Below the pieces are notes generated by a model that had not been told where the DNA came from, searched no databases, and saw nothing but the letters and a program-made list of their open reading frames with translations. This document shows, piece by piece, positions 1 to 64,000 of a stretch of 64,000 nucleotides of DNA. The DNA lies in the NCBI RefSeq assembly GCF_003334765.1, contig NZ_QOWT01000002.1; one strand, 5' to 3'. Numbering within the stretch: the first letter of the stretch is position 1; each line of letters begins with the position of its first letter. Both the position numbers and the translations under genes were made by a program. This stretch comes from Escherichia coli (GTDB taxonomy: Bacteria; Pseudomonadota; Gammaproteobacteria; Enterobacterales; Enterobacteriaceae).

Positions 1-493
<493 letters not shown>

Positions 494-599
494 TTAAATA
501 TCGAGATAACGATCACAAAAACAACAATATGAAAATTGTTCGAGGAGTGAAAGGCAAAAAAACGGCCTCCCGATAGGGAAGCCGTAGCAAAGTGCGCGT

Positions 600-745
600 G
601 TTTTTATGCCGGATGCGGTGTAAACATACGTGGCAGTGCTATGTAGGCATGATAAGACGCTTCAGCGTCGCATCAGGCATAGGTTGCCGGATGCAGCGTA
701 AACGCCTTATCCGTCCTACGGGGTGGTGTTGTTCGTATAAGGCGT
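600..745. repeat. REP/BIME-like palindromic repeats (GCCGGATGCGGCGTAAACGCCTTATCC-type)
   Basis: Several copies of the gccggatgcRgcgtaaacRcct motif seen directly between gatY and fbaB. Confidence 0.6.
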
Positions 746-746
746 A

Positions 747-1799
747 TCAGGCGATAGTAATTTTGCTATCGAGATAAACGTCCTGCACGGCGTTAATCAG
801 TTTCACGCCGTCAGCCATCGATTTCTTGAACGCTTTACGTCCAAGAATCAGCCCCATTCCGCCAGCGCGTTTGTTGATAACCGCAGTACGCACTGCATCA
901 CTGAGGTCAGTTTCACCGCCCGCAGCACCGCCGGAGTTTATCAACCCAGCCCGGCCCATATAGCAGTTAGCTAACTGATAACGCACCAGATCAATCGGGT
1001 TTTCGCTGGTTAACTTGCTGTACACGCGATCGTCGGTATAACCGTAATTAATCGCTTTATAACCGCCGTTATTTTCCGCCATTTTCTGTTTGACGATGTC
1101 CGCGCCAATGGTCGCCGCCAGATGGTTCGCCTGACCAGTCAGGTCGGCGGAAACATGGTAATCAACGCCATCTTTCTTAAAGGCGGAGTTACGCAAATAG
1201 GCCCACAGCACTGTCACCATGCCCAGCTCGTGCGCACGTTCAAAAGCCGCAGAAATTTCTTCAATCTGGCGACGTGACTCTTCCGAGCCAAAATAGATAG
1301 TCGCACCAACCGCAACCGCGCCCATGTTGAACGCCTGCTCCACGCTGGCATACAGCGTTTGATCGTAGGTATTCGGGTAACTTAGCGTCTCGTTGTGATT
1401 AAGTTTGACGAGGAATGGAATGCGATGCGCATAACGCCGCGATACCGACGCCAGCACGCCGTAAGTTGACGCCACACAGTTACAGCCCGCTTCGATCGCC
1501 AGTTCAACAATGTTTTTCGGGTCAAAGTAGAGCGGGTTAGCAGCAAATGAAGCTCCGGCAGAGTGCTCAACGCCCTGGTCAACCGGCAGAATAGAAAGAT
1601 ATCCTGTGCCAGCCAGACGCCCGGTGTTGTACAACGTCTGCATATTACGTAACACCGCAGGCGGGCGATTATTGTCAATCATCACGCGGTCTACGTAGTC
1701 ATGTCCGGGGAGATAAAGCTGGTCAGAAGGAATAGTCATACAACGGTGCTGTAAAAGGTTGTCGGCGTCTTTGCCAAGCAACTGCGCAATATCTGTCAT
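747..1799 (-). CDS. fbaB: Fructose-bisphosphate aldolase class I
   Basis: ORF 747..1871; internal Met giving [16 protein letters not shown]... matches the remembered 350-aa FbaB N-terminus; ATG at 1797-1799 (minus). Confidence 0.9.
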
Positions 1800-2055
1800 T
1801 ACTATGCTCCCGTAAATTCCGATTGGATATCGGCTATGGATTTTCCTGGCCCGCCTTTTGCGGGCAATCATAATCCTGGTCGTTACGGGCGAGTTTTTCC
1901 ATCTTTTGGATGTTTTTTCAGCGTTTTCTGTTGGCTCGATTCATCAGAAAAAATGTTAGCGCGGTCAAGTTTTCACCGCAAAGGTATTTAAAAGGTATTA
2001 TTAAGTGGTATTGTCATCGCGTACCTTACATTACCTGTCATGAAGGAATTAAAAG

Positions 2056-3333
2056 ATGAAAACAACAGCAAAGCTGTCGTTCATGATGTTTGTTGAATGG
2101 TTTATCTGGGGCGCGTGGTTTGTGCCATTGTGGTTGTGGTTAAGTAAAAGCGGTTTTAGTGCCGGAGAAATTGGCTGGTCGTATGCCTGTACCGCCATTG
2201 CGGCGATCCTGTCGCCAATTCTGGTTGGCTCCATCACTGACCGCTTTTTCTCGGCGCAGAAAGTGCTGGCGGTATTGATGTTCGCAGGCGCGCTGCTGAT
2301 GTATTTCGCTGCGCAACAGACCACTTTTGCCGGGTTCTTCCCGTTACTGCTGGCCTACTCGCTAACCTATATGCCGACCATTGCGCTGACTAACAGCATC
2401 GCTTTTGCCAACGTGCCGGATGTTGAGCGTGATTTCCCGCGCATTCGTGTGATGGGCACTATCGGCTGGATTGCCTCCGGTCTGGCATGTGGTTTCTTGC
2501 CGCAAATACTGGGGTATGCCGATATCTCACCGACTAACATCCCGCTGCTGATTACCGCCGGAAGTTCTGCTCTGCTCGGTGTGTTTGCGTTTTTCCTGCC
2601 CGACACGCCACCAAAAAGCACCGGCAAAATGGATATTAAAGTCATGCTCGGCCTGGATGCGCTGATCCTGCTGCGCGATAAAAACTTCCTCGTCTTTTTC
2701 TTCTGTTCATTCCTGTTTGCGATGCCACTAGCGTTCTATTACATCTTTGCCAACGGTTATCTGACCGAAGTTGGCATGAAAAACGCCACCGGCTGGATGA
2801 CGCTCGGCCAGTTCTCTGAAATCTTCTTTATGCTGGCATTGCCGTTTTTCACTAAACGCTTTGGTATCAAAAAGGTATTATTGCTTGGTCTGGTCACCGC
2901 TGCGATCCGCTATGGCTTCTTTATTTACGGTAGTGCGGATGAATATTTCACCTACGCGTTACTGTTCCTCGGTATTTTGCTTCACGGCGTAAGTTACGAT
3001 TTTTACTACGTTACCGCTTACATCTATGTCGATAAAAAAGCCCCCGTGCATATGCGTACCGCTGCGCAGGGGCTGATCACGCTCTGCTGCCAGGGCTTCG
3101 GCAGTTTGCTCGGCTATCGTCTTGGCGGTGTGATGATGGAAAAGATGTTCGCTTATCAGGAACCGGTAAACGGACTGACTTTCAACTGGTCCGGGATGTG
3201 GACTTTCGGCGCGGTGATGATTGCCATTATCGCCGTGCTGTTCATGATTTTTTTCCGCGAATCCGACAACGAAATTACGGCTATCAAGGTCGATGATCGC
3301 GATATTGCGTTGACACAAGGGGAAGTTAAATGA
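2056..3333 (+). CDS. yegT: Nucleoside permease, NupG/XapB-family MFS transporter
   Basis: 425-aa ORF, highly hydrophobic multi-TM protein; position and sequence consistent with E. coli YegT. Confidence 0.88.
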   Translation: MKTTAKLSFMMFVEWFIWGAWFVPLWLWLSKSGFSAGEIGWSYACTAIAAILSPILVGSITDRFFSAQKVLAVLMFAGALLMYFAAQQTTFAGFFPLLLAYSLTYMPTIALTNSIAFANVPDVERDFPRIRVMGTIGWIASGLACGFLPQILGYADISPTNIPLLITAGSSALLGVFAFFLPDTPPKSTGKMDIKVMLGLDALILLRDKNFLVFFFCSFLFAMPLAFYYIFANGYLTEVGMKNATGWMTLGQFSEIFFMLALPFFTKRFGIKKVLLLGLVTAAIRYGFFIYGSADEYFTYALLFLGILLHGVSYDFYYVTAYIYVDKKAPVHMRTAAQGLITLCCQGFGSLLGYRLGGVMMEKMFAYQEPVNGLTFNWSGMWTFGAVMIAIIAVLFMIFFRESDNEITAIKVDDRDIALTQGEVK

Positions 3334-4334
3334 AAACAGAACGTATTCTCGGTGCTCTTTATGGGCAGGCGTTAGGGGATGCGATGGGGATGCCCTCCGA
3401 GCTTTGGCCACGCAGCCGCGTTAAAGCACACTTTGGCTGGATTGACCGTTTTCTTCCTGGACCAAAGGAGAATAACGCGGCCTGTTATTTTAACCGCGCC
3501 GAATTCACCGACGATACCTCGATGGCGCTGTGTCTGGCGGATGCGTTACTGGAACGTGAAGGCAAGATCGATCCGGATCTGATTGGGCGTAATATTCTCG
3601 ACTGGGCGCTGCGTTTCGACGCCTTTAACAAAAACGTACTAGGTCCGACCTCGAAGATTGCGCTTAACGCCATTCGCGACGGTAAACCCGTTGCTGAACT
3701 GGAAAACAACGGCGTGACCAACGGCGCAGCGATGCGCGTCTCGCCATTAGGTTGTTTGCTTCCGGCGCGTGATGTTGATTCCTTTATTGATGATGTAGCG
3801 CTGGCGTCCAGCCCGACCCATAAATCCGATCTGGCGGTTGCAGGCGCGGTAGTCATCGCATGGGCGATTTCTCGTGCCATTGACGGAGAAAGCTGGTCAG
3901 CGATTGTTGATTCCCTGCCTTCAATTGCGCGACATGCACAGCAAAAACGCATCACTACGTTCAGCGCCTCACTGGCGGCGCGGCTGGAGATTGCGCTGAA
4001 AATTGTGCGCAATGCCGACGGCACCGAATCCGCCAGCGAACAGCTTTACCAGGTCGTTGGCGCAGGTACCAGCACTATTGAGTCCGTTCCGTGCGCCATT
4101 GCGCTGGTTGAACTGGCACAAACCGACCCGAATCGCTGCGCCGTCCTGTGCGCTAACCTTGGCGGCGACACAGACACCATCGGTGCTATGGCGACGGCAA
4201 TTTGCGGCGCGTTGCATGGCGTTAACGCTATCGATCCTGCGTTAAAGGCGGAACTGGATGCGGTAAATCAGCTTGATTTCAACCGCTATGCCACAGCGCT
4301 GGCGAAATATCGTCAACAACGGGAGGCGGTATGA
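3330..4334 (+). CDS. yegU: ADP-ribosylglycohydrolase-family protein
   Basis: 334-aa ORF; ATGA start/stop overlap with yegT; N-terminal GQALGDAMGMP motif typical of ADP-ribosylglycohydrolases. Confidence 0.85.
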   Translation: MKTERILGALYGQALGDAMGMPSELWPRSRVKAHFGWIDRFLPGPKENNAACYFNRAEFTDDTSMALCLADALLEREGKIDPDLIGRNILDWALRFDAFNKNVLGPTSKIALNAIRDGKPVAELENNGVTNGAAMRVSPLGCLLPARDVDSFIDDVALASSPTHKSDLAVAGAVVIAWAISRAIDGESWSAIVDSLPSIARHAQQKRITTFSASLAARLEIALKIVRNADGTESASEQLYQVVGAGTSTIESVPCAIALVELAQTDPNRCAVLCANLGGDTDTIGAMATAICGALHGVNAIDPALKAELDAVNQLDFNRYATALAKYRQQREAV

Positions 4335-5296
4335 GCGGCGCTCGATTACACACGCTGCTGCCTGAATTAACCACGCGTCAGTCGGTGATGGTCGTCGGCG
4401 CGGCGGTCATTGACGTGATCGCCGACGCTTATGCCCTCCCCTGGCGTGGGTGCGATATCGAACTGAAACAGCAGAGCGTTAACGTTGGCGGCTGCGCACT
4501 GAATATTGCCGTGGCGTTAAAGCGCCTCGGCATCGAAGCGGGTAATGCCTTGCCGCTCGGTCAGGGCGTGTGGGCGGAGATTATTCGCAACCGGATGGCA
4601 AAAGAGGGCTTAATCAGCCTGATCGATAACGCCGAAGGTGATAACGGCTGGTGTCTGGCGCTGGTTGAGCCGGATGGCGAACGCACTTTTATGTCATTCA
4701 GCGGTGTTGAAAATCAGTGGAATCGCCAGTGGCTGGCGCGATTAACCGTTGCGCCTGGCAGCCTGCTCTATTTTTCCGGTTATCAACTGGCCTCGCCCTG
4801 CGGCGAATTGTTAGTGGAATGGCTGGAAGAGCTGCAAGACGTGACGCCGTTTATCGATTTTGGCCCACGTATTGGCGATATCCCGGATGCATTACTGGCG
4901 CGGATCATGGCCTGTCGACCTTTAGTGTCGCTCAATCGTCAAGAGGCTGAGATTGCCGCCGAACGTTTTGCTTTATCCGCAGAGATAACAACACTTGGCA
5001 AGCAATGGCAGGAGAAATTTGCCGCGCCGTTGATCGTTCGTCTCGATAAAGAAGGCGCATGGTATTTCAGCAACGACGCTTCTGGCTGCATTCCGGCATT
5101 TCCAACGCAAGTTGTCGACACCATTGGGGCGGGCGACAGTCATGCCGGTGGCGTACTTGCCGGGCTGGCCTCTGGTCTGCCACTGGCGGATGCCGTATTA
5201 CTGGGCAATGCAGTGGCGTCGTGGGTTGTCGGGCATCGGGGCGGTGATTGTGCGCCAACGCGCGAGGAACTACTCCTCGCACACAAAAACGTATAG
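4331..5296 (+). CDS. yegV: PfkB-family sugar/nucleoside kinase
   Basis: 321-aa ORF overlapping the yegU stop by 4 nt; C-terminal DTIGAGDSHAGG motif typical of the ribokinase/PfkB family. Confidence 0.85.
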   Translation: MSGARLHTLLPELTTRQSVMVVGAAVIDVIADAYALPWRGCDIELKQQSVNVGGCALNIAVALKRLGIEAGNALPLGQGVWAEIIRNRMAKEGLISLIDNAEGDNGWCLALVEPDGERTFMSFSGVENQWNRQWLARLTVAPGSLLYFSGYQLASPCGELLVEWLEELQDVTPFIDFGPRIGDIPDALLARIMACRPLVSLNRQEAEIAAERFALSAEITTLGKQWQEKFAAPLIVRLDKEGAWYFSNDASGCIPAFPTQVVDTIGAGDSHAGGVLAGLASGLPLADAVLLGNAVASWVVGHRGGDCAPTREELLLAHKNV

Positions 5297-6016
5297 ATCG
5301 CTGCGACAGTGGCTAATGCTGTACTCAATAGGCCGTTGCTGTTGGTCAAGCGCCACTTGCTTGATCACCAGCACCGGTATTTTGCTATCTAACTGAATAT
5401 GTGACTGAAACTCGGCATCCGGCATCCGGGCGCTAACGCGGGAACGCGTACGTTGTGGGTAAATGTGCTGGCTGCGGAAATAGTCATAAAGTGAAATCCC
5501 GATGGCATCAACATCATGAATTAAATGCGCCGGAACCCACGATTCCTCAATCGATACCGCATCTTCATCGACATAGCGAATACGCTTAAGCAAAAAGACA
5601 TCACTTCCTGCTTCGACCGCCAGCTGCTGCGCGACTTCTTCGGGACATTTCACGACACGCTTGTTAACCCATAGCGTATCGGGCTTTTTCCCGCGCAATA
5701 CCACCTGCTGAGAAAAACCTCGCGCTTCTTTCAACGAGTATTCGAAGATGTTGTTGATCTGCGTGCCGTAACCGCGCGAACGCGTCACCACACCCTCTTC
5801 TTCCAGCGCCTGCATCGCCTTGCGCACCGTAATGCGCGAAACGCCGGTTAACTGACTTAAATCACGCTCACCGGGCAAAATATTGCCATGCTCCAGCACC
5901 CCGCTGCGCACGGCATTTTTTACCGTTTCGGCAAACTTAATATAAAGCGGCGTGTTATCCGCCGCTAAAATACGCTCGTTCAGTTGGGCAATCAGCTGGG
6001 TATGCGCTTGTTCCAT
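5270..6016 (-). CDS. yegW: GntR/HutC-family transcriptional regulator
   Basis: 248-aa ORF; N-terminal winged-helix segment (LPGERDLSQLTGVSRITVRKAMQALEEEGVV) plus UTRA-like C-terminus. Confidence 0.88.
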   Translation of the reverse strand: MEQAHTQLIAQLNERILAADNTPLYIKFAETVKNAVRSGVLEHGNILPGERDLSQLTGVSRITVRKAMQALEEEGVVTRSRGYGTQINNIFEYSLKEARGFSQQVVLRGKKPDTLWVNKRVVKCPEEVAQQLAVEAGSDVFLLKRIRYVDEDAVSIEESWVPAHLIHDVDAIGISLYDYFRSQHIYPQRTRSRVSARMPDAEFQSHIQLDSKIPVLVIKQVALDQQQRPIEYSISHCRSDLYVFVCEE

Positions 6017-6067
6017 TTGTCTTTTTCCTGCCGGGGAGTCTGGTGGGAGTATATCACTGCTTCTTAT

Positions 6068-6886
6068 TTAAGGCGTTTCTTTAATCCCATCAACGAATGC
6101 CTGCAACTCCTCCACCGTGCCATTAAATACATTAAAATCCACCGGACCATTGATGCCATCTACCTGTCCACGGTCGGAATGCTGCCAGAAGCGCCAGGCC
6201 ATTCCGTCATTGTCCGGACGACGTTGATAGTAGTGAGCCACCCACCACGGATATTCATTGAAATAGCCCGCCAGATTGGTGTGATAAAAAACGGCTCCTG
6301 AGTAAATAATCGGCTTTTTCCCCGTACTTTTTTCGACCATTTTTAGCCACTGACTTACCCGCTTGCGTAATTCTTTTGCCGATAATTTTCCCCGTTCTTC
6401 TACGTCCAGCACGGCAGGGAAATCGCCTTGTGAGAAATCCACCGTTTGCAGAAATAATCTCGCCTGAACTGAAGCGGATACCGACGGGGAGAAATAATGA
6501 TACGCCCCACGCAGCAGGCCATTTTCGCGGCTTAGTTGCCAGTTACGCGAAAAATAGGGGTCCACCAGCTTTTCGCCTTCCGTCGCCTTAATAAAAGCAA
6601 ACTGTAAGCGGATACCGTTGTCGCGCATTTTTGCCACCCGCTGCCAGTCGATCCGCTCCTGCCAGCGCGAAACATCTATTCCGTGAATGGTGTAACTGGC
6701 AGGAATGCGAATAGCGAAAGATTTAACCGGGCGATAACCGTAGAAGTGGATGTAGTCTGTAATCTGAACTGCTGTCGAATAGAAAAAATTCACCGTCTGA
6801 CGCGGATAAATTGCAACGATGGAAATTAGCCCAAGAGCGCATAATAGAGAGGTGAGTTTTTTTCGACTGGTAATTCTTAGCTGCAT
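6068..6886 (-). CDS. yegX: Glycoside hydrolase family 25 (lysozyme-like muramidase), N-terminal signal/anchor
   Basis: ORF 6068..6895; start set at internal Met (MQLRITSRKK...); GH25-like YHGIDVSRWQ and DYIHFYGY motifs. Confidence 0.8.
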   Translation of the reverse strand: MQLRITSRKKLTSLLCALGLISIVAIYPRQTVNFFYSTAVQITDYIHFYGYRPVKSFAIRIPASYTIHGIDVSRWQERIDWQRVAKMRDNGIRLQFAFIKATEGEKLVDPYFSRNWQLSRENGLLRGAYHYFSPSVSASVQARLFLQTVDFSQGDFPAVLDVEERGKLSAKELRKRVSQWLKMVEKSTGKKPIIYSGAVFYHTNLAGYFNEYPWWVAHYYQRRPDNDGMAWRFWQHSDRGQVDGINGPVDFNVFNGTVEELQAFVDGIKETP

Positions 6887-6950
6887 TGGTTTCATCCCTG
6901 AATGTCAGTGCCAAAGGCTGACAATAACCAAAGCAGCTATAGTACGGTGC

Positions 6951-7751
6951 TCACCACCAGGCGTGGAAGTGGTGAACCGGACCAATACCGTGACCAACTT
7001 CCAGCGTGTCGGCCTGGGCTAACGCCGATGAAAGCCAGCTTTTTGCCTCCTGTACGGTGTCAGCCCAGTTTGTATGGCGCGGGCGTAGTGCAGCCAACGC
7101 CGCAGAGAGTGTACAACCAGTGCCGTGGGTGTTTTTGGTCATAATGCGCGGTGCGGTAAACCGTTGTTCACCCTCGCGGGTAAACAGCCAGTCCGGGCTT
7201 TGCTCATCATCCAGATGACCACCTTTCATTAGCACTGCGCCACAGCCCATCGCCAACAGCGATCGCCCTTGTTCCAGCATTTCCTGTTCGGTGCGCGCGT
7301 GTGGCGCGTCGAGCAAGGCGGCAGCTTCGGGCAAGTTTGGCGTTATTAATGAAACCTGTGGCAATAATCGACTGCGCAGCGTAGCAACCGCCGAAGGTGA
7401 AAGCAGCGGGTCGCCGCTTTTTGCCAGCATAACGGTGTCGAGTACCACGTTTTGGATCTGATAACGTTGCAACCGTTCTGCCACCGCTTCAACAATATCG
7501 GTTTCCGCCAGCATACCGATTTTAGTGGTATCGATTCGCACATCGCTGAACACCGAATCGAGCTGGGCGGCGACAAAATCAGGCTCAATGCGATACACCG
7601 ACTGTACGCCACGGGTATTTTGCGCCACCAGTGCAGTAATAACTGAGCAACCATAAGCGCCAAGTGCCGAGAAGGTTTTAAGATCGGCCTGAATCCCCGC
7701 ACCACCACTCGGATCAGTACCGGCAATCGTCAGAGCGTTAATTCGTTTCAT
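6951..7751 (-). CDS. thiD: Hydroxymethylpyrimidine/phosphomethylpyrimidine kinase
   Basis: 266-aa ORF; [27 protein letters not shown]... recognised as ThiD; overlaps the thiM stop by 4 nt. Confidence 0.92.
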
Positions 7752-8536
7752 GCCTGCACCTCCTGCGTCAATTGCCAGAGCGCATCAAGGAAATGTGGAA
7801 CAAAACTGCCTGGTCCCTCGCTTCTGGCGACTGCGCGTTCTCCGGCTTGTTTCATCCAGTGACAGGCAGATGCGACATTTTCCAGCGTATCGCCTGGTAA
7901 CGCACAGCAGGCAGCGACAACCGCCGATAATGCACAGCCAGTTCCTACCACTTTGGTCATTAACGGATCACCACCGTGAATACCAATGATACGATGTCCA
8001 TCGGTAACATAATCCATCTCGCCAGTGACCACGACGATTGCGCCAGTTTCCCGTGCCAGTGTTTGTGCAGCGGGTATCGCGTTAGCTGCGGCGTCAGTGG
8101 TATCCACTCCCCGTCCGCCATTAGCAATGCCAGCTAATGCCATGATTTCCGAAGCATTACCACGTATCGCTGCCGGTTTAAAAGATAAAAGTTCATGACA
8201 AAAATGGCGGCGATAATCGAGCGCACCCACCGCTACTGGATCAAGCGTCCAGGGTGTTTGAGAGCTTTTTGCTTGCTCAACGGCAGCACGCATCGCCTGA
8301 GCGCGTGGCTGCGTCAGTGTGCCAACGTTAATCAACAAGGCACTGGCGATAGCCGCAAACTGACTGGCCTCTTCGGTTTCGATAACCATCGCTGGCGATG
8401 CACCGAGCGCCAGCAAGGTATTGGCGGTAAAGGTTTGCACCACATCATTGGTCATGCAGTGCACAAGAGGGGAATGTTGGTGAAAAAGGTGTAACGCGTG
8501 CGCAGATTGCGCTGAACCCAGCAGGTCGACTTGCAT
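7748..8536 (-). CDS. thiM: Hydroxyethylthiazole kinase
   Basis: 262-aa ORF ([33 protein letters not shown]...) recognised as ThiM; first gene of thiMD. Confidence 0.92.
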
Positions 8537-8544
8537 AGTTTGCT

Positions 8545-8680
8545 CCTGCCATAACGTGAAGAAGCAATGACCTGGTGGTCCGTGACTTCCCTACGCTGGC
8601 ATTATCCAGATCAGGTGATACGGGTATTTCTCAGCCTTCACGCAGAAGGGCACCCCGAGTCGTTTGGTTGCGATGATAAA
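8545..8680 (-). promoter_or_regulatory. TPP (thi-box) riboswitch in the thiM 5' leader
   Basis: Minus strand reads GGGGUGCCCUUCUGCGUGAAGGCUGAGAAAUACCCGUAUCACCUGAUCUGGAUAAUGCCAGCGUAGGGAAGUCACG, the classic E. coli thiM TPP aptamer with the CUGAGA core, immediately upstream of the thiM AUG. Confidence 0.88.
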
Positions 8681-8758
8681 TCGCAGAGGAGGATGGTAAT
8701 GTCCAGCGCACGCGTTGTAAACGAGGAAAAACGGCAGTTTTACAATCGCGTTAATAAA

Positions 8759-9031
8759 TTATTTGATATATGAATCCAGCACCTTCAGAACGACATCCAG
8801 ATCTTCTTCACGTTTTAGCTCATCCCCCTGGTGAACGATGTGTTCCGTCAGATGACCTTTAATCACTTCCCGCATCAGACCGTTTACCGCGCCACGGATA
8901 GCAGCAATCTGTTGTAAAACTGCAGCGCATTCGTGCGGCTCGTCGAGCATTTTCTTGAGCGCCACGACCTGGCCCTGAATCTTACTGGCACGCGCTTTCA
9001 GTTTCTGTTTATCACGGATTGTATGAGACAT
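8759..9031 (-). CDS. rcnR: Ni/Co-responsive transcriptional repressor (CsoR/RcnR family)
   Basis: 90-aa [50 protein letters not shown]...; divergent from rcnA. Confidence 0.9.
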
Positions 9032-9079
9032 GGCAACACCTGGTTAACAAGAATATGAAAAATCATAGCACTATTAATC

Positions 9080-9114
9080 TACTGGGGGGTAGTATCAGGT
9101 ACTGGGGGGGAGTA
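9080..9114. promoter_or_regulatory. Tandem RcnR operator sites (TACT-G6/7-N-AGTA) in the rcnR-rcnA divergent promoter region
   Basis: tactggggggtagta (9080-9094) and tactgggggggagta (9100-9114) seen directly; match the published RcnR recognition motif. Confidence 0.8.
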
Positions 9115-9151
9115 GAATCAGATTGCCGAATTAATACTAAGAATTATTATC

Positions 9152-9976
9152 ATGACCGAATTTACAACTCTTCTTCAGCAAGGAAACGCCTGGTTCTTCA
9201 TCCCCAGCGCCATCTTACTTGGTGCGCTTCATGGCCTGGAACCAGGGCACTCAAAAACGATGATGGCGGCGTTTATCATCGCCATCAAAGGCACCATTAA
9301 ACAAGCGGTGATGCTCGGACTGGCAGCAACTATTTCGCATACCGCAGTGGTCTGGTTAATTGCCTTTGGCGGGATGGTGATCAGCAAGCTCTTTACTGCT
9401 CAATCAGCAGAACCGTGGCTCCAGCTGATTTCCGCAGTGATCATTATTAGCACCGCGTTCTGGATGTTCTGGCGTACCTGGCGCGGCGAACGCAACTGGC
9501 TGGAGAATATGCACGGGCATGATTATGAGCATCATCATCACGATCACGAACATCACCACGACCATGGACATCATCACCATCACGAACATGGCGAGTATCA
9601 GGATGCCCATGCACGAGCCCATGCCAATGACATTAAACGACGCTTTGATGGTAGAGAGGTCACCAACTGGCAAATTTTGTTATTTGGCTTAACCGGTGGC
9701 CTTATCCCCTGCCCGGCAGCAATTACCGTGCTGTTGATATGCATTCAGTTGAAAGCCCTGACACTGGGCGCAACACTGGTCGTCAGTTTCAGCATTGGCC
9801 TGGCGTTAACGCTTGTCACCGTAGGCGTTGGCGCAGCAATCAGCGTTCAGCAGGTCGCAAAACGCTGGAGCGGATTTAACACTCTCGCTAAACGCGCCCC
9901 CTATTTTTCCAGTCTGTTGATTGGCTTAGTCGGTGTGTATATGGGCGTACATGGCTTCATGGGCATAATGCGATAA
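9152..9976 (+). CDS. rcnA: Nickel/cobalt efflux permease with histidine-rich cytoplasmic loop
   Basis: 274-aa ORF; multi-TM; His-rich segment HGHDYEHHHHDHEHHHDHGHHHHHEHGEY. Confidence 0.9.
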   Translation: MTEFTTLLQQGNAWFFIPSAILLGALHGLEPGHSKTMMAAFIIAIKGTIKQAVMLGLAATISHTAVVWLIAFGGMVISKLFTAQSAEPWLQLISAVIIISTAFWMFWRTWRGERNWLENMHGHDYEHHHHDHEHHHDHGHHHHHEHGEYQDAHARAHANDIKRRFDGREVTNWQILLFGLTGGLIPCPAAITVLLICIQLKALTLGATLVVSFSIGLALTLVTVGVGAAISVQQVAKRWSGFNTLAKRAPYFSSLLIGLVGVYMGVHGFMGIMR

Positions 9977-10194
9977 CTCAATCCTTTAGGCTTGCATGTT
10001 ATCTTCAGCCCAGGATGATTCTTAAATCAGCTATTTCCGCTGACTCTCTGCTCGCTAAGGATGCTTTTAGGGCATCCTTTCATTTACACTTTTTACGAAA
10101 TCATGGGATCACTAACAAAATATCGCTTGTCAGTTATATTGTATGGCAGGAAAGATATGCGACTGATATTACAGATCCCCAAAGTGGAGAGTTT

Positions 10195-10533
10195 ATGACC
10201 ATTAAAAATAAGATGTTGCTGGGTGCGCTTTTGCTGGTTACCAGTGCCGCCTGGGCCGCACCAGCCACCGCGGGTTCGACCAATACCTCGGGAATTTCTA
10301 AGTATGAGTTAAGTAGTTTCATTGCTGACTTTAAGCATTTCAAACCAGGGGACACCGTACCAGAAATGTACCGTACCGATGAGTACAACATTAAGCAGTG
10401 GCAGTTGCGTAACCTGCCCGCGCCTGATGCCGGGACGCACTGGACCTATATGGGTGGCGCGTACGTGTTGATCAGCGACACCGACGGTAAAATCATTAAA
10501 GCCTACGACGGTGAGATTTTTTATCATCGCTAA
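10195..10533 (+). CDS. rcnB: Periplasmic Ni/Co homeostasis protein RcnB (YohN)
   Basis: ORF 10015..10533; start moved to internal ATG giving MTIKNKMLLGALLLVTSAAWA (signal peptide), about 112 aa. Confidence 0.82.
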   Translation: MTIKNKMLLGALLLVTSAAWAAPATAGSTNTSGISKYELSSFIADFKHFKPGDTVPEMYRTDEYNIKQWQLRNLPAPDAGTHWTYMGGAYVLISDTDGKIIKAYDGEIFYHR

Positions 10534-10560
10534 AAAAAGCCCCCTCATCATGAGGGGGAA
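10532..10560. terminator. Intrinsic terminator hairpin between convergent rcnB and yehA (T-tract on minus strand)
   Basis: GCCCCCTCA-tca-TGAGGGGG stem flanked by an A7 run on plus strand (U-tract for the minus-strand yeh transcript). Confidence 0.5.
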
Positions 10561-10614
10561 ATGCAGACACCTTGTTATTTTTTATTATTAGCCACTTGCT
10601 CGTCTTGCTTGTTA

Positions 10615-11649
10615 TTAGTCGTATTTCACGTTGATTAATGCGGTTGCCTCCAGTGCGCCAGATTTAACTTTGTTTGTATCGTAGACGTAGTAACTGGCTG
10701 TTATCGGAATTGAAACCGTTGTATCTGTAAGTTTTGACTTCGCCGCAACTTCCTTTAAATTTGTATATCCTTTACTGCTGTTAGTGATATTTAAAAGTGT
10801 GACTGGCGAACCATTACTTTCAAGAATAAATCCTACGCCATTATCTTCCGCACCTTTCAGTATTGTGTTGCTGTTGGTTAACAAGTCAGAACTTGATAAA
10901 TACACCTGCATTTTCCGTGATGTTTGATTTTGTTGACCTAATAAATTTTTACAACGCAGAATAATATCCCCTTGTTTACTATTTATTGTTGCTTTGTTAC
11001 CTGTGGCTGGTAATTGTGAAACGGGAATACTGTCTAAAGTAATTAATAAATCGTCCGGTTTGCAGGTTGTGGTTATCGGGTTGTATGACAATGTCAGATT
11101 AAAGGAATAGACACCTGCATTTTGTGCCAATGCATTTCTGTAGCTATTTACACATGCATCCCATGACTTGCCACCTAATAAACACAGTAGAAATTGTACT
11201 GCGGCACTCCCGCGTGTCGATGATGAAGCACTGGATAATGTCGCAACACCATTAATCATCACTGAACCGCCGCCCCCCGCAGAAACATTCACTTTTGCAT
11301 TACTGGCCGCAGGTGTCACCGTAACTGAATAACCACTGGTGAAACTGGTCTGATTATTTGACAACGTGATGTTGTTTTTATTGGTCCATTCAAAATGTAA
11401 ATTTAATTTTATGGTATCGTTATAAAGTCCAACAATAATATCCGACGGGCTCATAGGGGTGATAGTATTTGTACTTACGCATGACGAATCATTAAAATTA
11501 TGCTCATATGTCGCCATTTGTGTTTGAGTAAGTGCAAAATCCCCCTGAACAACCAAGTTGTGCTGAACAGATAACTCACTATAACATGCCGCATAGCTCA
11601 CAGGCATAACCATCATCATTAATATAAATAGCATTATGCGAATTTCCAT
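10615..11649 (-). CDS. yehA: Fimbrial adhesin-like tip subunit of chaperone-usher fimbriae
   Basis: 344-aa ORF with signal peptide; last gene of the minus-strand yehDCBA operon; Ser/Thr/Asn-rich beta-strand protein. Confidence 0.8.
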   Translation of the reverse strand: MEIRIMLFILMMMVMPVSYAACYSELSVQHNLVVQGDFALTQTQMATYEHNFNDSSCVSTNTITPMSPSDIIVGLYNDTIKLNLHFEWTNKNNITLSNNQTSFTSGYSVTVTPAASNAKVNVSAGGGGSVMINGVATLSSASSSTRGSAAVQFLLCLLGGKSWDACVNSYRNALAQNAGVYSFNLTLSYNPITTTCKPDDLLITLDSIPVSQLPATGNKATINSKQGDIILRCKNLLGQQNQTSRKMQVYLSSSDLLTNSNTILKGAEDNGVGFILESNGSPVTLLNITNSSKGYTNLKEVAAKSKLTDTTVSIPITASYYVYDTNKVKSGALEATALINVKYD

Positions 11650-11664
11650 AGAACCACCTGACTA

Positions 11665-14145
11665 TTACTGGCAAATATAATTTCTACTTTCATCAATCTC
11701 TTTACCGAAGGTGATTGTGCATGAAAGTCCTTGTTGCTTATCAATTGCCACATTAACCGATGGCGGTACTTCATTGGTGCGAATAAATAACTGACTTCCC
11801 TGGCCGACAACGCCAATATTATGACCATGGATATCATTGACTTCATAACCAAACGTTAATGATTGCCCATCTGCTCTTAACGCTTTTATAAACCATGGCT
11901 TGCGCTGATCGGTATCAAAATTAACCAGTACAACCGCGCCGCGATAAGGGGCGGCAATTTTCCGGTTGCCACGTAATTCTGCTTCGCTATCGCTTTGCGA
12001 CACATCCAGCATCAGGTGATTTTCCCGATAAGGTGTCATTCCGTCGTATATCACCACTCCATTACGGTTTGTTGTGCGATATTTTTGCCCATTGACATAA
12101 GCATCTTTAATTCCTGGCGCATTCATCACAGCAAACGTTTCGGAAAGACGGTTCGCCAGATTAACGCCACCCGACCAGGCGACAATGCCCCCTGAAACAC
12201 TGGCTCCAGCCTGTCGATAAGTACTCGACTGACTATAACTGCCATTCACTGTCGCAACCGGCGCGTTCCAGGTCAAATTCGCCCCAGCTGTCGTTTCATT
12301 TCCCTGATGTTGATGACTCAGGTTGACACCATAATTGAACTGATCCCGACTCCCTACTGTTCCTGATAATCCCGTATTATTTGAGGCAAACCCCTGATCA
12401 TCAAACGTCGTTGAGTTAGACATATATATTTGCCGACGAGGCGTCGAAACGTCATCACCCCAATCAAAGGGAATCGATATAAAAATATTAAAACGTTTCT
12501 CTTCATGATGATTCTCGTCATAAGCCTGGCTTGCCGCGAGGGTATAGCTTATCCGTCGCAGGTTGTTGGAATAACTCAACTGATAATCCTTACTACTGCC
12601 GCTACGCCCCCAGTAATCTCGCCATAACGTACTTAATGACACAGACCCCCAACCTTCTGGCAATGACTGGCTCATATTGGCGGAAAAGCTATTTTTGCGG
12701 CCAAAATCGTTCTGGTAATAATCGGCAATGTCATAGACATCGTTTTCATCACGGCGATAATTATCTTTGTTGTTTGCCCAAACGTGATCGTTAAATGTCC
12801 GGTAATCACGCGACGAATAACGCCAGGCCGCCAGACCAAAACGCGTCGACGTTTGGCTCACAAATTTGTTGTAGGCAATTTGATAACTTTGCCCGTCAAA
12901 CACATCGCCGTTGTCTTGTTTACTATGCGACTTAGTGGCATCGACGGAAATGGCACCAATGCGTGTATTCCAGCCAGCCCCCAAAGTAAACGCGTAATAA
13001 TTATTCGCGACCATCGAGCCACCATACAGCGTCAATAAATTATTAAAACCATACTGATAACCCGCCTGGACAAAATCACTTTGTTTGCTCGCCCCTTCAA
13101 TATGGCTACGACCCGCCGCTAAATCATATTTCGACACGCCGGGTTGCAGCATATTTGGCACCGCTGCATAAGGCACCAGATAGGTGGTTACCGAGCCGTC
13201 CGCCTCTTTCACGCTGACATCAAGATCTGCTCCACCACCGGCCAACTGCAAATCTGTAATCGCGAACGGGCCAGGAGGAACCTCTTTCTGATAAACGACA
13301 AAACCATTCTGTTCAATAGTTACCAGCGCGTTACTCTGAGCAATCCCCTGCACCCGTGGCGTAAAATTTTGTTTCGAGTTAGGCAACATCTGCATATCAC
13401 GAAACAACCGCACACCTCTGAAGCGAACAGAATCAAAAATATCGCTTGATGTGTACATATCACCCACGCGAAGCGTGCCGAGAAGTTGGGCAAATCCACG
13501 TTCCAGATACAGGGTATTGCTTTTCCACACCCCTGGATTGTTATTTGTTTTACTGAAACTGGCATCAGAATGCAGTTGCCACCCCAGTAAATTTAACCCG
13601 CTGTTAAAACGTACATATGTACTCTTGTTATTACCCGACGCTTTATAGTCGCTGTAATACTGACTCAGATAATAAGAGGTATAAAACGCATTAATACCCC
13701 GCTCCCAGTTTTCCGGTGGAACATAGCCACTTTCCAGTTCTTCCACCCAGGCCTGCGGGACACTGAAATCGAGACGAAAAACCCCGATATCCCAGGTATA
13801 GCTCCCACCCTGAACAAGTTGCTCAAATGTTAAACATTGCTTACCGCTGGCGAAGTTATCGCTATTAATGCCTAACCGCTTGATAACTTCTCTTGATAAA
13901 CATGTTTCTTGCGGGTTGTCTTTAACAATAATCTCATATTTCCCGCGCCATTGCTTATTGACATAAATATCGATGTCATACTGCCCCGGTAAGGGTTGAT
14001 TATCATCAAGACGAATATTTGCAACCTGCTGGTCTTTCATTCCACCTATCATAAAATGGGTATCAAAGGTTTCTTCAGCTGCATAAGCTTCAATGCCGAG
14101 CAATAACGCTACGATTGCTGATGCAAGTGGGGTCATTCTCAACAT
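11665..14145 (-). CDS. yehB: Outer-membrane fimbrial usher
   Basis: ORF 11665..14160 (about 826 aa from second Met MLRMTPLASA...); size and composition typical of FimD/PapC-type ushers. Confidence 0.85.
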   Translation of the reverse strand: MLRMTPLASAIVALLLGIEAYAAEETFDTHFMIGGMKDQQVANIRLDDNQPLPGQYDIDIYVNKQWRGKYEIIVKDNPQETCLSREVIKRLGINSDNFASGKQCLTFEQLVQGGSYTWDIGVFRLDFSVPQAWVEELESGYVPPENWERGINAFYTSYYLSQYYSDYKASGNNKSTYVRFNSGLNLLGWQLHSDASFSKTNNNPGVWKSNTLYLERGFAQLLGTLRVGDMYTSSDIFDSVRFRGVRLFRDMQMLPNSKQNFTPRVQGIAQSNALVTIEQNGFVVYQKEVPPGPFAITDLQLAGGGADLDVSVKEADGSVTTYLVPYAAVPNMLQPGVSKYDLAAGRSHIEGASKQSDFVQAGYQYGFNNLLTLYGGSMVANNYYAFTLGAGWNTRIGAISVDATKSHSKQDNGDVFDGQSYQIAYNKFVSQTSTRFGLAAWRYSSRDYRTFNDHVWANNKDNYRRDENDVYDIADYYQNDFGRKNSFSANMSQSLPEGWGSVSLSTLWRDYWGRSGSSKDYQLSYSNNLRRISYTLAASQAYDENHHEEKRFNIFISIPFDWGDDVSTPRRQIYMSNSTTFDDQGFASNNTGLSGTVGSRDQFNYGVNLSHQHQGNETTAGANLTWNAPVATVNGSYSQSSTYRQAGASVSGGIVAWSGGVNLANRLSETFAVMNAPGIKDAYVNGQKYRTTNRNGVVIYDGMTPYRENHLMLDVSQSDSEAELRGNRKIAAPYRGAVVLVNFDTDQRKPWFIKALRADGQSLTFGYEVNDIHGHNIGVVGQGSQLFIRTNEVPPSVNVAIDKQQGLSCTITFGKEIDESRNYICQ

Positions 14146-14160
14146 AGGCAGCTCCTGCAA

Positions 14161-14880
14161 TTAAATTTTGTCACTAATATAGTTGCCATGGTCATCGATA
14201 ATGGTCAGATGCCAGTTATTTGCATTATTACTTTTGACATTAACACTCTGACTTTCTAAGGGGGCAATCATAATAGTTTCATAATTGACTTTGACATTAT
14301 TAGCTTTGACATCCGAAATCGTCACCCAATTAGCTGAGTCATTTTTTATCACCAAACCATTGCCACTGCGATTTACCAGCAATTTTTTAAATGTCGCTTT
14401 ATTTACCGGAGCAATACCCGCTGGCCGGTAAAACAACTTAATTCTGTTTTGCATCGCAAACTTCAGTGCATTCTTACCTTCTTGCTCTGGACTATTTGGT
14501 GGAATATCCAGAACATTCAGATAAAAAATGCTTTCTTTATTAGTGGGCAGTTTATTCGGCATAATTTTGATTTTTACTTGCTGCCCGGAATTTGCCCCTA
14601 TTTTTGCCACTGGTGGCGTTAACATGAAAGGAACCTGAATTTTTTCTGGTGGTAATGACGTATCGCCATCATCAATCCACGCCTGCAGCAGCGAAGAACG
14701 GTTTCCCTGGTTCATCAACTGCACCATCACTTCTTTATTTTCTGCCGGGTAAATAATGCGCGTCCCGTAGATAACAATTCCGGCATGTGCAGGAAGGACC
14801 ATAGAAAAAATGAGTAAAGATAATAATCCTTTCATTTTAATGCCTCTTAAATTAAAAGGCCGCCATGGGATAGCGGCCAT
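14161..14880 (-). CDS. yehC: Periplasmic fimbrial chaperone (PapD/FimC-like)
   Basis: 239-aa ORF; signal peptide after internal Met (MKGLLSLLIFSMVLPAHA); true start may be the internal Met. Confidence 0.82.
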   Translation of the reverse strand: MAAIPWRPFNLRGIKMKGLLSLLIFSMVLPAHAGIVIYGTRIIYPAENKEVMVQLMNQGNRSSLLQAWIDDGDTSLPPEKIQVPFMLTPPVAKIGANSGQQVKIKIMPNKLPTNKESIFYLNVLDIPPNSPEQEGKNALKFAMQNRIKLFYRPAGIAPVNKATFKKLLVNRSGNGLVIKNDSANWVTISDVKANNVKVNYETIMIAPLESQSVNVKSNNANNWHLTIIDDHGNYISDKI

Positions 14881-14914
14881 GTTTATTACCTGGAGAAACT
14901 TACAATTTTATTTA

Positions 14915-15457
14915 TTAATCCTGCGCCACACGCATAACCAGAGAAGATAACACATCACCTGATTGCACTGAGTTATCTGTCAGTTTCAGGTATTTTGCTT
15001 TAAACGGAATAGCATATTGACCTTCCGCTGTTTTATAACTCTCAATGTTAAAAGGTGCAGAAACATCCAGGACATCGCTGTTATCACCTAAATAGAGATA
15101 GTAACCCACGGTATCGTTGCTACTGGCTATCGCCTTATCGTTACCGGTTATTTTATCGTTGGTAATCAACGAGAGTTTTACACCAGCAACTTCTTTCGGG
15201 CAGCTAATTTTTAACATGCTGCTGGTTACACCGACTGCATCATCATAGGTAGAATATTTAGCTTTACCTTCAAAGACACTGGTTGGTACAGTCGGCATAT
15301 TAATACTTACTGAATCACCACCCGCTTCGAATTTACACGGAGATTGTGCAATATTCCCCTTAATAGTTAATGTTCCGGTATCAACGTCTGCAGCAAATAC
15401 TCCAGCGCTCATAAAAAAAGAAGAAAAGACAGCGACAGCAATAATTGAACGTTTCAT
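14915..15457 (-). CDS. yehD: Major fimbrial subunit (pilin)
   Basis: 180-aa ORF with signal peptide MKRSIIAVAVFSSFFMSAGVFA; first gene of the operon, AT-rich upstream region. Confidence 0.85.
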   Translation of the reverse strand: MKRSIIAVAVFSSFFMSAGVFAADVDTGTLTIKGNIAQSPCKFEAGGDSVSINMPTVPTSVFEGKAKYSTYDDAVGVTSSMLKISCPKEVAGVKLSLITNDKITGNDKAIASSNDTVGYYLYLGDNSDVLDVSAPFNIESYKTAEGQYAIPFKAKYLKLTDNSVQSGDVLSSLVMRVAQD

Positions 15458-15680
15458 AATATGTTCCTTAATAAAATTTATTTTTGGTTGTTAAGAGTCT
15501 GTATCTCTTGGAAACAAATTTCTCACATCAAAAAAGTTGCCGCAATGTAAACACATTGTTTTATTGATTTAAAACAAATTAACCATTGCAATATAAATAC
15601 AACAAATATTTAAGAGTATTAACTATTTATCGCATCTATCAATTAATGTAGATTTATGTAAATGGTATTGTTGATATCAA

Positions 15681-15720
15681 TAAAAAAGCCGAAATCATTT
15701 ATATAAATGATTTCGGCTTT
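15681..15720 (-). terminator. Intrinsic terminator downstream of yehE
   Basis: Hairpin GCCGAAATCATTT-atat-AAATGATTTCGGC followed by a U-tract on the minus strand. Confidence 0.55.
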
Positions 15721-15749
15721 CTAAATGCAATTAAAATCAGGTTGCCAAA

Positions 15750-16031
15750 TTAATCGTAGCGATTTAACACGATTCGACGTTTGCTATCGCTACCTGCAAC
15801 AACCACTTCTGTCGTTACACCTTTGACGGGCGAAGAAAACAGATGACGGGTGTCAACATTATACGTTAACTGACCACAATGCTGTTGAGGTTGACCATTA
15901 ACCATAGCCATACTGCATGTTGGGGGACTGATCCTGCCATTAATCGCTAATGTGGCAGTCTCTGAAGAGAATGCGGGAGAAGCCAATCCATAGGCAAGAA
16001 AAATAATTCCTGACAGCCAATACTTATTCAT
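15750..16031 (-). CDS. yehE: Small secreted protein of unknown function (DUF2574-like)
   Basis: 93-aa ORF with signal peptide MNKYWLSGIIFLAYGLASPAFS. Confidence 0.75.
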   Translation of the reverse strand: MNKYWLSGIIFLAYGLASPAFSSETATLAINGRISPPTCSMAMVNGQPQQHCGQLTYNVDTRHLFSSPVKGVTTEVVVAGSDSKRRIVLNRYD

Positions 16032-16293
16032 TGAACGTTATCCCTGTAGTAAAGGTTATGCCTGGATAGAATGAGTGCATAACAAACTATAGCTGTACAT
16101 CCACTACACAGCCACGAAGGATGATAATGAAGCATTGCCTGTATGATCAATCGACTTTGTAGAGTTTCGGACGAAGGTCCGCAGAATATTCGCAGTATTA
16201 AATAAGTGTTCATTAATGCGGCAAAAACTAATACACCGCATCAATGTAACATCTCTGCGGTGTATGAAGAATAACCAGAATGGTTAATAGGCG

Positions 16294-17403
16294 TTAGACC
16301 GCGCGGAAGGAAATCTCGCCTGGAATGACTTCACCCTGCCAGTAGAGCTGAGCTGCAACGCGGTCAGCCAGCTGGCGGTAGATAGCGGTAAATTCGCTCT
16401 CCGGACGGCTGATAACCGTTGGCGTACCTTTATCGAGATCCTCACGTAAGGAGATGTGTAACGGCATCTGCCCCAGCAGCTGTGTATGGTATTTTTCAGC
16501 CAGTTTCTCTGCACCACCGGTACCGAAAATCGGTTCATGGTGACCACAGTTACTGCAAATATGCACACTCATGTTCTCGACAATACCGAGCACCGGAACC
16601 TCGACTTTCTCGAACATCACAATGCCTTTTTTCGCATCGATCAGCGCGATGTCCTGCGGGGTGGTGACCACGACTGCACCGGTTACTGGAATGTTTTGCG
16701 CCAGCGTCAATTGAATGTCACCGGTGCCTGGCGGCATATCAAGCACCAGATAGTCGAGATCCGGCCACAAGGTTTCCTGCAACATCTGCATTAACGCCTT
16801 GCTCGCCATCGGTCCACGCCACACCATCGCATTGTCGTCAGTGACCAGATAACCAATTGAATTGGTTGCCAGGCCATGAGACATAATCGGTGCCATATGG
16901 GTACCGTCCGGCGAAGTTGGACGCTGATTTTCTGCGCCCAACATTGTTGGGATTGATGGGCCGTAGATATCGGCGTCCAGAATGCCGACTTTCGCCCCTT
17001 CTGCCGCCAGCGCCAGTGCCAGGTTTACCGCCGTGGACGATTTACCCACGCCGCCTTTACCGGAACTCACCGCGATAATGTTCTTCACACCGTTAATTCC
17101 CGGCTGATTCTTCACGCGTTTCAGAGTGGCTATGTTATGCGACAGTTTCCAGTCGATAGCTTTCGCCCCGGTGATGCGCAGCAGTTCGGCGCTACATTGC
17201 TCTTTTAACTCTTCGAACGCGCTATGCCAGACAAACGGCATAACCAGTTCCACATGCAACGTGTCGTCCATCCAGGCGACATGGTGCAACGCTTTCAGCG
17301 TGGTGAGGTTATGCTTCAGGGTTGGGTGCTGAAAATTGGCCAGTGTCCCGGCGACCATTGCGCGCAAGGCTTCTGGTGATTTGGCCTGGGATTGTTCGTT
17401 CAT
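16294..17403 (-). CDS. mrp: Fe-S cluster carrier P-loop ATPase Mrp/ApbC
   Basis: ORF 16294..17433; start set to MNEQSQAKSPEALRAM...; Walker A SGKGGVGKS; C-terminal CSNCGH motif. Confidence 0.9.
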   Translation of the reverse strand: MNEQSQAKSPEALRAMVAGTLANFQHPTLKHNLTTLKALHHVAWMDDTLHVELVMPFVWHSAFEELKEQCSAELLRITGAKAIDWKLSHNIATLKRVKNQPGINGVKNIIAVSSGKGGVGKSSTAVNLALALAAEGAKVGILDADIYGPSIPTMLGAENQRPTSPDGTHMAPIMSHGLATNSIGYLVTDDNAMVWRGPMASKALMQMLQETLWPDLDYLVLDMPPGTGDIQLTLAQNIPVTGAVVVTTPQDIALIDAKKGIVMFEKVEVPVLGIVENMSVHICSNCGHHEPIFGTGGAEKLAEKYHTQLLGQMPLHISLREDLDKGTPTVISRPESEFTAIYRQLADRVAAQLYWQGEVIPGEISFRAV

Positions 17404-17534
17404 CCCGACTCCTTTTTTGTATAGATAAACCATCAGCTGATAGTTTACCTGAAGAATATAGAGAAGTACTTACTTAACATTTTCCCATTTGGTACTATCT
17501 AACCCCTTTTCACTATTAAGAAGTAATGCCTACT

Positions 17535-19568
17535 ATGACTCAAGTCGCGAAGAAAATTCTGGTGACGTGCGCACTGCCGTACGCTAACGGCTCAATCCAC
17601 CTCGGCCATATGCTGGAGCACATCCAGGCTGATGTCTGGGTCCGTTACCAGCGAATGCGCGGCCACGAGGTCAACTTCATCTGCGCCGACGATGCCCACG
17701 GTACACCGATCATGCTGAAAGCTCAGCAGCTTGGTATCACCCCGGAGCAGATGATTGGCGAAATGAGTCAGGAGCATCAGACTGATTTCGCAGGCTTTAA
17801 CATCAGCTATGACAACTATCACTCGACGCACAGCGAAGAGAACCGCCAGTTGTCAGAACTTATCTACTCTCGCCTGAAAGAGAACGGTTTTATTAAAAAC
17901 CGCACCATCTCTCAGCTGTACGATCCGGAAAAAGGCATGTTCCTGCCGGACCGTTTTGTGAAAGGCACCTGCCCGAAATGTAAATCCCCGGATCAATACG
18001 GCGATAACTGCGAAGTCTGCGGCGCGACCTACAGCCCGACTGAATTGATCGAGCCGAAATCGGTGGTTTCTGGCGCTACGCCGGTAATGCGTGATTCTGA
18101 ACACTTCTTCTTTGATCTGCCCTCTTTCAGCGAAATGTTGCAGGCATGGACCCGCAGCGGTGCGTTGCAGGAGCAGGTGGCAAATAAAATGCAGGAGTGG
18201 TTTGAATCCGGCCTGCAACAGTGGGATATCTCCCGCGACGCGCCATACTTTGGTTTTGAAATTCCGAACGCGCCGGGCAAATATTTCTACGTCTGGCTGG
18301 ACGCACCGATTGGCTACATGGGTTCTTTCAAGAATCTGTGCGACAAGCGCGGCGACAGCGTAAGCTTCGATGAATACTGGAAGAAAGACTCCACCGCCGA
18401 GCTGTACCACTTCATCGGTAAAGATATCGTTTACTTCCACAGCCTGTTCTGGCCTGCCATGCTGGAAGGCAGCAACTTCCGCAAGCCGACCAACCTGTTT
18501 GTTCATGGCTATGTGACGGTGAACGGCGCGAAGATGTCCAAGTCTCGCGGCACCTTTATTAAAGCCAGCACCTGGCTGAATCATTTTGACGCTGACAGCC
18601 TGCGTTACTACTACACTGCGAAACTCTCTTCGCGCATTGATGATATCGATCTCAACCTGGAGGATTTCGTTCAGCGCGTGAATGCCGATATCGTTAACAA
18701 AGTGGTTAACCTGGCCTCCCGTAACGCGGGCTTTATCAACAAACGTTTTGACGGCGTGCTGGCAAACGAACTGGCTGACCCGCAGTTGTACAAAACCTTC
18801 ACTGATGCCGCTGAAGTGATTGGTGAAGCGTGGGAAAGCCGTGAATTTGGTAAAGCTGTGCGCGAAATCATGGCGCTGGCTGATCTGGCTAACCGCTATG
18901 TCGATGAACAGGCTCCGTGGGTAGTCGCAAAACAGGAAGGTCGCGATGCTGACCTGCAGGCGATTTGCTCAATGGGCATCAACCTGTTCCGCGTGCTGAT
19001 GACTTACCTGAAGCCGGTACTGCCGAAACTGACCGAGCGTGCAGAAGCCTTCCTCAATACGGAACTGACCTGGGATGGTATCCAGCAACCGCTGCTGGGC
19101 CACAAAGTGAATCCGTTCAAGGCGCTGTATAACCGCATCGATATGAAACAGGTTGAAGCTCTGGTGGAAGCCTCTAAAGAAGAAGTGAAAGCAGCTGCCG
19201 CGCCAGTTACTGGCCCACTGGCAGATGATCCGATTCAGGAAACCATCACCTTTGACGACTTCGCCAAAGTTGACCTGCGCGTAGCGCTGATCGAAAACGC
19301 AGAGTTTGTTGAAGGTTCTGACAAACTGCTGCGCCTGACACTGGATCTCGGCGGTGAAAAACGCAATGTCTTCTCCGGTATTCGTTCTGCCTACCCGGAT
19401 CCGCAGGCACTGATTGGTCGTCACACCATTATGGTGGCTAACCTGGCACCACGTAAAATGCGCTTTGGAATCTCCGAAGGCATGGTGATGGCTGCCGGTC
19501 CAGGCGGGAAAGATATCTTCCTGCTAAGCCCGGATGCTGGTGCTAAACCGGGTCATCAGGTGAAATAA
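17535..19568 (+). CDS. metG: Methionyl-tRNA synthetase
   Basis: ORF 17526..19568; [29 protein letters not shown] (HIGH motif), KMSKS motif, zinc knuckle CPKC...CEVCG. Confidence 0.95.
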
Positions 19569-19577
19569 TCCCCCTTC

Positions 19578-19609
19578 AAGGCGCTGCATCGACAGCGCCT
19601 TTTCTTTAT
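19578..19609 (+). terminator. Intrinsic terminator after metG
   Basis: AAGGCGCTG-catcga-CAGCGCCTT stem followed by TTCTTTAT. Confidence 0.6.
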
Positions 19610-19708
19610 AAATTCCTAAAGTTGTTTTCTTGCGATTTTGTCTCTCTCTAACCCGCATAAATACTGGTAGCATCTGCATTCAACTGGATAAAATTACAGG
19701 GATGCAGA

Positions 19709-22700
19709 ATGAGACACTTTATCTATCAGGACGAAAAATCACATAAATTCTGGGCGGTGGAGCAACAGGGAAACGAGTTGCATATCAGTTGGGGAAAAGT
19801 TGGCACCAAAGGGCAAAGTCAGATAAAAAGTTTTTCAGATGCTGCGGCAGCGGAAAAAGCGGAACTTAAGCTGATTGCGGAGAAGGTGAAGAAGGGGTAT
19901 GTGGAGCAAGCGAAGGATAATTCTTTGCAACCTTCCCAAACGGTAACGGGCTCTCTCAAGGTAGCGGACTTATCCACCATTATTCAGGAACAACCCTCTT
20001 TCGTAGCAGAAACCCGTGCGCCTGACAAAAATACAGATGCTGTTTTACCGTGGCTGGCGAAAGATATTGCTGTCGTTTTTCCGCCCGAAGTTGTACACAC
20101 CACGTTAAGTCATCGCCGCTTTCCCGGAGTTCCTGTTCAGCAAGCAGACAAATTGACCCAATTACGTCGCTTAGCCTGTAGTGTGTCGCAACGGGATAAT
20201 AAAACAGCCACATTTGACTTCAGCGCCTGTTCTTTAGAATGGCAAAACACCGTCGCCCAGGCGATCAGTCAGATCGACGGCCTGAAAACAACACAGTTAC
20301 CATCACCAGTAATGGCTGTACTCACGGCACTTGAAATGAAATGCACAAGATATAAAGTGCGTGAGGATGTTATGGATCAGATCGTCCAGGAAGGCGGTCT
20401 GGAATATGCTACTGATGTAATAATACACCTTCAACAGATTGATATTGAATGGGATTATGCGAATAATGTCATTATTATTCTGCCGTCTGGCATTGCACCT
20501 AGCTACTTGGAGCAATATTCCAGATTTGAATTACGCCTACGTAAACATTTATCACTGACGGAAGAGTCTCTCTGGCAAAAATGTGCACAAAAACTTATTG
20601 CCGCAATTCCACATATTCCAGAATGGCGGCAACCATTAATTGCTTTGTTATTACCCGAAAAACCAGAAATTGCACATGAAATTGCCCAGCGTCTACTGGG
20701 GCAAAAAAAATTACCCTCGCTTGAGTGGTTAAAAATAGTGGCGACTGATGAGCACATTCTTGCCTCATTAGAAAAATATCACGAACCATATGCCATTTTT
20801 GATGATTACTATTGTGGTGCGATATGGTCAGCCACCGTATTACAGGAGCAAGGTGTTGCAGCCCTGCCCCGATTTGCTCCCTATGCCGCAAGTGACTACT
20901 GCGCCGATGTGTTGCGTCATATCAATCATCCGTTCGCATTGACACTGCTTATACGTGTAGCCGGGCAAACTAAACGCTGTCACGATCGGATGACGAAAGC
21001 CATTGCTGCGTTCCCACATGCAGCAATGGCGGCACTGACGGAACTTCTTGGGCAAAAAGAAGAGAACAGTTGGCGCATTATGCTAATGACAATGCTTATC
21101 TCACAACCAGCACTGGCAGAACAGGTCATTCCCTGGCTCTCGACACCCGCAGTTGCCGTACTGAAATCATGCCAGCAACAACTGACACAGCCCTCAAACC
21201 ATGCCAGCGCCGATCTACTGCCAGCCGTAGTAGTCTCCCCTCCCTGGCTTTCGAAAAAGAAAAAATCGCCGATTCCGGTGCTGGATTTAGCGCCATTAGG
21301 CATTGAGCCAATCTGTTATCTGACAGAAGAAATCAGTAATCAACTTTTGGCGAAATATATCTGGTATTCAAAACACATCACGGTTAGCCATGAAGAAAGT
21401 ACTACCAACCTGTTGGCAAGGATGGGTTTTCAACGACGGATCGCTGGTACATATATTAAAGCTCCCGAAGCGGTAGTTGAGGCATGGCTAAATGAAGATT
21501 ATTCAACCTTACTAAGTGAATTTAAGGTGTTTCATTCACCTACCGGGCATTATTGGCAGTTGGGGATTTTGACAACATTGCCGCTGGAGAAAGCAGTAAA
21601 AGCATGGAATGCCCTTACCCTATCTCCACATACCGATACCGAATACTCCATGTTACATTTTGGACTCAAAGGGTTACCTGGGTTAGTAAACTCACTTGCA
21701 CGCTATCCACAAGAAGCCTTGCCCATCACGAATTACTTCGCAGCGAGTGAGCTGGCTCCTGCCGTCGCCCGTGCCTTCAACAAACTGAAAACGCTACGCG
21801 AAAACGCCCGTAGCTGGCTGTTGAAATACCCGGAACATGCCCTTACCGGCCTGCTGCCTGCGGCGCTCGGCAAAGCCGGTGAAGCACAGGATAACGCCCG
21901 CGCTGCCTTGCGTATGCTTACCGAAAACGGTCATCAGCCATTACTGCAAGAAATCGCCCGACGTTATAACCAGCCGGAAGTAACCGATGCGGTGAACGCT
22001 CTGCTTGCGCTCGATCCCTTAGATAATCACCCGACAAAAATCCCCACTCTTCCGGCCTTTTATCAGCCATCGCTCTGGACGCGCCCGGTATTAAAAGCAA
22101 ATGCCCAATCACTGCCAGATAGCGCCCTCCTCCACCTCGGTGAAATGCTCCGCTTCCCTCAGGAAGAGGCTCTGTATCCGGGATTATTGCAGGTGAAAGA
22201 CGTCTGTTCCGCCGACTCACTGGCGGGATTTGCCTGGGATCTGTTTACCGCCTGGCAGACCGCTGGCGCGCCGTCGAAAGAGAGTTGGGCGTTCACTGCG
22301 TTAGGCGTTCTCGGTAACGATGACACCGCCCGCAAACTGACGCCATTAATACGCGCCTGGCCTGGTGAATCCCAGCATAAACGCGCCACCGTTGGGTTGG
22401 ATATTCTCGCTGCTATCGGTAGTGATATCGCCCTTATGCAGCTTAACGGCATCGCCCAGAAACTGAAATTCAAAGCATTACAGGAGCGGGCAAAAGAAAA
22501 AATTGCCGACATTGCCGAGAGCCGCGAACTCACGGTGGCGGAGCTTGAAGATCGGTTAGCACCGGATCTCGGTCTGGATGATAACGGTTCGCTGCTGCTG
22601 GATTTTGGCCCACGGCAGTTCACCGTCAGCTTTGATGAAACCTTAAAACCGTTTGTGCGTGATGTTTCCGGCAGCCGCCTGAAAGACCTGCCCAAACCGA

Positions 22701-23503
22701 ACAAAAGCGATGATGAAACGCGGGCGAACGATGCGGTTAACCGCTACAAATTGCTGAAAAAAGATGCGCGTACCATCGCCGCCCAGCAGGTAGCAAGGCT
22801 GGAATCCGCCATGTGCCTGCGCCGCCGCTGGTCGCTGGAAAACTTCCAGCTCTTCCTGGTTGAGCATCCGCTGGTTCGTCACTTAACCCGCCGTCTGATT
22901 TGGGGCGTTTATAGCGCCGAAAACCAGCTACTGGCTTGCTTTCGCGTAGCAGAAGATAACAGCTCCAGCACCGCTGACGATGATCTTTTCACCCTGCCGG
23001 AAGGCGATATCTCTATCGGCACTCCTCACGTTCTGGAAATATCACCAACGGATGCTGCCGCCTTTGGTCAGCTTTTTGCCGACTACGAACTGCTACCACC
23101 GTTCCGCCAGCTCGACCGTAACAGCTACGCCCTGACAGAAGCCGAGCGCAATGCCAGTGAACTGACCCGCTGGGCAGGCAGAAAATGCCCGAGTGGTCGG
23201 GTCATGGGGCTGGCGAATAAAGGCTGGATAAAGGGCGAACCACAGGATGGAGGCTGGATCGGATGGATGATCAAACCTTTGGGTCGCTGGTCGTTAATCA
23301 TGGAAATCGATGAAGGCTTTGCGGTAGGCATGTCGCCAGCCGAACTCAGCGCTGAGCAGCTCTTAAGCAAGCTGTGGCTATGGGAAGGCAAAGCAGAAAG
23401 ATATGGCTGGGGGAGTAATTCAACACAGGAAGCGCAGTTCTCCGTAATCGATGCCATCACCGCCAGCGAGCTAATTAACGATATTGAAGCCCTGTTTGAA
23501 TAA
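19709..23503 (+). CDS. molR: MolR: N-terminal WGR domain fused to a large YehI-like (DUF4132-type) body; intact 1264-aa form
   Basis: Single uninterrupted ORF; N-terminus MRHFIYQDEKSHKFWAVEQQGNELHISWGKVGTKGQ has the WGR signature; the remainder aligns by eye with YehI. Confidence 0.85.
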   Translation: MRHFIYQDEKSHKFWAVEQQGNELHISWGKVGTKGQSQIKSFSDAAAAEKAELKLIAEKVKKGYVEQAKDNSLQPSQTVTGSLKVADLSTIIQEQPSFVAETRAPDKNTDAVLPWLAKDIAVVFPPEVVHTTLSHRRFPGVPVQQADKLTQLRRLACSVSQRDNKTATFDFSACSLEWQNTVAQAISQIDGLKTTQLPSPVMAVLTALEMKCTRYKVREDVMDQIVQEGGLEYATDVIIHLQQIDIEWDYANNVIIILPSGIAPSYLEQYSRFELRLRKHLSLTEESLWQKCAQKLIAAIPHIPEWRQPLIALLLPEKPEIAHEIAQRLLGQKKLPSLEWLKIVATDEHILASLEKYHEPYAIFDDYYCGAIWSATVLQEQGVAALPRFAPYAASDYCADVLRHINHPFALTLLIRVAGQTKRCHDRMTKAIAAFPHAAMAALTELLGQKEENSWRIMLMTMLISQPALAEQVIPWLSTPAVAVLKSCQQQLTQPSNHASADLLPAVVVSPPWLSKKKKSPIPVLDLAPLGIEPICYLTEEISNQLLAKYIWYSKHITVSHEESTTNLLARMGFQRRIAGTYIKAPEAVVEAWLNEDYSTLLSEFKVFHSPTGHYWQLGILTTLPLEKAVKAWNALTLSPHTDTEYSMLHFGLKGLPGLVNSLARYPQEALPITNYFAASELAPAVARAFNKLKTLRENARSWLLKYPEHALTGLLPAALGKAGEAQDNARAALRMLTENGHQPLLQEIARRYNQPEVTDAVNALLALDPLDNHPTKIPTLPAFYQPSLWTRPVLKANAQSLPDSALLHLGEMLRFPQEEALYPGLLQVKDVCSADSLAGFAWDLFTAWQTAGAPSKESWAFTALGVLGNDDTARKLTPLIRAWPGESQHKRATVGLDILAAIGSDIALMQLNGIAQKLKFKALQERAKEKIADIAESRELTVAELEDRLAPDLGLDDNGSLLLDFGPRQFTVSFDETLKPFVRDVSGSRLKDLPKPNKSDDETRANDAVNRYKLLKKDARTIAAQQVARLESAMCLRRRWSLENFQLFLVEHPLVRHLTRRLIWGVYSAENQLLACFRVAEDNSSSTADDDLFTLPEGDISIGTPHVLEISPTDAAAFGQLFADYELLPPFRQLDRNSYALTEAERNASELTRWAGRKCPSGRVMGLANKGWIKGEPQDGGWIGWMIKPLGRWSLIMEIDEGFAVGMSPAELSAEQLLSKLWLWEGKAERYGWGSNSTQEAQFSVIDAITASELINDIEALFE

Positions 23504-23512
23504 GGAAAGAGC

Positions 23513-26500
23513 ATGGACAAGGAATTACCGTGGCTGGCGGATAACGCCCAACTGGAACTGAAATATAAAAAAGGCAAAACGCCGCTCAGTCATCGTCGCT
23601 GGCCGGGCGAACCAGTGTCCGTTATCACTGGAAGTCTCATCCAGACATTGGGTGATGAATTGCTACAAAAAGCTGAGAAGAAAAAAAACATTGTCTGGCG
23701 TTATGAGAATTTTTCACTGGAGTGGCAGTCCGCCATCACGCAGGCCATCAACTTGATCGGCGAACACAAACCCTCAATCCCGGCCCGGACAATGGCGGCG
23801 CTAGCCTGTATCGCGCAAAATGACAGCCAACAGTTGCTCGACGAAATCGTCCAACAAGAGGGGCTGGAATATGCGACTGAGGTGGTGATTGCACGCCAGT
23901 TTATTGCGCGGTGTTATGAGAGTGATCCTCTGGTAGTGACATTGCAGTATCAGGACGAGGATTATGGCTATGGTTATCGCTCAGAAACCTATAACGAATT
24001 CGATCTCCGACTGCGTAAGCATCTCTCTCTGGCAGAGGAAAGCTGCTGGCAGCGTTGCGCCGACAAACTCATTGCCGCACTACCAGGAATAACCAAAGTT
24101 CGCCGCCCTTTTATTGCGCTGATCCTCCCGGAAAAACCAGAAATAGCCAATGAGTTGGTAGGCCTTGAATGCCCGCGAACTCATTTTCATTCTAAGGAGT
24201 GGTTAAAAGTTGTTGCTAATGACCCCACAGCGGTGAGAAAACTCGAACACTACTGGAGCCAGGATATATTTAGCGATCGAGAAGCCAGCTACATGTCGCA
24301 TGAAAACCACTTCGGCTACGCGGCCTGCGCCGCCCTTTTGCGCGAACAAGGACTGGCAGCCATTCCGCGCCTCGCGATGTATGCCCATAAAGAAGATTGC
24401 GGCAGTCTGCTGGTACAAATTAACCATCCGCAAGTCATCCGCACCTTGCTACTGGTGGCTGATAAAAACAAACCCAGCCTGCAACGTGTAGCTAAATACC
24501 ATAAAAACTTCCCCCATGCGACGCTCGCCGCACTGGCAGAACTGCTGGCGTTAACAGAACCACCAGCCCGCCCTGGTTATCCAATCATCGAAGACAAAAA
24601 GCTGCCTGCACAGCAAAAAGCACGCGATGAATACTGGCGTACGCTGTTACAAACGCTGATGGCATCGCAGCCACAACTGGCAGCAGAAGTGATGCCGTGG
24701 TTAAGTACTCAACCCCAGTCAGTGCTGAAGAGTTATTTATCGGCACCGCCCAAACCGGTTATTGATGGCACCGATAACAGCAATCTGCCAGAAATCCTCG
24801 TTTCACCACCGTGGCGTAGTAAGAAAAAAATGACAGCTCCACGTCTTGATTTGGCACCGCTCGAATTAACTCCGCAAGTTTACTGGCAACCAGGCGAACA
24901 AGAGAGGCTTGCCGCCACTGAGCCTGCCCGTTATTTCAGCACGGAATCTCTTGCGCAACGCATGGAACAAAAAAGTGGACGAGTTGTATTACAGGAACTG
25001 GGTTTTGGGGATGATGTATGGCTGTTTCTGAATTATATACTCCCCGGAAAACTGGATGCTGCACGCAATTCACTCTTTGTTCAGTGGCATTACTACCAGG
25101 GGCGGGTTGAAGAGATCCTGAATGGCTGGAACTCCCCGGAAGCACAATTAGCAGAACAGGCGCTCCGCAGCGGTCACATAGAAGCGTTAATTAACATATG
25201 GGAAAATGACAACTACTCACATTATCGTCCGGAAAAGAGTGTCTGGAACCTGTATTTATTGGCACAGTTGCCGCGTGAGATGGCTTTGACCTTCTGGCTG
25301 CGTATCAATGAGAAAAAGCATCTGTTCGCGGGTGAGGACTATTTTCTCAGTATCCTCGGATTGGATGCGCTACCAGGTCTGCTGTTGGCTTTTTCACATC
25401 GTCCAAAAGAAACATTTCCGTTAATTTTAAATTTTGGCGCAACAGAACTGGCGCTGCCTGTTGCCCACGTCTGGCGACGTTTCGCGGCGCAGCGTGATCT
25501 GGCTCGCCAGTGGATTTTACAATGGCCGGAACATACGGCTAGTGCACTTATCCCTCTTGTCTTTACCAAACCCAGCGATAATAGCGAAGCCGCATTACTT
25601 GCCCTGCGTTTACTGTACGAACAGGGACATGGCGAATTGCTACAAACCGTGGCAAACCGCTGGCAGCGTACAGATGTATGGTCTGCCCTGGAGCAGTTGC
25701 TTAAACAGGATCCAATGGACATTTACCCGGCACGCATTCCAAAAGCCCCTGATTTCTGGCATCCGGCAATGTGGTCCAGGCCTCGACTTATCACTAATAA
25801 TCAGCCTGTTACCGGTGACGCTCTGGAAATTATCGGCGAAATGCTGCGCTTTACCCAGGGGGGACGTTTTTATAGCGGGCTGGAACAACTGAAAACGTTC
25901 TGCCAGCCACAAACGCTGGCAGCTTTTGCCTGGGATCTCTTCACTGCGTGGCAACAAGCTGGTGCCCCCGCAAAAGACAACTGGGCATTTCTGGCGTTAA
26001 GTCTCTTTGGTGACGAAAGCACGGCACGGGATCTGACGACACAGATCCTCGCCTGGCCACAAGAAGGCAAATCTGCCCGTGCTGTCAGCGGCCTGAACAT
26101 CCTTACCCTGATGAATAATGATATGGCGCTGATACAGCTGCATCATATATCGCAACGGGCTAAATCCCGCCCCTTACGTGATAACGCGGCGGAATTTCTT
26201 CAGGTGGTCGCAGAAAATCGCGGGCTAAGCCAGGAAGAGCTAGCGGACAGATTAGTCCCAACCCTGGGCCTTGATGATCCGCAGGCGTTGAGTTTTGATT
26301 TTGGTCCCCGGCAGTTTACCGTTCGCTTCGATGAAAACCTCAACCCGGTTATCTTTGATCAGCAAAACGTTCGCCAGAAAAGCGTTCCCCGTTTGCGCGC
26401 CGATGACGATCAACTGAAAGCGCCCGAGGCACTGACCCGACTAAAAGGGCTAAAAAAAGATGCTACTCAGGTGAGCAAAAACCTGCTCCCGCGTCTTGAA

Positions 26501-27145
26501 GCTGCCCTACGTACCACCCGACGCTGGTCGCTGGCAGATTTTCATTCTCTGTTTGTTAATCATCCCTTTACCCGTCTGGTTACCCAGCGATTAATATGGG
26601 GGGGTTATCCGGCAAATGAACCGCGTCGTTTACTCAACGCCTTTCGTGTGGCCGCAGAGGGGGAGTTCTGCAATGCGCAAGATGAGCCAATTGACCTGCC
26701 TGCGGACGCTCTGATTGGCATTGCCCACCCGTTAGAAATGGCAGTAGAAATGCGCAGTGAATTTGCACAGCTTTTTGCCGATTACGAAATTATGCCGCCT
26801 TTTCGCCAGTTGTCGCGCCGCACGGTGCTGCTCACACCTGACGAGTCAACCAGTAACAGCCTGACTCGCTGGGAAGGTAAATCCGCTACCGTTGGGCAAC
26901 TTATGGGAATGCGATACAAAGGCTGGGAGTCAGGCTATGAGGACACATTTGTCTATGACCTGGGCGAGTACCGGCTGGTCCTTAAGTTTTCACCCGGTTT
27001 TAACCACTACAATGTTGATAGCAAAGCGTTAATGAGCTGCCGTTCTCTTCGAGTGTACCGTGACAATAAATCCGTCACTTTTGCCGAACTTGATGTGTTT
27101 GATTTGAGTGAGGCGTTAAGCGCACCTGACGTCATTTTCCATTAA
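23513..27145 (+). CDS. yehI: YehI, large DUF4132-family protein, paralogue of the MolR body (no WGR domain)
   Basis: 1210-aa ORF starting 9 nt after the molR stop with RBS aggaaaga; multiple blocks conserved with MolR. Confidence 0.85.
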   Translation: MDKELPWLADNAQLELKYKKGKTPLSHRRWPGEPVSVITGSLIQTLGDELLQKAEKKKNIVWRYENFSLEWQSAITQAINLIGEHKPSIPARTMAALACIAQNDSQQLLDEIVQQEGLEYATEVVIARQFIARCYESDPLVVTLQYQDEDYGYGYRSETYNEFDLRLRKHLSLAEESCWQRCADKLIAALPGITKVRRPFIALILPEKPEIANELVGLECPRTHFHSKEWLKVVANDPTAVRKLEHYWSQDIFSDREASYMSHENHFGYAACAALLREQGLAAIPRLAMYAHKEDCGSLLVQINHPQVIRTLLLVADKNKPSLQRVAKYHKNFPHATLAALAELLALTEPPARPGYPIIEDKKLPAQQKARDEYWRTLLQTLMASQPQLAAEVMPWLSTQPQSVLKSYLSAPPKPVIDGTDNSNLPEILVSPPWRSKKKMTAPRLDLAPLELTPQVYWQPGEQERLAATEPARYFSTESLAQRMEQKSGRVVLQELGFGDDVWLFLNYILPGKLDAARNSLFVQWHYYQGRVEEILNGWNSPEAQLAEQALRSGHIEALINIWENDNYSHYRPEKSVWNLYLLAQLPREMALTFWLRINEKKHLFAGEDYFLSILGLDALPGLLLAFSHRPKETFPLILNFGATELALPVAHVWRRFAAQRDLARQWILQWPEHTASALIPLVFTKPSDNSEAALLALRLLYEQGHGELLQTVANRWQRTDVWSALEQLLKQDPMDIYPARIPKAPDFWHPAMWSRPRLITNNQPVTGDALEIIGEMLRFTQGGRFYSGLEQLKTFCQPQTLAAFAWDLFTAWQQAGAPAKDNWAFLALSLFGDESTARDLTTQILAWPQEGKSARAVSGLNILTLMNNDMALIQLHHISQRAKSRPLRDNAAEFLQVVAENRGLSQEELADRLVPTLGLDDPQALSFDFGPRQFTVRFDENLNPVIFDQQNVRQKSVPRLRADDDQLKAPEALTRLKGLKKDATQVSKNLLPRLEAALRTTRRWSLADFHSLFVNHPFTRLVTQRLIWGGYPANEPRRLLNAFRVAAEGEFCNAQDEPIDLPADALIGIAHPLEMAVEMRSEFAQLFADYEIMPPFRQLSRRTVLLTPDESTSNSLTRWEGKSATVGQLMGMRYKGWESGYEDTFVYDLGEYRLVLKFSPGFNHYNVDSKALMSCRSLRVYRDNKSVTFAELDVFDLSEALSAPDVIFH

Positions 27146-27205
27146 AACACAGCGGGCAGTGATGCGACTGCCCGTTATCTACACGACTTACCAGCGGGGA
27201 AAGCG

Positions 27206-27523
27206 ATGATCGTGCAAAAAGAGCTGGTTGCTATTTACGATTATGAGGTCCCTGTACCTGAAGATCCGTTTTCCTTCAGACTTGAGATCCATAAATGCCC
27301 TGAATTATTTACAGGTTCCGTCTATCGACTGGAGCGATTCCGGCTACATCCAACATTTCATCAACGTGATCGAGAAGATGCTGACCCGCTAATAAATGAT
27401 GCGTTGATTTATATAAGAGATGAGTGTAATGATGAGCGGAAATTACGAGGTGAATCACCTGAAACTGTAATAGCAATTTTTAATCGTGAACTACAGAATA
27501 TATTCAACCAAGAAATAGAATAA
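27206..27523 (+). CDS. yehK: Small protein of unknown function
   Basis: 105-aa ORF MIVQKELVAIYDYEVPVPEDPF...; lies between yehI and a terminator. Confidence 0.7.
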   Translation: MIVQKELVAIYDYEVPVPEDPFSFRLEIHKCPELFTGSVYRLERFRLHPTFHQRDREDADPLINDALIYIRDECNDERKLRGESPETVIAIFNRELQNIFNQEIE

Positions 27524-27692
27524 TATACTCTAAATAATTCAAATTGGTCCGATCCGGCGCAACGTCCCAATGGCCTGGATTATAAATCTCATTATCTTAA
27601 TTGCAACGGGGTCCAGCCGTGGTTATAATTCGTTCGTTGGAACACGATGTTGCACAGGCTGCGGTGTTGGGCCTGAAAATAGTAAATAAAAG

Positions 27693-27719
27693 AACCTGCC
27701 TCACCAGCAGGTTTTTTTA
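27693..27719 (+). terminator. Intrinsic terminator after yehK
   Basis: CCTGC-ctcacca-GCAGG stem followed by TTTTTTT. Confidence 0.6.
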
Positions 27720-27829
27720 TTTACTGTGATCTGCTTTCCAGATATTTTCCGCTCAAACAACTAATGCGCCAAACATTTATTGCGCGTAAAATATCGTTTA
27801 TTTCATTAATACATTTCAGGGATGAATAT

Positions 27830-28918
27830 ATGTCACCGCAGAATAATCATCTGCAGCGTCCGCCTGCCGCTGTGTTATACGCCGATGAACTGGCAAAATT
27901 AAAACAAAATGATAACGCACCTTGCCCGCCCGGTTGGCAGTTAAGTTTGCCTGCGGCCCGTGCTTTTATCCTTGGCGATAGCGCGCAAAATATTAGCCGT
28001 AAAGTGGTGATTAGTCCCTCTGCTGTCGAACGTATGTTAGTCACTCTTGCCACCGGGCGCGGTTTGATGTTGGTGGGGGAACCTGGCACCGCAAAATCTC
28101 TCCTGTCTGAATTACTGGCAACCGCTATTAGCGGCGATGCCGGGTTAACCATCCAGGGCGGGGCATCTACCACCGAAGATCAAATCAAGTATGGCTGGAA
28201 CTACGCCCTGCTTATCAATCATGGTCCGTCAACGGAAGCGCTGGTCCCTGCCCCGCTTTATCAGGGAATGCGCGACGGCAAAATCGTCCGTTTTGAAGAG
28301 ATAACGCGTACACCGCTGGAAGTGCAAGACTGTCTGTTAGGTATGCTTTCTGACCGGGTTATGACGGTGCCGGAACTCACCAGTGAAGCCAGTCAGCTCT
28401 ATGCGCGAGAAGGCTTTAATATTATTGCCACTGCCAATACCCGCGATCGCGGCGTCAATGAGATGAGTGCCGCGCTAAAGCGTCGCTTCGATTTTGAAAC
28501 TGTCTTTCCGATTATGGATTTCGCCCAGGAGCTGGAACTGGTCGCCAGTGCTTCGGCGCGTTTGCTGGCCCATAGCGGTATTCCGCATAAAGTGCCTGAC
28601 GCGGTACTGGAGTTACTGGTCCGCACCTTCCGCGATCTGCGTGCCAACGGCGAAAAGAAAACGTCAATGGATACCCTGACGGCAATTATGTCCACCGCTG
28701 AAGCCGTGAACGTGGCCCACGCAGTGGGCGTCCGCGCCTGGTTTTTAGCGAATCGCGCAGGTGAGCCAGCCGACCTGGTGGACTGCATTGCCGGAACCAT
28801 CGTCAAAGATAATGAAGAAGATCGCGCTCGTCTGCGCCGTTACTTCGAACAGCGTGTCGCCACACATAAAGAAGCTCACTGGCAGGCTTATTATCAAGCC
28901 CGCCACCGCCTGCCGTGA
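27830..28918 (+). CDS. yehL: MoxR-like AAA+ ATPase
   Basis: ORF 27764..28918; start set at MSPQNNHLQRP (362 aa); Walker A GEPGTAKS; Walker B/sensor region RFEEITRTPLEVQDCLLGML. Confidence 0.88.
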   Translation: MSPQNNHLQRPPAAVLYADELAKLKQNDNAPCPPGWQLSLPAARAFILGDSAQNISRKVVISPSAVERMLVTLATGRGLMLVGEPGTAKSLLSELLATAISGDAGLTIQGGASTTEDQIKYGWNYALLINHGPSTEALVPAPLYQGMRDGKIVRFEEITRTPLEVQDCLLGMLSDRVMTVPELTSEASQLYAREGFNIIATANTRDRGVNEMSAALKRRFDFETVFPIMDFAQELELVASASARLLAHSGIPHKVPDAVLELLVRTFRDLRANGEKKTSMDTLTAIMSTAEAVNVAHAVGVRAWFLANRAGEPADLVDCIAGTIVKDNEEDRARLRRYFEQRVATHKEAHWQAYYQARHRLP

Positions 28919-28928
28919 GGAAAGATGC

Positions 28929-39002: not shown

Positions 39003-39714
39003 GCGCCTGCACCAGCCTTTCAAACAGGCGGTCTGCGATGATCGCCGCCAGTGCCACCAGTAACGCCCCCTGGATCACATACGCGGTATTAAATCCGCTA
39101 AGCCCGATGATGATGGGCGTACCCAGCGTGCTGGCCCCTACCGTTGAGGCGATCGTCGCCGTACCAATGTTGATAATCACCGAAGTTCGCACGCCCGCCA
39201 GAATCACCGGAGCCGCCAGCGGTAGCTCGACCTTACGCAGTCGCTGACCACGACTCATTCCCATACCTTTCGCAACTTCTGTCACGCTGGCATCAATCGC
39301 TCCCAGCCCGGCAAGTGTCGCCTGCAGGACGGGCAGCACACCGTAAAGGATCAAGGCGATAATCGCTGGTTGCAGACCAAAGCCGATCACCGGAACGGCG
39401 ATCGCCAGCACTGCGACGGGCGGAAAAGTCTGTCCAACGGCGGCAATAGTTTCCACCAGTGGGCGAAATTCCGCGCCCCACGGGCGAGTGACAGCAATTC
39501 CGGCACCAGTGCCAATGATCACCGCAAACAAACTCGAAATTCCCACCAGCCAGAAATGAGCCAGTGCCAGAGCTGCAAAACTTTCTTGCTGATAAACGGG
39601 TCGTGGCAGTTGTGGGAACAAGGCAGCAAACAGCGGCTGGCTGTAAGGCAGCCAGAAAATCAGCGCCACAAACAGAGCAATGAGCCAGAACAGCGGATCG
39701 CGCAACATCTTCAT
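38983..39714 (-). CDS. yehW: ABC transporter permease (osmoprotectant uptake)
   Basis: 243-aa hydrophobic ORF in the yehZYXW operon. Confidence 0.88.
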
Positions 39715-39718
39715 ACGC

Positions 39719-40645
39719 TTACGCCTCCTCCAGCAGATCCTGAAAATGCAGCGTGCCGCAAGGCTGGCCCTGCGTGTTCATCACCGGCAGCACCTCGCAT
39801 CCCCGCGCGACAAACAGGGAGAGCGCATCGCGCAGCGTCATCTCTTCTGCCAGTGCCTCACCTTCTGCCCGTTCTTCGCGACGCACGTAATCCGCCACAC
39901 TACGTAACGAAAGCAGGCGCACCCCCAGTTCACTACGTCCAAAAAACTGGCGGACAAAATCATTCGCCGGACGAGTCAGCATCGTCAGCGGATTCCCCTG
40001 CTGCACCACTTCACCGTGATCCATCAATACCAGATGTTCTGCCAGCCTTAGCGCCTCATCAATATCATGAGTGACCAGCACAATAGTGCGCCCCAGCAAA
40101 CGGTGAATGCGCGTCATCTCTTGTTGCAACGCGCCGCGCGTTACCGGGTCCAGTGCGCCAAAAGGTTCATCCATCAGTAAGACTTGCGGATCGGCAGCCA
40201 GTGCGCGCGCCACTCCCACACGTTGCTGCTGACCACCGGAAAGCTGATGCGGATAACGCTCACGCAAATTTGACTCCAGCCCCAGTAGCGCCATTAATTC
40301 GTCGATACGATCGTCAATCCGTGCCCGCGACCATTTTTGTAATTGCGGCACGGTAGCGATGTTTTGCGCCACGCTCCAGTGGGGGAACAGGCCAATAGAT
40401 TGAATGGCATAGCCCATCCGGCGGCGCAACTCCAGTACTGGCAGCGAGCGAATTTCTTCTCCGGCAAAGCGGATCACGCCGCTGTCATGTTCCACCAGGC
40501 GGTTAATCATTTTCAGGGTGGTGGATTTGCCGGAGCCAGATGTGCCAATCAGCACCGAAAAACTCCCTTCCTGAAAATTGAGATTGAGATCGTTAACGGC
40601 TTTTTGTGCGCCGAACAGTTTGCTGACATGGCTAAATTCAATCAT
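39719..40645 (-). CDS. yehX: ABC transporter ATP-binding protein with C-terminal CBS-like region
   Basis: 308-aa ORF; Walker [13 protein letters not shown] signature LSGGQQQRV, Walker B LLMDEP. Confidence 0.9.
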
Positions 40646-41795
40646 TACGTTTCACCTTCAGCAGTGCGATAAGCAAATCGAACAGCGCGTCGGTAAGCAC
40701 CGCCAGAACAATTACCGGGATCACCCCCAGCAACACTAAATCAATGGCGCTGCTTAGCAGCCCCTGGAAAACCAGCGCACCAAAACCGCCTGCGCCGATT
40801 AACGCCGCAATCACCGCCATACCTACAGTTTGCACCATCACCACCCGCAGGCTGCGCAGAAATACCGGTAACGCCAGTGGTAACTGAACATGCAGGAATC
40901 GCTGCGCCCCGCTCATCCCCATCGCTCTGGCGCTCTCCAGCACATCGCGCGGGATCTGGTTCAAACCGACTACCACGCCGCGCACCAGCGGCAGCAAGGC
41001 ATAGAGCACCAGCGCAATCAGTGCGGGTGTCATTCCGGTTCCTGCTATGCCGAGCTTCCCCAGCCACGGAAAGGCCGTAACCAGCGCGGCAAGCGGCGCA
41101 ATCAACAGGCCAAAGAGCGCCACCGAAGGCACGGTCTGAATGACATTGAGCAGAGAAAAAATTGCCCCCTGCCGCGCAGTGGAAAAGTAGCACCAGATGC
41201 CCAACGGCACACCAATCACTAACGCAGGCAGCACCGCACCAAACAGCAACGTCAAATGCTGTGCCAGCGCGTCGTCAAACACATCCTGACGGTTGGCGTA
41301 TTCTTTCATTAGTGAGAGATCGTTAAGCGTGCCGGAGTACAGCAACCACAGCGGAATAATGGCAATCTGCATATGCAACAACCAGCGCCACAGCGGATGC
41401 GTGGAGATTCGGCGGATGGCATCGCTACAGGCCAGCAATGCCAGCGCCGCAGCCAGCCAGAAACCACTGCCGAGGCTGGTACGCGCCAGCGCACTGCCAT
41501 TTTGCGCCAGTTGGGTCGCCGCCTTTCCTGCTCCCCACACCAGCAATACGAAGACGAATTGCGCCAGAATGAGTGCAAAAATGCTGCCTTTTTTAGCGGG
41601 AATAAAACAGGCTGTCAGCCAGGCGCAACCAACGCCCACCAGCATCCAGATCGTTTGCGGCCACAGTTGCCAGAGATGACGCCCTTCACCCGAGACTAAA
41701 CGATTAGGCGCGTAACTGATAAACGGCAGCGCCGCTGCGATTGCCGTCAGCAACAGCAGCAGCGCCAGAACAGGATTAATACGTAGATAAGTCAC
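40638..41795 (-). CDS. yehY: ABC transporter permease
   Basis: 385-aa hydrophobic ORF; overlaps yehX start. Confidence 0.88.
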
Positions 41796-41801
41796 GGGAA
41801 A

Positions 41802-42719
41802 TTACTTCGTCCACCCTTTTTGTTTCAGGTAGTCGGCAGCCACTTTTTTGGCATCCAGTCCTTCCACTGCAATGCTGGCATTCAGTTGCTGCAATGTTTT
41901 TGCATCGAGGCTGGCGAAGACTGGCTGTAGCCACTGTGCCATTTGCGGATACTCTTTCAGCACCGACTCACGCACCACTGGTGCAGGCGCGTAGATAGGT
42001 TGCACGCCTTGCGGATCGCTTAAGGTTTGCAGCCCCAGCGCCGCGACCGGACCGTCAGTGCCGTAAGCCATTGCGGCATTAACGCCAGAAGTTTGCTGGG
42101 CAGCGGCTTTAATCGTTACCGCCGTGTCGCCGCCAGCCAGTGACAGTAACTGATCCTGATCGAGTTTAAAGTCGTAGGCTTTTTCAAACGCGGGTAACGC
42201 ATCGGCGCGTTCGATAAACTCTGCCGAGGCTGCCAGTTTGAAGGTGCCGCCCTCTTTCAGATAACGACTCAGGTCAGCAAGCGAAGTGAGTTTGTTTTTC
42301 TCTGCCACATCCTGACGCACGGCGATGGTCCAGGTGTTATTCGCTGGTGCGGGCGTCAGCCAGATTAACTTGTTTTGCTCTGCATCGAGTTTTTTGACTT
42401 TCTCGTAACCTTGCTGCGCGTTTTTCCATGCCGCATCGTTTTCATCTTTAAAGAAGAAAGCGCCATTGCCGGTATATTCCGGATAGATATCCAGTTCACC
42501 GGAAGTAATCGCCCCGCGCACCACAGGAGTCGTTCCAAGTTGCACTTTATTGACCGTTGGTACGCCGTGGCTTTCGAGTACTTGCAAAATGATATTGCCG
42601 AGCAGCGCGCCTTCGGTATCGATTTTTGAACCGACTTTAACGGGGGAAGCCGCGTGCAGCGGCAGGCTCACGGCTGCCAACAAAACCAGTGAACCTGCCC
42701 AGACCTTTGAGAGTGGCAT
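41802..42719 (-). CDS. osmF: Periplasmic glycine-betaine-binding protein OsmF (YehZ)
   Basis: 305-aa ORF with signal peptide MPLSKVWAGSLVLLAAVSLPLHA. Confidence 0.88.
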   Translation of the reverse strand: MPLSKVWAGSLVLLAAVSLPLHAASPVKVGSKIDTEGALLGNIILQVLESHGVPTVNKVQLGTTPVVRGAITSGELDIYPEYTGNGAFFFKDENDAAWKNAQQGYEKVKKLDAEQNKLIWLTPAPANNTWTIAVRQDVAEKNKLTSLADLSRYLKEGGTFKLAASAEFIERADALPAFEKAYDFKLDQDQLLSLAGGDTAVTIKAAAQQTSGVNAAMAYGTDGPVAALGLQTLSDPQGVQPIYAPAPVVRESVLKEYPQMAQWLQPVFASLDAKTLQQLNASIAVEGLDAKKVAADYLKQKGWTK

Positions 42720-42854
42720 GATGCTTTCCTCATTCTTTTACTGTTGTTTTCAGCGAATTAAGAGAAAAGCATAGTTGATAATGACAGAGTTAGCCTGAGC
42801 GGAAGGATTCAGTTGCAGAATCAGATAAATACTTAAAGGGCATATTTTGCCCGG

Positions 42855-42900
<46 letters not shown>

Positions 42901-42970
42901 GGCGAAAATTCAGCAAGTTAAGATATGAACATCAGGCAAAGGGCGCAAACGTCGCGCCCTTACTAAAGCA

Positions 42971-45268
42971 TTACAGCAACTCAAACTCGCCTTTCTTAAC
43001 GCGTGCGGAATCAGTGCCGATAAAGACATTGAACTTGCCAGGCTCGGCGTCATATTTCATCTGTTGATTCCAGAACTTCAGCGCCTCGATATCAATCGGG
43101 AAGCTAACGGTCTGAGTTTCGCCCGGTTTCAGGGTGATTTTCTCAAAGCCTTTCAGCTGTTTCACCGGACGACTCATGGAAGCCGTCACATCCTGCAAGT
43201 ACATCTGCACTACCGTGGCCCCTTCGCGTTTACCGGTGTTCGTCACCTGCACGCTGGCCGTCACTTTGCCGTCACGCTTCATGGTCGGCGCAGAAAGTTT
43301 CACATCAGAGACGGTGAAAGTGGTATAGCTCAGACCATAGCCGAACGGATAAAGCGCCCCGTTAGCTTCATCAAAATAACGCGAAGTGTATTTGTTCGGC
43401 TTGTCGGCATTATACGGACGACCGGTGTTCAGATGGCTGTAGTACACCGGGATCTGCCCGACAGAACGCGGGAAGGACATCGGCAGCTTGCCGGACGGGT
43501 TGTAATCGCCAAACAACACATCGGCAATTGCATTACCGCCTTCAGTCCCCGCAAACCAGGTTTCCAGAATCGCATCAGCCTGCTGATCTTCTTTCACCAG
43601 CGCCAGCGGACGCCCGTTCATCAGCACCAGCACCAGCGGTTTACCGGTGGCTTTCAGCGCCGCAATCAAGTCACGTTGGCTTTGCGGAATAGTAATATCG
43701 GTACGGCTGGAGGCCTCGTGCGCCATCCCCTGTGCTTCACCGACTACAGCCACCACCACATCAGATTGTTTCGCCGTCTGCACCGCTTCATCAATCATCT
43801 CTTGCGGCGAACGCGGATCGACTTTGACCGCTTCTTCATACTGATTCAGGAAATCGATAATGCCTTTGTCACTGGTAACGTTCGCCCCTTTGGCATACAG
43901 CACTTTACCGTTTTCACCGACGGCATTTTTAATCCCGGTCAGCACGGTCACGGATTGATCTGCAACACCTGCCGCCGACCAGCTTCCCATCACGTCACGC
44001 TTGCTGTCTGCCAGCGGGCCAACCACCGCAATGGTTGCGGATTTTTTCAGCGGTAACGTTTCGAGACGGTTTTTCAGCAACACCAGGCTTTCACGCGCCA
44101 CTTCACGCGCTTCTTTGCGGTGCAGGCGGCTTTCGGCATTGGTATCCACCGGGTCAGACTCTTTCGGACCGAGATGGCTGTATGGGTCGTTAAACAACCC
44201 CATATCATATTTAACGTTCAGTACATGGCGGGCAGCATCGTCCAGCTCTGCCATCGTCACTTTACCGGATTTAATCAACCCAGGCAGATACTTCGAGTAG
44301 TACTCGTCGCTCATACTCATGTTGATTCCGGATTTCAGCGCCACGCGCACCGCATCTTCCGGGTCTGCCGCCGTGCCATGTTTAATCAGCTCTTTGATTG
44401 CACCGTGATCGGAAACGGTGATGCCTTTAAAGCCCCACTGGTCGCGCAGAACATCTTTCAGCAGCCAGGAATCGGAGGTGGCTGGCGTGCCGTTCAGCGA
44501 GTTCAGCGCCACCATCACCGCGCCGCTGCCTGCGTCCAGCCCCGCTTTGTACGGCGGCATATAATCATTAAACAGGCGCTGCGGACTCATATCGACGGTG
44601 TTGTACTCTTTACCGCCTTCTACCGCACCGTATGCGGCAAAGTGTTTGACGCTGGTCATCACCGAGTAGCGATCTGCCGGGCTTTTACCCTGCATCGCTT
44701 CCACCATGGTTTTACCCATTATTGAGGTGAGATACGTATCTTCGCCAAAACCTTCGGAAGCACGTCCCCAGCGCGGATCGCGCGAGACATCGACCATCGG
44801 TGCCCAGGTCATATTCAGGCCATCATCTGCCGCTTCATAAGCAGAGACACGTCCGACCGTTTTCACTGCATCGAGGTTAAAAGACGAGGCCAGACCGAGG
44901 CTAATCGGGAACACCGTGCGCTGACCGTGCAGCACGTCGTAAGCAAAGAAAAGAGGAATTTTCAGGCGGCTTAATTCCATCACCTGATCCTGCATGGCGC
45001 GGATATCCTGACGGGTTACGGTGTTGAAAATCGCCCCAACCTGACCGTCTTTGATCATCTCGCGGATCGCCTCTTTCGGGTTATCCGGGCCGACGCTGAT
45101 TAAGCGCAGCTGACCAATTTTCTCATCAACTGTCATTTTCTTAAGCAGTTCGGTGACGAACGCATCCCGCGCTTCGGGCGTTAATGGATGGTTGCCGAAT
45201 AAATCATCCGCCAGTGCTGGCTGCAGGGCCAGACTCACCGCGATTCCTACTGAACATAGCCATTTCAT
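42971..45268 (-). CDS. bglX: Periplasmic beta-glucosidase (GH3)
   Basis: ORF 42971..45340; start set at MKWLCSVGIAVSLALQPALA (765 aa). Confidence 0.9.
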   Translation of the reverse strand: MKWLCSVGIAVSLALQPALADDLFGNHPLTPEARDAFVTELLKKMTVDEKIGQLRLISVGPDNPKEAIREMIKDGQVGAIFNTVTRQDIRAMQDQVMELSRLKIPLFFAYDVLHGQRTVFPISLGLASSFNLDAVKTVGRVSAYEAADDGLNMTWAPMVDVSRDPRWGRASEGFGEDTYLTSIMGKTMVEAMQGKSPADRYSVMTSVKHFAAYGAVEGGKEYNTVDMSPQRLFNDYMPPYKAGLDAGSGAVMVALNSLNGTPATSDSWLLKDVLRDQWGFKGITVSDHGAIKELIKHGTAADPEDAVRVALKSGINMSMSDEYYSKYLPGLIKSGKVTMAELDDAARHVLNVKYDMGLFNDPYSHLGPKESDPVDTNAESRLHRKEAREVARESLVLLKNRLETLPLKKSATIAVVGPLADSKRDVMGSWSAAGVADQSVTVLTGIKNAVGENGKVLYAKGANVTSDKGIIDFLNQYEEAVKVDPRSPQEMIDEAVQTAKQSDVVVAVVGEAQGMAHEASSRTDITIPQSQRDLIAALKATGKPLVLVLMNGRPLALVKEDQQADAILETWFAGTEGGNAIADVLFGDYNPSGKLPMSFPRSVGQIPVYYSHLNTGRPYNADKPNKYTSRYFDEANGALYPFGYGLSYTTFTVSDVKLSAPTMKRDGKVTASVQVTNTGKREGATVVQMYLQDVTASMSRPVKQLKGFEKITLKPGETQTVSFPIDIEALKFWNQQMKYDAEPGKFNVFIGTDSARVKKGEFELL

Positions 45269-45463
45269 ATGGATTTTTCTTCCTTTGTTGCCCGACGTGG
45301 CAGCGAAAATGGTGCAAAAACCGTAGTTTGCCATAAGCATGATGGAGAGAGAAAAAGAATGCTCAGTTTATTGTCTGAATTTTCAAAATATTCACTCGCT
45401 GAATTGTTATACAAGGCGCTATTCTAGTTTGTGATATTTTTTCGCCACCACAAGGAGTGGAAA

Positions 45464-47179
45464 ATGTCTTCCATGACAACAACTGATAATAAAGCCTTTT
45501 TGAATGAACTTGCTCGTCTGGTGGGTTCTTCACACCTGCTCACCGATCCCGCAAAAACGGCCCGCTATCGCAAGGGCTTCCGTTCTGGTCAGGGCGACGC
45601 GCTGGCTGTAGTTTTCCCTGGCTCACTACTGGAATTGTGGCGGGTGCTGAAAGCCTGCGTCACCGCCGACAAAATTATTCTGATGCAGGCCGCCAATACA
45701 GGCCTGACCGAAGGATCGACGCCAAACGGTAACGATTATGATCGCGATGTCGTTATCATCAGCACCCTGCGTCTCGACAAGCTGCACGTTCTTGGCAAGG
45801 GCGAACAGGTGCTGGCCTATCCGGGCACCACGCTCTATTCGCTGGAAAAAGCCCTCAAACCGCTGGGACGCGAACCGCACTCAGTGATTGGATCATCGTG
45901 TATAGGCGCATCGGTCATCGGCGGTATTTGTAACAACTCCGGCGGCTCGCTGGTGCAACGTGGCCCGGCGTATACCGAAATGTCGTTATTCGCGCGTATA
46001 AATGAAGACGGCAAACTGACGCTGGTGAACCATCTGGGGATTGATCTGGGCGAAACGCCGGAGCAGATCCTTAGCAAGCTGGATGATGATCGCATCAAAG
46101 ATGACGATGTGCGTCACGATGGTCGTCACGCCCACGATTATGACTATGTCCACCGCGTTCGTGATATTGAAGCCGACACGCCCGCACGTTATAACGCCGA
46201 TCCTGATCGGTTATTTGAATCTTCTGGTTGCGCCGGGAAGCTGGCGGTCTTTGCAGTACGTCTTGATACCTTCGAAGCGGAAAAAAATCAGCAGGTGTTT
46301 TATATCGGCACCAACCAGCCGGAAGTGCTGACCGAAATCCGCCGTCATATTCTGGCTAACTTCGAAAATCTGCCGGTTGCCGGGGAATATATGCACCGGG
46401 ATATCTACGATATTGCGGAAAAATACGGCAAAGACACCTTCCTGATGATTGATAAGTTAGGCACCGACAAGATGCCGTTCTTCTTTAATCTCAAGGGACG
46501 CACCGATGCGATGCTGGAGAAAGTGAAATTCTTCCGTCCGCATTTTACTGACCGTGCGATGCAAAAATTCGGTCACCTGTTCCCCAGCCATTTACCGCCG
46601 CGCATGAAAAACTGGCGCGATAAATACGAGCATCATCTGCTGTTAAAAATGGCGGGCGATGGCGTGGGCGAAGCCAAATCGTGGCTGGTGGATTATTTCA
46701 AACAGGCCGAAGGCGATTTCTTTGTCTGTACGCCGGAGGAAGGCAGCAAAGCGTTTTTACACCGTTTCGCCGCTGCGGGCGCAGCAATTCGTTATCAGGC
46801 GGTGCATTCCGATGAAGTCGAAGACATTCTGGCGTTGGATATCGCTCTGCGGCGTAACGACACCGAGTGGTATGAGCATTTACCGCCGGAGATCGACAGC
46901 CAGCTGGTGCACAAGCTCTATTACGGCCATTTTATGTGCTATGTCTTCCATCAGGATTACATAGTGAAAAAAGGCGTGGATGTGCATGCGTTAAAAGAAC
47001 AGATGCTGGAACTGCTACAGCAGCGCGGCGCGCAGTACCCTGCCGAGCATAACGTCGGTCATTTGTATAAAGCACCGGAGACGTTGCAGAAGTTCTATCG
47101 CGAGAACGATCCGACCAACAGCATGAATCCGGGGATCGGTAAAACCAGTAAACGGAAAAACTGGCAGGAAGTGGAGTAA
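45464..47179 (+). CDS. dld: FAD-dependent D-lactate dehydrogenase
   Basis: ORF 45431..47179; start at MSSMTTTDNKAFLNELARLVG with RBS aaggag (571 aa). Confidence 0.9.
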   Translation: MSSMTTTDNKAFLNELARLVGSSHLLTDPAKTARYRKGFRSGQGDALAVVFPGSLLELWRVLKACVTADKIILMQAANTGLTEGSTPNGNDYDRDVVIISTLRLDKLHVLGKGEQVLAYPGTTLYSLEKALKPLGREPHSVIGSSCIGASVIGGICNNSGGSLVQRGPAYTEMSLFARINEDGKLTLVNHLGIDLGETPEQILSKLDDDRIKDDDVRHDGRHAHDYDYVHRVRDIEADTPARYNADPDRLFESSGCAGKLAVFAVRLDTFEAEKNQQVFYIGTNQPEVLTEIRRHILANFENLPVAGEYMHRDIYDIAEKYGKDTFLMIDKLGTDKMPFFFNLKGRTDAMLEKVKFFRPHFTDRAMQKFGHLFPSHLPPRMKNWRDKYEHHLLLKMAGDGVGEAKSWLVDYFKQAEGDFFVCTPEEGSKAFLHRFAAAGAAIRYQAVHSDEVEDILALDIALRRNDTEWYEHLPPEIDSQLVHKLYYGHFMCYVFHQDYIVKKGVDVHALKEQMLELLQQRGAQYPAEHNVGHLYKAPETLQKFYRENDPTNSMNPGIGKTSKRKNWQEVE

Positions 47180-47216
47180 AAATTACGGATGGCAGAGTAT
47201 CGCCATCCGAATTCAC

Positions 47217-48149
47217 TTAATCGTTCTGTGCCGTCTGCCCCGCCGCCGCCATTTGGGCGGCTTTTTGTTTTTTATAGCTCAACGCTGCTGCCGGCACAGG
47301 CATCACTTTACCGGTTTCAATCCAGGTACGCAGGCGGCTGGCATCGGCAAAATGGGTATATTTGCCAAACGCGTCCATCACTACCAGCGCCACCGGTTTA
47401 TTATTGATAACCGTACGCATCACCAGACAATGGCCCGCCGCATTGGTAAAGCCGGTTTTGGTTAACTGAATATTCCAGTTATCGCGATACACCAGATGAT
47501 TAGTATTGCGGAACGGCAGCGTATACGTCGGATTAGAGAAGGTTGCCATATCTTCCCGGGTAGTACTTAACTGCCCGATCAACGGATATTGTTTGCTGGC
47601 AATGAGCAGTTTGGTTAAGTCACGGGCAGTTGAAACGTTATGCACCGACAATCCGGTAGGTTCAACAAAGCGCGTGTTGTTCATTCCGAGCGATTTCGCT
47701 TTCGCATTCATTGCCTTAATAAAGGCTTTGTAACCACCGGGATAATGGTGCGCAAGGCTTGCCGCCGCGCGGTTTTCTGAAGACATCAGCGCCAGCAACA
47801 GCATATCTTTACGGCTGATTTCGCTATTCAGTCGTACGCGCGAATAGACCCCTTTCATCTCCGGCGTCTGGCTGATATCCACTTTTAGTTTTTCATCCAG
47901 CGGCAGTCGTGCATCCAGCACAACCATCGCGGTCATTAATTTGCTGATAGACGCAATCGGACGCACCAGATCCGGGTGGTTCGAATAGATCACTTTGTTG
48001 GTATTCAGATCAACAATCATCGCGCTACCGGAGGCAATTTCCGGTTGTGAAGCGGTGGTAGCGGCTGCCGTTTTCGCAACGGCCTGCGGTGCAAAAGGCA
48101 CAGCCAGCATCAGGGCCAGGCTAAATAAAGAAACTCGAAATTTCGGCAT
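47217..48149 (-). CDS. pbpG: D-alanyl-D-alanine endopeptidase PBP7
   Basis: ORF 47217..48158; signal peptide; SISK active-site motif ([13 protein letters not shown]). Confidence 0.85.
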
Positions 48150-48322
48150 GATGAGCATTCAGATAGTGGTTCACGCGCACGGGTTGCGCACCGCCGGAGT
48201 AAGGATTTACTGAGGCTAGCGACGCCATCATAACGAGCAAAAAGTGCGATCGTCAAAGGAGAATCGTGAGGAAATGCTGCATTGCTGACATTTACGCCAG
48301 CAATGCAACGTCAAAGAACTTT

Positions 48323-48910
48323 CTAGAACAAACGATAACCGTAGCCCCATAGTATAACGGTTAGGGCGAGCAGCACTTCCAGTACCAGCACGCCAATCGC
48401 CAGCGTCGAACTAGAGAAGCTAAGGCCTTCCTCTTTGTTGATATTCAGGAAGCTCGGAATACCAAGGTAAAGCAGGTAGCCGGTGTAAAACAGCGCCACC
48501 GTGCCGACCAGCGCACACAACCAGACCAGTGGATAAAGCGCCACCAGACCGCTTAAAAACAGCGGAGTTGCAACGTAGCCCGCGAAGACCATGCAGTGCG
48601 CAAGTGACGGACGCTGCGGATAATTACGCGCCATCCACCAGATGACCCGCCCCATCACCGCGACCCCAGCCAGCATAACGCCGTAAAACAAGACAGCCAG
48701 CGCCAGTCCGGTAAACCAGGATAACTTCAGGATAGTGCCATCGCCAAAATTCCAGCCAATCTGTGTAGTGCCAATGAAGGCGCAAATCACCGGAATCGCC
48801 GCCATCAGCAAAACGTGGTGGGTGTAATGGTGAGAAATCGTTTCGTTTTCGCGATTAATCACCTGCATTTCACGATCGGGATGGGAAAACAGTCCCCAGA
48901 CATGGCTCAT
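48323..48910 (-). CDS. yohC: Inner membrane protein (Yip1-family)
   Basis: ORF 48323..48934; start at MSHVWGLFSHP; multi-TM. Confidence 0.78.
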   Translation of the reverse strand: MSHVWGLFSHPDREMQVINRENETISHHYTHHVLLMAAIPVICAFIGTTQIGWNFGDGTILKLSWFTGLALAVLFYGVMLAGVAVMGRVIWWMARNYPQRPSLAHCMVFAGYVATPLFLSGLVALYPLVWLCALVGTVALFYTGYLLYLGIPSFLNINKEEGLSFSSSTLAIGVLVLEVLLALTVILWGYGYRLF

Positions 48911-49079
48911 ACCGCCCCCTTGTTGTGAGTTCATGAACCTGACAGTTCAAGTATAAGTCAGCTTGTGATTATTTTTTGTTCGCCCATGTAATTTTCACTG
49001 TCTGATGAACGTCCTTTTTCAGCGTGAATGATTCACAGGGTGTATGCTTACTGGCAACCAAAGGGAGACAGACTGGCCT

Positions 49080-49658
49080 ATGGATCTCAATACACTTATC
49101 TCACAATATGGTTATGCCGCGCTGGTGATCGGTAGCCTGGCGGAAGGTGAAACCGTGACTTTGCTGGGAGGCGTTGCGGCGCATCAGGGGCTATTAAAGT
49201 TCCCGCTGGTGGTACTTTCTGTGGCGCTTGGCGGCATGATTGGCGACCAGGTGCTCTATCTGTGCGGGCGGCGGTTTGGCGGCAAGCTGTTACGCCGTTT
49301 CTCGAAACATCAGGATAAAATTGAGCGGGCGCAGAAACTTATCCAACGCCATCCGTATCTGTTTGTCATTGGTACGCGCTTTATGTATGGCTTTCGGGTG
49401 ATTGGCCCGACGCTGATTGGTGCCAGCCAGCTGCCGCCGAAAATCTTTCTGCCGCTGAATATTCTCGGCGCATTTGCCTGGGCGTTGATTTTTACCACTA
49501 TTGGTTACGCTGGTGGTCAGGTGATTGCGCCGTGGTTGCACAATCTCGACCAGCATTTGAAGCACTGGGTCTGGTTGATTCTGGTCGTGGTTCTGGTGGT
49601 GGGCGTGCGCTGGTGGCTGAAACGACGCGGGAAGAAAAAGCCGGATCATCAGGCGTAA
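49080..49658 (+). CDS. yohD: DedA-family inner membrane protein
   Basis: ORF 49044..49658; start at MDLNTLISQYGYAALVIGSL. Confidence 0.8.
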   Translation: MDLNTLISQYGYAALVIGSLAEGETVTLLGGVAAHQGLLKFPLVVLSVALGGMIGDQVLYLCGRRFGGKLLRRFSKHQDKIERAQKLIQRHPYLFVIGTRFMYGFRVIGPTLIGASQLPPKIFLPLNILGAFAWALIFTTIGYAGGQVIAPWLHNLDQHLKHWVWLILVVVLVVGVRWWLKRRGKKKPDHQA

Positions 49659-49787
49659 AACCATTGCCCTGGATAAGGCGTTCGCGCCGCATCCGACATC
49701 CGGAGTACCATGCCTGATACGACGCTTGTGCGTCTTTTCATGCCGACCAAAATATTACCCAATGAAATATCCACGCACCTCACTGCG

Positions 49788-50549
49788 CTATTCTGGGTTG
49801 AACTGTGGATTCGCCAACATAAAGCCGCCATCCACTATCAACGACTGCCCGGTGGTGTAATTTGCGCCCTCCGAACAAAGCCACACCACCAGGCTGGCAA
49901 TCTCATGCGTTGCGCCAAAACGCCGCAAGGGAATCGAAGGCTCCGCGTCGGGCTTCACGTCGCTGTCATCCATGCCATTCATTGGCGTGGCGATCGCCCC
50001 AGGCGCGACTGCGTTCACCAAAATCTTATGCCTGACCAGCTCCAGCGCCATCGCTTTGGTTAACCCACCGAGCGCATGTTTAGCGGCTGTGTAGGCGCTG
50101 GCATCCGGCAGCGGCGTATGTTCATGTACCGACGTAATGTTGATGATGCGACCGCCCTGCCCTTGTTTCACCATCTGACGAGCCGCAATTTGCGAGCATA
50201 AGAATGCACCATCGACATCAACGGTAAAAATCTTGCGCCACTCATCAAAAGCCATATCAAGAAACGGCGCTTTGGTCATTGCACCCGCATTATTCACCAG
50301 CACATCAATGCGCCCCAGCCGTTGAATGAGTTTCTCCAGCGCCAGTGCCCCTTCTGGTAGATTGCCGAGATCCAGCTGCACGATCTCCGCACGTACGCCG
50401 TGGCTAACTACCTCACGCGCGGTATCTTTTGCCCCTTCTTCATCTGAGTGCCAGGTAATACCAATATCAAACCCCTGCTGCGCCAGTAATAACGCGCACT
50501 CTTTGCCGATCCCCGAATCGGAGGCGGTAATAATCGCAACCTGTGCCAT
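49788..50549 (-). CDS. yohF: Short-chain dehydrogenase/reductase
   Basis: ORF 49788..50561; start MAQVAIITASDSGIGKECA (Rossmann TGxxxGxG), NAG and YxxxK motifs. Confidence 0.85.
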   Translation of the reverse strand: MAQVAIITASDSGIGKECALLLAQQGFDIGITWHSDEEGAKDTAREVVSHGVRAEIVQLDLGNLPEGALALEKLIQRLGRIDVLVNNAGAMTKAPFLDMAFDEWRKIFTVDVDGAFLCSQIAARQMVKQGQGGRIINITSVHEHTPLPDASAYTAAKHALGGLTKAMALELVRHKILVNAVAPGAIATPMNGMDDSDVKPDAEPSIPLRRFGATHEIASLVVWLCSEGANYTTGQSLIVDGGFMLANPQFNPE

Positions 50550-50601
50550 CGAGTTCTCCACTTAACGCTGAATAAACGTTAAGTATAGAAGGCGCATATC
50601 A

Positions 50602-64000: not shown

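Follow-up and report, generated by a model that had tools for sequence, protein, structure and literature searches.

The yegTUV operon of Escherichia coli encodes a widely conserved hydrolase-kinase pair and may direct salvage of a non-canonical riboside

Introduction

The closest described counterpart to the pathway proposed here is the pseudouridine route of E. coli (PsuT/PsuK/PsuG, encoded by yeiM-yeiC-yeiN), in which uptake by a dedicated nucleoside transporter is followed by conversion to the 5'-phosphate by a PfkB-family kinase and then by the action of a metal-dependent glycosidase, yielding ribose-5-phosphate and the base. The logic we propose for yegTUV is the same, but its hydrolase, YegU, has the ADP-ribosylglycohydrolase (ARH) fold of PF03747 rather than the PsuG/IndA fold, its kinase, YegV, scores far below the PsuK cut-off, and its transporter is of the NHS type. 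A second point of comparison is the rus system of Bacteroides, where ribokinases and nucleoside hydrolases or ADP-ribosylglycohydrolases act with a transporter to obtain ribose from diverse ribosides (bioRxiv 10.1101/574913). The rus loci are ribose-induced, SusC/D-based systems of the polysaccharide-utilisation type with true ribokinases, whereas yegTUV is a compact operon of MFS transporter, kinase and hydrolase under a GntR repressor.

The individual proteins also have well-studied relatives. Characterised ARH-family members all either free macromolecules of ADP-ribose or break down poly(ADP-ribose) or O-acetyl-ADP-ribose; all known substrates carry a phosphoester at the ribose 5'' carbon and are cleaved at C1'', and adenosine binding differs between ARH classes (PMC7050489). 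HutC-type single-target repressors (NagR/DasR, TreR, PhnF, HutC) combine a GntR winged helix with a UTRA effector domain, as does YegW, which likewise sits next to the one operon it controls and comes off its DNA in response to a small phosphorylated or nucleotide-like ligand. They differ in that their operator is a single short palindrome, while the candidate YegW operator is a tandem series of GGTAT direct repeats, spaced by about 11 bp, with a single inverted copy, and in that the effector reported for YegW is ADP-glucose. Here we revisit yegTUV and describe for the first time the pairing of YegU with YegV, their fusions, the swapping of their transporters, the YegU active site, the YegV signature and the candidate operator.

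Results

The locus and its conservation

The window, by which we mean the whole 64 kb stretch of E. coli DNA that was analysed, carries on its plus strand yegT (2056-3333, 425 aa), yegU (3330-4334, 334 aa) and yegV (4331-5296, 321 aa), as given by the open reading frame listing and the raw sequence, with yegW (ggaR; 5270-6016, minus strand, 248 aa) convergent on yegV. This is the published yegTUV operon with its repressor gene and is already known: a single 3.3 kb yegTUV mRNA is repressed about 30-fold by YegW (PMC10819704). An earlier note on this DNA placed ATGA overlaps at 3330 and 4331, and direct reading finds both exact to the base on the plus strand, the yegT stop with the yegU start at 3330-3333 and the yegU stop with the yegV start at 4331-4334, with a Shine-Dalgarno-like run ahead of each (GGGGAAG and GGGAGG, respectively). 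The translational coupling that the note asserted is thus probable from the overlaps themselves. Its family calls (NupG-like permease, ADP-ribosylglycohydrolase family, PfkB kinase) all hold by profile matches, and its convergent GntR/HutC regulator is borne out by the strand and domains of yegW, whose reading frame shares 27 nt with that of yegV (5270-5296, on opposite strands). A scan of the sequence found no terminator-like site between yegV and yegW, and the two genes are among the listed overlapping-transcript pairs (PMC12288877). The locus is part of the species core, with 5425 of 5426 complete E. coli genomes carrying it, and the yegT-yegU overlap, seen in Enterobacteriaceae loci, and the gene order are kept across Enterobacterales and Vibrio; the arrangement is therefore not a product of chance.

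A hydrolase-kinase module across bacteria

Homologues of YegU and YegV lie no more than 6 kb apart in 61 of 79 loci, drawn from Proteobacteria, Clostridia, Bacilli, Lactobacillales, Negativicutes, Actinobacteria and Chloroflexi. The two domains are also fused in single polypeptides in both orders: in P0230 (PF03747+PF00294) the C-terminal half aligns with the whole of YegV (E=9e-27), and P0215 has the reverse arrangement (PF00294+PF03747, E=3e-14). We count this neighbourhood and these fusions towards a functional coupling of hydrolase and kinase. A small-molecule transporter always adjoins the pair, and its identity is swapped non-orthologously among NHS (28 loci), NCS1 (20) and PnuC-family carriers (13; assigned at 150 bits against a cut-off of 42), with ECF and ABC transporters beside the fusion proteins. 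Fifty of the 79 loci also include a GntR/UTRA regulator, which, together with the transporter swaps, counts towards uptake. The earlier note's suggestion that the operon imports and processes a ribosylated or nucleoside-like substrate is supported by these neighbours, fusions and adjoining transporters. Its further label, "nucleoside / ADP-ribose-related", survives in part: a ribosylated or nucleoside-like compound fits, but nothing specific favours free ADP-ribose.

The pairing is not universal. In Serratia and Edwardsiella YegU and YegW persist where YegT and YegV are missing, and YegU may therefore also work without the kinase. More distant, kinase-less YegU homologues directly follow a LicT antiterminator and a phosphorylating beta-glucoside PTS, which suggests hexose conjugates as substrates for some ARH-fold enzymes and makes specificity for ribose less than certain.

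YegT is a divergent nucleoside-permease relative

YegT scores 654.9 bits against the TIGR00889 nucleoside permease model (cut-off 446.1) and matches NupG (E=3.5e-51); judged by sequence, it is an MFS proton symporter of the NHS nucleoside:H+ symporter family and a NupG paralogue. It shares with NupG and XapB the 12-TM fold, now seen in a crystal structure (PDB 8ZOJ, 2025), and the GxxxD protonation motif of TM10 (G311-V-S-Y-D315), whose D315 is described as protonated in that structure. It differs from them in having only 27% identity to NupG and in the loss of the uridine contacts: the base-contacting residues of NupG are not kept, and isothermal titration calorimetry detected no significant binding of uridine, adenosine, cytidine or guanosine (PMC11979927). 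On these data the canonical nucleosides (U, A, C and G) do not appear to be ligands of YegT, and the lost base contacts and negative titrations together point to a non-canonical substrate. The earlier note's description of the substrate as "still undefined" accordingly remains accurate, and the label of YegV discussed below agrees with it.

YegU has an intact predicted ARH active site

The PF03747 profile covers residues 8-302 of YegU in a full-length match (E=2.5e-66). The AlphaFold2 model (pLDDT 97.1) has the all-helical ARH fold, with Foldseek TM scores of 0.81 to the uncharacterised MJ1187 (1t5j), 0.75-0.78 to ARH3 and about 0.75 to DraG, a range of 0.75-0.81 across the family. In alignment to ARH3, E24, T60-D61-D62-T63 and D280-T281-D282-T283 correspond to E41, T76-D77-D78 and D314-D316-T317, so that the binuclear metal ligands (the family motifs TDDT and GGDTDT) and the catalytic Glu flap are all present; D61 and D282 are invariant among 30 diverse homologues. 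On its predicted structure, then, YegU is an ARH-fold, putative metal-dependent glycohydrolase with an intact active site.

Could YegU simply reverse ADP-ribosylation in the manner of DraG, ARH1, ARH3 and Tri1, freeing a protein, nucleic acid or small molecule of its ADP-ribose, with the other genes recycling the products? The complete predicted fold and catalytic site would suit this, as would the release of YegW in vitro by an ADP-sugar. We nevertheless regard it as very improbable. YegU scores far under the equivalog cut-offs for DraG (79.5 bits against 337) and Tri1 (69 against 490), no ADP-ribosyltransferase partner is found in the neighbourhood, and the obligatory transporters, the sugar-kinase fusions and the catabolic-type HutC repressor set the YegU clade apart and point to metabolism of an imported compound. 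The adenine clamp of ARH3 (F143/Y149) is also replaced, by N126/V129, a weak argument in that adenosine coordination varies greatly among ARH classes.

YegV belongs to a distinct PfkB clade

YegV matches the PfkB profile PF00294 (E=9.6e-57) and has the GG switch (G53-G54) and the catalytic DTxGAGD motif (D263-T-I-G-A-G-D269). It falls below every NCBIfam equivalog cut-off. Two specific identities were considered and rejected: a pseudouridine kinase PsuK (NF007355; 19.6 bits against a cut-off of 540), and a true ribokinase (TIGR02152/NF008353), the best named match, which reaches 82.1 bits against a cut-off of 299.65 and, for a second ribokinase equivalog, 60.6 against 341. The ribokinase residues that contact ribose are reportedly those described by Sigrell et al. 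in 1998. Of these and the catalytic residues, the equivalents of D16, G41-G42, N46 and D255 (YegV D28, G53-G54, N58 and D269) are kept in at least 57 of 58 clade members, while N14 and K43 are replaced by V26 and C55 throughout, and YegV has A154 in place of E143, at a position that varies within the clade; C55, R118 and H271 are clade-specific. YegV thus retains the diol-binding and catalytic residues of ribokinase but has a signature of its own, and its sequence assigns it to a distinct, YegU-linked clade of PfkB-family kinases. In UniProt it is labelled an uncharacterized sugar kinase, a label still cited in a 2025 preprint.

These residues bear on whether YegU might act first, releasing ribose and an aglycone, with YegV serving as a second ribokinase. 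We consider such an order unlikely. Ribokinase is indeed the top named match, but the score is far below its cut-off, two ribose contacts are replaced clade-wide alongside the clade's own invariant residues, and E. coli already has RbsK. The Bacteroidetes ribose-utilisation loci, which pair ribokinases with ADP-ribosylglycohydrolases or nucleoside hydrolases, offer a precedent for it (bioRxiv 10.1101/574913). Two further points tell against it: the known ARH substrates are 5''-phosphoesters (PMC7050489), and PnuC-type carriers, which let their substrate in by facilitated diffusion while a kinase traps it metabolically (PMC5749112), require a kinase that acts on the transported molecule itself.

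YegW and a candidate operator

YegW, renamed GgaR in 2024, carries GntR (PF00392, E=7.3e-16) and UTRA (PF07702, E=1e-35) domains, by which it is placed in the HutC subfamily of the GntR family. Published ChIP-chip, EMSA, Northern blot and RT-qPCR experiments identify it as a single-target repressor of yegTUV with two binding regions, and give no operator motif (PMC10819704). We find GGTAT at 1983, 1994 and 2007 and an inverted GTACC at 2021, forming a candidate operator (1983-2025, plus strand) that falls within the EMSA-positive probe-2, 190 bp upstream of yegT (PMC10819704). The repeats are overlapped by a predicted yegTUV promoter-like site from a consensus scan (TTCACC-18 nt-TATTAT, 1972-2001, plus strand). 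Of 27 orthologous loci, 25 have the spaced motif GGTAT-N6-GGTAT ahead of yegT, and 200 shuffles never produced it. Inside yegT, at 2863-2900 (plus strand), 38 nt repeat the stretch 1983-2020 in direct orientation and are a candidate for a weaker second site. The two are 79% identical and share the exact 13-mer AAAAGGTATTATT, of which the window contains only these two exact copies; no extra synonymous constraint was detected on the intragenic copy, which falls within the EMSA-positive probe-5 (+571 to +869 of the yegT ORF; PMC10819704). The candidate operator and its copy therefore match both published binding regions.

The published work on the repressor also bears on what the operon does. 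Saito et al. (2024) place yegTUV in an ADP-glucose/glycogen module that acts on or supplies ADP-glucose: YegT would take it up, YegU hydrolyse the ADP-sugar and YegV phosphorylate the freed sugar, with YegW sensing ADP-glucose and so tuning glycogen accumulation. ADP-glucose at 10-100 uM, but not glucose or ADP, releases YegW from the fbaB/yegT spacer in EMSA, and a yegW deletion mutant has 2-3 times more glycogen (PMC10819704); a yegV deletion is on the list of glycogen-deficient mutants on ADP-glucose medium (PMC6195507). However, those three compounds made up the whole effector panel, and induction in vivo is about 3-fold against 30-fold derepression in the yegW deletion mutant (PMC10819704). 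The glycogen effect comes from deletion of yegW alone and may be indirect. The sugar C1 of ADP-glucose is a phosphate ester, unlike the C1'' glycosidic bond that ARH enzymes cut (PMC7050489), and the hydrolase-kinase pair also occurs beside PnuC, NCS1 and ECF carriers, none of which is known to import nucleotide sugars. On balance we consider this module unlikely, on a par with the hydrolase acting first. This regulatory-level characterisation (YegW as GgaR, its in vitro effector and the glycogen phenotype) was absent from the earlier note.

Discussion

Overall, the reading we favour, with somewhat better than even confidence, is that yegTUV is a substrate-inducible operon for a non-canonical ribofuranoside, here called ribosyl-X. 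YegT would bring in ribosyl-X by proton symport, and YegV would phosphorylate the ribose 5-OH at the expense of ATP, thereby trapping the compound in the cell. The two-metal ARH site of YegU would then hydrolyse the C1 glycosidic bond of 5-phosphoribosyl-X, releasing the aglycone X and giving ribose-5-phosphate, which could feed the pentose phosphate pathway. We infer the ribose nature of the substrate, the products and, by analogy, the order of kinase before hydrolase; towards ribose and the kinase acting first we count the YegV residues, PnuC-type trapping and the PTS-linked, kinase-less homologues, and towards the competence of YegU its predicted fold, Glu flap and metal motifs and the 5'' phosphoester of known ARH substrates. 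YegW dimers on the tandem GGTAT repeats over the predicted -10 region would block transcription until freed by a nucleotide-sugar-like ligand (ADP-glucose in vitro), and the physiological inducer may be a phosphorylated intermediate. For this part we count the published YegW data, with their 30-fold derepression, and the motif in 25 of 27 loci. The ADP-glucose ligand and the glycogen phenotype, the sole ones with experimental support, do not follow from the model. As to the aglycone, our leading guesses, both of low probability, are a pyridine (NAD-derived) riboside and an alpha-linked riboside.

More broadly, and with somewhat less than even confidence, YegU and its relatives could form a multi-phylum, ARH-fold clade of metabolic 5-phosphoriboside hydrolases that act after a YegV riboside kinase and have nothing to do with protein ADP-ribosylation. 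If so, YegV and YegU would constitute a second phosphorylate-then-cleave route of nucleoside catabolism beside PsuK/PsuG, and the glycogen phenotype of yegW mutants would be a secondary effect on pools of ribose-5-phosphate or nucleotide sugars. An orphan NMN-glycohydrolase activity has been reported in E. coli, and were the substrate an NAD-derived pyridine riboside, the operon might supply its gene; the alternative substrate is an alpha-linked riboside, for instance a cobamide lower-ligand nucleoside.

Regardless of the specific compound, yegT, yegU and yegV count among the E. coli core genes that still lack a known substrate, and the kinase-hydrolase pair is found as well in many gut Firmicutes, lactobacilli, vibrios and actinomycetes. 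Experiments could start from the fusion proteins, the operator motif and the exchange of transporters. Identifying the compound would show whether GgaR, ADP-glucose and glycogen are linked directly, as reported, or only secondarily, would correct "ADP-ribosylglycohydrolase" and "sugar kinase" annotations spread over many genomes, and would assign a role in metabolism to an ARH clade that has been annotated by analogy with protein de-ADP-ribosylases.

The yegTUV-yegW locus

Since yegTUV-yegW, its organisation as an operon and the repressor YegW have all been published, we treat them as already known. Our analysis adds evidence for a conserved and sometimes fused YegU-YegV pair, a candidate operator and a specific reaction scheme. 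Both the ORF list and the raw sequence place yegT (2056-3333, 425 aa), yegU (3330-4334, 334 aa) and yegV (4331-5296, 321 aa) on the plus strand and yegW (5270-6016, 248 aa) on the minus strand, the positions given in the earlier note, and the ATGA start/stop overlaps that it reported at 3330 and 4331 can be read from the sequence (3330-3333 for yegT/yegU, 4331-4334 for yegU/yegV), each preceded by a purine-rich ribosome-binding stretch. Its description of a convergent GntR/HutC regulator also stands: YegW carries GntR and UTRA domains, the HutC subfamily arrangement, and yegW converges on yegV with a tail-to-tail reading-frame overlap of 27 nt (5270-5296). By the ORF list, fbaB (747-1871, minus strand) is a neighbour, and yegX, thiD and thiM are the other flanking genes. 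Megablast matched the 4.5 kb segment, annotated as yegT, yegU, yegV, yegW and yegX, in 5425 of 5426 complete E. coli genomes, which identifies the window as E. coli chromosome and makes yegTUV-yegW a core E. coli locus. Downstream, 6068-8536 holds yegX (GH25 lysozyme-like, with an N-terminal hydrophobic segment) and then thiD-thiM, which likewise overlap by 4 nt (7748-7751); we saw no functional link of yegX or thiD-thiM to yegTUV.

A conserved and sometimes fused enzyme pair

A search with YegU against 1.84 billion representative proteins found 234 relatives at E<=1e-30, several of them long. In four of these YegU-related proteins (P0203, P0217, P0230 and P0252) the ADP-ribosylglycohydrolase (ARH) domain precedes a YegV-like kinase, and P0230 aligns over all of YegV at 28% identity (E=9e-27); in P0189, P0202 and P0215 the order is reversed, with a PfkB kinase ahead of the ARH domain. 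Precomputed Pfam matches confirm both architectures. The fusion proteins adjoin an ABC sugar-type system or an ECF transporter, also with a GntR/UTRA regulator.

Scanning one genome per species with a YegU alignment gave 79 loci. In 61 of these the homologues of YegU and YegV are no more than 6 kb apart, and these 61 span Enterobacterales, Vibrio, Aeromonas, Chromobacterium, Parasutterella, Clostridia, Bacilli, Lactobacillales, Dialister, Actinobacteria and Chloroflexi. Of the 79, 50 have a GntR gene resembling yegW. The transporter beside the pair is not conserved: a YegT-type NHS transporter occurs at 28 of the 79 loci, an NCS1-family permease at 20, mostly between both enzyme genes, and a PnuC-family carrier at 13, directly 3' of the kinase (TIGR01528, 150 bits against a cut-off of 42). 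The carrier has been replaced non-orthologously around a constant enzyme pair, and the pair is fused in both orders; together these facts argue strongly that YegU and YegV carry out linked reactions on a small molecule that the cell takes up. Such a pair, conserved, fused and beside transporters, supports the earlier suggestion of uptake and processing of a ribosylated or nucleoside substrate.

Several neighbouring arrangements deserve separate mention. One protein of 692 aa, P0161, has two ARH domains in tandem in one polypeptide, and in the second copy VTDAFS and GDETSA replace TDDT and GGDTDT; with its metal motifs altered, this domain may be degenerate or regulatory. The contig that encodes P0230 (L080) has a second, stand-alone ARH-family gene at 7511-8500, after ABC transporter genes. 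Downstream of the kinase-ARH fusion P0215 (L081, 9589-12875) are a phosphopentomutase-like metalloenzyme, an NCS1 permease and a DeoC-family aldolase, neighbours consistent with pentose-phosphate processing near the module. Four Edwardsiella and Serratia loci (L025, L027, L028 and L037) encode a YegU homologue of 62-65% identity and a YegW-like regulator only, without YegT or YegV; in the three full-length ones the yegU-yegW pair sits between a phoP/phoQ-like two-component system and purB-hflD. Because only these two genes are retained, YegU may act independently of the kinase in these genera, a caveat for all models.

Families and key residues of YegT, YegU and YegV

Profile matches agree with the families named in the earlier note, a NupG-like permease (TIGR00889), an ARH enzyme (PF03747) and a PfkB kinase. 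YegT scores 654.9 bits against the TIGR00889 nucleoside-permease subfamily (curated cut-off 446.1); PDB 8ZOJ is YegT itself, solved at 3.1 Å (Xiao et al. 2025, PMC11979927), and NupG is the sole other solved relative (E=3.5e-51). The uridine-contacting residues of NupG are not conserved in YegT, and ITC with uridine, adenosine, cytidine and guanosine gave no significant binding (PMC11979927), which appears to exclude canonical nucleosides for YegT.

YegU matches PF03747 over its full length (E=2.5e-66). Its own structure is unsolved; among solved relatives the uncharacterised MJ1187 (1t5j) is closest, and ARH3 and DraG come next. Its AlphaFold2 model (pLDDT 97.1) superposes with a TM score of 0.81 on 1t5j and ~0.75 on ARH3 and DraG. 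In HMMER alignments E24 falls on the Glu-flap residue E41 of human ARH3, T60-D61-D62-T63 on metal ligands T76/D77/D78, and D280-T281-D282-T283 on metal ligands D314/D316/T317, and D61 and D282 are invariant among 30 diverse homologues. Given these matches, YegU looks catalytically competent. The adenine clamp of ARH3 (F143/Y149) is aligned to N126/V129; this would argue at most mildly against ADP-ribose itself as substrate, given that adenosine binding is very different from one ARH class to another (review PMC7050489). Genuine de-ADP-ribosylation by YegU has both the metabolic context and sub-threshold DraG and Tri1 scores against it, and we regard it as very improbable.

YegV belongs to the PfkB family (E=9.6e-57) and falls far under every curated equivalog cut-off (ribokinase 82 against 299.65 bits; pseudouridine kinase 19.6 against 540). 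The ribokinase contact residues with which we compared it reportedly come from the 1998 ribokinase structure. Among 58 YegV homologues adjoining YegU homologues, the equivalents of D16, G41-G42, N46 and the catalytic D255 are kept in at least 57; the N14 position is always hydrophobic, the K43 position is Cys in 49 and the E143 position is variable, and R118 and H271 are near-invariant residues peculiar to this clade. On this pattern of residues kept, replaced and newly fixed, YegV appears to retain the ribofuranose diol-binding and phosphoryl-transfer residues, yet is predicted not to be a ribokinase. We found no biochemical assignment in the literature for any homologue of either enzyme, and the UniProt label 'uncharacterized sugar kinase' for YegV was still being quoted in 2025, in a preprint about the E. 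coli 'unknome'.

Repression by YegW and a candidate operator

ChIP-chip found a single YegW peak genome-wide (Saito et al. 2024, PMC10819704), made up of a strong site in the fbaB/yegT spacer and a second, weaker site within yegT (+571 to +869), both confirmed by EMSA. The same study describes yegTUV as one 3.3 kb mRNA, undetectable in wild type and ~30-fold up in a yegW deletion, which leaves fbaB expression unaffected. Of the three compounds tried, ADP-glucose at 10-100 µM released YegW from DNA, and glucose and ADP did not; the yegW mutant held 2-3 times more glycogen and grew poorly on minimal glucose (PMC10819704). The only prior operon-glycogen link is a yegV deletion tabulated among glycogen-deficient mutants on ADP-glucose medium (PMC6195507). 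A primary function in ADP-glucose or glycogen metabolism has direct but narrow experimental support; it leaves the enzyme chemistry and the cross-phylum context unexplained, and we consider it unlikely. ADP-glucose may instead mimic the true, nucleotide-like inducer of YegW.

No recognition sequence for YegW is given in PMC10819704. A repeat search revealed a 38-nt direct repeat (1983-2020 and 2863-2900, 79% identity). Its copies share the 13-mer AAAAGGTATTATT, which has no other exact match in the 64 kb window. Each copy lies in one of the probes that were positive in EMSA, the first in the 190 bp preceding yegT and the second in +571 to +869 (window 2626-2924). In the raw sequence, candidate site 1, which includes the upstream copy, has GGTAT at 1983, 1994 and 2007 and an inverted GTACC at 2021. 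It overlaps a predicted promoter-like TTCACC-18-TATTAT (1972-2001), an arrangement consistent with repression by promoter occlusion. Of 27 loci from Enterobacterales and Vibrio, 25 have GGTAT-N6-GGTAT in the 200 nt preceding yegT, in otherwise divergent spacers, and none of 200 shuffled controls has it; in the Vibrio loci the third half-site is inverted (GGTAT...ATACC). The same operator is absent from Firmicutes loci, where other palindromes occur, e.g. ACTTATAC...GTATGAGT.

Selection on the intragenic copy (2863-2900) was rejected, as synonymous sites in this stretch are not unusually conserved (rank 343 of 412 windows). This agrees with its lower affinity and suggests that the copy is incidental, a weakly binding by-product of the G-I-K-K-V-L-L coding sequence. 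Across 14 orthologues, synonymous-site conservation in yegT is highest in the first ~13 codons (2056-2095; ~0.84 against a gene mean of 0.54). A leader RNA or attenuator upstream was also rejected (fold of 2010-2100, z=-0.29 against shuffles); stable RNA structure does not account for the conservation, which might reflect translation initiation or an operator that extends this far.

At the other end of the operon, the scan found no intrinsic terminator or terminator-like site between yegV and yegW. Given this and the convergent overlap, derepressed yegTUV transcription, reading through antisense to yegW, may interfere with yegW expression, and might form a feed-forward switch; an excludon survey lists the pair, without study, among overlapping convergent transcripts.

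Proposed reaction scheme

We propose that YegT would import a non-canonical ribofuranoside, ribosyl-X, that YegV would convert it to 5-phosphoribosyl-X, and that YegU would then free ribose-5-phosphate and the aglycone X. We lean towards this scheme as a whole, within which we infer the step order and the identity of the sugar as ribose. Four observations favour phosphorylation before hydrolysis. The first is the YegV signature. The second is the trapping logic of PnuC-type carriers, described in PMC5749112 as facilitators that need a kinase to trap the transported molecule itself. The third is substrate chemistry, in that characterised ARH enzymes all cut at the C1'' position of ribose that bears a 5''-phosphoester (review PMC7050489). 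Scavenging of ribose with the hydrolase acting first is disfavoured on each of these three counts and seems to us improbable. The fourth observation, for the phosphorylation-first order, comes from more distant, kinase-less YegU homologues of 35-36% identity in Lachnospiraceae and Solobacterium (L070, 6051-9966; L071; L077), which directly follow a LicT antiterminator and a beta-glucoside PTS IIABC, a phosphorylating transporter; no other hydrolase is conserved at their position, which suggests that these PTS-linked ARH-fold enzymes act as phospho-glycoside hydrolases.

As to X, a pyridine riboside derived from NAD is a weak, low-probability lead, drawn from the PnuC association and from two nadC loci. 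In Leuconostoc holzapfelii (L054, 6160-12258) an NrtR-like regulator (a weak match, 48 bits), an aromatic-acid-type MFS transporter, nadC, yegU, an NCS1 permease and yegV lie together, and in Blautia (L072, 3722-9990) a distant YegU homologue of 35% identity closes a nadA-nadB-nadC cluster. A strong NAD link was rejected: nadC stands beside the YegU homologue in just these 2 of 79 loci, and no further NAD gene is found repeatedly. Alpha-ribosides, such as cobamide lower-ligand nucleosides, are a further possibility, as ARH1 and ARH3 prefer alpha-1'' linkages (review PMC7050489).

The proposed yegTUV scheme is formally like the PsuT/PsuK/PsuG pathway for pseudouridine, with the difference that the YegU hydrolase fold is unrelated. 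An ARH-fold phosphoriboside hydrolase, if confirmed, would add a new and modestly surprising form of nucleoside catabolism.

Follow-up and report, generated by a model that had tools for sequence, protein, structure and literature searches.

The convergent genes yegV and yegW of Escherichia coli share the 27 nt in which both of them end, and comparison across genomes shows that this overlap is genuine, ancient and fixed across the Enterobacteriaceae and Pectobacterium. We consider it reasonably probable that this conserved dual-coding overlap arose by loss of a spacer, that transcription at the junction is ended by a hairpin and by Rho, and that the arrangement is mostly incidental, being neither an annotation artefact nor a dedicated regulatory device. 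The overlap is already annotated, and its tail-to-tail kind is ordinary and already known. What is incremental here is the breadth of its conservation, the codon selection in two reading frames, the likely loss of an ancestral terminator and a candidate one-way terminator embedded in yegW.

The overlap and the two protein ends

The window, that is the whole 64,000-nt stretch of E. coli DNA analysed here, includes the fbaB-yegTUV / yegW-yegX-thiDM region of the chromosome, and the features of the junction are listed in Table 1. Compared with MG1655, the region has 3 differences in 4100 positions, and 5200-5400 is identical. Of 5426 complete E. coli genomes, 5424 match the segment 4900-5700, and each of the 12 matches that were sampled carries annotations for both yegV and yegW. 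An earlier, sequence-only reading had described a 27-nt convergent overlap of the two coding ends. The sequence, the list of open reading frames (ORFs) and the RefSeq annotations of strain 14EC001, where the overlap is identical, and of MG1655 all bear this out, and both TAG stop codons are real according to the ORF list and RefSeq. The MG1655 annotation places yegV at 2181096..2182061 and yegW, under the product name 'DNA-binding transcriptional regulator GgaR', at 2182035..2182781, with the overlap at 2182035-2182061.

Table 1. Features at the yegV-yegW junction (positions in the window)
Feature	Position	Strand	Description and basis
yegV CDS	4331..5296	+	PfkB-family sugar kinase, 321 aa; TAG stop 5294-5296; ORF list, RefSeq
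yegW (ggaR) CDS	6016..5270	-	GntR/HutC-family repressor of yegTUV, 248 aa; TAG stop 5270-5272
27-nt dual-coding overlap	5270..5296	both	phase 123:321; sequence, conservation, codon co-constraint
Inverted repeat GCGAGGA-ACTAC-TCCTCGC	5262..5280		centred on the yegW stop; sequence, fold
RNA just downstream of the yegW stop	5190..5269	-	antisense to yegV; 41% C, 21% G, little structure
Interrupted hairpin, 19-20 bp, 5-nt loop (candidate yegTUV terminator)	5332..5378	+	antisense to yegW codons 213-229; folding
U-rich tail ATTTTGCTATCT	5379..5390	+	directly 3' of the hairpin; antisense to yegW codons 209-213

The codon boundaries of the two genes coincide throughout the overlap. The plus strand reads CTA CTC CTC GCA CAC AAA AAC GTA TAG, which encodes the last eight residues of YegV (L314, L, L, A, H, K, N and V321) and its stop, and the minus strand reads CTA TAC GTT TTT GTG TGC GAG GAG TAG, which encodes L241, Y, V, F, V, C, E and E248 of YegW and its stop. 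Each stop codon falls within a leucine codon of the partner gene: the yegV TAG is the reverse complement of the CTA codon for Leu241 of YegW, and the yegW TAG is the reverse complement of the CTA codon for Leu314 of YegV.

Alignment with homologues and solved structures shows that yegV and yegW are real protein-coding genes that end as annotated. Hundreds of homologues share the GntR and UTRA domains of YegW or the PfkB domain of YegV. YegW can be aligned with the solved NagR/YvoA structures, which are HutC-type repressors, up to residue 245 of 248, and in this alignment the overlapped codons LYVFV correspond to C-terminal residues of YvoA. YegW orthologues are 248 aa long across the Enterobacterales and end in SD(L/M)YVFV(C/S)EE, the tail being SDLYVFVCEE in the Enterobacteriaceae and SDMYVFVSEE in more distant Enterobacterales. 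YegV, the product of the last gene of the yegTUV operon, has homologues of 321-322 aa and aligns with the structures of ribokinases and KDG kinase to residues 313-316 of 321. Ribokinases and KDG kinase carry several residues beyond the end of the YegV alignment, so the length of the YegV tail is normal. The sequence-only reading had proposed that both stop codons be confirmed by alignment with orthologues; both C-termini turn out to be typical of their families, and neither ORF ends early.

That one of the two ORFs truly ends earlier, leaving no true coding overlap, is hardly credible. Misannotated 3' extensions are indeed common among long convergent overlaps, but 27 nt lies below the 60-nt range in which such artefacts dominate (PMC2478687). 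Moreover, both tails align to solved homologues nearly to the last residue, the YegW tail is invariant in 45 species with the stop positions of both genes conserved, and codon usage within the overlap shows selection from both frames.

Conservation and origin of the junction

As such, an overlap of 27 nt is ordinary and not improbable in the 123:321 register. Antisense stops in this register arise only opposite CTA, TTA and TCA codons. These make up 3.1% of the codons of seven local genes, so the probability that eight codons stay open is 0.78. Convergent overlaps account for about 7% of annotated overlaps (PMC2478687), and 33% of convergent overlaps of at least 5 nt are in the 123:321 phase (PMC2174442). 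What goes beyond the chance expectation is the conservation of the overlap and its codon-level co-constraint.

Junctions were compared at 75 loci, found by a profile search with YegW in one genome per species, and both ORFs were extended to their stops at each locus. An overlap of exactly 27 nt is shared by 45 species in more than 15 genera of Enterobacteriaceae plus Pectobacterium; these include Escherichia, Citrobacter, Salmonella diarizonae, Enterobacter, Raoultella, Kluyvera, Leclercia, Lelliottia, Cedecea, Buttiauxella, Atlantibacter, Mangrovibacter, Superficieibacter and others. The overlap measures 14 nt in Pantoea-like genomes and one Serratia and 4 nt in Tatumella. The gene ends are separated by 1 nt in Rahnella, by 32 nt in Providencia, by 34 and 97 nt in Budvicia and by a 67-nt spacer in Yersinia intermedia, and in Vibrio the operon and yegW lie on the same strand. 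The YegW protein of Pectobacterium is 84% identical to that of E. coli and the Pantoea protein about 61%; these identities suggest horizontal transfer, which would complicate the history of the junction.

Among the species with the 27-nt overlap, the YegW tail SDLYVFVCEE is invariant and the YegV tail follows the pattern LLL[A/T][H/D/N/Y][K/E][N/D/H][V/I]. All of the YegV variants fall at first codon positions of yegV, which are synonymous third positions of yegW, so the drift of the YegV tail is set by the synonymous drift of yegW. Within the overlap, neither gene varies at any second codon position (100% invariant), and third-position entropy is 0.54 there against about 1.1 elsewhere. Glutamate codons of yegW within the overlap are almost always GAG (85 GAG to 1 GAA), as opposed to 424 GAA and 315 GAG in the rest of the gene; the two terminal glutamates are forced to GAG because GAA would turn a YegV leucine into phenylalanine. 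Leu241 is always encoded by CTA or TTA, which together make up 13% of leucine codons elsewhere, since any other leucine codon would abolish the yegV stop. Both stops are TAG or TAA, never TGA. Purifying selection is thus detectable from both reading frames, and the codon counts and invariant second positions show that selection on both protein tails holds the overlap in place. On this comparative evidence, the conservation of the junction is fully explained by the protein constraints on the two tails.

The outgroups suggest how the two gene ends may have come together. The 32-nt spacer of Providencia contains a perfect stem (AAAGAGAAAGA/TCTTTCTCTTT) flanked by runs of A and T, which gives it the shape of a bidirectional terminator. 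Hairpins are also found in the spacers of Budvicia (AACCGTTG / CAACGGTT) and Yersinia intermedia (13-bp stem). The ancestor probably had a short spacer with a terminator hairpin, and loss of this spacer would have fused the gene ends; the direction, loss and not gain, was read from a few outgroup genomes and from the standard relationships among families.

The reverse change is seen in two lineages. In Buttiauxella agrestis the genes have been re-separated by an inserted repeat element, and the two yegW glutamate codons are GAA GAA there. The insert matches a multi-copy, unannotated intergenic repeat present in all E. coli genomes, and it is an ERIC-like element, judging by the ERIC consensus. 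In Citrobacter sedlakii the genes are separated again by a 96-nt insertion with two hairpins. Both lineages have kept both genes intact despite the separation, so the overlap is not indispensable.

Transcript ends around the overlap

The sequence-only reading also held that the convergent overlap leaves no room for independent terminators. This stands as far as intergenic space goes, of which there is none, but a candidate hairpin with a U-rich tail lies inside yegW on the plus strand, beginning 36 nt after the yegV stop. Plus-strand RNA from 5285 to 5400 folds at -39.9 kcal/mol (z -3.7), and estimates of the stability of the hairpin range from -25 to -28 kcal/mol. The hairpin region also encodes residues 209-229 of YegW, and we therefore used a control in which synonymous codons were shuffled within yegW while protein and codon usage were held constant. 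Against this control the E. coli segment stands out, with -27.9 kcal/mol compared with -12.7 ± 2.9 kcal/mol for the synonymous shuffles (z -5.3), and it is the sole outlier among 46 windows tiling yegW. The same kind of shuffle was applied to 43 loci with the 27-nt overlap and to the window, and 24 of these 44 sequences reach z <= -3. The RNA of the plus strand is more stable than that of the minus strand in 41 of 49 species, because the variation runs through G-U wobble pairs. Within the whole 64 kb, no other hairpin with a T-rich tail is as stable, and the candidate has the stable stem-loop of an intrinsic terminator. Relatives that carry a spacer hairpin show only weak structure at the embedded site.

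The U-rich tail varies between genera. The E. coli tail (AUUUUGCUAUCU) has four consecutive U and 7 U in 12 positions. It is T-rich in Escherichia, Enterobacter and Pectobacterium and weaker in Citrobacter (ACTTTGCT), and the U-tract is absent in Cedecea and Buttiauxella (ACCGGCGT). In about one third of the species with the overlap, among them Kluyvera, Pseudocitrobacter, Pluralibacter and S. diarizonae, the hairpin itself is weak or absent, and signals for a comparable embedded hairpin are inconsistent in the lineages with 14-nt and 4-nt overlaps (Pantoea-like genomes, Tatumella and Serratia). Covariation is weak across 32 related species (RNAalifold and pair counts), with three pairs changed on both sides, and no reduction of synonymous diversity was seen in the hairpin codons. 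The hairpin emerged only from folding: around the junction no terminator was picked up by a simple scan for promoters and terminators (1500-7200), whose number of matches did not exceed that in shuffled sequence.

It is possible, if doubtful, that the hairpin is no terminator at all and represents a palindrome due to chance or to the encoded protein, the yegTUV transcript ending instead within yegW through Rho, collision or processing. Several of the observations above point this way. The stem is long and interrupted, unlike the typical terminator stem of 5-14 bp, and was missed by the simple scan; Cedecea and Buttiauxella lack the U-tract, several genera lack the hairpin, and there is little true covariation. 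Much of the sequence is also fixed by conservation of the amino acids it encodes (PVLVIKQVALDQQQRP). The shuffles that hold protein and codon usage constant nevertheless leave the E. coli segment at z = -5.3 and 24 of 44 sequences at z <= -3, and a single window of yegW stands out among 46. Against the same alternative also speak the G-U wobble changes that make the plus-strand RNA the more stable one in 41 of 49 species, the rank of the hairpin as the strongest with a T-rich tail in 64 kb, and the weak structure at this site in relatives that keep an intergenic hairpin.

The yegTUV band of about 3.3 kb on Northern blots (PMC10819704) is compatible with a 3' end shortly after yegV and does not discriminate between sites. 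The TERMITe Term-seq supplements and the 3'-end supplements of Adams et al. contain no entries for yegV or yegW. A search of 1500-9500 against Rfam (E <= 1) returned the thiM TPP riboswitch only, and no known RNA family at the junction. The hairpin palindrome was also considered as an operator for GgaR and rejected, as the GGTATT repeats of the yegT promoter region bear no relation to TGGTCAAG...CTTGATCA; no binding motif is defined in the GgaR paper (PMC10819704).

On the minus strand, the RNA just downstream of the yegW stop is rich in C and poor in structure, and we infer from its composition that it may resemble a Rho-utilisation or loading region. A folding scan of the minus-strand RNA through yegV gave no window below z = -2, and in a hairpin-plus-tail screen the next intrinsic terminator-like site on this strand beyond yegW appeared only at 3074-3039. 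The inverted repeat around the yegW stop forms a 9-bp hairpin in the minus-strand RNA, with the UAG in its loop and no U-tract after it. Its left arm varies between genera and is missing from Cedecea, Buttiauxella and Pectobacterium. We rejected this repeat as a terminator or conserved element, given the missing U-tract and a left arm that is unconserved beyond the Escherichia-Citrobacter-Enterobacter type. It is probably a by-product of the similar RE(E/A) and CEE codons on opposite strands.

Regulatory coupling and known convergent systems

GgaR, the product of yegW, responds to ADP-glucose, numbers about 20 molecules per cell and represses yegTUV, its single ChIP target (PMC10819704); the regulator and target relationship that had been supposed from the sequence for the two convergent units is thus established. 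According to the account favoured here, the ancestral terminator hairpin was lost with the spacer, and in the overlapping lineages yegTUV transcription would stop at the hairpin and U-tract that lie antisense in yegW (5332-5390). For yegW, termination by Rho would take place in the C-rich RNA that runs antisense to yegV. The yegTUV and yegW mRNAs are predicted to be complementary over roughly 120 nt or more, so that effects of interference or of RNase III are possible. Such effects may result in positive feedback on derepression, which we expect to be modest.

A stronger role for the junction would be coupling of the excludon type, in which yegTUV polymerases enter the 3' end of ggaR, collision or RNase III cleavage of the duplex lowers GgaR, derepression becomes switch-like, and the overlap is conserved for this reason. 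Coupling of the two units by transcriptional interference had been raised by the sequence-only reading, and by analogy with other systems such interference is plausible and would be mechanistically reasonable. GgaR is scarce and represses the very operon that converges on its gene (PMC10819704), circuit thresholds can be shifted in E. coli when a repressor gene is transcribed in the antisense direction (PMC4731013), and head-on collisions of RNA polymerases occur at convergent pairs (bioRxiv 10.1101/2022.10.23.513370). Tight or overlapping junctions also recur in several families (27, 14, 4 and -1 nt). The pair is listed among the 165 convergent excludons of MG1655, the criterion being detection in at least 50% of 58 RNA-seq sets (ExcludonFinder, PMC12288877), but any pair with overlapping coding sequences reaches this criterion trivially. 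Capture of dsRNA (p19) for convergent excludons was not feasible in that study (PMC12288877). If the embedded terminator works, the collision zone would measure only about 120 nt and the weak ggaR promoter would make collisions rare. Furthermore, B. agrestis and C. sedlakii separated the genes and kept both intact, and the protein constraints on both tails fully account for the conservation. Taken as the reason for which the overlap is conserved, we regard excludon-type coupling as unlikely.

More speculative still, and in our view improbable, is the reading in which the overlap and the embedded one-way terminator together form a positive-feedback element that makes yegTUV induction hysteretic and all-or-none, the junction having been selected for this circuit. 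Here ADP-glucose would release GgaR, and the induced yegTUV transcript with its antisense 3' end of about 120 nt would cut the synthesis of the scarce repressor. This could occur through polymerase collision, through truncated non-stop ggaR mRNAs or through RNase III cleavage.

The favoured account, a mostly incidental overlap, places yegV-yegW among the conserved convergent overlaps surveyed previously (Lillo & Krakauer 2007, PMC2174442; Palleja et al. 2008, PMC2478687; and the survey of Rogozin et al. 2002, as cited in PMC2478687). Like those pairs, it consists of real genes that overlap at their 3' ends in the 123:321 phase, with a stop codon complementary to a leucine codon, conservation in multiple species, purifying selection on two strands and a likely origin by loss of a spacer or stop. 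Nothing essential differs, although this overlap is conserved beyond the 'very close species' in which long overlaps are typically shared, and a repressor is paired here with the final gene of the operon it controls. As a listed excludon, the pair has its terminator-like element in the neighbour's transcription unit, as do 146 of the 165 pairs (PMC12288877), but its overlap involves coding sequences and not UTRs alone.

The junction also resembles bidirectional terminators (Wang et al., bioRxiv 10.1101/2022.10.23.513370) in that a stem-loop lies close to the boundary of two convergent genes. The Providencia, Budvicia and Yersinia outgroups carry an intergenic hairpin as these systems do, and the full combination of an intergenic hairpin with an A-tract upstream and a T-tract downstream is present at the Providencia locus (L047) and absent in E. 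coli. In E. coli the hairpin lies inside yegW, and the U-rich tail occurs on the plus strand only (ATTTTGCTATCT, as against CCTATTGAGTAC on the minus strand), so the embedded hairpin is at best unidirectional. SEnd-seq work from the same laboratory as that of Wang et al. has reportedly found bidirectional terminators or collision-driven termination between convergent genes. In the synthetic antisense promoters of Brophy & Voigt 2016 (PMC4731013), convergent transcription lowers a repressor and shifts its threshold, and it could do likewise at yegV-yegW; unlike in that design, the converging promoter is controlled by the same repressor, which would create feedback.

For annotation, the pair offers a clean positive control of a true convergent coding overlap, one that should not be 'corrected'. 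For genome engineering, the TAG-to-TAA recoding oligonucleotides for yegV and yegW overwrote each other because of the overlap (PMC3458525), and each change leaves the protein of the partner gene as it was, CTA becoming TTA and both codons specifying leucine. For regulation, the junction is a small and testable case in which the sole target operon of a repressor runs with its 3' end into the repressor gene, whose coding sequence hides a candidate terminator. If the coupling is true, antisense-tuned feedback would have a natural example in yegV-yegW; if it is false, the pair would indicate that conserved overlaps need no regulatory explanation.

Overlaps and known or putative regulatory sites around the yegTUV operon

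[quoted passage not shown] Upstream of thiM, the RefSeq annotation of a TPP riboswitch agrees with the Rfam match. Transcripts that read through the end of yegW would meet their first intrinsic-terminator-like site, according to a hairpin-plus-tail screen of the window, only in the antisense hairpin within yegT, approximately 2.2 kb beyond the stop codon of yegW.

A promoter-like site upstream of yegT (TTCACC-18-TATTAT, 1972-2001) is overlapped by three direct GGTATT repeats. These repeats are candidate operators for GgaR (YegW), a HutC-type repressor; no GgaR motif is defined in the paper describing this regulator (PMC10819704). The divergent fbaB/yegT promoter region also contains an imperfect inverted repeat.

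Table. Coordinates of overlaps, known or putative regulatory elements and spacers
Feature	Position	Strand	Details
Inverted repeat	window 1838-1876		imperfect; core GCCCGC-CTTTT-GCGGGC; divergent fbaB/yegT promoter region
GGTATT repeats	window 1980-2030		three, direct; starts ~1984, 1995, 2008; upstream of yegT
Terminator-like hairpin	window 3039-3074	-	AGCCCCTGCGCAGCGGTACGCATATGCACGGGGGCT then TTTTTAT; antisense, within yegT CDS
yegT/yegU overlap	window 3330-3333		same strand, 4 nt
yegU/yegV overlap	window 4331-4334		same strand, 4 nt
thiM/thiD overlap	window 7748-7751		same strand, 4 nt
TPP riboswitch	window 8571-8667	-	upstream of thiM; Rfam RF00059, 71 bits, E 6e-13
Buttiauxella agrestis spacer	locus L036, 6748-6858		111 nt between yegV and yegW; ERIC-like element
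Citrobacter sedlakii spacer	locus L012, 6748-6816		96-nt insertion; two G+C-rich hairpins (REP-like); splits yegV/yegW

Codon constraint beside the yegV/yegW overlap

Low synonymous diversity extends to yegW codons 231-240 (window 5297-5326), just outside the overlap, where the third-position entropy is 0.67 and 42 of 43 species use TAC for Tyr232. The sequence around the yegV stop codon, or a small hairpin at 5290-5325, may account for this.

Separated, apparently decayed and possibly transferred loci

Two of the related species have yegV and yegW separated again. In Buttiauxella agrestis, YegV gains a new tail from the spacer, whose element resembles the ERIC consensus. This element matches, at approximately 80% identity, an unannotated multi-copy intergenic repeat that is present in all E. 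coli genomes (5426/5426). The median number of sites per genome is 4. The Citrobacter sedlakii insertion leaves a 69-nt gap between the genes, while the rest of the locus is of the Citrobacter type.

The Salmonella enterica subsp. arizonae locus looks like a decayed operon that has kept its regulator: yegW is intact, the adjoining yegV and yegT are detected as remnants only, and yegU has no match at this locus. Finally, YegW from two Pectobacterium loci (L031 and L033) shares 84% identity with its E. coli counterpart, and the genes have the same 27-nt overlap, whereas Pantoea YegW is ~61% identical and the overlap is 14 nt. This comparison suggests that the yegV/yegW locus was horizontally transferred between families.

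Follow-up and report, generated by a model that had tools for sequence, protein, structure and literature searches.

What does a gene for a predicted hydrolytic lysozyme do in Escherichia coli, where glycan cleavage during murein turnover is usually described with lytic transglycosylases and not with lysozymes, and is it a cellular gene or one left behind by a phage? The gene that raises this question, yegX, lies on the minus strand of the window (the whole stretch of 64,000 nucleotides of E. coli DNA analyzed here). The ORF list and the sequence give an open reading frame of 275 amino acids at 6068..6895, within which an in-frame ATG at 6886 yields a 272-amino-acid product with the coordinates used in the initial annotation (6068–6886). 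The features of the gene start are as follows:

6068..6886, minus strand: yegX coding sequence, 272 amino acids plus stop (ORF list, sequence, and an identical RefSeq CDS of 819 bp)
6895, minus strand: alternative yegX start, an in-frame ATG that adds Met-Lys-Pro
6895..6899, minus strand: AGGGA resembling a Shine-Dalgarno sequence, 8 nt ahead of the ATG at 6886 and within the conserved TTCAGGGATGA motif (direct reading)
6887..6950, minus strand: thiD-yegX spacer, 64 nt

The start at 6886 is favored because of the 8-nt spacing of the AGGGA, which merely abuts the 6895 ATG, and because the gene calls of orthologs in E. albertii, Salmonella, and locus L004 begin at the equivalent methionine. The TTCAGGGATGA motif is conserved in Escherichia species, in Salmonella (L002), and in L004. 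Since both ATGs are conserved, 6895 could also serve as a start. The gene is an already known one, already correctly annotated as GH25: RefSeq labels the same 819-bp CDS "yegX: glycoside hydrolase family 25 protein" and places it between yegW and thiD. Annotation within 8 kb on either side shows gat, fbaB, yegTUVW, thiDM, rcnRAB, and yehABCD. The thiMD operon is controlled by a TPP riboswitch. A scan of the thiD-yegX and yegX-yegW spacers detected neither a consensus sigma-70 promoter nor an intrinsic terminator. A genomic SELEX list (Shimada et al. 2014; PMC3946193) places a "constitutive" RNA polymerase site in the thiD-yegX spacer. Transcription of yegX may start at a promoter of its own, extend into it from thiMD, or be shared with yegW.

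The assignment to GH25 can be traced to four sequence features:

6152..6679, minus strand: GH25 catalytic domain, codons 70–245 (Pfam limits; the modeled barrel comprises residues 67–266)
6674..6676, minus strand: D71 (GAT), equivalent to Cellosyl D9 in the 1jfx profile alignment and invariant in 124 sequences
6398..6406, minus strand: D161-V162-E163 (GAC GTA GAA), the GH25 D-x-E motif, equivalent to Cellosyl D98/E100 in the alignment with 1jfx and 2wag
6137..6139, minus strand: D250 (GAT), part of the conserved VDxNVF motif toward the C-terminal end of the barrel (codon and alignment)

YegX matches PF01183 over the whole model (1–180 of 180; residues 70–245) with an E-value of 1.3e-54, well past what chance would give. 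A sequence search of the PDB recovered GH25 lysozymes with a best E-value of 9.5e-33; 2wag, 4kru, and 1jfx matched at 1e-27 to 1e-33, and at 1e-38 to 1e-48 when the family profile was used. The initial annotation, which had described a GH25 lysozyme-like protein, proposed that its catalytic residues be sought by alignment, and they are in place: D71, D161, and E163 align with D9, D98, and E100 of Cellosyl, which we take to be its active-site residues (Rau et al. 2001). D250 aligns with the aspartate of "DLNVF" and "DRNKF" in 2wag and 1jfx, respectively, and all four residues are invariant across 124 diverse relatives of YegX. The AlphaFold2 model (pLDDT 94.6, pTM 0.90) comprises a helix at 8–26, a second at 28–46, and a barrel at 67–266, with a predicted fold corresponding to the irregular (beta/alpha) barrel of GH25. 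When this model was submitted to Foldseek, the top 19 PDB matches were all GH25, led by 1jfx (E-value 4e-20; rmsd 2.2 Å over 217 columns) and 2wag, and single-domain GH25 structures gave TM-scores to target of 0.82–0.87. The GH25 identity thus agrees with the Pfam match, the catalytic residues, and the predicted fold alike. An NCBIfam search with YegX returned no family and no equivalog, and there is therefore no curated functional name beyond Pfam.

A conserved fold may nonetheless be retained without its function, and YegX could be catalytically silent or act on a substrate other than peptidoglycan, as no report of its activity was found in the searchable literature and as the textbook account of E. 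coli murein turnover, as a matter of general knowledge, does without a lysozyme. We consider this very improbable, given that the equivalents of the Cellosyl active-site residues are all present and invariant family-wide, that strong purifying selection extends across the whole of YegX, and that, according to PMC7954357 and, to our knowledge, to CAZy as well, all characterized GH25 enzymes are muramidases.

Ahead of the catalytic domain, two further segments were delimited:

6803..6859, minus strand: hydrophobic helix (KLTSLLCALGLISIVAIYP), codons 10–28, a predicted N-in signal anchor (hydropathy, AlphaFold)
6689..6802, minus strand: juxtamembrane helix (28–46) and conserved linker, codons 29–66, with the motif SF(A/G)IRIPxxY

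Residues 10–28 form one 19-residue window with a mean Kyte-Doolittle hydropathy of 1.75. The tail ahead of it is cationic (R4, R8, K9, and K10), with a charge of +4, versus +1 after the helix, and AlphaFold models a single continuous helix at 8–26. A comparable hydrophobic segment is found in 113 of 124 family representatives, with a median N-tail charge of +4. These features support a predicted N-terminal membrane anchor, as proposed in the initial annotation. The linker of about 36 residues is absent from the crystallized GH25 enzymes, whose PDB alignments to YegX start at about residue 63–67; it is modeled with a pLDDT of 91–97 (codons 29–66), and in alignment A1 its P62 is invariant and F57 and I59 almost invariant. 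We rejected the reading of YegX as a lipoprotein: ahead of its sole cysteine, C16, stands Ser-Leu-Leu, and this does not make a lipobox.

The same hydrophobic segment might instead be a cleaved Sec signal peptide, leaving a mature lysozyme that is soluble in the periplasm or released. The N-terminus (MQLRITSRKK followed by a hydrophobic core) does have signal-peptide-like n- and h-regions, Ala 25 and Ile 23 could satisfy the −1/−3 rule, and "IVA|IY" reads as a weak but possible signal-peptidase site. However, the hydrophobic stretch of about 17–19 residues has neither a polar c-region nor an AxA motif, AlphaFold extends one uninterrupted helix from 8 to 26, and the segment that follows is conserved and confidently modeled as part of the protein. 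The homologs also argue against cleavage, since their tails ahead of the helix, 30–49 residues long and with a net charge of up to +15, are those of typical N-in anchors; in Bacteroidota members, the cationic tails reach about 40–49 residues and are therefore too long for classical signal peptides. A cleaved signal peptide thus appears unlikely to us, and we retain the signal anchor as the preferred reading.

Because GH25 muramidases are common among phage endolysins, the initial annotation had considered yegX either a domesticated cell-wall hydrolase or a lone prophage remnant, and had suggested looking for prophage context in the flanks of other strains. No such context emerged: of 5426 complete E. 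coli genomes, 5425 carry yegX in the same yegW-yegX-thiD arrangement, 80% or more of the gene is present in 5424, and a colinear 819-bp match was obtained in 55 of the 60 genomes of a spread sample. The dN/dS ratio is 0.08–0.11 within Escherichia and 0.05–0.07 in comparisons with Salmonella and L004, which shows that the gene is under strong purifying selection. In Escherichia, yegX belongs to the core genome and is maintained by vertical descent.

The likeness to phage proteins is nevertheless real at the level of the catalytic domain, which is matched by 163 phage records, and PHROG endolysin families match YegX at 1e-47. An N-terminal transmembrane helix followed by a muramidase gives YegX a surface likeness to SAR endolysins, and its GC content (48.1%) dips mildly below that of its neighbors (51–57%) and of the window (51%). 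A remnant or domesticated endolysin of a lysis cassette, possibly of the SAR type and kept by the host, would account for these points, but not for a single fixed locus in all but one of the complete genomes or for dN/dS values of 0.05–0.11. Furthermore, the gene indeed sits alone between yegW and thiD, as first noticed: no holin, spanin, integrase, structural, or other phage gene is annotated within 8 kb on either side, no tRNA lies within 20 kb (window positions 1–20000), and flanking repeats are short and at chance level. Verified phage endolysins reach at most 37% identity, over the catalytic domain only, and are devoid of the anchor and the linker. L085 and L086, two "phage" records with longer coverage of YegX, are mislabeled bacterial chromosome fragments, one carrying prmA and a PorV-like gene and the other dinP and creBCD. 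The transmembrane segment of YegX is 35% Gly/Ala/Ser/Thr, against about 52–62% in the SAR domains of P1 Lyz and R21, a comparison that is approximate. We also rejected phrog_23704 ("unknown function"; E-value 5e-83) as evidence for a phage: this profile has 134 positions and matches, at near-identity, no more than the last 120 residues, and the simplest account would be a yegX fragment taken into a prophage prediction.

The closer relatives point in the same direction. Identity to YegX is 67% for the homolog in the Salmonella enterica lineage and 55% for that of Chromobacteriaceae, Acinetobacter has a homolog on the chromosome, and, among the matches listed, many homologs from Sphingobacteriales and Chitinophagales show 43–55% identity along as much as 97% of the protein. 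Relatives at 43–90% identity are all chromosomal among the matches listed, and the nearest full-length ones, those of Escherichia species included, share the anchor-linker-GH25 architecture in ordinary chromosomal contexts. A scan of genome contigs returned at least 600 stretches; the Salmonella and Chromobacteriaceae homologs are not among the matches listed, and the figure is not a census of taxa. As judged from these comparisons, YegX belongs to a cellular family of apparently anchored GH25 enzymes with no detectable recent phage ancestry. A lone prophage remnant is thus not supported, and the word "domesticated," which implies a phage ancestor, finds no evidence when the closest relatives, in Chromobacteriaceae and Bacteroidota, are cellular proteins with the same anchor plus GH25. 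Phage origin by any recent event is largely refuted, and we give the remnant or domesticated endolysin only a very slim chance.

Taken with the predicted topology, these data make it probable that YegX acts on peptidoglycan as a periplasmic N-acetylmuramidase tethered to the inner membrane, kept vertically as a core gene of Escherichia and lying in a non-phage context. We infer its membrane topology, enzymatic activity, substrate, and role in peptidoglycan turnover or remodeling, and its sequence suggests a cell-wall hydrolase. YegX would be a bitopic inner-membrane protein in which a short cationic cytoplasmic tail and a transmembrane helix (about residues 8–28) are followed by a juxtamembrane linker of about 36 residues and, in the periplasm, a GH25 lysozyme domain of the Chalaropsis type whose active site is intact. 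Through the GH25 Asp/Asp-x-Glu machinery, it would cut peptidoglycan glycan strands by hydrolysis of the MurNAc-beta-1,4-GlcNAc bond and release reducing-end muropeptides, unlike the 1,6-anhydro products of the E. coli lytic transglycosylases, and the tether to the inner membrane may limit where it can cut. A periplasmic muramidase with constitutive hydrolytic activity would put the cell at risk, so YegX may have low activity, be regulated, or act on a particular substrate. That E. coli uses YegX as an active tethered muramidase on its own wall, with a lysozyme-type route beside the lytic transglycosylases, is a tentative proposal which we regard as possible but doubtful. If it were true, the reducing-end muropeptides would bypass the AmpG/anhydro-muropeptide recycling pathway, and YegX would stand for a family of anchored GH25 enzymes that is unstudied but widespread in Proteobacteria and Bacteroidota.

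The gene neighborhoods of this family suggest another use, in which the enzymes would degrade own or foreign peptidoglycan fragments in the periplasm and feed amino-sugar and murein-peptide catabolism. In 34 of 77 Bacteroidota loci, an M20 dipeptidase gene (NF006053, above cut-off) precedes the GH25 gene on the same strand; in 27 of the 77, the gene after it is of the enolase superfamily, with L-Ala-D/L-Glu epimerases as its best matches; and an M20 amidohydrolase lies directly upstream at one Chromobacteriaceae locus. However, the Bacteroidota loci come mostly from related genera (Pedobacter, Mucilaginibacter), so that shared descent, and not selection, may account for the synteny; the epimerase-like match falls under every equivalog cut-off; and the Chromobacteriaceae M20 protein is of a different subfamily. 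In E. coli, the neighbors thiD and yegW show no such link. The adjacency to yegW is itself not conserved: the Salmonella yegX flanks thiMD on the opposite side, and in L004 the downstream genes are unrelated. A functional link of yegX to yegW/yegTUV was rejected on this ground. We therefore judge a scavenging role improbable for the YegX family as a whole and keep the tethered wall muramidase as the preferred reading, although, were YegX to prove active, the anchored family of Bacteroidota may be linked to murein-peptide catabolism through its M20 dipeptidase and dipeptide-epimerase neighbors.

The searchable literature on YegX yielded no enzymatic, localization, phenotypic, or other functional study, and only high-throughput hits: the Keio yegX mutant was sensitive to boric acid and epetraborole in screens, and one heat-adapted strain carried a thiD/yegX intergenic mutation. 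The gene is non-essential, since the Keio collection includes its deletion mutant. The practical importance of the finding is modest, the annotation being already correct. Its interest lies in an intact GH25 lysozyme gene that is under purifying selection and kept by nearly every E. coli genome, and whose product, as a cellular and predicted membrane-anchored enzyme and not phage debris, loses its trivial explanation; the point is then what a conserved, predicted hydrolytic lysozyme does in E. coli.

Among known systems, the closest in sequence and predicted fold are Cellosyl (Streptomyces coelicolor N-acetylmuramidase M1; 1JFX) and the GH25 lysozyme of Bacillus anthracis (2WAG), with 32–34% identity over about 200–220 residues, an active-site Asp and a D-x-E motif that align with those of YegX, and TM-scores to target of 0.83–0.87 for the predicted fold. 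Both are soluble single-domain enzymes, Cellosyl being secreted, whereas only YegX has a membrane helix and a conserved juxtamembrane segment of 36 residues. The phage GH25 endolysins (Geobacillus phage TP-84, Clostridium phage phiSM101 Psm, and the pneumococcal Cpl-1 type) show 30–37% identity in the catalytic domain and the same expected bond specificity, but have C-terminal wall-binding modules and belong to lysis cassettes; YegX has neither, is apparently anchored at its N-terminus, and is encoded in the core chromosome. SAR endolysins such as P1 Lyz and phage 21 R21 share the layout of an N-terminal transmembrane segment followed by a muramidase domain. They are Sec-exported and mostly GH24, their helices are weakly hydrophobic and rich in Gly/Ala, and they act together with pinholins. 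The helix of YegX, in contrast, is rich in Leu, Ile, and Val, the helices of its homologs are strongly hydrophobic, and long cationic tails occur in the family; no (pin)holin, small membrane-protein, or lysis gene adjoins yegX, which is flanked by thiD and yegW. In its predicted arrangement, YegX resembles MltG of E. coli, a non-essential accessory murein enzyme with a single-pass inner-membrane anchor and a periplasmic glycan-cleaving domain. MltG and the other lytic transglycosylases have no sequence relationship to YegX, as only GH25 entries were recovered in the PDB sequence and structure searches, and they differ from it in fold and chemistry: they form 1,6-anhydroMurNAc without water, whereas GH25 enzymes hydrolyze the bond and leave a reducing MurNAc.

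The 5200-7800 interval of the window is 100% identical to several complete Escherichia coli genomes, in which it is annotated as yegV, yegW, yegX, thiD, and thiM, within a wider gene order of gatZABC/gatY, fbaB, yegTUV, yegW, yegX, thiDM, rcnR, rcnAB, and yehABCD. None of these neighbors is a phage gene, in agreement with the initial annotation, which had placed yegX between yegW and thiD without phage genes. The coordinates it gave (6068-6886) were exact, the ATG at 6886 opening a 272-aa protein with the RefSeq start.

Reading frames of yegX and codons, read on the DNA, of four of its residues (window positions)
6895-6068, minus strand: yegX ORF, 275 aa from the outermost ATG
6886-6068, minus strand: yegX CDS from the in-frame ATG 6886, 272 aa, same start as RefSeq
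6676-6674, minus strand: D71 codon GAT
6406-6404, minus strand: D161 codon GAC
6400-6398, minus strand: E163 codon GAA
6139-6137, minus strand: D250 codon GAT

ATG 6886 is preceded, at a distance of 8 nt, by an AGGGA Shine-Dalgarno sequence that immediately abuts ATG 6895, and the start-region motif TTCAGGGATGAnnCnnATG is kept in other Escherichia species, in the Salmonella ortholog, and in L004 (a Citrobacter/Escherichia-like locus), whose genes are called from the second Met. Given this spacing and conservation, the start is probably 6886; a start at 6895 is a conceivable alternative, which would extend the cytoplasmic tail by Met-Lys-Pro only. On the other side of the gene, yegV (plus strand, end 5296) and yegW (minus strand, end 5270) are convergent, with 3′ ends overlapping by 27 nt (5270-5296), and a terminator-like hairpin lies within the yegW start (5966-5946, minus strand).

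The whole Pfam model PF01183 (Glyco_hydro_25; 1-180/180) matches YegX residues 70-245 (E = 1.3e-54). Every solved structure found by a PDB sequence search is a GH25 lysozyme, examples being 2wag from Bacillus anthracis (9.5e-33), 4kru/4krt, the Clostridium phage phiSM101 endolysin (~1e-28), and 1jfx, the Streptomyces coelicolor muramidase Cellosyl (4e-27); a 14-sequence family profile improves the PDB GH25 E-values to 1e-38 - 1e-48. In the profile alignment, 1jfx D9, D98, and E100, the active-site residues of Cellosyl, pair with YegX D71 (HGIDVS) and D161-V-E163 (LDVEE). Among 124 family representatives sharing 32-89% identity, 11 alignment columns are invariant, including D71, D161, E163, D250, Y129, Q141, Y195, W234, and Q235. 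The initial annotation had named missing GH25 catalytic residues as grounds for abandoning the assignment; D71, D161, and E163 are present, family-invariant, and aligned to 1jfx, and this objection therefore falls. The AlphaFold2 model built on the 124-representative alignment (mean pLDDT 94.6, pTM 0.90) folds residues 67-266 into a barrel of strands alternating with helices. Its top 19 Foldseek matches in the PDB are 19 GH25 structures, among them 1jfx (E = 4e-20, rmsd 2.2 Å), 2wag, phiSM101, fungal GH25s, SleM, and LytC, followed by a sharp drop to 1sfs (8.6e-05) and then unrelated TIM barrels at E > 0.01. YegX thus has, in sequence and predicted structure, every attribute of GH25 membership that can be checked in silico. 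To our knowledge, every characterized GH25 enzyme is a MurNAc-β-1,4-GlcNAc hydrolase.

The only hydrophobic window of YegX spans residues 10-28 (KLTSLLCALGLISIVAIYP; Kyte-Doolittle mean 1.75) and is preceded by R4, R8, K9, and K10; AlphaFold predicts a continuous helix at 8-26 and a second one at 28-46. Reading of the N-terminal sequence revealed neither a lipobox (S-L-L stands ahead of the Cys) nor an AxA motif. The most telling evidence comes from the family: a hydrophobic 19-mer (≥1.6) lies N-terminal to the catalytic Asp in 113 of the 124 representatives, whose median N-tail net charge is +4 and whose median spacer between hydrophobic segment and catalytic Asp is 36 residues. Many Bacteroidota members carry Lys/Arg-rich tails of 30-49 residues before the helix, a trait of N-in signal anchors rather than of Sec signal peptides. 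The post-helix segment is conserved (SF[A/G]IRIPxxY; in alignment A1 of YegX relatives, P62 is invariant and F57 and I59 almost so) and modeled with confidence by AlphaFold; crystallized GH25 enzymes have no counterpart of it, their alignments starting at about residue 63-67. The single hydrophobic helix, the cationic tail, and the similar relatives support, by prediction, the N-terminal membrane anchor proposed in the initial annotation. The best reading is that the anchor stays uncleaved and the catalytic domain lies in the periplasm; a cleaved signal peptide is possible in E. coli YegX, and under either reading the enzyme would face the periplasm.

Was yegX a domesticated cell-wall hydrolase or a lone prophage remnant, the two origins initially envisaged? 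Of 5426 complete E. coli genomes, 5425 contain the 819-bp gene, 5424 of them with 80% or more of its length, essentially always single-copy and chromosomal. Its flanks, in which prophage context was to be sought, form a 2.6-kb yegW-yegX-thiD-thiM block that is colinear in 5418 of them. Among 60 genomes sampled over the whole match ranking, the match is colinear and exactly 819 bp long in 55, split by an IS1 (IS1X2) in strain PSS-08-1 (H36, NZ_AP027676.1), partial in one genome (H95), and altered by +4 or -1 nt in three (H68-H70), where the changes may be frameshifts. Separately, an ISApl1-family element is inserted within the yegW-thiD block of strain SHP24 (H1, NZ_CP104788.1). Nei-Gojobori dN/dS is 0.08-0.11 against three other Escherichia species-level alleles and 0.05-0.07 against the Salmonella and L004 orthologs, for which dS is saturated; judging from these low ratios, yegX is being maintained rather than decaying as debris. 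No tRNA was found in window 1-20000, the repeats around yegX are only short, chance-level ones, and its GC content of 48% is only mildly below that of the window (51%) and of neighboring genes (51-57%). Identity to YegX nowhere exceeds 41% among 50,697 phage records, and verified endolysins (Geobacillus TP-84, Bacillus and Clostridium phages) align only to residues ~63-272, at 37% identity or less. By distribution, selection, integration hallmarks, and relatives, the prophage-remnant origin is firmly rejected. The initial interpretation is supported in part, a GH25 lysozyme-like protein retaining its catalytic residues being upheld at the sequence level.

Two records labeled as phage look like bacterial chromosome fragments: MT838172.1 ("UNVERIFIED Bacteriophage sp.", L085 107-5026), in which prmA and a PorV-like gene lie beside the GH25 gene, and "Acinetobacter phage MD-2021a" (L086, CAKLQH020000037.1, 1-12612), which carries dinP, creBCD, MFS transporters, and LOG around a gene annotated "yegX: membrane-bound hydrolase". 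Each of the two either matches more of YegX than the verified endolysins do or bears the yegX name. The C-terminal 120 residues of YegX (153-272; window 6071-6427) are matched at E = 5e-83 by phrog_23704, a 134-position PHROG family of "unknown function"; the match is far stronger than that of any endolysin PHROG, and the family probably derives from a yegX fragment caught in a prophage prediction.

Relatives of YegX among the matches listed: identity to YegX and setting
E. albertii and other Escherichia: 90-94%; chromosome
L004 (Citrobacter/Escherichia-like): 76%; thiM-thiD-yegX, then two DUF6493 genes and one SWIM gene (L004 1726-2574)
Salmonella enterica lineage (L002, contig ERR304822): 67%; rcnB / yegX-thiM-thiD-yegW, yegX at the opposite flank of thiMD (L002 8001-8807)
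Chromobacteriaceae (L003): 55%; ruvC-M23-bactofilin-ruvA-M20-GH25
Sphingobacteriales/Chitinophagales, dozens: 43-55% over up to 97% of length, anchor included; chromosome

The closer relatives among these matches are all in ordinary chromosomal settings; the thiD and yegW products of the Salmonella locus are identical to S. enterica proteins, and DnaB of the Chromobacteriaceae locus is 82-85% identical to Crenobacter/Vogesella. An exhaustive search of representatives yielded 1173 clusters (50% identity) with E ≤ 1e-30 to YegX, which, together with the chromosomal relatives, places YegX by sequence in a large family of anchored, cellular GH25 enzymes. Its patchy proteobacterial distribution suggests horizontal movement at some depth, from a source that, as far as these data show, was not a phage lysis cassette. 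Enteric yegX always adjoins thiMD, in three arrangements, that of E. coli being thiM-thiD-yegX-yegW (window 6068-8536). The Salmonella ortholog cluster has only 33 member sequences, suggesting that its carriers are a rare lineage.

Clustering of crude ORF calls at 77 Bacteroidota loci (L008-L084) showed an M20 dipeptidase (NCBIfam NF006053, 555 bits vs. a cut-off of 441) preceding the GH25 gene on the same strand in 34 (median gap 160 bp), and an enolase-superfamily gene following it on the opposite strand in 27, with best matches to L-Ala-D/L-Glu epimerases, below their cut-offs. At the Chromobacteriaceae locus, an M20 amidohydrolase of another subfamily lies immediately upstream. Example neighbor genes are at L060 6328-7698 and L084 8771-9868 (Bacteroidota) and L003 6461-7717. 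These neighbors are a weak lead toward peptidoglycan breakdown, recycling, or murein-peptide catabolism. Because the Bacteroidota loci are closely related, the associations may simply reflect inherited synteny, and E. coli yegX has no equivalent neighbor.

Sequence and model together show an intact GH25 catalytic center on a confidently predicted GH25 barrel, a hydrophobic N-terminal helix with a positive-inside bias, and strong conservation. YegX would be inserted N-in with its barrel in the periplasm, where it would cleave the MurNAc-β-1,4-GlcNAc bonds of peptidoglycan by hydrolysis, a reaction ascribed to characterized GH25 members (PMC7954357), and would release reducing-end fragments rather than the 1,6-anhydro products that lytic transglycosylases form. 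More speculatively, tether and short linker might confine it to glycan close to the inner membrane. Scans detected neither a terminator downstream of thiD nor a consensus promoter ahead of yegX; the thiD-yegX spacer is among the RNA polymerase holoenzyme sites listed by a genomic SELEX study (PMC3946193). Because a TPP riboswitch (RF00059, 71 bits; window 8571-8667, minus strand) lies in the thiMD leader upstream of thiM and the thiD-yegX interval yielded no terminator-like site, thiamine-controlled read-through into yegX is conceivable. One homolactic E. coli line evolved for heat adaptation acquired a C-to-A change in the yegX/thiD spacer (-36/+29; window 6887-6950; PMC12812777), and Keio yegX deletions are among the weak hits of screens for sensitivity to boric acid and epetraborole (PMC11502571, PMC12457515).

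The GH25 assignment is already known, since RefSeq annotates yegX as "glycoside hydrolase family 25 protein" and one list as "putative glycosyl hydrolase YegX"; yegX is an unexceptional core gene whose annotation is correct and whose biochemical role is putative. What our analysis adds is the rejection of a prophage remnant, the anchor-linker-GH25 architecture at the family level, and the observation that the searchable literature yielded no functional study of YegX. It is possible, although we rather doubt it, that YegX is a lysozyme of the hydrolytic type, physiologically active in E. coli's own wall metabolism and standing for a widespread family so far unstudied. YegX resembles SAR endolysins in layout only: its helix is more hydrophobic (in an approximate comparison), it belongs to another lysozyme family, and, unlike them, it has no holin partner. 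MltG and other inner-membrane-anchored murein enzymes have a similar layout, and the predicted chemistry of YegX is that of a hydrolase.

Follow-up and report, generated by a model that had tools for sequence, protein, structure and literature searches.

Between the stop codon of rcnR and the start codon of thiM, on the minus strand of the Escherichia coli stretch analyzed here (64,000 nucleotides, hereafter the window), lies a conserved noncoding interval, and what this interval does is the question addressed in this work. Is it the head of an independent thiMD transcript that carries a riboswitch, is it a structure that belongs to the rcnR transcript, or is there a small gene on the opposite strand? 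A sequence-only reading had given the first answer, locating the thiamine-pyrophosphate (TPP) riboswitch of thiM at 8545-8680, and had proposed a scan with the Rfam family RF00059 as the check. The thiM riboswitch is among the founding examples of riboswitches, and both structural and genetic studies of it exist.

Identification of a TPP aptamer upstream of thiM

All 4227 Rfam families were searched at their gathering thresholds over the whole window. The proposed check came out positive, since RF00059, the TPP riboswitch aptamer (THI element), matched 8571-8667 on the minus strand with 71.2 bits, above the curated threshold of 54.3 bits (E value, 5.1e-12). The alignment is full length, covering model positions 1-105 of 105, and is not truncated. 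The canonical thi-box that had been quoted from the letters, a 51-nt string, is indeed exact and unique, with a single copy in the window at 8586-8636 on the minus strand (0 mismatches), and was absent from 100 of 100 dinucleotide-preserving shuffles. Both CUGAGA (J3-2) and ACCUGAUCUGGAUAAUGCCAGCGUAGGGAA, which forms P4/P5, agree with the consensus letters in the RF00059 alignment, and every defining feature of the family that can be assessed computationally is present in the element.

In the RF00059 alignment, P1 (8658-8661/8584-8587) closes two arms, one composed of P2 (8652-8657/8621-8627) and P3 (8645-8651/8634-8639) and the other of P4 (8612-8615/8590-8593) and P5 (8606-8609/8596-8599). 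All of these helices are formed, with two nonstandard pairs flagged, one in P1 and one in P3, and the optional P3a of the Rfam consensus is deleted. For the aptamer alone, the Rfam structure has an energy of -13.9 kcal/mol, against -23.9 kcal/mol for the ligand-free minimum-free-energy (MFE) structure. Support for the aptamer structure comes from the Rfam model, because our own alignment, described below, is nearly invariant over the aptamer and offers no independent covariation for P1 to P5. TPP binding has been reported for thiM RNA of the same sequence, and crystal structures of the aptamer with TPP are cited in the same paper (PMC1920254).

The aptamer lies on the strand of thiM, and its 3' end is 34 nt upstream of the thiM start codon (AUG, 8534-8536). 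The downstream gene, at 7748-8536 on the minus strand, encodes the hydroxyethylthiazole kinase ThiM (262 amino acids [aa]; TIGR00694, 341 bits versus a cutoff of 256), and next comes thiD, at 6951-7751 on the minus strand, which encodes hydroxymethylpyrimidine/phosphomethylpyrimidine kinase (266 aa; TIGR00097, 363 bits versus a cutoff of 205). The thiD start codon and the thiM stop codon overlap in ATGA. The upstream neighbor, which is context outside the switch, is rcnR (8759-9031, minus strand; NF011613, 197 bits versus a cutoff of 138). Many E. coli chromosomes contain, at 100% identity, the 501 nt queried around the site, and in one of them the RefSeq annotation runs rcnR, "riboswitch: TPP riboswitch," thiM, thiD, and yegX.

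The leader and its candidate promoter

The 5' end of the leader was inferred from the numbering of a published genetic study, which describes a start codon mutant, U152A, and a ribosome-binding-site mutant, G142C (PMC5499598). With the A of the AUG (nt 151) at 8536, nt 1 falls at 8686 and G142 at 8545, which is one G of the GGAG in the thiM Shine-Dalgarno (SD) sequence. The RNA 5' end mapped in this way reads CUGC, the same initiating tetranucleotide as was used for in vitro transcription in that study (PMC5499598). The thiM 5' leader would thus extend over 150 nt, 8537-8686 on the minus strand, with the aptamer and the expression platform both complete. A sigma-70-like promoter (TTTACA, a 17-nt spacer, and TACCAT; 9 of 12 positions matching the consensus) is found at 8693-8721 on the same strand, and the -10 hexamer of this candidate thiMD promoter ends 7 nt upstream of 8686. 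The range 8545-8680 given earlier was therefore close to the leader but slightly off at both sides, the leader running from about 8686 to 8537 and the lower bound of 8545 falling inside the SD AGGAG.

The leader together with the start codon (8534-8686, 153 nt) is 100% identical to that of K-12 MG1655, the strain background of the published work on the thiM riboswitch. Taking together the Rfam match, thiM and thiD downstream, the RefSeq label, and the identity to K-12, we conclude, with a probability of about 0.97, that the minus-strand leader of the thiMD operon is the E. coli thiM TPP riboswitch. The two computational findings that could have overturned this identity, a lack of an Rfam match and a downstream gene other than thiM, were both looked for, the identity held, and nothing contradicts it. 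The riboswitch accounts for the conserved noncoding stretch between rcnR and thiM.

Two alternative folds of the expression platform

The expression platform contains a hairpin, GACC-ACCA-GGUC (8569-8580, minus strand), which lies between the aptamer and the anti-SD and is predicted in both states of the leader. It is followed by the anti-SD tract UUGCUUCUU (8559-8567), with its core CUUCUU at 8559-8564, and by the thiM SD AGGAG (8543-8547), which ends 6 nt upstream of the AUG. In the unconstrained MFE fold of the leader, the 3' half of the aptamer, GCCAGCGUAGGGAAG (8586-8601), pairs with the anti-SD plus spacer, CUUCUUCACGUUAUGGC (8547-8564), which constitutes the 3' strand of the anti-sequestering helix of the TPP-free (ON) state; the free ensemble leaves the GGA core of the SD unpaired with a probability of about 0.65 to 0.7. 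When the aptamer pairs are enforced, the anti-SD tract pairs with the AGGAGCAA region (8540-8549), and the probability that the SD is unpaired is approximately 0. In silico, the two pairings of the anti-SD in E. coli, with the SD (OFF) or with the aptamer strand (ON), are mutually exclusive.

The ON duplex has an energy of -19.0 kcal/mol, against -9.2 kcal/mol for shuffled sequences. The stability of the unconstrained leader fold does not exceed that of shuffles (z score, -0.48), as expected for a bistable RNA, so that thermodynamics alone would miss the element and the pairing pattern is the informative result. This pattern can be compared with a chemically probed model (PMC1920254), nucleotide n of which corresponds to window position 8672-n. 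In that model, nt 71-86 (8586-8601) pair with nt 108-125 (8547-8564), and the SD is nt 126-129 (GGAG, 8543-8546); the anti-SD, nt 108-111, maps to CUUC (8561-8564), and nt 83-86 map to GAAG (8586-8589). At the level of single nucleotides, both states that we predict agree with the models given in that study for the TPP-free and the TPP-bound RNA (PMC1920254).

We therefore take the switch to work as follows. When TPP is low, the aptamer 3' half (8586-8601) would pair with the anti-SD and spacer (8547-8564), leaving the SD AGGAG (8543-8547) free and allowing translation of thiM, with thiD next in the operon. When TPP is high, the ligand would lock the P1-P5 aptamer fold (8571-8667) and release the anti-SD, and the freed tract at 8559-8567 would pair with the SD region and block translation initiation.

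Translational control and Rho-dependent termination

A switch of this class could also act mainly through premature termination at an intrinsic terminator rather than through translation initiation, a reading in keeping with the terminator/antiterminator platforms that are common among the TPP riboswitches of Firmicutes, as restated in PMC5499598, and with the drop in thiM mRNA levels observed with TPP (PMC5499598). However, no intrinsic-terminator-like site, that is, a hairpin followed by a U tract, was found in 8400-9200 on either strand, and the platform carries an anti-SD/SD pair instead of a terminator. Furthermore, a translational fusion containing six thiM codons is repressed by TPP, whereas transcriptional repression is not seen with six codons, and the mRNA drop requires Rho as well as thiM codons 20-34, being a consequence of translational repression (PMC5499598). 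We consider it highly improbable that intrinsic termination is the main mode of action, and we retain translation initiation as the step at which the thiM riboswitch acts.

The published work further provides the elements of a Rho-dependent step, which can be placed on the window. Transcriptional repression requires thiM codons 20-34, which map to 8435-8479 on the minus strand, and is abolished by bicyclomycin; the termination sites at nt 231, 237, and 262 map to 8456, 8450, and 8425, and the Rho-protected stretch, or rut probe, at nt 201-210 maps to 8477-8486 (PMC5499598). In our sequence, transcript nt 181-240 (8447-8506) contain 35 to 42% C and 10% G, and this C-rich, G-poor composition is consistent with a rut-like site. 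On the published model, this adds a second layer of control, in which the untranslated mRNA exposes this early stretch of thiM and Rho terminates transcription there (codons 20-34).

Conservation of thiM leaders in Enterobacterales

A scan of genome contigs with a degenerate thi-box pattern returned at least 120 loci, and among the matches listed, 36 have a ThiM homolog directly downstream. The comparison set was composed of 27 Enterobacterales leaders from the matches listed and of the window sequence, 28 in total. The aptamer is almost invariant across the 28 leaders, an invariance that is partly built in because the leaders were retrieved with a thi-box pattern, and other Enterobacterales show no conservation upstream of P1. 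The hairpin that follows the aptamer is predicted in all 28 leaders with stem sequences that differ by genus (GACC/GGUC, GACAC/GUGUC, GAUGCC/GGCAUC, and GGUGUC type), and the same hairpin made from different stems indicates compensatory change. As for the anti-SD, 27 of the 28 leaders contain CUUCU, versus 5.7% of composition-matched shuffled linkers, and all 28 contain CUUC, versus 23% of such linkers. In the aligned leaders, GGAG or GAGAG is found 7 to 13 nt ahead of the start codon.

Both duplexes, ON and OFF, scored better than shuffles in 8 of 28 leaders when a 14-nt anti-SD window was used, a window poorly suited to the ON test since it leaves out the spacer, which forms most of the ON helix. 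Repeating the ON test with the anti-SD plus spacer gave a clear signal, the duplex with the aptamer 3' half outperforming 95% or more of the shuffles in 23 of the 28 (mean z score, -2.55). Ten of the 28 leaders, namely, those of E. coli, E. albertii, Enterobacter type, and Pluralibacter, had an SD:anti-SD duplex with a z score below -2, and two-state folding of leaders cut at +15 shifted the unpaired probability of the SD by at least 0.3 in 2 of 28, those of E. coli and E. albertii. SD sequestration was not reproduced by these simple models in relatives from genera other than Escherichia, Enterobacter, and Pluralibacter. We tentatively attribute the weak OFF-state signal in relatives to the crude equilibrium model, the cut at +15, and the first-motif bookkeeping, and we do not count it against the mechanism.

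The leaders of Citrobacter, Pantoea, Erwinia, and Serratia keep CUUCU and the ON helix, and their SD:anti-SD duplex is no better than shuffles. Many of these leaders have CCGG in the 3' arm of the hairpin and GCCGG in the spacer, which makes an alternative helix possible. The architecture of the OFF state in these four genera may differ from that in E. coli.

The pattern scan also brought up loci of other kinds. Several Enterobacterales genomes contain, among the matches listed, a second thi-box locus with a short-P3a pattern and without thiM downstream; these loci are presumably thiC or thiB/tbpA riboswitches. Distant phyla (Phycisphaerales, Thermus, and Bacteroidota) contribute many further matches to the thi-box pattern.

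The antisense open reading frame

On the plus strand, a mechanical list of open reading frames (ORFs) contains a 68-aa frame with an ATG start at 8567-8773, which lies opposite the riboswitch and the 3' end of rcnR and against which the sequence-only reading had cautioned. If this frame encoded a real small protein, the likeness to a thi-box would be incidental or secondary, and such a reading could appeal, beyond the existence of the frame and its ATG, to the fact that the antisense frame is open over the aptamer core in 27 of 27 related loci examined. Yet this openness follows from the near invariance of the core and is uninformative, and the ends of the antisense frame are not conserved, its length in relatives varying from 39 to 173 codons. 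Variable positions gather in the loops and junctions of the RNA (L3 and J2-4) and not at every third base, and in 3 of the 28 leaders, L3 is longer by one inserted nucleotide, which would shift the frame. The frame also overlaps the 3' end of rcnR in antisense, matches no NCBIfam family, and carries no RefSeq (PGAP) annotation, and the RNA model accounts for the conservation. We assign this reading next to no probability and judge that the ORF is not a gene, in accordance with the earlier caution. Annotating 8537-8686 on the minus strand as the thiM TPP riboswitch leader keeps this antisense frame from being called a gene.

Relation to rcnR transcription

A different objection is that the element might be a structure in the 3' untranslated region of the rcnR transcript, or a gate for rcnR read-through, rather than the head of an independent thiMD transcript. 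The gene rcnR shares the strand of the element, with its end, at 8759, lying 92 nt before the aptamer, and we found no intrinsic-terminator-like hairpin in the interval from the rcnR stop codon to the thiM leader (8687-8758, minus strand). In contrast, the -10 hexamer of the candidate promoter at 8693-8721 lies 7 nt upstream of the published 5' end, the region upstream of P1 diverges in other Enterobacterales, and in each of the 28 leaders the aptamer, anti-SD, and SD keep their layout relative to the thiM start. Moreover, read-through would supplement the regulation of thiMD and not replace it. We regard this objection as very unlikely to hold and keep the reading of the element as the leader of an independent thiMD transcript.

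Some read-through from rcnR is nevertheless possible, because no intrinsic terminator is detectable between its stop codon and the thiM leader. Nickel/cobalt-responsive transcription of rcnR could then enter thiMD and be gated by the riboswitch, which we consider unlikely; a weaker possibility still is that Citrobacter, Pantoea, Serratia, and similar relatives achieve the OFF state without a simple CUUCU:GGAG duplex. If true, read-through from rcnR would link metal stress to thiamine salvage.

Other RNA elements in the window

The Rfam scan returned several matches at other places in the window. A full-length match to the antitoxin small RNA OrzO-P (RF02083; 101.3 bits versus a gathering threshold of 60) is located at 27643-27718 on the plus strand, just upstream of a 384-aa ORF (27764-28918, plus strand), and is the one copy at threshold in the 64-kb window. 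The strand opposite this match showed no obvious short, hydrophobic ORF for a ZorO-like toxin, and the match may be an orphan or a degenerate remnant of a zor-orz type I toxin-antitoxin system. A Peptidase-S11 RNA motif (RF03039; 72.8 bits versus a gathering threshold of 34.8) at 48154-48234 on the minus strand is a candidate cis-regulatory leader. Two naRNA4 matches (RF02564), at 59883-59960 and 646-716 on the minus strand, scored 88.3 and 64.5 bits, respectively; they are GC-rich double-hairpin repeats of the REP/BIME kind.

Distribution of the leader in E. coli

The leader was matched in 5425 of 5426 complete E. coli genomes, with 5338 of these matches extending over at least 80% of its length. 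The identity of the best match was at least 99% in 4354 genomes, 95 to 99% in 1034, and 90 to 95% in 37. In about 87 of the 5425 genomes, the best match covers less than 80% of the leader. In the record NZ_CM172609.1, for example, the leader match ends at query position 96 and has no annotated feature beneath it, and the same record contains a second place that matches. These cases suggest that the thiM leader is occasionally disrupted, perhaps by an insertion or by an assembly break.

Comparison with known TPP riboswitches

The thiM element and the TPP riboswitches of Firmicutes share the aptamer fold and the thi-box. They differ in the expression platform, which is of the terminator/antiterminator type in Firmicutes, whereas the thiM element has no intrinsic terminator and relies on SD sequestration followed by Rho-dependent termination. 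Likewise, the Rfam consensus includes P3a, which the thiM aptamer does not have. The lack of P3a and that of an intrinsic terminator are known properties of thiM.

Within E. coli, the thiC and thiB/tbpA riboswitches have in common with thiM the aptamer class, the ligand, and a component of translational control (PMC5234074 and PMC11487190). They differ from thiM in controlling other operons and in having other expression platforms. The thiC riboswitch is reported to combine control of transcription and of translation and to involve a regulatory pause where translation starts (PMC4841613 and PMC5234074).

The closest comparison is with the thiM riboswitch of E. coli K-12, the expression platform of which has been the subject of chemical probing (PMC1920254) and of genetic analysis (PMC5499598). 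From this riboswitch the present element has no detectable difference: the sequence is identical, the element is likewise flanked by rcnR and by thiM-thiD, and the SD, anti-SD, and anti-sequestering segments match by nucleotide. The thiM TPP riboswitch described here is thus one that is already known, carried here by a different strain of E. coli, and it brings no new biology.

Follow-up and report, generated by a model that had tools for sequence, protein, structure and literature searches.

The intergenic region between rcnA and rcnR of E. coli has been described as carrying two TACT-G6-N-AGTA motifs that together form the operator of RcnR (PMC3902906, citing Iwig & Chivers, 2009, J Mol Biol 393:514), and the same motif and two-site arrangement are repeated in PMC7055735 and PMC7105576, both of which cite that study. 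In the account given by PMC3902906, one RcnR tetramer binds each type 1 site with 1:1 stoichiometry and contacts the inverted TACT/AGTA arms through the minor groove, and circular dichroism is taken to indicate that the G tract adopts an A-form-like duplex. The flanking DNA is described as contacted non-specifically and wrapped by the protein (literature citing Iwig & Chivers, 2009). Binding of apo-RcnR to the two sites of the intergenic region is reported in PMC7055735, which describes RcnAB as regulated by RcnR and cites Blaha et al. (2011, Biochimie 93:434) for the finding that rcnA and rcnR are both repressed through a shared operator. [quoted passage not shown] PMC4528141 and PMC5709419, searched for the RcnR:DNA stoichiometry on a two-site fragment, yielded only the weaker binding induced by metal.

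The type 2 CsoR operators of copper sensors, for example that of Streptomyces lividans CsoR, are bound by proteins of the same fold family as RcnR and, like the RcnR operator, are described as G-tract pseudopalindromes of A-form-like character. They differ in that each contains two short G/C tracts broken by 2–4 bases, has its arms spaced by approximately 11 bp and binds two tetramers, whereas an RcnR type 1 site binds one (PMC3902906). Other type 1 operators of the CsoR/RcnR family, e.g., the FrmR and DmeR-like sites, have other arm sequences and other effectors.

In the window, by which we mean the entire 64,000-nucleotide stretch of E. coli DNA analysed here, positions 9080–9114 constitute, with a probability of roughly 95%, the tandem operator to which RcnR, the Ni(II)/Co(II) sensor of E. 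coli, binds, and no observation speaks against this reading. Its parts are the following.

9080..9094, no strand assigned: RcnR operator site 1 (exact published motif; conservation; N = T in 15 of 15 sequences)
9095..9099, no strand assigned: linker TCAGG (fixed length, free sequence except T9095)
9100..9114, no strand assigned: RcnR operator site 2 (exact published motif; 15 of 15 positions invariant in 15 sequences)

Read on the plus strand, the rcnR-proximal site 1 is TACTGGGGGGTAGTA, of the form TACT-G6-T-AGTA, and the rcnA-proximal site 2 is TACTGGGGGGGAGTA, of the form TACT-G6-G-AGTA, which reads as a run of seven G. Both match TACT-G6-N-AGTA without a single mismatch, which bears out the match to the known RcnR motif that an initial annotation of this DNA had proposed; its coordinates and both 15-mers were also exact. 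The sites had been placed 20 bp apart, and this is the correct start-to-start distance, the 15-mers themselves being separated by the 5 bp of TCAGG (9095–9099). The G6 and G7 runs and the 7-bp arm spacing fit the definition of a CsoR/RcnR type 1 operator given in PMC3902906, and the same paper, in what it reports on the E. coli RcnR operator, agrees with the G-tract (A-form-like) mode of recognition that the initial annotation had suggested.

The annotation had also pointed to a difference in tract length between the two sites. The run lengths stand, since the run of site 1 has six bases (9084–9089) followed by T9090 and that of site 2 has seven (9104–9110), but the reading as a tract-length difference does not, because the TACT and AGTA arms are 7 bp apart in both sites. 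With a G at the N position of site 2 the homopolymer is lengthened while the TACT–AGTA spacing is unaltered, and the G6/G7 contrast is therefore better read as a substitution at N, where site 1 has T and site 2 has G, with unchanged half-site spacing.

A search of both strands of the 64-kb window for TACTGGGGGGNAGTA, allowing up to two mismatches, returned these two sites only. The expectation from dinucleotide-preserving shuffles is 0.15 matches, and two or more were found in none of 100 shuffles. Both sites fall inside the 120-bp gap at 9032–9151 that separates the divergent genes rcnR and rcnA:

8759..9031, minus strand: rcnR, Ni(II)/Co(II)-responsive repressor of the CsoR/RcnR family, 90 aa (NCBIfam, RefSeq, H-C-H-H)
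9152..9976, plus strand: rcnA, Ni/Co efflux pump with His-rich loop, 274 aa (NCBIfam, RefSeq)
10195..10533, plus strand: rcnB, accessory gene downstream of rcnA (RefSeq annotation)

The divergent rcnR–rcnA setting, likewise proposed earlier, is upheld by the NCBIfam scores and RefSeq annotation of both flanking genes. Specifically, the rcnR product matches the NCBIfam RcnR equivalog NF011613 over its full length with 197 bits (cut-off 138), the identical protein WP_000019944.1 is annotated as RcnR by RefSeq, and its translation carries H3, C35, H60 and H64, the H-C-H-H ligand fingerprint that is described as setting RcnR apart from FrmR and CsoR (PMC11672702). The rcnA product reaches 557 bits against the NCBIfam nickel/cobalt efflux transporter NF007454 (cut-off 195), which places a divergent Ni/Co efflux gene beside the operator as its target. 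The rcnB product has no NCBIfam HMM match, and its identity as the RcnB accessory subunit rests on the RefSeq annotation of the corresponding CDS. The gene order is that of an ordinary E. coli chromosome, with thiD-thiM, a TPP riboswitch, rcnR / rcnA-rcnB and then yehA-D, and the region is annotated rcnR/rcnA in 5,364 of 5,426 complete E. coli genomes.

Several further features of the neighbourhood and of the window may be recorded here. A match to the rcnR–rcnA intergenic region is absent from 62 to 80 of the 5,426 complete genomes, and one copy of the region is found on a plasmid. The annotated length of rcnA varies by strain, being 825 nt here and 837, 858 and 864 nt elsewhere (L004, L005 and L012), most likely by expansion or contraction of a repeat in the His-rich loop (HHHHDHEHHHDHGHHHHH). 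The TPP riboswitch (8571–8667, minus strand, 71 bits) lies upstream of thiM-thiD and adjoins rcnR; it is expected and annotated by RefSeq. Between the convergent genes rcnB and yehA, a GC-rich hairpin, CCCCCTCATGATGAGGGGG, at 10540–10558 was scored as a terminator on the minus strand and may act for the two genes alike. Farther away, the yehK–yehL gap contains a match to the Rfam OrzO-P type I antitoxin RNA (27643–27718, plus strand, 101 bits) that is unannotated in the reference genome, and no small hydrophobic ZorO-like toxin was obvious among the nearby ORFs of at least 20 aa. An Rfam Peptidase-S11 RNA motif lies at 48154–48234 (minus strand, 73 bits), and Rfam naRNA4 elements (REP-derived nucleoid-associated RNA) lie at 646–716 and 59883–59960, both on the minus strand.

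An E. coli K-12 genome (H148) is identical to the window over 9066–9118, and its rcnR–rcnA operator, at the same locus, agrees with that of the window in flanking genes, in both sites and in their spacing, so that the operator itself shows no differences. From some other E. coli the window strain differs only at the flanking SNP positions 9054 and 9119, outside the sites. Given the identity to K-12 and the published motif, the feature is the published RcnR operator; it is already known and adds nothing new to biology.

Among the E. coli genomes sampled, substitutions occur at 9042, 9054, 9096, 9098 and 9119, none of them inside a 15-mer and two of them (9096 and 9098) in the linker. That none of five sampled SNP positions should fall within 30 of 120 bp has a chance probability of about 0.24, which is not significant by itself. 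Because polymorphism within E. coli cannot alone show constraint, we turned to a cross-species scan. Species-representative genomes were scanned for a degenerate DNA pattern encoding QQIAAIRGA in rcnR, which gave at least 120 loci; these were picked through the rcnR coding sequence only, to avoid selecting on the operator. Each ORF was extracted with its upstream DNA, and 15 sequences were aligned with MAFFT.

Among the loci listed, every orthologue with at least 84% protein identity and upstream DNA covering both sites has two sites 20 bp apart. These are from Escherichia albertii, Pseudocitrobacter, three Citrobacter, two Cedecea and three Enterobacter species, Mangrovibacter, Erwinia, Tatumella and one MAG. 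Two Vibrio and one Shewanella among the loci listed (68–74% identity) likewise carry both sites, and a Hafnia locus ends within the linker, so that site 1 alone is visible. The orthologous loci listed have an rcnA-like start (M..F..LLQQGN) downstream of the operator. In all but four of the listed two-site loci the E. coli 15-mers are exact: site 1 is TACTGGGCAGTAGTA in Mangrovibacter and TACTAGGGGGTAGTA in one Vibrio, site 2 has an extra G (G8) in one Enterobacter (L089), and one MAG has a third site in addition to TACTGGGGGATAGTA. The 20-bp start-to-start spacing is constant in every listed species with both sites, from Escherichia to Vibrio and Shewanella.

The alignment places the constraint on the bases of the sites and not on the surrounding DNA. 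In the 15 aligned sequences, drawn from the loci listed, no variation is seen at 27 of the 30 operator positions, compared with 5 of the 90 positions outside the sites (Fisher p = 1.3e-18), a contrast that MAFFT may exaggerate by misaligning the flanks and so understating their conservation, although the exact-string matches to the sites are independent of any alignment; horizontal transfer of the rcnRA module could also inflate the apparent conservation, though the flanks are fully diverged. All 15 positions of site 2 are invariant, as are 12 of the 15 in site 1, the other three being kept in 14 of 15 sequences. Linker positions 9096–9099 vary freely and T9095 is invariant. All 15 sequences, which span at least 10 genera, have T at the N position of site 1 and G at that of site 2.

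In the more distant homologues among the loci listed (at most 62% identity), the tandem pair is replaced by one site whose N is T, C or G, by a pair with another spacing, or by a different palindrome; L140, L133 and L099 are RcnR homologues of the single-site kind. In two Aeromonas loci (L025 and L052) and one from Alcaligenaceae (L050) the tandem pair gives way to one TATACT(A/G)GGGTATAGTATA palindrome, in which the G tract is short. Their RcnR homologues show 57–59% identity, and the opposite gene starts with a Cys/His-rich N-terminus, an arrangement that suggests a different pairing, perhaps DmeR/DmeF-like. A separate conserved stretch, CTAAGAATTATTATC at 9136–9151, lies just before the rcnA start codon and outside the operator; it is partly kept across Enterobacteriaceae as CTAAGAAT.ATT.TC and may be a translation-initiation or leader element.

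The same pattern of conservation bears on the idea that the two G runs fold into a G-quadruplex or some other non-B structure that controls transcription without a protein. Two runs of six and seven G do lie on one strand within 27 bp, but the standard intramolecular form needs four such runs and only two are present, the TACT/AGTA arms, which a quadruplex does not require, are as conserved as the runs themselves, and the published circular dichroism is interpreted in PMC3902906 as an A-form-like duplex. We therefore reject this explanation as almost certainly wrong, and retain the reading of both sites as RcnR operators.

Conservation outside the two sites points to two putative promoter elements:

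9062..9070, minus strand: extended –10 element of the putative rcnR promoter, 5'-TGCTATGAT-3', pattern TGnTAnnnT (conservation pattern)
9113..9118, plus strand: –10 hexamer of the putative rcnA promoter, TAGAAT (TAnnnT conservation pattern)

The first of these combines two invariant positions, A9062 and T9066, with three (A9067, C9069 and A9070) that 14 of 15 sequences retain; the neighbouring columns vary. In the second, T9113, A9114 and T9118 are invariant and 9115–9117 vary, giving TAGAAT, TAGATT, TATGAT or TACAAT in the 15 sequences. The AGTA arm of site 2 ends in T9113 and A9114, which are also the first two bases of TAGAAT, and a distance of exactly 17 bp separates TAGAAT from an invariant TAGTAT (9090–9095, completed by T9095) on its upstream side. 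Of the five invariant positions that lie outside the sites, four can be assigned to promoter elements in this way; T9078, 2 bp ahead of site 1, fits none. Judged from the sequence, this arrangement suggests that site 2 would extend over the spacer of the rcnA promoter and two bases into its –10, and that site 1 would cover the –35 regions of both promoters, an overlap that would fit a shared operator repressing both genes. A simple sigma-70 consensus scan did not report either of these elements. The matches that it gave instead, one on the plus strand ending 1 nt before the rcnA ATG and one on the minus strand inside the rcnR coding sequence, are implausible as real promoters. A literature search found no mapped transcription start sites for rcnA or rcnR.

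These overlaps raise the question whether the conserved block might be mere core promoter DNA, the –10 and –35 elements of two back-to-back promoters, with no repressor site at all. The sharing of bases between the AGTA arm of site 2 and the –10-like TAGAAT, together with the invariant TAGTAT 17 bp upstream, speaks for such an explanation. Sigma-70 elements, however, need neither two invariant runs of six to seven G nor palindromic TACT/AGTA units repeated at 20 bp. Moreover, footprinting and calorimetry, as described in PMC3902906 and PMC7055735, assign the sites to RcnR, and the operator is reported to confer Co-dependent repression on a foreign promoter (PMC7105576). We consider a promoter without a repressor site extremely improbable and reject it in favour of an RcnR operator that would overlap the putative promoters.

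We also counted the natural variants of the operator, as exact matches to the 53-nt core 9066–9118 or its variants, in the 5,426 complete E. coli genomes:

native operator core: 4,817 genomes, exact
site 2, one G fewer: 126 genomes
site 2, one G more: 105 genomes
site 1, one G more: at least 27 genomes (91-nt context; a lower bound, because the 91-nt query spans the 9119 SNP)
site 1, one G fewer: 19 genomes

The initial annotation had proposed comparing tract lengths across strains, and the outcome is that the native G6/G7 core is by far the usual state and that about 5% of genomes carry one G more or one G fewer. Most of these differences are in site 2, the G7 run varying approximately five times more than the G6 run; the plus-G variant of site 1 is carried, for example, by L003. 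A gain or loss of one G in site 2 changes the TACT–AGTA spacing to 8 or 6 bp. The genomes with one G fewer in site 2 include several O111 strains (11128, RM9322, 95NR1 and 95JB1), and those with one G more include O121 strains and three ST2747 records, a grouping that suggests that some of these alleles are inherited and linked to lineage. Homopolymer errors are common in long-read-only and 454-era assemblies. Many of the variant assemblies are of these kinds, and some of the G-run variants may therefore be sequencing errors.

Could the G runs then be a slipped-strand, phase-variable switch, in which the gain or loss of one G alters the promoter geometry and toggles rcnA and rcnR? The existence of one-G variants in both directions at both sites, and the roughly fivefold higher variability of the longer run, are in line with such a switch. 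Nevertheless, the core is exact in 4,817 genomes, and the run lengths are unchanged in 13 of the 14 other species among the loci listed (Enterobacterales, Vibrio and Shewanella), which is the opposite of what is expected from a hypervariable contingency locus. Runs of six to eight G are also short for efficient slippage, and errors in assemblies of the kinds just mentioned may contribute to the count of variants. Phase variation is thus very unlikely, and we reject it; the conserved runs are better accounted for as parts of the RcnR operator.

Two rearranged operators were seen in addition. In E. coli O111:H8 strain 8E (L010, NZ_CP077465.1, locus 1433–1571) the 20-bp operator unit is duplicated in tandem, so that the 139-bp intergenic region contains three RcnR-type sites, TACTGGGGGGTAGTA twice and then TACTGGGGGGAGTA. 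In E. coli L3Cip3 (L019, NZ_CP062211.1) 3 bp are deleted, so that site 2 reads TACTGGGGGGTAGAA and both the AGTA arm and the putative rcnA –10 are damaged; this may be a natural operator-defective allele.

Binding of apo-RcnR is published for the identical K-12 sequence, as described in PMC3902906, PMC7055735 and PMC7105576. At the present locus, metal-free tetrameric RcnR would bind each TACT-G6-N-AGTA site, one tetramer apiece, touching the TACT and AGTA arms via the minor groove and reading the A-form-like shape of the unbroken G tract, and it would also contact the flanking DNA non-specifically and wrap it. The fixed spacing of 20 bp, about two helical turns, would bring the two tetramers to much the same side of the helix. 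If the rcnA and rcnR promoters stand back to back, as the conservation pattern indicates, occupation of both sites would block RNA polymerase at both promoters, since site 2 would overlap the rcnA –10 and site 1 the –35 regions of the two promoters. Occupancy of this single shared operator would in this way repress rcnA, together with rcnB, as well as rcnR itself, and Ni(II) or Co(II) on RcnR would lower its affinity for DNA and release transcription of the efflux pump.

A more speculative extension is that neither the N base nor the length of the G run is neutral. With T conserved at N in site 1, where it completes the invariant TAGTAT 17 bp upstream of the putative rcnA –10, and G conserved in site 2, the sites might differ in affinity or in how they overlap the promoters, so that rcnA and rcnR would be released at different metal levels, and the site 2 alleles that recur in some Shiga-toxin lineages, minus one G in O111 and plus one G in O121, could shift the set-point of Ni/Co efflux. 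We regard this as possible and rather doubtful; the one line of support found for tuning of affinity by N is the invariance of the T/G asymmetry in 15 of 15 sequences.

The value of the locus is that of a positive control, in which an experimentally defined regulatory site was located to the base from raw sequence. The analysis adds that both sites are very deeply conserved, as are the 20-bp spacing and the T/G difference between them, and that they probably overlap two putative back-to-back promoters; it also provides counts of the natural variants in G-run length. These natural variants are ready material for work on the roles of half-site spacing and of the N base in RcnR affinity.

Follow-up and report, generated by a model that had tools for sequence, protein, structure and literature searches.

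What does the histidine-rich loop in the middle of the Ni/Co efflux permease RcnA do, and how free is the repetitive DNA that encodes it to change in length? A preliminary description of a 64,000-nt stretch of Escherichia coli DNA (referred to here as the window) had presented the loop as low-complexity sequence that is encoded by CAT/CAC-rich repeats, is prone to length variation by slippage, probably binds Ni/Co, and generates a spurious antisense open reading frame (ORF). We consider it highly probable that the central loop of RcnA combines a slippage-variable tract with a conserved motif and has a putative role in capturing or buffering Ni/Co, and that the antisense ORF is a by-product. 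The gene and its neighbors lie in the window as follows.

9152-9976, + strand: rcnA (yohM), Ni/Co efflux permease of the NicO family, 274 aa (from the ORF list and profile matches)
8759-9031, - strand: rcnR, Ni/Co-responsive repressor, divergent from rcnA (from NCBIfam NF011613 and annotation)
9080-9094 and 9100-9114, + strand: two RcnR operators, TACT-G6-N-AGTA, in the rcnR-rcnA intergenic region (exact matches)
10195-10533, + strand: rcnB, periplasmic accessory protein of the efflux system (from strain H3, annotation of its identical stretch)

The assignment of the loop to RcnA was borne out by the protein itself and by its setting. The 274-residue product scored 556.8 bits against NCBIfam NF007454 (cut-off 195), with residues 1-274 aligned to profile positions 1-283, and residues 13-273 matched the Pfam NicO family PF03824 (1e-69); there were weak further matches to DsbD_2 and SfLAP. 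At the DNA level, several E. coli strains have an rcnA that is 100% identical to the gene, the rcnA of K-12 is 99.9% identical to it over 825 nt, and strain H3 carries an identical stretch in which the gene is annotated as rcnA. Of 5426 complete E. coli genomes, 5366 carried the gene. The divergent rcnR product matched NCBIfam NF011613 with 197 bits (cut-off 138), and the RcnR operator consensus TACT-G6-N-AGTA, taken from PMC7055735, had two exact matches in the window compared to none in 100 shuffles. The role of rcnB in the efflux system is described in PMC7055735, and Ni/Co efflux has been assigned to K-12 RcnA (PMC11247825, PMC7055735). The wider setting is the standard gatY...galS chromosomal stretch. 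The ORF at 9152-9976 is rcnA in the canonical rcnR-operator-rcnA-rcnB layout. K-12 RcnA (YohM), for which PMC11247825 and PMC7055735 cite Iwig et al. 2006 and Rodrigue et al. 2005, has this same layout and a loop of identical sequence and length; the two proteins differ by one amino acid outside the loop, R80 in K-12 being L80 here.

Some features of the gene and its surroundings stand apart from the loop. Leu80 in the window protein (CTC, 9389-9391) was Arg80 in the seven other E. coli alleles compared, while the window's exact rcnA allele is common to several strains. A TPP riboswitch lies at 8571-8667 on the - strand, between thiM and rcnR and upstream of thiM-thiD (strain H3 annotation). 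Farther along on the + strand are two tandem genes with DUF4132 domains, molR-like and yehI, at 19709-23503 and 23513-27145 (1264 and 1210 codons), followed by yehL, yehM, yehP, and yehQ with ATPase, DUF5682, vWA, and SWIM domains, a cluster whose function is poorly known.

The stretch to which the preliminary description referred, HGHDYEHHHHDHEHHHDHGHHHHHEHGEYQDAHARAH, corresponds to RcnA residues 121-157 and is encoded on the + strand by nt 9512-9622; the stretch itself was correct, but the coordinates given for it, 9513-9625, began 1 nt late and ran 3 nt too long. Its parts are as follows.

9512-9595, + strand: variable His/Asp/Glu-rich low-complexity tract, HGHDYEHHHHDHEHHHDHGHHHHHEHGE, residues 121-148 (from the translation and allele differences)
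9533-9589, + strand: tandem repeat of 18 nt (6 codons), imperfect, with 3.2 copies and 76% matches (score 79 in Tandem Repeats Finder)
9602-9622, + strand: C-terminal part of the loop, residues 151-157, with the conserved motif D-A-H-A-R-A-H (from the homologue alignment and the AF2 helix)

Residues 121-157 contain 19 His in 37 positions, encoded by 12 CAT and 7 CAC codons. The next-best 37-residue stretch in all six frames of the 64-kb window has at most 8 His, and a binomial model with 2.3% His gives P ~9e-22 for the observed count. At the nucleotide level, CAY occurs 20 times in the 111 nt of the stretch, whereas the window averages 3.7 and its second-highest count is 13. The 18-nt repeat, which is also direct-repeat family D1, encodes HHHDHE/HHHDHG/HHHHHE. 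This CAY excess and the repeat agree with the description of the DNA as CAT/CAC-rich and repetitive, though the repeat is imperfect, and the longest perfect tracts in the window allele are CAT x3.7 (11 nt) and ATCACG x2.2 (13 nt). As bounded by LENM and NDIK, the loop of this allele has 38 residues and 19 His.

The preliminary description had proposed a comparison of loop length among strains, and we made it across complete E. coli genomes; all allele frequencies reported here are estimates from identity bands and systematic 60-row samples. With a 231-nt query centered on the loop, 672 of 5364 complete genomes fell below 95% identity. The sampled rows below that level were all length variants, and the window length was kept in 51 of 60 sampled rows. 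We estimate that loop length differs from the window's in ~12% of the 5,364 complete genomes and is kept in ~87%. The rcnA genes in a systematic 60-row sample measured 804, 810, 825 (most of them), 846, 849, 852, or 858 nt, and an alignment placed all in-frame length differences among the alleles examined inside the loop. The best 120 E. coli/Shigella protein clusters yielded 45 different loop sequences, 38-64 residues long and containing 17-34 His; when compared by eye, some of them resemble duplications of 9-, 12-, or 18-residue blocks. Genomes supplied further loops of 31 and 33 residues, and the range in E. coli is thus 31-64 residues. The loop length differences between these E. coli alleles all fall within residues 121-148.

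Alleles of the O157 type were isolated by using an O157:H7 allele as query under a strict E-value limit. O157-type rcnA was found in 242 genomes, with sampled spans of 258, 264, 270, and 276 nt. Where the span was 258 or 270 nt, the loss of identity consisted of a 6-nt gap alone, with identical flanks, indicating that O157:H7-type alleles differ solely in the number of GACCAC (Asp-His) units. Perfect GACCAC tracts in the O157-type alleles examined were 32-56 nt long, with (DH) tracts of 5-9 units, and a second variable class of alleles carries perfect tracts of the GAGCAC (Glu-His) type, 26-32 nt long. One of the 242 matches lies on a plasmid-labelled record, which could reflect a mislabelled replicon or a mis-assembly.

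The window allele is of another kind. It contains no perfect tandem GACCAC/CACGAC array, its longest perfect period-6 tract being 13 nt, and its 38-residue length was constant over 14 point-variant loop sequences with 17-19 His in 38 residues. The absence of a long perfect tract and the stability in length are explained by interruption of the repeats through both synonymous and non-synonymous changes. The view of the stretch as prone to slippage thus holds for the locus, where GACCAC units change, and only weakly for the window allele, which is the common K-12-type form, interrupted, length-stable, and much less slippage-prone than the locus as a whole.

We also considered whether rcnA might be a phase-variable contingency locus that acts as an on/off switch and rejected this idea because all loop variants examined were multiples of 3 nt and in frame. 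Disrupted or altered genes were seen in individual strains. In PSJ-29 (locus 301-1103), rcnA is a frameshifted pseudogene of 803 nt, 22 nt shorter than the window allele, with a 22-bp deletion in the C-terminal membrane part and a loop identical to the window's. In 81EVA (NZ_CP138397.1, locus 1404-2930), an IS3-family element truncates rcnA inside the loop, at about window position 9547, which leaves the 3' part of the gene from about query position 96; rcnR is unannotated in the upstream 2.5 kb. OkiPb01708 (locus 301-1149) has a 46-residue loop and a stop in place of the final Arg274, and its coding sequence ends 3 nt early.

Variation at this site has been used for strain typing under other names. 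[quoted passage not shown]

9433-9451, + strand: TR7 (O157-19) forward primer site (PMC2246123)
9775-9794, - strand: TR7 (O157-19) reverse primer site (PMC2246123)

TR7 is the same locus as O157-19, which has a 6-bp unit and gave five alleles among 15 isolates (PMC3768571). The Salmonella MLVA locus STTR5 is (CACGAC)n within yohM, and its units have been gained and lost during laboratory passage (PMC5183578, PMC1781188, PMC3391293). The likeness between TR7/O157-19 and STTR5 lies in the genomic site and in the GACCAC/CACGAC Asp-His unit found there; the window allele differs from both in having no GACCAC array and in belonging to a length class that is stable in most E. coli. The feature is thus already known, both as the His-rich loop of RcnA and as the TR7/O157-19/STTR5 variable-number tandem repeat (VNTR) site. 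The site can serve as a typing marker because the tract grows and shrinks in whole codons, and differences in rcnA length between assemblies are to be taken as real VNTR alleles, amounting to in silico MLVA at TR7/O157-19, rather than as assembly errors.

Such mutability could itself be what is selected. The number of DH or EH units might act as an evolutionary knob that sets the capacity of RcnA or its selectivity for Ni versus Co, with lineages adapting their metal tolerance by changing copy number. The rapid changes in unit number within the clonal O157:H7 lineage, where the flanks are identical, would fit such a role, and metal selection on copy number has been raised as a speculation (PMC3391293). 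STTR5 alleles are concentrated in the middle of their range, and extreme alleles drift back on passage, which was read as a constraint from YohM function (PMC5183578); the mid-range bias is also explained by a length-dependent direction of mutation (PMC5183578). Our literature search found no phenotype linked to particular alleles, and the commonest E. coli allele, that of the window, has lost the mutable tract, which would be odd if tunability were selected. We regard this explanation as unlikely. A more specific form of it, in which the number of DH/EH units tunes efflux or selectivity, cattle-associated O157:H7 tracks metal exposure by means of its fast-mutating tract, and the K-12-type allele is "locked", seems to us quite unlikely.

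The loop, in our preferred reading a putative metal-capturing or buffering arm, has two parts, and comparison with homologues separates them. In treating the whole stretch as low complexity, the preliminary description was right for residues 121-148; residues 151-157, DAHARAH, are instead a conserved family motif with a predicted helical structure. H153 and H157 were each identical in ~90% of 70 aligned family members, H153 was nearly invariant in an alignment of 50 sequences (A1), and the pattern D-x-H-x-[RLQK]-x-H was matched by half of 69 full-length homologues. This level of conservation is comparable to that of H27/E30/H33 and G183/P186/C187 in the membrane part. Conservation is at least 90% for H27, E30, P31, G32, H33, K35, H63, and H153, G183, P186, and C187 were invariant in alignment A1, and all of these residues are present in the window protein. 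The conserved membrane-site motifs of the family are H-G-L-E-P-G-H (first helix) and G-G-L-x-P-C-P (fourth helix).

The remainder of the loop is far more variable across the family. In the 69 full-length homologues it ranged from 9 to 245 residues, with a median length of 50 and a median His fraction of 0.30. In a few members the loop is short or poor in His (9 residues, one of them His, in P0175; 22 residues and no His in P0182; 50 residues, three of them His, in P0149), so the His-rich tract is not indispensable to the fold. Divergent homologues, at 30-50% identity, have His-rich loops built from unrelated repeat units, including HS, HG, HD, HP, and HE.

These data bear on whether the loop is simply a permissive linker in which CAY/GAY repeats have expanded neutrally, its His-richness amplified by slippage with no selected role in metal binding. 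A length tolerance as broad as that seen within E. coli and across the family, and the existence of the His-poor loops of P0182, P0149, and P0175, are what neutral expansion would predict. It would also accord with the outcome of our literature search, which found no metal-binding measurements on the RcnA loop and, among coordination-chemistry papers on such peptides, none on RcnA. Against it, His-richness (median 30%) recurs in divergent homologues whose repeat units are unrelated, and the 14 window-type point variants retain their 17-19 His even though their repeats are interrupted. Because His-richness recurs in distant homologues with unrelated loops and repeat units, the sequences argue that composition has been under selection, and against common descent from a single repeat. 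We therefore think neutral expansion rather improbable as an account of the loop.

Structural prediction is consistent with the division of the stretch into two parts. The AlphaFold2 (AF2) model of RcnA had a mean pLDDT of 82 and a pTM of 0.73. It placed coil at residues 122-151, with mean pLDDT 57-67 in blocks covering residues 121-160, and a helix at residues 152-165 that starts in the DAHARAH motif. A sequence search of the PDB with RcnA returned compositional matches to His tags and His-rich segments (CbiX, PA4063) and no structure of the family, and a Foldseek search of the AF2 model against the PDB found no usable structural relative (best E-value 0.69). Kyte-Doolittle segmentation over-split the helices, and only the loop Lys/Arg counts were taken from it; the loop has 8 flanking Lys/Arg, in agreement with the positive-inside rule. 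Since the loop of an RcnA homologue has also been predicted to be cytoplasmic (PMC11247825), the loop of the window RcnA is probably cytoplasmic.

Taken together with the variation among alleles, these predictions allow a model of the loop and its putative role in metal capture or buffering. The loop sits between the N-terminal and C-terminal helix bundles of the RcnR-regulated Ni(II)/Co(II) permease. Residues 121-148 form a disordered His/Asp/Glu-rich tract encoded by imperfect 6- and 18-nt CAY/GAY repeats, and the length of this tract shifts in whole codons across strains and species by replication slippage and by larger duplications between repeats. Residues 151-157 are a conserved family motif, predicted to be helical, that is free of length variation. 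On the cytoplasmic side, the His-rich tract may act as a loosely specified, multivalent arm that captures or buffers Ni/Co and that hands metal to, or gates, a membrane site comprising the near-invariant H27, E30, H33, H63, H153, P186, and C187. Changes in length would be tolerated because composition alone matters for such a role. The Ni/Co binding proposed in the preliminary description is plausible, being a reasonable expectation from the composition of the loop and from the His-richness of loops across the family.

Loops of this general type are found in other metal transporters. Members of the CDF (ZnT, CzcD, MTP1) and ZIP families have disordered, His-rich, length-variable cytoplasmic loops between transmembrane helices, and are considered to serve in binding, sensing, or buffering the metal that is transported. 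The resemblance is one of loop type, as the folds and families are unrelated, RcnA belonging to NicO PF03824. A closer parallel is the RcnA of cable bacteria, a member of the same family with a loop at the same position that is predicted to be cytoplasmic and has been proposed to chelate or chaperone Ni; its loops are larger, with 100-123 residues and 33-53 His compared to 38 residues and 19 His in the window protein (PMC11247825). According to PMC11247825, which cites Iwig 2006, it is still undecided if RcnA exports metal or chelates it by means of this loop.

The codons of the stretch might also matter, in that a run of NAY codons could make RcnA synthesis sensitive to the charging of His-tRNA or to queuosine (Q) modification and so tie efflux capacity to the state of histidine and tRNA. 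Of the 37 codons, 25 are of the NAY type (His, Asp, Tyr), whose tRNAs carry the queuosine modification, and Ni/Co resistance is altered in E. coli deficient in Q (PMC9508795). That study, however, credits the down-regulation of nikABCDE and not RcnA, and rcnA is there merely Ni-induced, leaving translational coupling very improbable.

Three ORFs overlap the loop on the other strand or in another frame.

9404-9673, - strand: antisense mirror ORF, 89 aa, TTG start, Met/Val/Ile-rich, not a gene (ORF list)
9519-9692, + strand: overlapping ORF, 57 aa (ORF list)
9447-9614, - strand: overlapping ORF, 55 aa (ORF list)

The antisense ORF at 9404-9673 is present as the preliminary description stated, and its dismissal there as spurious was upheld. 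It mirrors, codon for codon, 91 codons of rcnA among which TTA, TCA, and CTA are absent, and it is bounded by the rcnA sense codons TCA (codon 85) and TTA (codon 177); the frame is open partly because His, Asp, Glu, and Gly codons never give antisense stops. No Shine-Dalgarno sequence was found upstream of the ORF, and its product had no NCBIfam match. In L003 and L004, two other alleles, its far (C-terminal) boundary is displaced by 51 codons, and the ORF becomes longer or shorter with the VNTR. CAT/CAC changes that are synonymous in rcnA swap Met and Val in the antisense frame, and 5 of the 7 allele differences outside the loop are synonymous for rcnA compared to 3 of the 7 for the antisense frame, small numbers that make this a weak indication. 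That the frame encodes a real small hydrophobic protein, as its 89 open codons, many internal ATG/GTG codons, and strongly hydrophobic would-be product might suggest, is extremely improbable in view of its exact rcnA register, its TTG start without a Shine-Dalgarno sequence, the missing family match, the boundary that moves between alleles, and the direction, on small numbers, of the synonymous changes. The ORFs at 9519-9692 and 9447-9614, with Ile/Thr-rich and Arg/Asp-rich products, are likewise spurious by-products of the CAY/GAY repeat composition, and annotators should call no antisense or +2-frame ORFs across 9404-9692.

For the window itself the finding matters little, as both the gene and its feature are textbook material. 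The stretch is best read as a variable tract followed by a conserved DAHxRAH motif, and the motif is the better target for mutagenesis.

In many RcnA homologues, the same loop contains a conserved domain of ~95-100 residues with His-rich tracts on both sides. Among the 150 representatives, carriers include P0121 (371 aa, Enterobacter mori/E. cloacae complex), P0123 (386 aa, Achromobacter/Bordetella), P0133 (379 aa, metagenomic), and about 30 others (alignment A2). The consensus of the domain is IDTGHG..LE.FE.G.PPRFRL...R..G..Q.F.F....G.LES...IPEPH.F...L.L.H.GH.H.Y. A Pfam search with the domain returned no match, and its AF2 model is a confident 8-strand beta-sandwich (pLDDT 90.5). A Foldseek search of this model against the PDB gave no significant hit; the best (TM ~0.6) were CBM56 and the Cu/Ag-binding CrdA of H. 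pylori. The presence of an unannotated beta-sandwich domain in the same loop of so many homologues suggests that the RcnA loop may be a modular slot for cytoplasmic metal-handling modules.

Follow-up and report, generated by a model that had tools for sequence, protein, structure and literature searches.

Terminator and conserved ArcA-centred block in the AT-rich region upstream of the Escherichia coli Yeh pilus operon

Introduction

What does the AT-rich DNA upstream of a low-GC fimbrial operon contain beyond bait for H-NS, and is such an operon foreign to its chromosome? We addressed these questions in a 64-kb window (the whole stretch of E. coli DNA analysed). The operon concerned is very probably the chromosomal E. 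coli Yeh (yehDCBA) chaperone-usher pilus operon, a gamma-4 clade member (PMC7098969, PMC12778044) orthologous to Salmonella Stc and expressed at a low level under layered control. The Yeh operon, its AT-richness, its binding by H-NS and its cryptic behaviour are already in the literature, and the significance of the operon alone is small; for the adhesin, crystal structures and a ligand (pectin) are already available. The value added here is modest and comparative: the AT-rich region breaks down into a terminator, a stretch that varies and a block of deep conservation centred on an ArcA site.

Identity of the operon and its proteins

Four intact minus-strand open reading frames encode the major pilin YehD, the chaperone YehC, the usher YehB and the two-domain adhesin YehA, at exactly the positions at which a preliminary description of the window had placed a complete pilin-chaperone-usher-adhesin set (Table 1). 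The gene identities were established from DNA identity to annotated chromosomes, family models, Pfam and the crystal structure of the adhesin receptor-binding domain. The operon DNA was 100% identical to that of several annotated E. coli chromosomes, where the RefSeq names are yehA/B/C/D, and 99.9% identical to K-12 BW25113. The proteins were 99-100% identical to those of MG1655, and the gene order matched K-12 b2108-b2111. Annotation and cross-genus locus comparison placed the operon between rcnB and yehE-apbC-metG. Genes, order and locus are shared with K-12 yehDCBA (b2111-b2108) and with UPEC UTI89 yehABCD, in which the naming is reversed; compared with K-12, the ArcA site is identical and the differences are of no substance.

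Table 1. Positions of genes and sequence features in the window.
Feature	Position	Strand	Basis
GC-rich hairpin with flanking T-run between convergent rcnB (+) and yehA (-)	10540-10558		terminator scan
yehA, two-domain tip adhesin, 344 aa	10615-11649	-	NCBIfam, Pfam, PDB match
yehB, outer-membrane usher, 826 aa	11665-14145 (ORF extends to 14160)	-	NCBIfam, annotation
yehC, periplasmic chaperone, likely 224 aa	14161-14835 (K-12 annotated start 14880)	-	NCBIfam, Shine-Dalgarno, signal peptide, PGAP
GC-rich stem-loop then U-run, yehD/yehC junction	14858-14878	-	terminator scan
yehD, major pilin, 180 aa	14915-15457	-	Pfam, NCBIfam, K-12 identity
Conserved regulatory block, non-coding, 5' of yehD	15458-15649	-	cross-genus alignment
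yehD Shine-Dalgarno AAGGAA	15464-15469	-	invariant across genera (alignment A1)
Predicted 5-bp hairpin AAGAG...CUCUU at predicted yehD mRNA 5' end	15493-15509	-	covariation
Predicted yehD promoter	15517-15545	-	conserved columns, alignment A1
ArcA-P operator, four direct repeats, 11-bp spacing	15534-15576	+	exact match, Park et al. 2013 supplement
yehE intrinsic terminator, 16-18 bp stem, 4-nt loop, U6	15683-15722	-	folding and covariation
yehE, 93-aa secreted DUF2574 protein	15750-16031	-	Pfam DUF2574

The adhesin and usher were assigned by NCBIfam models, YehA to NF011788 (689 bits, cut-off 395) and YehB over its full length (residues 1-826) to NF011763 (1752 bits, cut-off 933). YehA residues 184-344 matched Pfam Fimbrial, here a C-terminal pilin domain, and residues 21-193 aligned with zero mismatches to PDB 9n4g_A ('YehD protein'); the structures 9n4g, 9n4h and 9n4i span these same residues, which form the N-terminal receptor-binding domain. 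By these domain matches YehA is a two-domain tip adhesin with an N-terminal receptor-binding and a C-terminal pilin domain. The names are easily confused: the K-12 adhesin YehA is 'YehD' in UPEC, and the K-12 pilin YehD is 'YehA' there.

YehD showed an N-terminal signal sequence, a match to Pfam Fimbrial (PF00419, E = 4.6e-7, residues 32-169), a top NCBIfam match to 'fimbrial protein YehD' that fell under the model's cut-off, and 99% identity to K-12 YehD, with one or two substitutions. Some 20 fimbrial chaperone models matched YehC, the best being StcB (E = 9e-103) and PRK15218 (E = 1.6e-95); since both scored below their equivalog or exception cut-offs, the family is certain and the exact equivalog was not called. 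The NCBIfam chaperone models begin to align at residue 16 of the 239-aa YehC annotated in K-12 from 14880. An AAGAGG lies 7 nt upstream of the ATG at 14835, after which comes the signal peptide MKGLLSLLIFSMVLPAHA, and the PGAP annotation is the short form. This ATG is likely to be the true yehC start, giving a protein of 224 aa.

Composition of the operon and its spacer

The region upstream of yehD had been described as markedly AT-rich over roughly 290 bp, with A/T tracts. This was borne out by measurement, with one correction: the yehE-yehD spacer is 15458-15749 (292 bp), ending one base short of 15750 because the final base of the yehE stop codon occupies that position. At 24.7% GC it marks the minimum among 292-bp windows of the 64 kb (windows that low make up 0.06% of all), and it holds 15 A/T-only runs of at least 6 bases. 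Every 292-bp window of 30% GC or less in the 64-kb scan belongs to a single cluster at 15330-15846.

A GC and codon-usage profile likewise upheld the view that the coding region is more AT-rich than its neighbours. The operon has 42.5% GC against a window mean of 50.7%, its region is the lowest-GC operon-sized stretch of the window, and the yeh genes have a GC3 of 0.33-0.44 as opposed to 0.56-0.62 in rcnA, apbC and metG. The low-GC island exceeds the bounds first drawn for it, running from about 10534 to 16293 at 41.5% GC and taking in yehE and the yehE-apbC spacer. Across operon and spacer (10615-15749) we counted 5 GATC sites where 14 were expected.

Architecture of the yehE-yehD spacer

Rather than uniform AT filler, the spacer is made up of the yehE intrinsic terminator, a stretch that varies and a conserved regulatory block of about 190 bp; with a terminator of about 40 bp and a block that includes the ArcA operator, it is more than bait for H-NS. 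The terminator lies within what had been described simply as an AT-rich upstream region. The 83-nt segment 15670-15752 folded with a minimum free energy of -24.5 kcal/mol (z = -6.2), and none of 200 shuffles was as stable. The hairpin was retained in nearly all other genera examined; its lower stem covaries and its upper stem, AUCAUU...AAUGAU, is conserved.

The regulatory block was found across Escherichia, Salmonella, Citrobacter and Superficieibacter, and it also precedes paralogous operons that lack yehE. Between genera its nucleotide identity is 68-77%, as compared with 55-60% for yehD coding sequence and 58-65% for that of yehE; its conservation exceeds that of the genes for pilin, adhesin and YehE and roughly equals that of the usher gene. 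The block matched nothing in Rfam and did not form a global RNA structure. Conservation in the spacer peaks at 15542-15581, with about 92-93% column identity among 25 sequences; this segment lies almost entirely inside the ArcA site, where the window carries, letter for letter, the 43-nt sequence that the supplementary data of Park et al. 2013 give for yehD.

Invariant or near-invariant columns of alignment A1 (T118-G122, T138, G139, G141-A143, T145 and T146) suggest a promoter for yehD, with a -35 element TTGCGG at 15545-15540, a 17-bp spacer, a TG at 15525-15524 and a -10 element GAAATT at 15522-15517. A generic sigma-70 scan did not pick this promoter; its sole candidate, at 15642-15615, was weaker and lacked conservation. 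From the predicted elements, transcription would start near 15508-15510; Park et al. 2013 give 'no TSS' for yehD. The 5' hairpin of such a transcript receives modest support from covariation: 86% of cells were paired, three of the five pairs showed changes on both sides (equalled by 8 of 500 shuffles), and a paralogous Escherichia locus (L023) carries the compensatory variant GAGAG/CUCUC.

Two further hairpins lie outside the spacer. Between rcnB and yehA the terminator scan found, on the minus strand, CCCCCTCATGATGAGGGGG and then CTTTTTTT, which is likely to be the terminator at the 3' end of the operon. The GC-rich hairpin at the yehD/yehC junction was present at the same place, with differing stem sequences, in 31 of 31 sequences (the window and 30 loci of other species). 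By terminating some transcripts or by stabilising the 3' end, it probably raises pilin output above that of the assembly proteins, and would in this way fix the proportion of the two.

Control of expression

The preliminary description considered the upstream region typical of cryptic fimbrial operons silenced by H-NS, in agreement with published work. yehDCBA is bound by H-NS in two ChIP studies, repressed by H-NS and cryptic, and over-production of SlyA, which antagonises H-NS, induces it 3.6-fold (PMC5797941). The ChIP data, from Kahramanoglou 2011 and Oshima 2006, are tabulated in PMC5797941 and PMC3661553, and repression by H-NS is attributed to Korea et al. 2010 as cited in PMC5797941. 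The yehD/yehE spacer is among 78 H-NS-bound 'promoter islands' (PMC3661553), and the operon lies inside a region of extended protein occupancy and silenced transcription (bioRxiv 2024.06.20.599902). In the window, the high-affinity H-NS motif was not clearly enriched (77 matches with at most 2 mismatches, 66 expected). By this account H-NS would coat the AT-rich island and silence it, and SlyA could counteract the silencing.

Park et al. 2013 found yehDCBA derepressed 5.4-fold in an arcA mutant, with ArcA ChIP-seq enrichment at yehD in only one of two replicates. The operator overlaps the predicted -35 element, and ArcA-P bound to its four repeats would be expected to repress the operon anaerobically. 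A further layer of low expression may act on the mRNA, through CsrA binding at the Shine-Dalgarno region, whose GGA is a probable CsrA contact. In EHEC, where yeh is a single transcript, gel shifts showed that CsrA binding to the yehD 5'UTR needs GG (PMC11287998); these data, like the electron microscopy cited below, were obtained with the O157 allele, whose identity to that of the window is only about 85%. Some studies, in EHEC or at low temperature, detected expression from the native promoter (including PMC7098969), so 'cryptic' varies with condition and strain. The promoter hexamers, a start site at about 15509, the two hairpins and yehE offer targets for learning when a widespread gut pilus switches on.

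Pilus function, decay and phase variation

By analogy with the chaperone-usher family, YehD pilins and the YehA tip adhesin would be exported to the periplasm and capped by YehC through donor-strand complementation, and the YehB usher would polymerise them into a thin, flexible fibre. Fibres have been seen by electron microscopy (O157 allele, Ptet), together with adhesion to HeLa cells (PMC7098969); the N-terminal domain of the adhesin binds pectin, and an in vivo phenotype points to a role in gut colonisation (PMC12778044). Function of K-12 Yeh was reported by Korea et al. 2010, as cited in PMC5797941. That the operon is instead a decaying relic, 'cryptic' in the sense of dead, is very improbable. 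Its expression in laboratory K-12 is very low, and some strains, one of them a laboratory strain, carry IS1 insertions in yehD or yehA; against this, all four reading frames are intact in the window and in most genomes, other genera retain the regulatory block and the hairpins, and the published pili, adhesion, pectin binding and colonisation largely refute it.

Many fimbrial operons are phase-variable, and the AT-rich spacer could on that ground be a switch, either invertible as in fim or of the Dam/Lrp GATC type as in pap. A perfect 10-bp inverted repeat does flank yehE (15578-15587 / 16279-16288). However, its spacer arm is not conserved in other genera, its occurrence is roughly what chance predicts in AT-rich DNA, and the annotation of the neighbourhood contains no recombinase gene. 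Between 13228 and 15929 GATC is absent altogether, which makes a pap-type switch with its paired sites impossible. A phase switch of either kind is thus extremely improbable. Yeh shares with type 1 (fim) and P (pap) pili the chaperone-usher assembly, a two-domain tip adhesin and a contribution of H-NS, but it is a minimal four-gene system without adaptor or terminator subunits, the fimS invertible switch, recombinases or a GATC/Lrp switch.

Origin of the operon and its relatives

The composition had also suggested horizontal origin, and this view survives in part: composition and four published predictors that label the operon foreign (PMC3661553) fit it, whereas a core-associated operon that is syntenic in three genera was acquired long ago if at all. 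Escherichia, Salmonella and Citrobacter share the locus metG-apbC-yehE...rcnB, so any acquisition is older than the split of these genera, and low GC persists there (operon 0.42-0.47, flanks 0.53-0.56). Of 5426 complete E. coli genomes, 5210 (96%) had the operon, and its borders (neighbours rcnB and apbC) carry no annotated integrase, tRNA or IS element. A recently acquired genomic island was rejected on the grounds of this prevalence, the three-genus synteny and borders free of integrase and tRNA. The same facts, together with the conclusion of Wurpel et al. that the operon was already in the common ancestor (PMC3559732), lend weight to the possibility that it is not foreign at all but an ancient resident, its AT-richness held by selection (H-NS/ArcA architecture, or the codon and amino-acid usage of surface proteins) or by local mutation bias. 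We consider this possible but somewhat doubtful. The foreign label of the predictors and the atypical GC3 and GATC content speak against it, as does the presence of the five-gene unit (yehE plus yehDCBA) at another locus in Superficieibacter. Moreover, two usher classes (about 82% and 66% identity) coexist at the same locus within Salmonella and within Citrobacter, and the adhesin gene has been replaced even inside E. coli, which shows that the cassette is still being exchanged laterally. Pilin and adhesin alleles are swapped while low GC persists at a fixed locus across genera, and Yeh thus illustrates cleanly how an ancient locus can look xenogeneic.

Yeh has been equated with Stc (PMC3559732, PMC12778044). 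Salmonella Stc (stcABCD) and Citrobacter Yeh-type operons occupy the same metG-apbC-yehE-[operon]-rcnB-thiM locus and share with the window the four-gene layout with yehE, low GC, the conserved upstream block and both hairpins. Their identity to Yeh is 63-83% for the usher, 55-75% for the chaperone and 30-39% for the pilin (61-64% in loci L009 and L030), and the adhesins are mostly unalignable. Phylogroup E E. coli carry Yhl (Yeh-like) pili, a related gamma-4 operon (PMC12778044). Two second-copy Escherichia loci, L023 and L025, which we assume to be Yhl, have the Yeh regulatory core upstream of the pilin gene, but differ from Yeh in lying elsewhere on the chromosome, in lacking an upstream yehE and in a chaperone only about 55% identical.

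We tentatively propose that the Yeh/Stc/Yhl family carries a portable control module of about 190 bp (ArcA operator, extended -10, 5' hairpin and CsrA-type Shine-Dalgarno) that travels between loci and genera, and that YehE could be a functional fifth Yeh/Stc component, for instance a mini-pilin-like periplasmic factor; on present evidence this is a minority expectation. YehE matched Pfam DUF2574 (E = 1.8e-52). In all syntenic loci with a contig that extends far enough, its gene precedes yehD at the apbC locus; in Superficieibacter, too, it lies upstream of yehD, though the locus differs. One published Yeh expression construct begins at the yehE ATG (PMC7098969).

The yeh operon and its low-GC surroundings

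The yehDCBA operon is an already known, well-annotated system, to which we make small additions, namely a dissection of the AT-rich yehE-yehD spacer and the finding that the published ArcA operator is the island's most conserved element. Further additions are a conserved intercistronic hairpin, a probable mis-annotation of yehC in K-12 and the consistent linkage of the uncharacterised gene yehE.

The preliminary description had named a complete pilin-chaperone-usher-adhesin set on the minus strand, and four consecutive ORFs with these identities were confirmed. Several E. coli chromosomes were 100% identical to a 6.5-kb stretch holding the operon, and K-12 BW25113 was 99.9% identical over the 5.1-kb operon plus spacer. 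RefSeq annotation of identical DNA gives yehA, yehB, yehC and yehD, with rcnB on one side and yehE, apbC (mrp) and metG on the other. YehB matched usher model NF011763 over its full length (1752 bits, cut-off 933) and YehA matched NF011788 (689 bits, cut-off 395). About 20 fimbrial chaperone models matched YehC, the best being Salmonella StcB (E = 9e-103), while YehD matched the NCBIfam model 'fimbrial protein YehD' and carries the Pfam Fimbrial domain. This pilin domain also makes up residues 184-344 of YehA, whose residues 21-193 align free of mismatches to PDB 9n4g; this entry and its close variants 9n4h and 9n4i are receptor-binding domain structures from 2026 (PMC12778044). Because of these model, Pfam and PDB matches the set is complete, and pilin, chaperone, usher and two-domain adhesin are the minimal set for a tipped pilus (PMC12778044). 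Papers on UPEC, including PMC12778044, use reversed gene names, their 'YehD' adhesin being the YehA of K-12. On this near-K-12 sequence the NCBIfam YehD equivalog model scored 110 bits, below its curated cut-off of 136, and chaperone model PRK15218 scored 319 bits on YehC, below its cut-off of 372; both models seem to have been built from a different allele class. PHROG families of unknown function (phrog_36959, phrog_37086 and phrog_31820) matched YehE, YehD and YehA over their full or nearly full length, which probably reflects chromosomal DNA swept into prophage calls rather than a phage link.

Features of the yeh region (window coordinates)
Feature	Coordinates	Strand	Description	Basis
yehA ORF	10615-11649	minus	344 aa	ORF list
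yehB ORF	11665-14160	minus	831 aa from TTG; 826 aa from annotated ATG at 14145	
yehC ORF	14161-14880	minus	239 aa	ORF list
yehD ORF	14915-15457	minus	180 aa	ORF list
yehE	15750-16031	minus	93-aa secreted DUF2574 protein	
Hairpin between yehA and convergent rcnB	10540-10558			terminator scan
Hairpin between yehD and yehC	14878-14858		GC-rich stem-loop with U-run	terminator scan
Predicted 5' hairpin of yehD mRNA	15509-15493			modest covariation support
Predicted yehD extended -10 promoter	15545-15540; 15525-15524; 15522-15517		-35 TTGCGG; TG; -10 GAAATT	invariant alignment columns
yehE intrinsic terminator	15683-15722		within 70 bp adjoining yehE; 16-18 bp stem, then U6	

The AT-rich region of about 290 bp reported upstream of yehD was borne out, as the spacer (15458-15749, 292 bp) is only 24.7% GC. 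Just 0.06% of all 292-bp segments in the 64 kb are as GC-poor, and all those at or below 30% GC fall in one cluster (15330-15846). GC content is 42.5% in the operon versus 50.7% in the window, whose lowest-GC operon-sized stretch is the yeh operon location, and GC3 is 0.33-0.44 in yeh genes versus 0.56-0.62 in rcnA, apbC and metG; the coding DNA is thus more AT-rich than its neighbours, as had been claimed. The low-GC island (10534-16293, 41.5% GC) takes in the operon, yehE and the yehE-apbC spacer. As a post hoc observation, the operon and spacer (10615-15749) hold 5 GATC sites versus 14 expected from local dinucleotides (P ~0.005). The window's longest GATC-free gap, of 2706 bp (13228-15929), covers the 5' end of yehB, yehC, yehD, the spacer and part of yehE. 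Depletion within the island was noted, likewise post hoc, over 13228-15929 and 10471-11906, and the rest of the window is enriched (245 sites versus 199 expected, also post hoc).

Anatomy of the spacer and the ArcA operator

The spacer divides into a yehE terminator, a variable stretch and a conserved block. The 83-nt segment holding this strong terminator (15670-15752) folds with an MFE of -24.5 kcal/mol (z = -6.2), and with its ATAT loop the terminator is a perfect 40-nt palindrome (15683-15722). Among the scanned loci (L003-L032), the terminator (15685-15720) has a lower stem that varies by free covariation from genus to genus, and an upper stem and loop edge, AUCAUU..(A/G)UGAAUGAU, that hardly change. 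This upper-stem conservation appears from the alignment to exceed the needs of a terminator alone. The variable stretch (15650-15680 and beyond) is AT-rich, about 60-80 bp long, and differs even between E. coli lineages. The conserved block, the 190 bp nearest yehD, is common to Escherichia, Salmonella, Citrobacter and Superficieibacter, with an inter-genus nucleotide identity of 68-77% versus 55-60% for yehD and 58-65% for yehE coding DNA; in its 40-bp core (15542-15581), column identity reaches ~92-93%.

The high conservation of this core is explained by a published ArcA-P site. Park et al. 2013 give in their supplement a 43-nt yehD site with four 11-bp-spaced repeats, and it has an exact match at 15534-15576. 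The same study reported 5.4-fold derepression of yehDCBA in an arcA mutant and noted 'no TSS', and an independent SELEX study placed YehD among the ArcA targets. In sequence comparisons across genera and paralogues, no other element of the island is as well conserved as this published operator. Paralogous operons that have no yehE (in the second Escherichia loci, Klebsiella spallanzanii and an uncultured enterobacterium) carry the regulatory core upstream as well, and it appears to travel with the operon. The promoter elements listed in the table suggest an extended -10 promoter with a yehD start near 15509. For the predicted 5' hairpin, one more compensatory variant was found in a paralogue, and the AAGGAA Shine-Dalgarno sequence 3' of it is invariant.

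Other readings of the spacer were considered and rejected. A CRP/FNR-like site was suggested by TTGTTTTAAATCAA, which by eye matches the FNR consensus at 9/10 positions; these bases are accounted for by the published ArcA site. A 21-codon ORF in the window could encode a leader peptide, but the ATG of this ORF is not kept in other genera. RNAalifold returned -1.9 kcal/mol and no global structure for the conserved block, the conservation of which is therefore at the DNA or sequence level, and Rfam found nothing in the spacer beyond sub-threshold noise on the terminator hairpin. An invertible element or Dam switch finds no support, the spacer having neither a GATC site nor a credible invertible element. 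A second genomic copy was suggested by BLAST, which counted two 'places' in each genome for any query that includes the terminator; the additional one maps solely to the yehE terminator region and likely comes from the 40-nt palindrome matching its own reverse strand. Strains with a non-palindromic terminator loop gave one megablast place.

Intercistronic hairpin, yehC start and yehE

A hairpin occupies the yehD-yehC position in 31/31 sequences (the window and 30 related loci), with differing stem sequences, and by analogy with other pilus operons it is probably an attenuator or a 3' stabiliser favouring the major pilin. The true yehC start is likely ATG 14835, which has AAGAGG before it and a typical signal peptide after it; alignments to the YehC family models begin at residue 16, and PGAP places the start at the same ATG. 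With that start the hairpin would be intercistronic. The K-12 annotation (239 aa, start 14880) has an N-terminus 15 codons longer that spans this conserved GC-rich hairpin, and is probably over-extended. The second hairpin, beyond yehA, is likely the operon terminator.

In Escherichia, Salmonella and Citrobacter, yehE lies directly upstream of yehD at the apbC locus, and in Superficieibacter it does so at another locus; it is absent at the paralogous loci L023 and L025 (second-copy Escherichia loci) and L026. Its termini look pilin-like (N-terminus DTATLTIxGR..PTC, C-terminus IVLNRYD), with no significant similarity found. A pilin fragment was rejected, BLASTP giving E = 3.6 against YehD and no match against YehA. 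Pfam DUF2574 matched YehD residues 1-44 weakly (E = 0.0026), and the YehE AlphaFold model (pLDDT 64) was too poor for a fold search. A literature search for yehE or DUF2574 returned irrelevant word-start matches alone. A 17-bp inverted repeat just 3' of the apbC stop (16231-16265) is probably the apbC terminator, which leaves yehE with a separate upstream region ~200 bp long (16032-16230, ~40% GC).

Silencing by H-NS and published behaviour

The proposal of an H-NS-silenced cryptic operon agrees with published work: two ChIP studies found H-NS bound to yehDCBA, which is cryptic and H-NS-repressed (PMC5797941), and the operon is neither equal to its neighbours in GC content nor constitutively expressed. 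SlyA over-production raised its expression 3.6-fold, and a predicted genomic island overlaps it (PMC5797941). The yehD/yehE spacer is among 78 H-NS-bound 'promoter islands' (PMC3661553), and the operon lies inside a region of extended protein occupancy with silenced transcription (bioRxiv 2024.06.20.599902). The H-NS motif TCGATAAATT, with up to 2 mismatches, gave 77 matches versus 66 expected in the window, with only a mild excess in the operon and spacer (11). In EHEC the locus forms one transcript and the yehD 5'UTR is bound by CsrA (PMC11287998). The thin, flexible Yeh fibres increase adhesion to HeLa cells (PMC7098969); the adhesin binds pectin, and the pilus helps gut colonisation without type 1 pili (PMC12778044).

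Origin of the locus and exchange of its contents

A YehC scan in which each species was represented by a single genome found 30 loci. Escherichia species, many Citrobacter and the Salmonella enterica subspecies arizonae and diarizonae share the gene order metG-apbC-yehE-yehD-yehC-yehB-(adhesin)-rcnB-thiM. Protein identity at related loci is 95-96% in the flanks, 63-83% in the usher, 55-75% in the chaperone, 41-52% in YehE and 30-39% in the pilin (61-64% at two of the loci); the adhesin could mostly not be aligned. Two usher classes (~82% and ~66% identity) occupy the same locus both in Salmonella and in Citrobacter. In every genus GC is 0.42-0.47 in the operon, 0.24-0.32 in the spacer and 0.33-0.44 in the adhesin slot versus 0.53-0.56 in the flanks. 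Among complete E. coli genomes, 5210/5426 carry at least 80% of the operon, and only 4606 have the window's adhesin allele at a coverage of 80% or more; the adhesin gene (10615-11649) is the most replaceable part of the operon. The O157:H7 operon allele is ~85% identical, with a different or unmatched adhesin.

The horizontal origin that had been proposed held in part. Foreign-like signals come from GC, GC3, GATC depletion and published predictors, the spacer being called foreign by IslandViewer, GIST, Nakamura et al. and Lawrence & Ochman (PMC3661553). Against this, the locus is ancient, syntenic and without mobility genes. Wurpel et al. described Yeh as core-associated, with an intact operon in 92% of their strains; they equated it with Salmonella Stc, placed it at the same locus in Citrobacter as in E. 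coli and hence considered it ancestral (PMC3559732). What has been exchanged laterally is demonstrably the cassette content (usher class, pilin and above all adhesin) rather than the locus.

In ~600 of ~5,200 operon-bearing complete genomes yehA is either another allele or truncated, the operon being otherwise ~97% identical (E. coli genomes H41-H44 and H56). In other Escherichia species the C-terminal pilin domain is all that is kept of the adhesin, at 45-47% identity. An IS1 lies inside yehD or yehA in several strains (H18, H21 and H46), including the laboratory strain NEB Turbo.

Follow-up and report, generated by a model that had tools for sequence, protein, structure and literature searches.

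The yehH locus

The window, the stretch of 64,000 nucleotides of Escherichia coli DNA analyzed here, carries yehH (legacy name molR) as the first gene after metG. Together with its paralog yehI it forms a tandem pair, of which it is the first gene, upstream of yehK and yehLMPQ. The features relevant to this work are the following.

19578..19601, + strand: intrinsic terminator of metG, with a 9-pair stem (6 GC pairs) and then a T-run; it delimits the yehH regulatory region on the upstream side
19602..19708, + strand: promoter and regulatory region of yehH, nearly invariant across strains and activated by BglJ-RcsB in K-12
19682..19701, + strand: LexA-type SOS box AACTGGATAAAATTACAGGG (CTG-N10-CAG), found by pattern search and ending 8 nt before the ATG
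19709..23503, + strand: yehH (molR), intact coding sequence of 1264 codons plus TAA (ORF listing, translation, alignment)
19724..19915, + strand: WGR domain, residues 6-69, including W15 (Pfam PF05406, E=5e-18; N-terminus of PDB 2ra8, E=2e-17)
20006..22108, + strand: hypervariable region, residues ~100-800, a mosaic of old allelic segments within E. coli that contains codon 275 (allele comparison)
22109..23500, + strand: conserved C-terminal module, residues 801-1264, comprising the end of the solenoid and an alpha/beta region; the GG run 22554-22555 falls in it
22670..23227, + strand: DUF4132 domain, residues 988-1173 (Pfam PF13569, E=1e-49)
23513..27145, + strand: yehI, a DUF4132 paralog starting 9 nt after the yehH stop (ORF listing, domain search, alignment)
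27206..27523, + strand: yehK, a small ORF found in Escherichia loci only (locus comparison)
27830..28918, + strand: yehL, MoxR-type AAA+ ATPase (AAA_5, domain search; PMC3893208 names the MoxR subfamily)
28929..31208, + strand: yehM, DUF5682 protein (domain search)
31201..32337, + strand: yehP, VWA (VWA_CoxE/VWA_2) protein (domain search)
32334..34337, + strand: yehQ, SWIM zinc-finger protein, intact in the window (domain search; K-12 has a stop at codon 615)

The frame of yehH runs from ATG to TAA over 1264 codons, with the terminal stop as the only one, in both the ORF listing and the translation of the window. The chance of an open frame of this length is about (61/64)^1264 = 4e-27 (our own arithmetic). 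A preliminary description of this DNA had claimed an uninterrupted molR frame over 3795 nt, and this is what we find; a hidden frameshift was looked for by alignment and translation and none was seen. For near-identical genes, such as that of VE-F10 with one amino-acid difference, RefSeq names the product "DUF4132 domain-containing protein". The right-hand 25 kb of the window has 100% identity to many isolates unrelated to each other, ML35 and NCTC9100 among them. The ORF of the window represents the ancestral type of E. coli yehH in intact form, and all seven genes yehH-I-K-L-M-P-Q are uninterrupted. The disruption of yehH in K-12 was already known from the RefSeq record and the literature, with PMC3950696 stating that the gene is "disrupted in K12".

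Disruption of yehH in K-12

The K-12 locus molR_1/_2/_3 (b2115-b2117; yehG/yehH) lies in the same place as the gene of the window, between metG and yehI. The two are 99.8% identical in nucleotide sequence over their whole length, and the 143 nt upstream are identical, including the LexA-type box. The alignment of the MG1655 homolog (3796 nt) with yehH of the window reveals 9 differing sites. RefSeq/PGAP annotates the former as a pseudogene ("frameshifted; internal stop"), and the alignment shows two breaks. One is a T to G change at window position 20532, which turns codon 275 (20531-20533) from TTA to TGA, and the other is an additional G at codon 949, where the GG run 22554-22555 of the window is GGG in K-12. 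Together, they split the K-12 gene into ORF fragments of 274, 645, and 333 aa. The preliminary description had presented molR of K-12 as a fragmented pseudogene annotated as molR_1/_2/_3, and was right on both the state of the gene and the naming.

K-12 also has the amino-acid changes W15R, E49A, and T150P in yehH. Residue W15 (TGG, 19751-19753) is invariant in all other alleles compared and is Arg in K-12. The gene of the window has none of these substitutions or lesions and reads through its 1264 codons. In addition, yehQ of K-12 has an internal stop at codon 615 (G to T at window position 34179). The nonsense haplotype of K-12 has exact matches in 706 of 5426 genomes, and E. coli O145:H28 carries it without the frameshift. 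This haplotype (W15R, T150P, L275stop) is a dead natural allele that circulates in wild E. coli. The frameshift allele has exact matches in 352 genomes and, among the 60 matches listed, nearly all are laboratory strains derived from K-12.

Intactness and allelic variation across E. coli

In an even sample of 26 complete genomes, yehH is intact in 18 and disrupted in 8, the latter by independent lesions that include nonsense mutations, frameshifts, IS1, IS26, and a deletion. The full-length protein falls in clusters of 7,215 and 21,639 sequences (~29,000 in total). E. coli commonly has a complete yehH, and the situation in the window is ordinary. Among the 18 genomes with intact yehH, 5 have a disrupted yehI. 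In O157:H7, three genes are pseudogenes, namely paralog A, paralog B, and yehM. The yehH site tolerates a resistance transposon in 184 ST131 isolates (PMC9334617). Since its disruption is frequent in nature, yehH is dispensable under many conditions. The position of the locus next to metG is fixed in 5420 of the 5426 genomes.

The identity of YehH within E. coli falls to 73% overall and to 49% for the N-terminal half of the O157 protein. When compared with paralog B of AR_0086, the hypervariable region has 45-77% amino-acid identity per 100-column block and dS is saturated. The C-terminal module, by comparison, has 94-99% identity and dN of 0.01-0.03. The dN/dS of the variable region is below 1, which indicates old alleles under purifying selection rather than ongoing positive selection. 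From these comparisons, the N-terminal two-thirds of E. coli YehH are a mosaic of very old alleles in a gene whose disruption recurs independently.

The YehH of the window keeps all residues that are invariant across six E. coli paralogs or alleles and 62 aligned family members, and its gene has a dN/dS of ~0.15 relative to a close allele. Because of these two observations and of the seven uninterrupted genes of the cluster, it is reasonable to consider this copy as likely functional. This agrees with the suggestion of a likely functional copy in the preliminary description, except that intactness is not peculiar to this strain, being the majority state.

Domain architecture of YehH

YehH begins with a WGR domain, continues as a long helical solenoid of the ARM/HEAT-like kind, and ends in a conserved DUF4132 alpha/beta module. 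The match to WGR (PF05406) has an i-Evalue of 5.3e-18 and spans positions 9-77 of the 79 of the model, and the one to DUF4132 (PF13569) has an i-Evalue of 9.7e-50 and spans positions 1-179 of 179. In PARPs, the small alpha+beta fold of WGR serves to bind nucleic acid. Residues 6-69 of YehH share the WGR profile with PARP1-3 and with bacterial WGR proteins (PF05406; PDB 2ra8). Unlike in PARP1-3, the domain is fused to the solenoid and DUF4132, and the Pfam search detected no PARP catalytic or regulatory (PARP_reg) domain beside it; its binding to nucleic acids is putative.

Sequence searches of the PDB matched YehH to the WGR part of 2ra8 only and YehL to the AAA_5 of midasin, while nothing was found for YehM and YehQ. 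The sole NCBIfam match of YehH, to the WGR portion of an unrelated Leptospira family, is far under the cutoff of that family. No effector domain (nuclease, protease, TIR, etc.) was detected in the proteins of the cluster with Pfam and NCBIfam. The AlphaFold model of residues 620-1264 (pLDDT of 94.9) has helical repeats followed by the alpha/beta module. In fold searches with this model, the helical part resembles ARM/HEAT scaffolds, a similarity that is only generic, and none of the solved structures is a convincing relative of the DUF4132 module.

A gene cassette conserved across phyla

YehI and YehH are 37% identical over ~1180 residues and have in common the helical region and the DUF4132 module. 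YehI differs in having no N-terminal WGR, and the alignment begins at residue 107 of YehH. We analyzed 62 loci with DUF4132 homologs from Gamma- and Betaproteobacteria, Myxococcota, Actinobacteria, and Planctomycetes. Homologs of YehL and YehM were found near the DUF4132 gene(s) in 41 of these loci, and those of YehP and YehQ were also present in 34. In these loci, the cassette encoding the MoxR ATPase, DUF5682, VWA, and SWIM proteins nearly always lies directly downstream of the DUF4132 gene(s), with strand and gene order maintained, and it often follows arrays of tandem paralogs. The number of tandem WGR/DUF4132 paralogs is 2-3 in E. coli and reaches 7 within ±10 kb in Massilia. The locus is a member of a large uncharacterized family (5,933 representative clusters at 50% identity) with tight linkage to this cassette across phyla.

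The presence of an AAA_5 gene beside a VWA gene, linked to the DUF4132 genes in 34-41 of the 62 loci, places the cassette in the YehL subfamily of MoxR-VWA systems. The adjacency of ATPase and VWA genes is shared with RavA-ViaA, NorQ-NorD, CbbQ-CbbO, and CoxD-CoxE. Unlike these pairs, the YehL subfamily always comes also with a DUF5682 protein (YehM), a SWIM protein (YehQ), and at least one WGR/DUF4132 protein. We know of no client of this subfamily. Our search of the literature retrieved no paper linking WGR, SWIM, and MoxR, and DUF4132 is seldom mentioned in it. A match to a type I antitoxin sRNA (OrzO-P) lies inside the yeh cluster, and no ZorO-like toxin ORF was seen beside it.

Regulation of yehH

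The 143 nt upstream of yehH have 0-3 differences in 13 strains, including those with three paralogs. Over the promoter stretch, the sequence of the window is identical to that of K-12, where the yehH promoter and the BglJ-RcsB site were mapped and BglJ-RcsB activates expression (PMC3950696). The box at 19682-19701 is the sole CTG-N10-CAG with an AT-rich spacer between 19500 and 28000, and it is conserved in the 13 strains. Hence, the promoter region of yehH has the sequence pattern of the LexA regulon, in a form that deviates from the strict one (CTGT-N8-ACAG, with 0 matches in the window). In previous works, molR is listed as a gene whose SOS box is known (PMC6590174; PMC11039860).

Outside E. 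coli, LexA-type boxes were found upstream of homologs in 4 of 43 loci, for ~5.6 expected, i.e. without enrichment. We also considered SOS control as a trait of the whole family and dropped it, since neither LexA-type nor actinobacterial SOS boxes are enriched upstream of these 43 homologs. The lack of enrichment of LexA-type boxes suggests that LexA/SOS control of yehH may be a local addition and not part of the core logic of the system.

Possible role of YehH

The explanation that best accounts for the data as a whole, to which we give a probability of around 60%, is that the locus has an intact ancestral-type yehH encoding an SOS-controlled WGR-solenoid-DUF4132 protein coupled to YehLMPQ. 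YehH would most likely be an SOS-inducible adaptor for a YehLMPQ machine. According to the literature on K-12, whose upstream region is the same, LexA would repress yehH through the box beside the ATG and BglJ-RcsB can activate it. Judging from the domains, the WGR would tether YehH to a nucleic-acid structure, and the variable solenoid could provide a specific binding surface. The conserved C-terminal module would couple YehH to the machine made of the YehL MoxR ATPase, the YehP VWA protein, YehM, and the YehQ SWIM protein, which would then use ATP to remodel or disassemble the YehH-bound complex. These last steps are suggested by conservation and by the synteny across phyla. The docking role of DUF4132 is put forward on the same two grounds, because no solved structure offers a convincing relative of the module.

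A parallel comes from Deinococcus, where a WGR protein (DR2173) and a DUF4132 protein (DRA0166) are strongly induced upon depletion of DdrO (PMC8533742). The two domains of YehH are damage-induced in D. radiodurans, within the DdrO/IrrE radiation-desiccation regulon, in parallel to the LexA control in E. coli, and this may hint at an independent link between these domains and DNA damage. However, in Deinococcus the domains are in separate proteins, on separate replicons and under a different regulator, whereas they are fused in YehH.

Other explanations must be weighed against an adaptor of YehLMPQ. The locus might be a system of biological conflict, e.g. anti-phage, where tandem diversifying WGR/DUF4132 paralogs sense and YehLMPQ is the ATP-driven executor. 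The extreme divergence of the N-terminal two-thirds within the species, with saturated dS next to an invariant promoter, would fit this possibility, as would the variable number of tandem paralogs, the recurrent and independent loss of yehH, and the antitoxin sRNA match in the cluster. We regard it as unlikely, though, given that none of YehH, I, K, L, M, P, Q, and the next ORF matched any family of PADLOC-DB 2.0 at E<=0.01, that no effector domain was detected, that the site beside metG is fixed and outside mobile islands, and that the variable region shows a dN/dS below 1. Slightly less probable is that a MoxR-VWA chaperone has YehH and YehI as its clients or scaffolds and assembles an unrelated complex, or inserts a cofactor into it, without involving nucleic acids, like RavA-ViaA, NorQ-NorD, or CbbQ-CbbO. 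The MoxR ATPases form seven subfamilies, with YehL as the type member of one, and are viewed as chaperone-like maturation factors that pair with VWA proteins (PMC3893208). In addition, the AAA_5 and VWA domains are confirmed, and ARM/HEAT solenoids are typical protein-protein scaffolds. Yet, the neighborhood has no conserved enzyme that could be the client, the DUF4132 proteins being the sole conserved partners, and such a role leaves the WGR and SWIM domains and the LexA control unexplained.

It is improbable that yehH is a decaying relic without current function in E. coli, whose frame in the window has merely not yet been hit. The lesions in 8 of the 26 genomes, the loss of yehI in 5 of the 18 with intact yehH, the pseudogenes of O157:H7, and the transposon tolerated in ST131 all go in this direction, but the dN/dS of ~0.15 between intact alleles, the large clusters of full-length proteins, the maintenance of invariant residues, and the conservation of synteny across phyla in a family of this size argue against it. 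The least credible of the readings is that of the legacy annotation, where YehH/MolR is a transcription factor for molybdate uptake or metabolism. The name molR is said to go back to Lee et al. 1990. YehP does match the VWA_CoxE family, and MoxR-VWA pairs of the CoxD/CoxE type mature a Mo-Cu enzyme. Moreover, a paper of the Aravind lab speaks of "MolR-like TFs", in which WGR is the DNA-binding domain (PMC7824862). Against this, Pfam and NCBIfam revealed only WGR and DUF4132 in YehH, and no HTH, Mop/TOBE, other molybdate-binding or classical transcription factor domain; the HTH plus Mop/TOBE organization of a ModE-like molybdate-responsive regulator is thus absent from it. The molybdate phenotype was obtained in K-12, and since yehH is a pseudogene there (stop at codon 275 and frameshift), the full-length product cannot explain the wild-type phenotype of that strain. 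Finally, in Deinococcus the molybdate genes did not share the regulation of the WGR and DUF4132 genes (PMC8533742). The link of yehH with molybdate is therefore doubtful, and the label "molybdate metabolism regulator", still present in some database entries, is without domain support.

Returning to the adaptor of YehLMPQ, one may go further and speculate that the E. coli paralogs (YehH, YehI, and the third one) diversified in ancient times into target-recognition subunits that can replace each other in a conserved YehLMPQ remodelling machine. This would be an unrecognized stress or conflict system spanning many phyla and triggered by DNA damage in E. coli, which genetics might have missed as K-12 is a natural double mutant of yehH and yehQ. 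We consider this broader proposal tentative and, on balance, unlikely.

The preliminary description also proposed this strain as a better background than K-12 for functional work, which is supported by the seven open genes of the window and the broken yehH and yehQ of K-12. Because of the stop, the frameshift, and W15R in yehH, and of the stop in yehQ, studies of yehH/molR or of the MoxR system yehLMPQ should avoid K-12 and use a strain with the seven genes open, or a repaired K-12. This practical point is real but small. Should the system prove to be a module of DNA damage or conflict, it could be studied through the intact allele.

The yehH reading frame and the lesions of K-12

The preliminary description had claimed an uninterrupted molR frame of 1264 codons at 19709-23503. 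The ORF listing and the translation of the window bear this out at the same coordinates: yehH (the current name of molR) lies on the + strand, starts with ATG, encodes 1264 residues, and has the terminal TAA as its sole stop, without the misread frameshift that had been named as a refutation. The chance probability of so long an open frame is ~4e-27 by simple arithmetic, and we are almost certain that this is the gene of YehH. The K-12 MG1655 copy had been described as a pseudogene split into molR_1/_2/_3. The homologous interval has 3796 nt and is labelled by PGAP as a pseudogene ("frameshifted; internal stop"). Pairwise alignment to K-12, the check suggested at the time, revealed nine differences, including the following.

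T43A, W15R
A146C, E49A
A448C, T150P
three silent changes
20532, T824G, codon 275 TTA to TGA (lesion)
22554-22555, additional G in a GG run, codon 949 (lesion)

Because of the TGA at codon 275 and the extra G at codon 949, the K-12 gene is broken into ORFs of 274, 645, and 333 aa, which correspond to molR_1/_2/_3. The interpretation of the window gene as intact, unlike that of K-12, is thus supported; a 2013 paper already records "molR (yehH) ... disrupted in K12" (PMC3950696). Since W15 is unchanged in all other alleles examined, even in a paralog of only 48% identity, W15R looks like further damage to an already dead haplotype. This haplotype is a natural allele on which the frameshift was added in the K-12 line, since O145:H28 RM13516 has all eight K-12 substitutions and lacks the frameshift.

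The gene yehQ (SWIM; 32334-34337, intact in the window) is also a pseudogene in K-12, where a G to T change at the counterpart of window position 34179 turns codon 615 of 667 into a stop. K-12 is thus naturally mutant in two genes of the yeh system, a practical warning for its users. Relative to K-12, yehQ shows ~4% nucleotide divergence and a 3-nt indel, whereas yehH differs by just 0.2%, and this unequal divergence points to a recombination mosaic inside the cluster. Deletion in K-12 of molR_1, the equivalent of window 19709-20533, together with lepA gives synthetic slow growth, the doubling time rising from 22 to 33 min (PMC4245954); this could mean that the 274-aa WGR fragment retains activity or that the cassette interferes with metG next to it.

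Intact and disrupted copies in E. coli

Megablast found yehH in 5420 of 5426 complete E. coli genomes. Allele probes were 61 nt long, so that the ≥99% identity band amounts to an exact match. The window TTA allele was found in 1058 genomes and the K-12 TGA allele in 706, including many wild isolates (human, chicken, and O145 strains). The +G allele occurs in 352 genomes, and among the 60 matches listed nearly all are K-12 laboratory derivatives. We sampled 26 genomes at even steps down the megablast ranking, re-deriving ORFs for the first batch (L001-L017) and relying on RefSeq annotation for the others. At this position, 18 genomes had an intact gene and 8 a disrupted one, the disruptions being independent events.

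IS1 insertion
TGA allele (two genomes)
the two lesions of K-12
frameshift/deletion
1-1452 of L015 (locus of strain A1.S1.126), IS26 truncation adjoining blaCTX-M-15
frameshift in O157:H7
IS1-associated deletion, yehH through the 5' end of yehL

In A1.S1.126, the 5'-truncated yehH is directly preceded by IS26 and blaCTX-M-15, an arrangement that agrees with the published TnMB1860 insertion of ST131 sublineage L1a, in which a blaCTX-M-15 transposon occupies the "metG/DUF4132/yeh region" in 184 ST131 isolates (PMC9334617). Clusters of the full-length 1264-aa protein have 7,215 and 21,639 members. Intact yehH is the norm, not unusual, and the contrast with K-12 was already in the annotation and in print.

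Other genes of the cluster are also affected. Among the 18 yehH-intact genomes, yehI (window 23513-27145) is annotated as frameshifted, stopped, or truncated in 5 (L004, L006, L007, L088, L089); yehK is frameshifted in AR_0086; and in O157:H7 (F7386) two tandem WGR/DUF4132 paralogs, A and B, and yehM are all pseudogenes, yehM having an internal stop. Components of the cluster decay independently in separate lineages.

Polymorphism and tandem paralogs

Protein identity at the yehH position ranges from 99.9% down to 72.7%, and is ~49% over the N-terminal half in O157:H7. A third tandem paralog, A, lies between metG and the yehH-type B in ~1644/5426 genomes, a count that rests on detecting its variable part, which occurs in three identity classes. 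The order metG-A-B-yehI is found in L020 (2677-6477 and 6490-10251), L021, L009, L012, and L014. Paralogs A and B share 48% identity, and both contain WGR and DUF4132. The first ~100 residues of the window YehH are closer to A and the remainder is B-like, which suggests that A/B recombination removed one copy.

Sliding Nei-Gojobori estimates gave dN of 0.01-0.03 and dS of 0.1-0.4 in the C-terminal third, and, for the N-terminal two-thirds against other allele classes, dN of 0.2-0.75 with saturated dS. This pattern reflects very old alleles combined in a mosaic and kept under purifying selection, rather than recent positive selection.

Domains, synteny, and regulation

YehH has two significant Pfam matches and no others, WGR (residues 6-69, E=5e-18) and DUF4132 (residues 988-1173, E=1e-49); NCBIfam and PADLOC searches contribute nothing more, and among PDB sequences it is related only to 2ra8, through the WGR part. 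For residues 620-1264, AlphaFold produced a very confident model from an alignment of 62 sequences (pLDDT 94.9, pTM 0.87), in which stacked helical repeats run to ~residue 950 and give way to a module of mixed alpha/beta structure. Residues ~620 to 1264 are also the best-conserved part of the family, for which an exhaustive search with residues 100-1264 retrieved 5,933 representative clusters at E≤1e-3, 2,615 of them at E≤1e-30.

The surroundings of yehH include the following features.

19578-19601, metG terminator, precedes yehH
19682-19701, LexA-type box (CTG-N10-CAG, AT-rich spacer), AACTGGATAAAATTACAGGG, ends 8 nt before the yehH ATG
yehL, AAA_5 MoxR ATPase
yehM, DUF5682
yehP, VWA
yehQ, SWIM

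Nine nt after the yehH stop starts yehI, a paralog (37% identical) without WGR, followed by yehK, yehL, yehM, yehP, and yehQ, all uninterrupted in the window. We analyzed 62 loci from species-representative genomes (Escherichia, Erwinia, Massilia/Duganella, Cupriavidus, Xanthomonadaceae, mycobacteria, Nocardia, Myxococcota, Planctomycetes, Chloroflexi, and others). YehL and YehM homologs are close to DUF4132 genes in 41 of them, many of the unlinked loci being short contigs or long paralog arrays. They nearly always follow immediately downstream, with strand and gene order kept (exceptions: L046, L080, L081), and YehP and YehQ are present as well in 34 loci. This conserved linkage is the main evidence from which we infer that YehH works with the MoxR-VWA-SWIM proteins. 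At least two DUF4132 genes lie within ±10 kb in 27/62 loci (maximum 7, in Massilia), with and without WGR in the same locus. In Massilia spp. (L030, L035, L036, L044, L047, L052), same-strand tandem arrays of WGR/DUF4132 paralogs reach 5-7 members within ±10 kb, far more than the 2-3 copies of E. coli.

Published work lists molR in the LexA regulon, as a gene with a known SOS box (PMC6590174; PMC11039860), and BglJ-RcsB also activates the promoter (PMC3950696). The 143-nt upstream region is almost invariant across 13 strains. Upstream of the homologs from other taxa, such boxes of the LexA type show no enrichment (4/43 loci, ~5.6 expected), so that SOS control is probably a local Escherichia feature. 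In Deinococcus, one WGR protein and one DUF4132 protein are strongly induced when DdrO is depleted (PMC8533742), an independent parallel.

Proposed role of YehH

The yehH gene belongs to an uncharacterised, phylum-spanning WGR/DUF4132 and MoxR-VWA-SWIM system. The reading we favour, with a probability of roughly 0.35 for its mechanism, is that YehH is a nucleic-acid-tethered adaptor coupling to the products of yehL, yehM, yehP, and yehQ (YehLMPQ). The WGR domain would contact a structure in DNA or RNA, the choice of partner would fall to the variable solenoid, and the conserved DUF4132 module at the C-terminus would dock to YehLMPQ. This machinery would then spend ATP to remodel the bound complex. 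LexA cleavage would switch yehH on in E. coli, where BglJ-RcsB can also activate it. ORF integrity, lesions, domains, fold class, regulatory box, synteny, and polymorphism come from this analysis, LexA-regulon membership and BglJ-RcsB activation from the literature.

A conflict or defence role of the yeh locus is unlikely, and somewhat more doubtful is that YehH is a client of a cofactor- or complex-maturation chaperone; YehL gives its name to one of the seven subfamilies of MoxR proteins, which are regarded as remodelling ATPases that resemble chaperones and pair with VWA proteins (PMC3893208). We consider it improbable that yehH is a decaying relic. Least credible is a molybdate regulator: Pfam and NCBIfam detect no HTH or molybdate-binding domain in YehH, and, the K-12 gene being a pseudogene, a full-length product cannot explain a K-12 wild-type phenotype, which leaves the label "molybdate metabolism regulator" unsupported.

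RNA elements in the window

The 306-nt yehK-yehL spacer has an Rfam match to the OrzO-P type I antitoxin sRNA (27643-27718, + strand, 101 bits, gathering score 60). No ZorO-like 29-aa toxin ORF is evident near it, so this copy may be an orphan or a remnant. The spacer is larger in other strains, with a 29-aa minus-strand gene (L019 18068-18157). Ordinary Rfam matches elsewhere are two naRNA4 copies, a TPP riboswitch, and a Peptidase-S11 RNA motif (646-716, 59883-59960, 8571-8667, and 48154-48234, all on the - strand).
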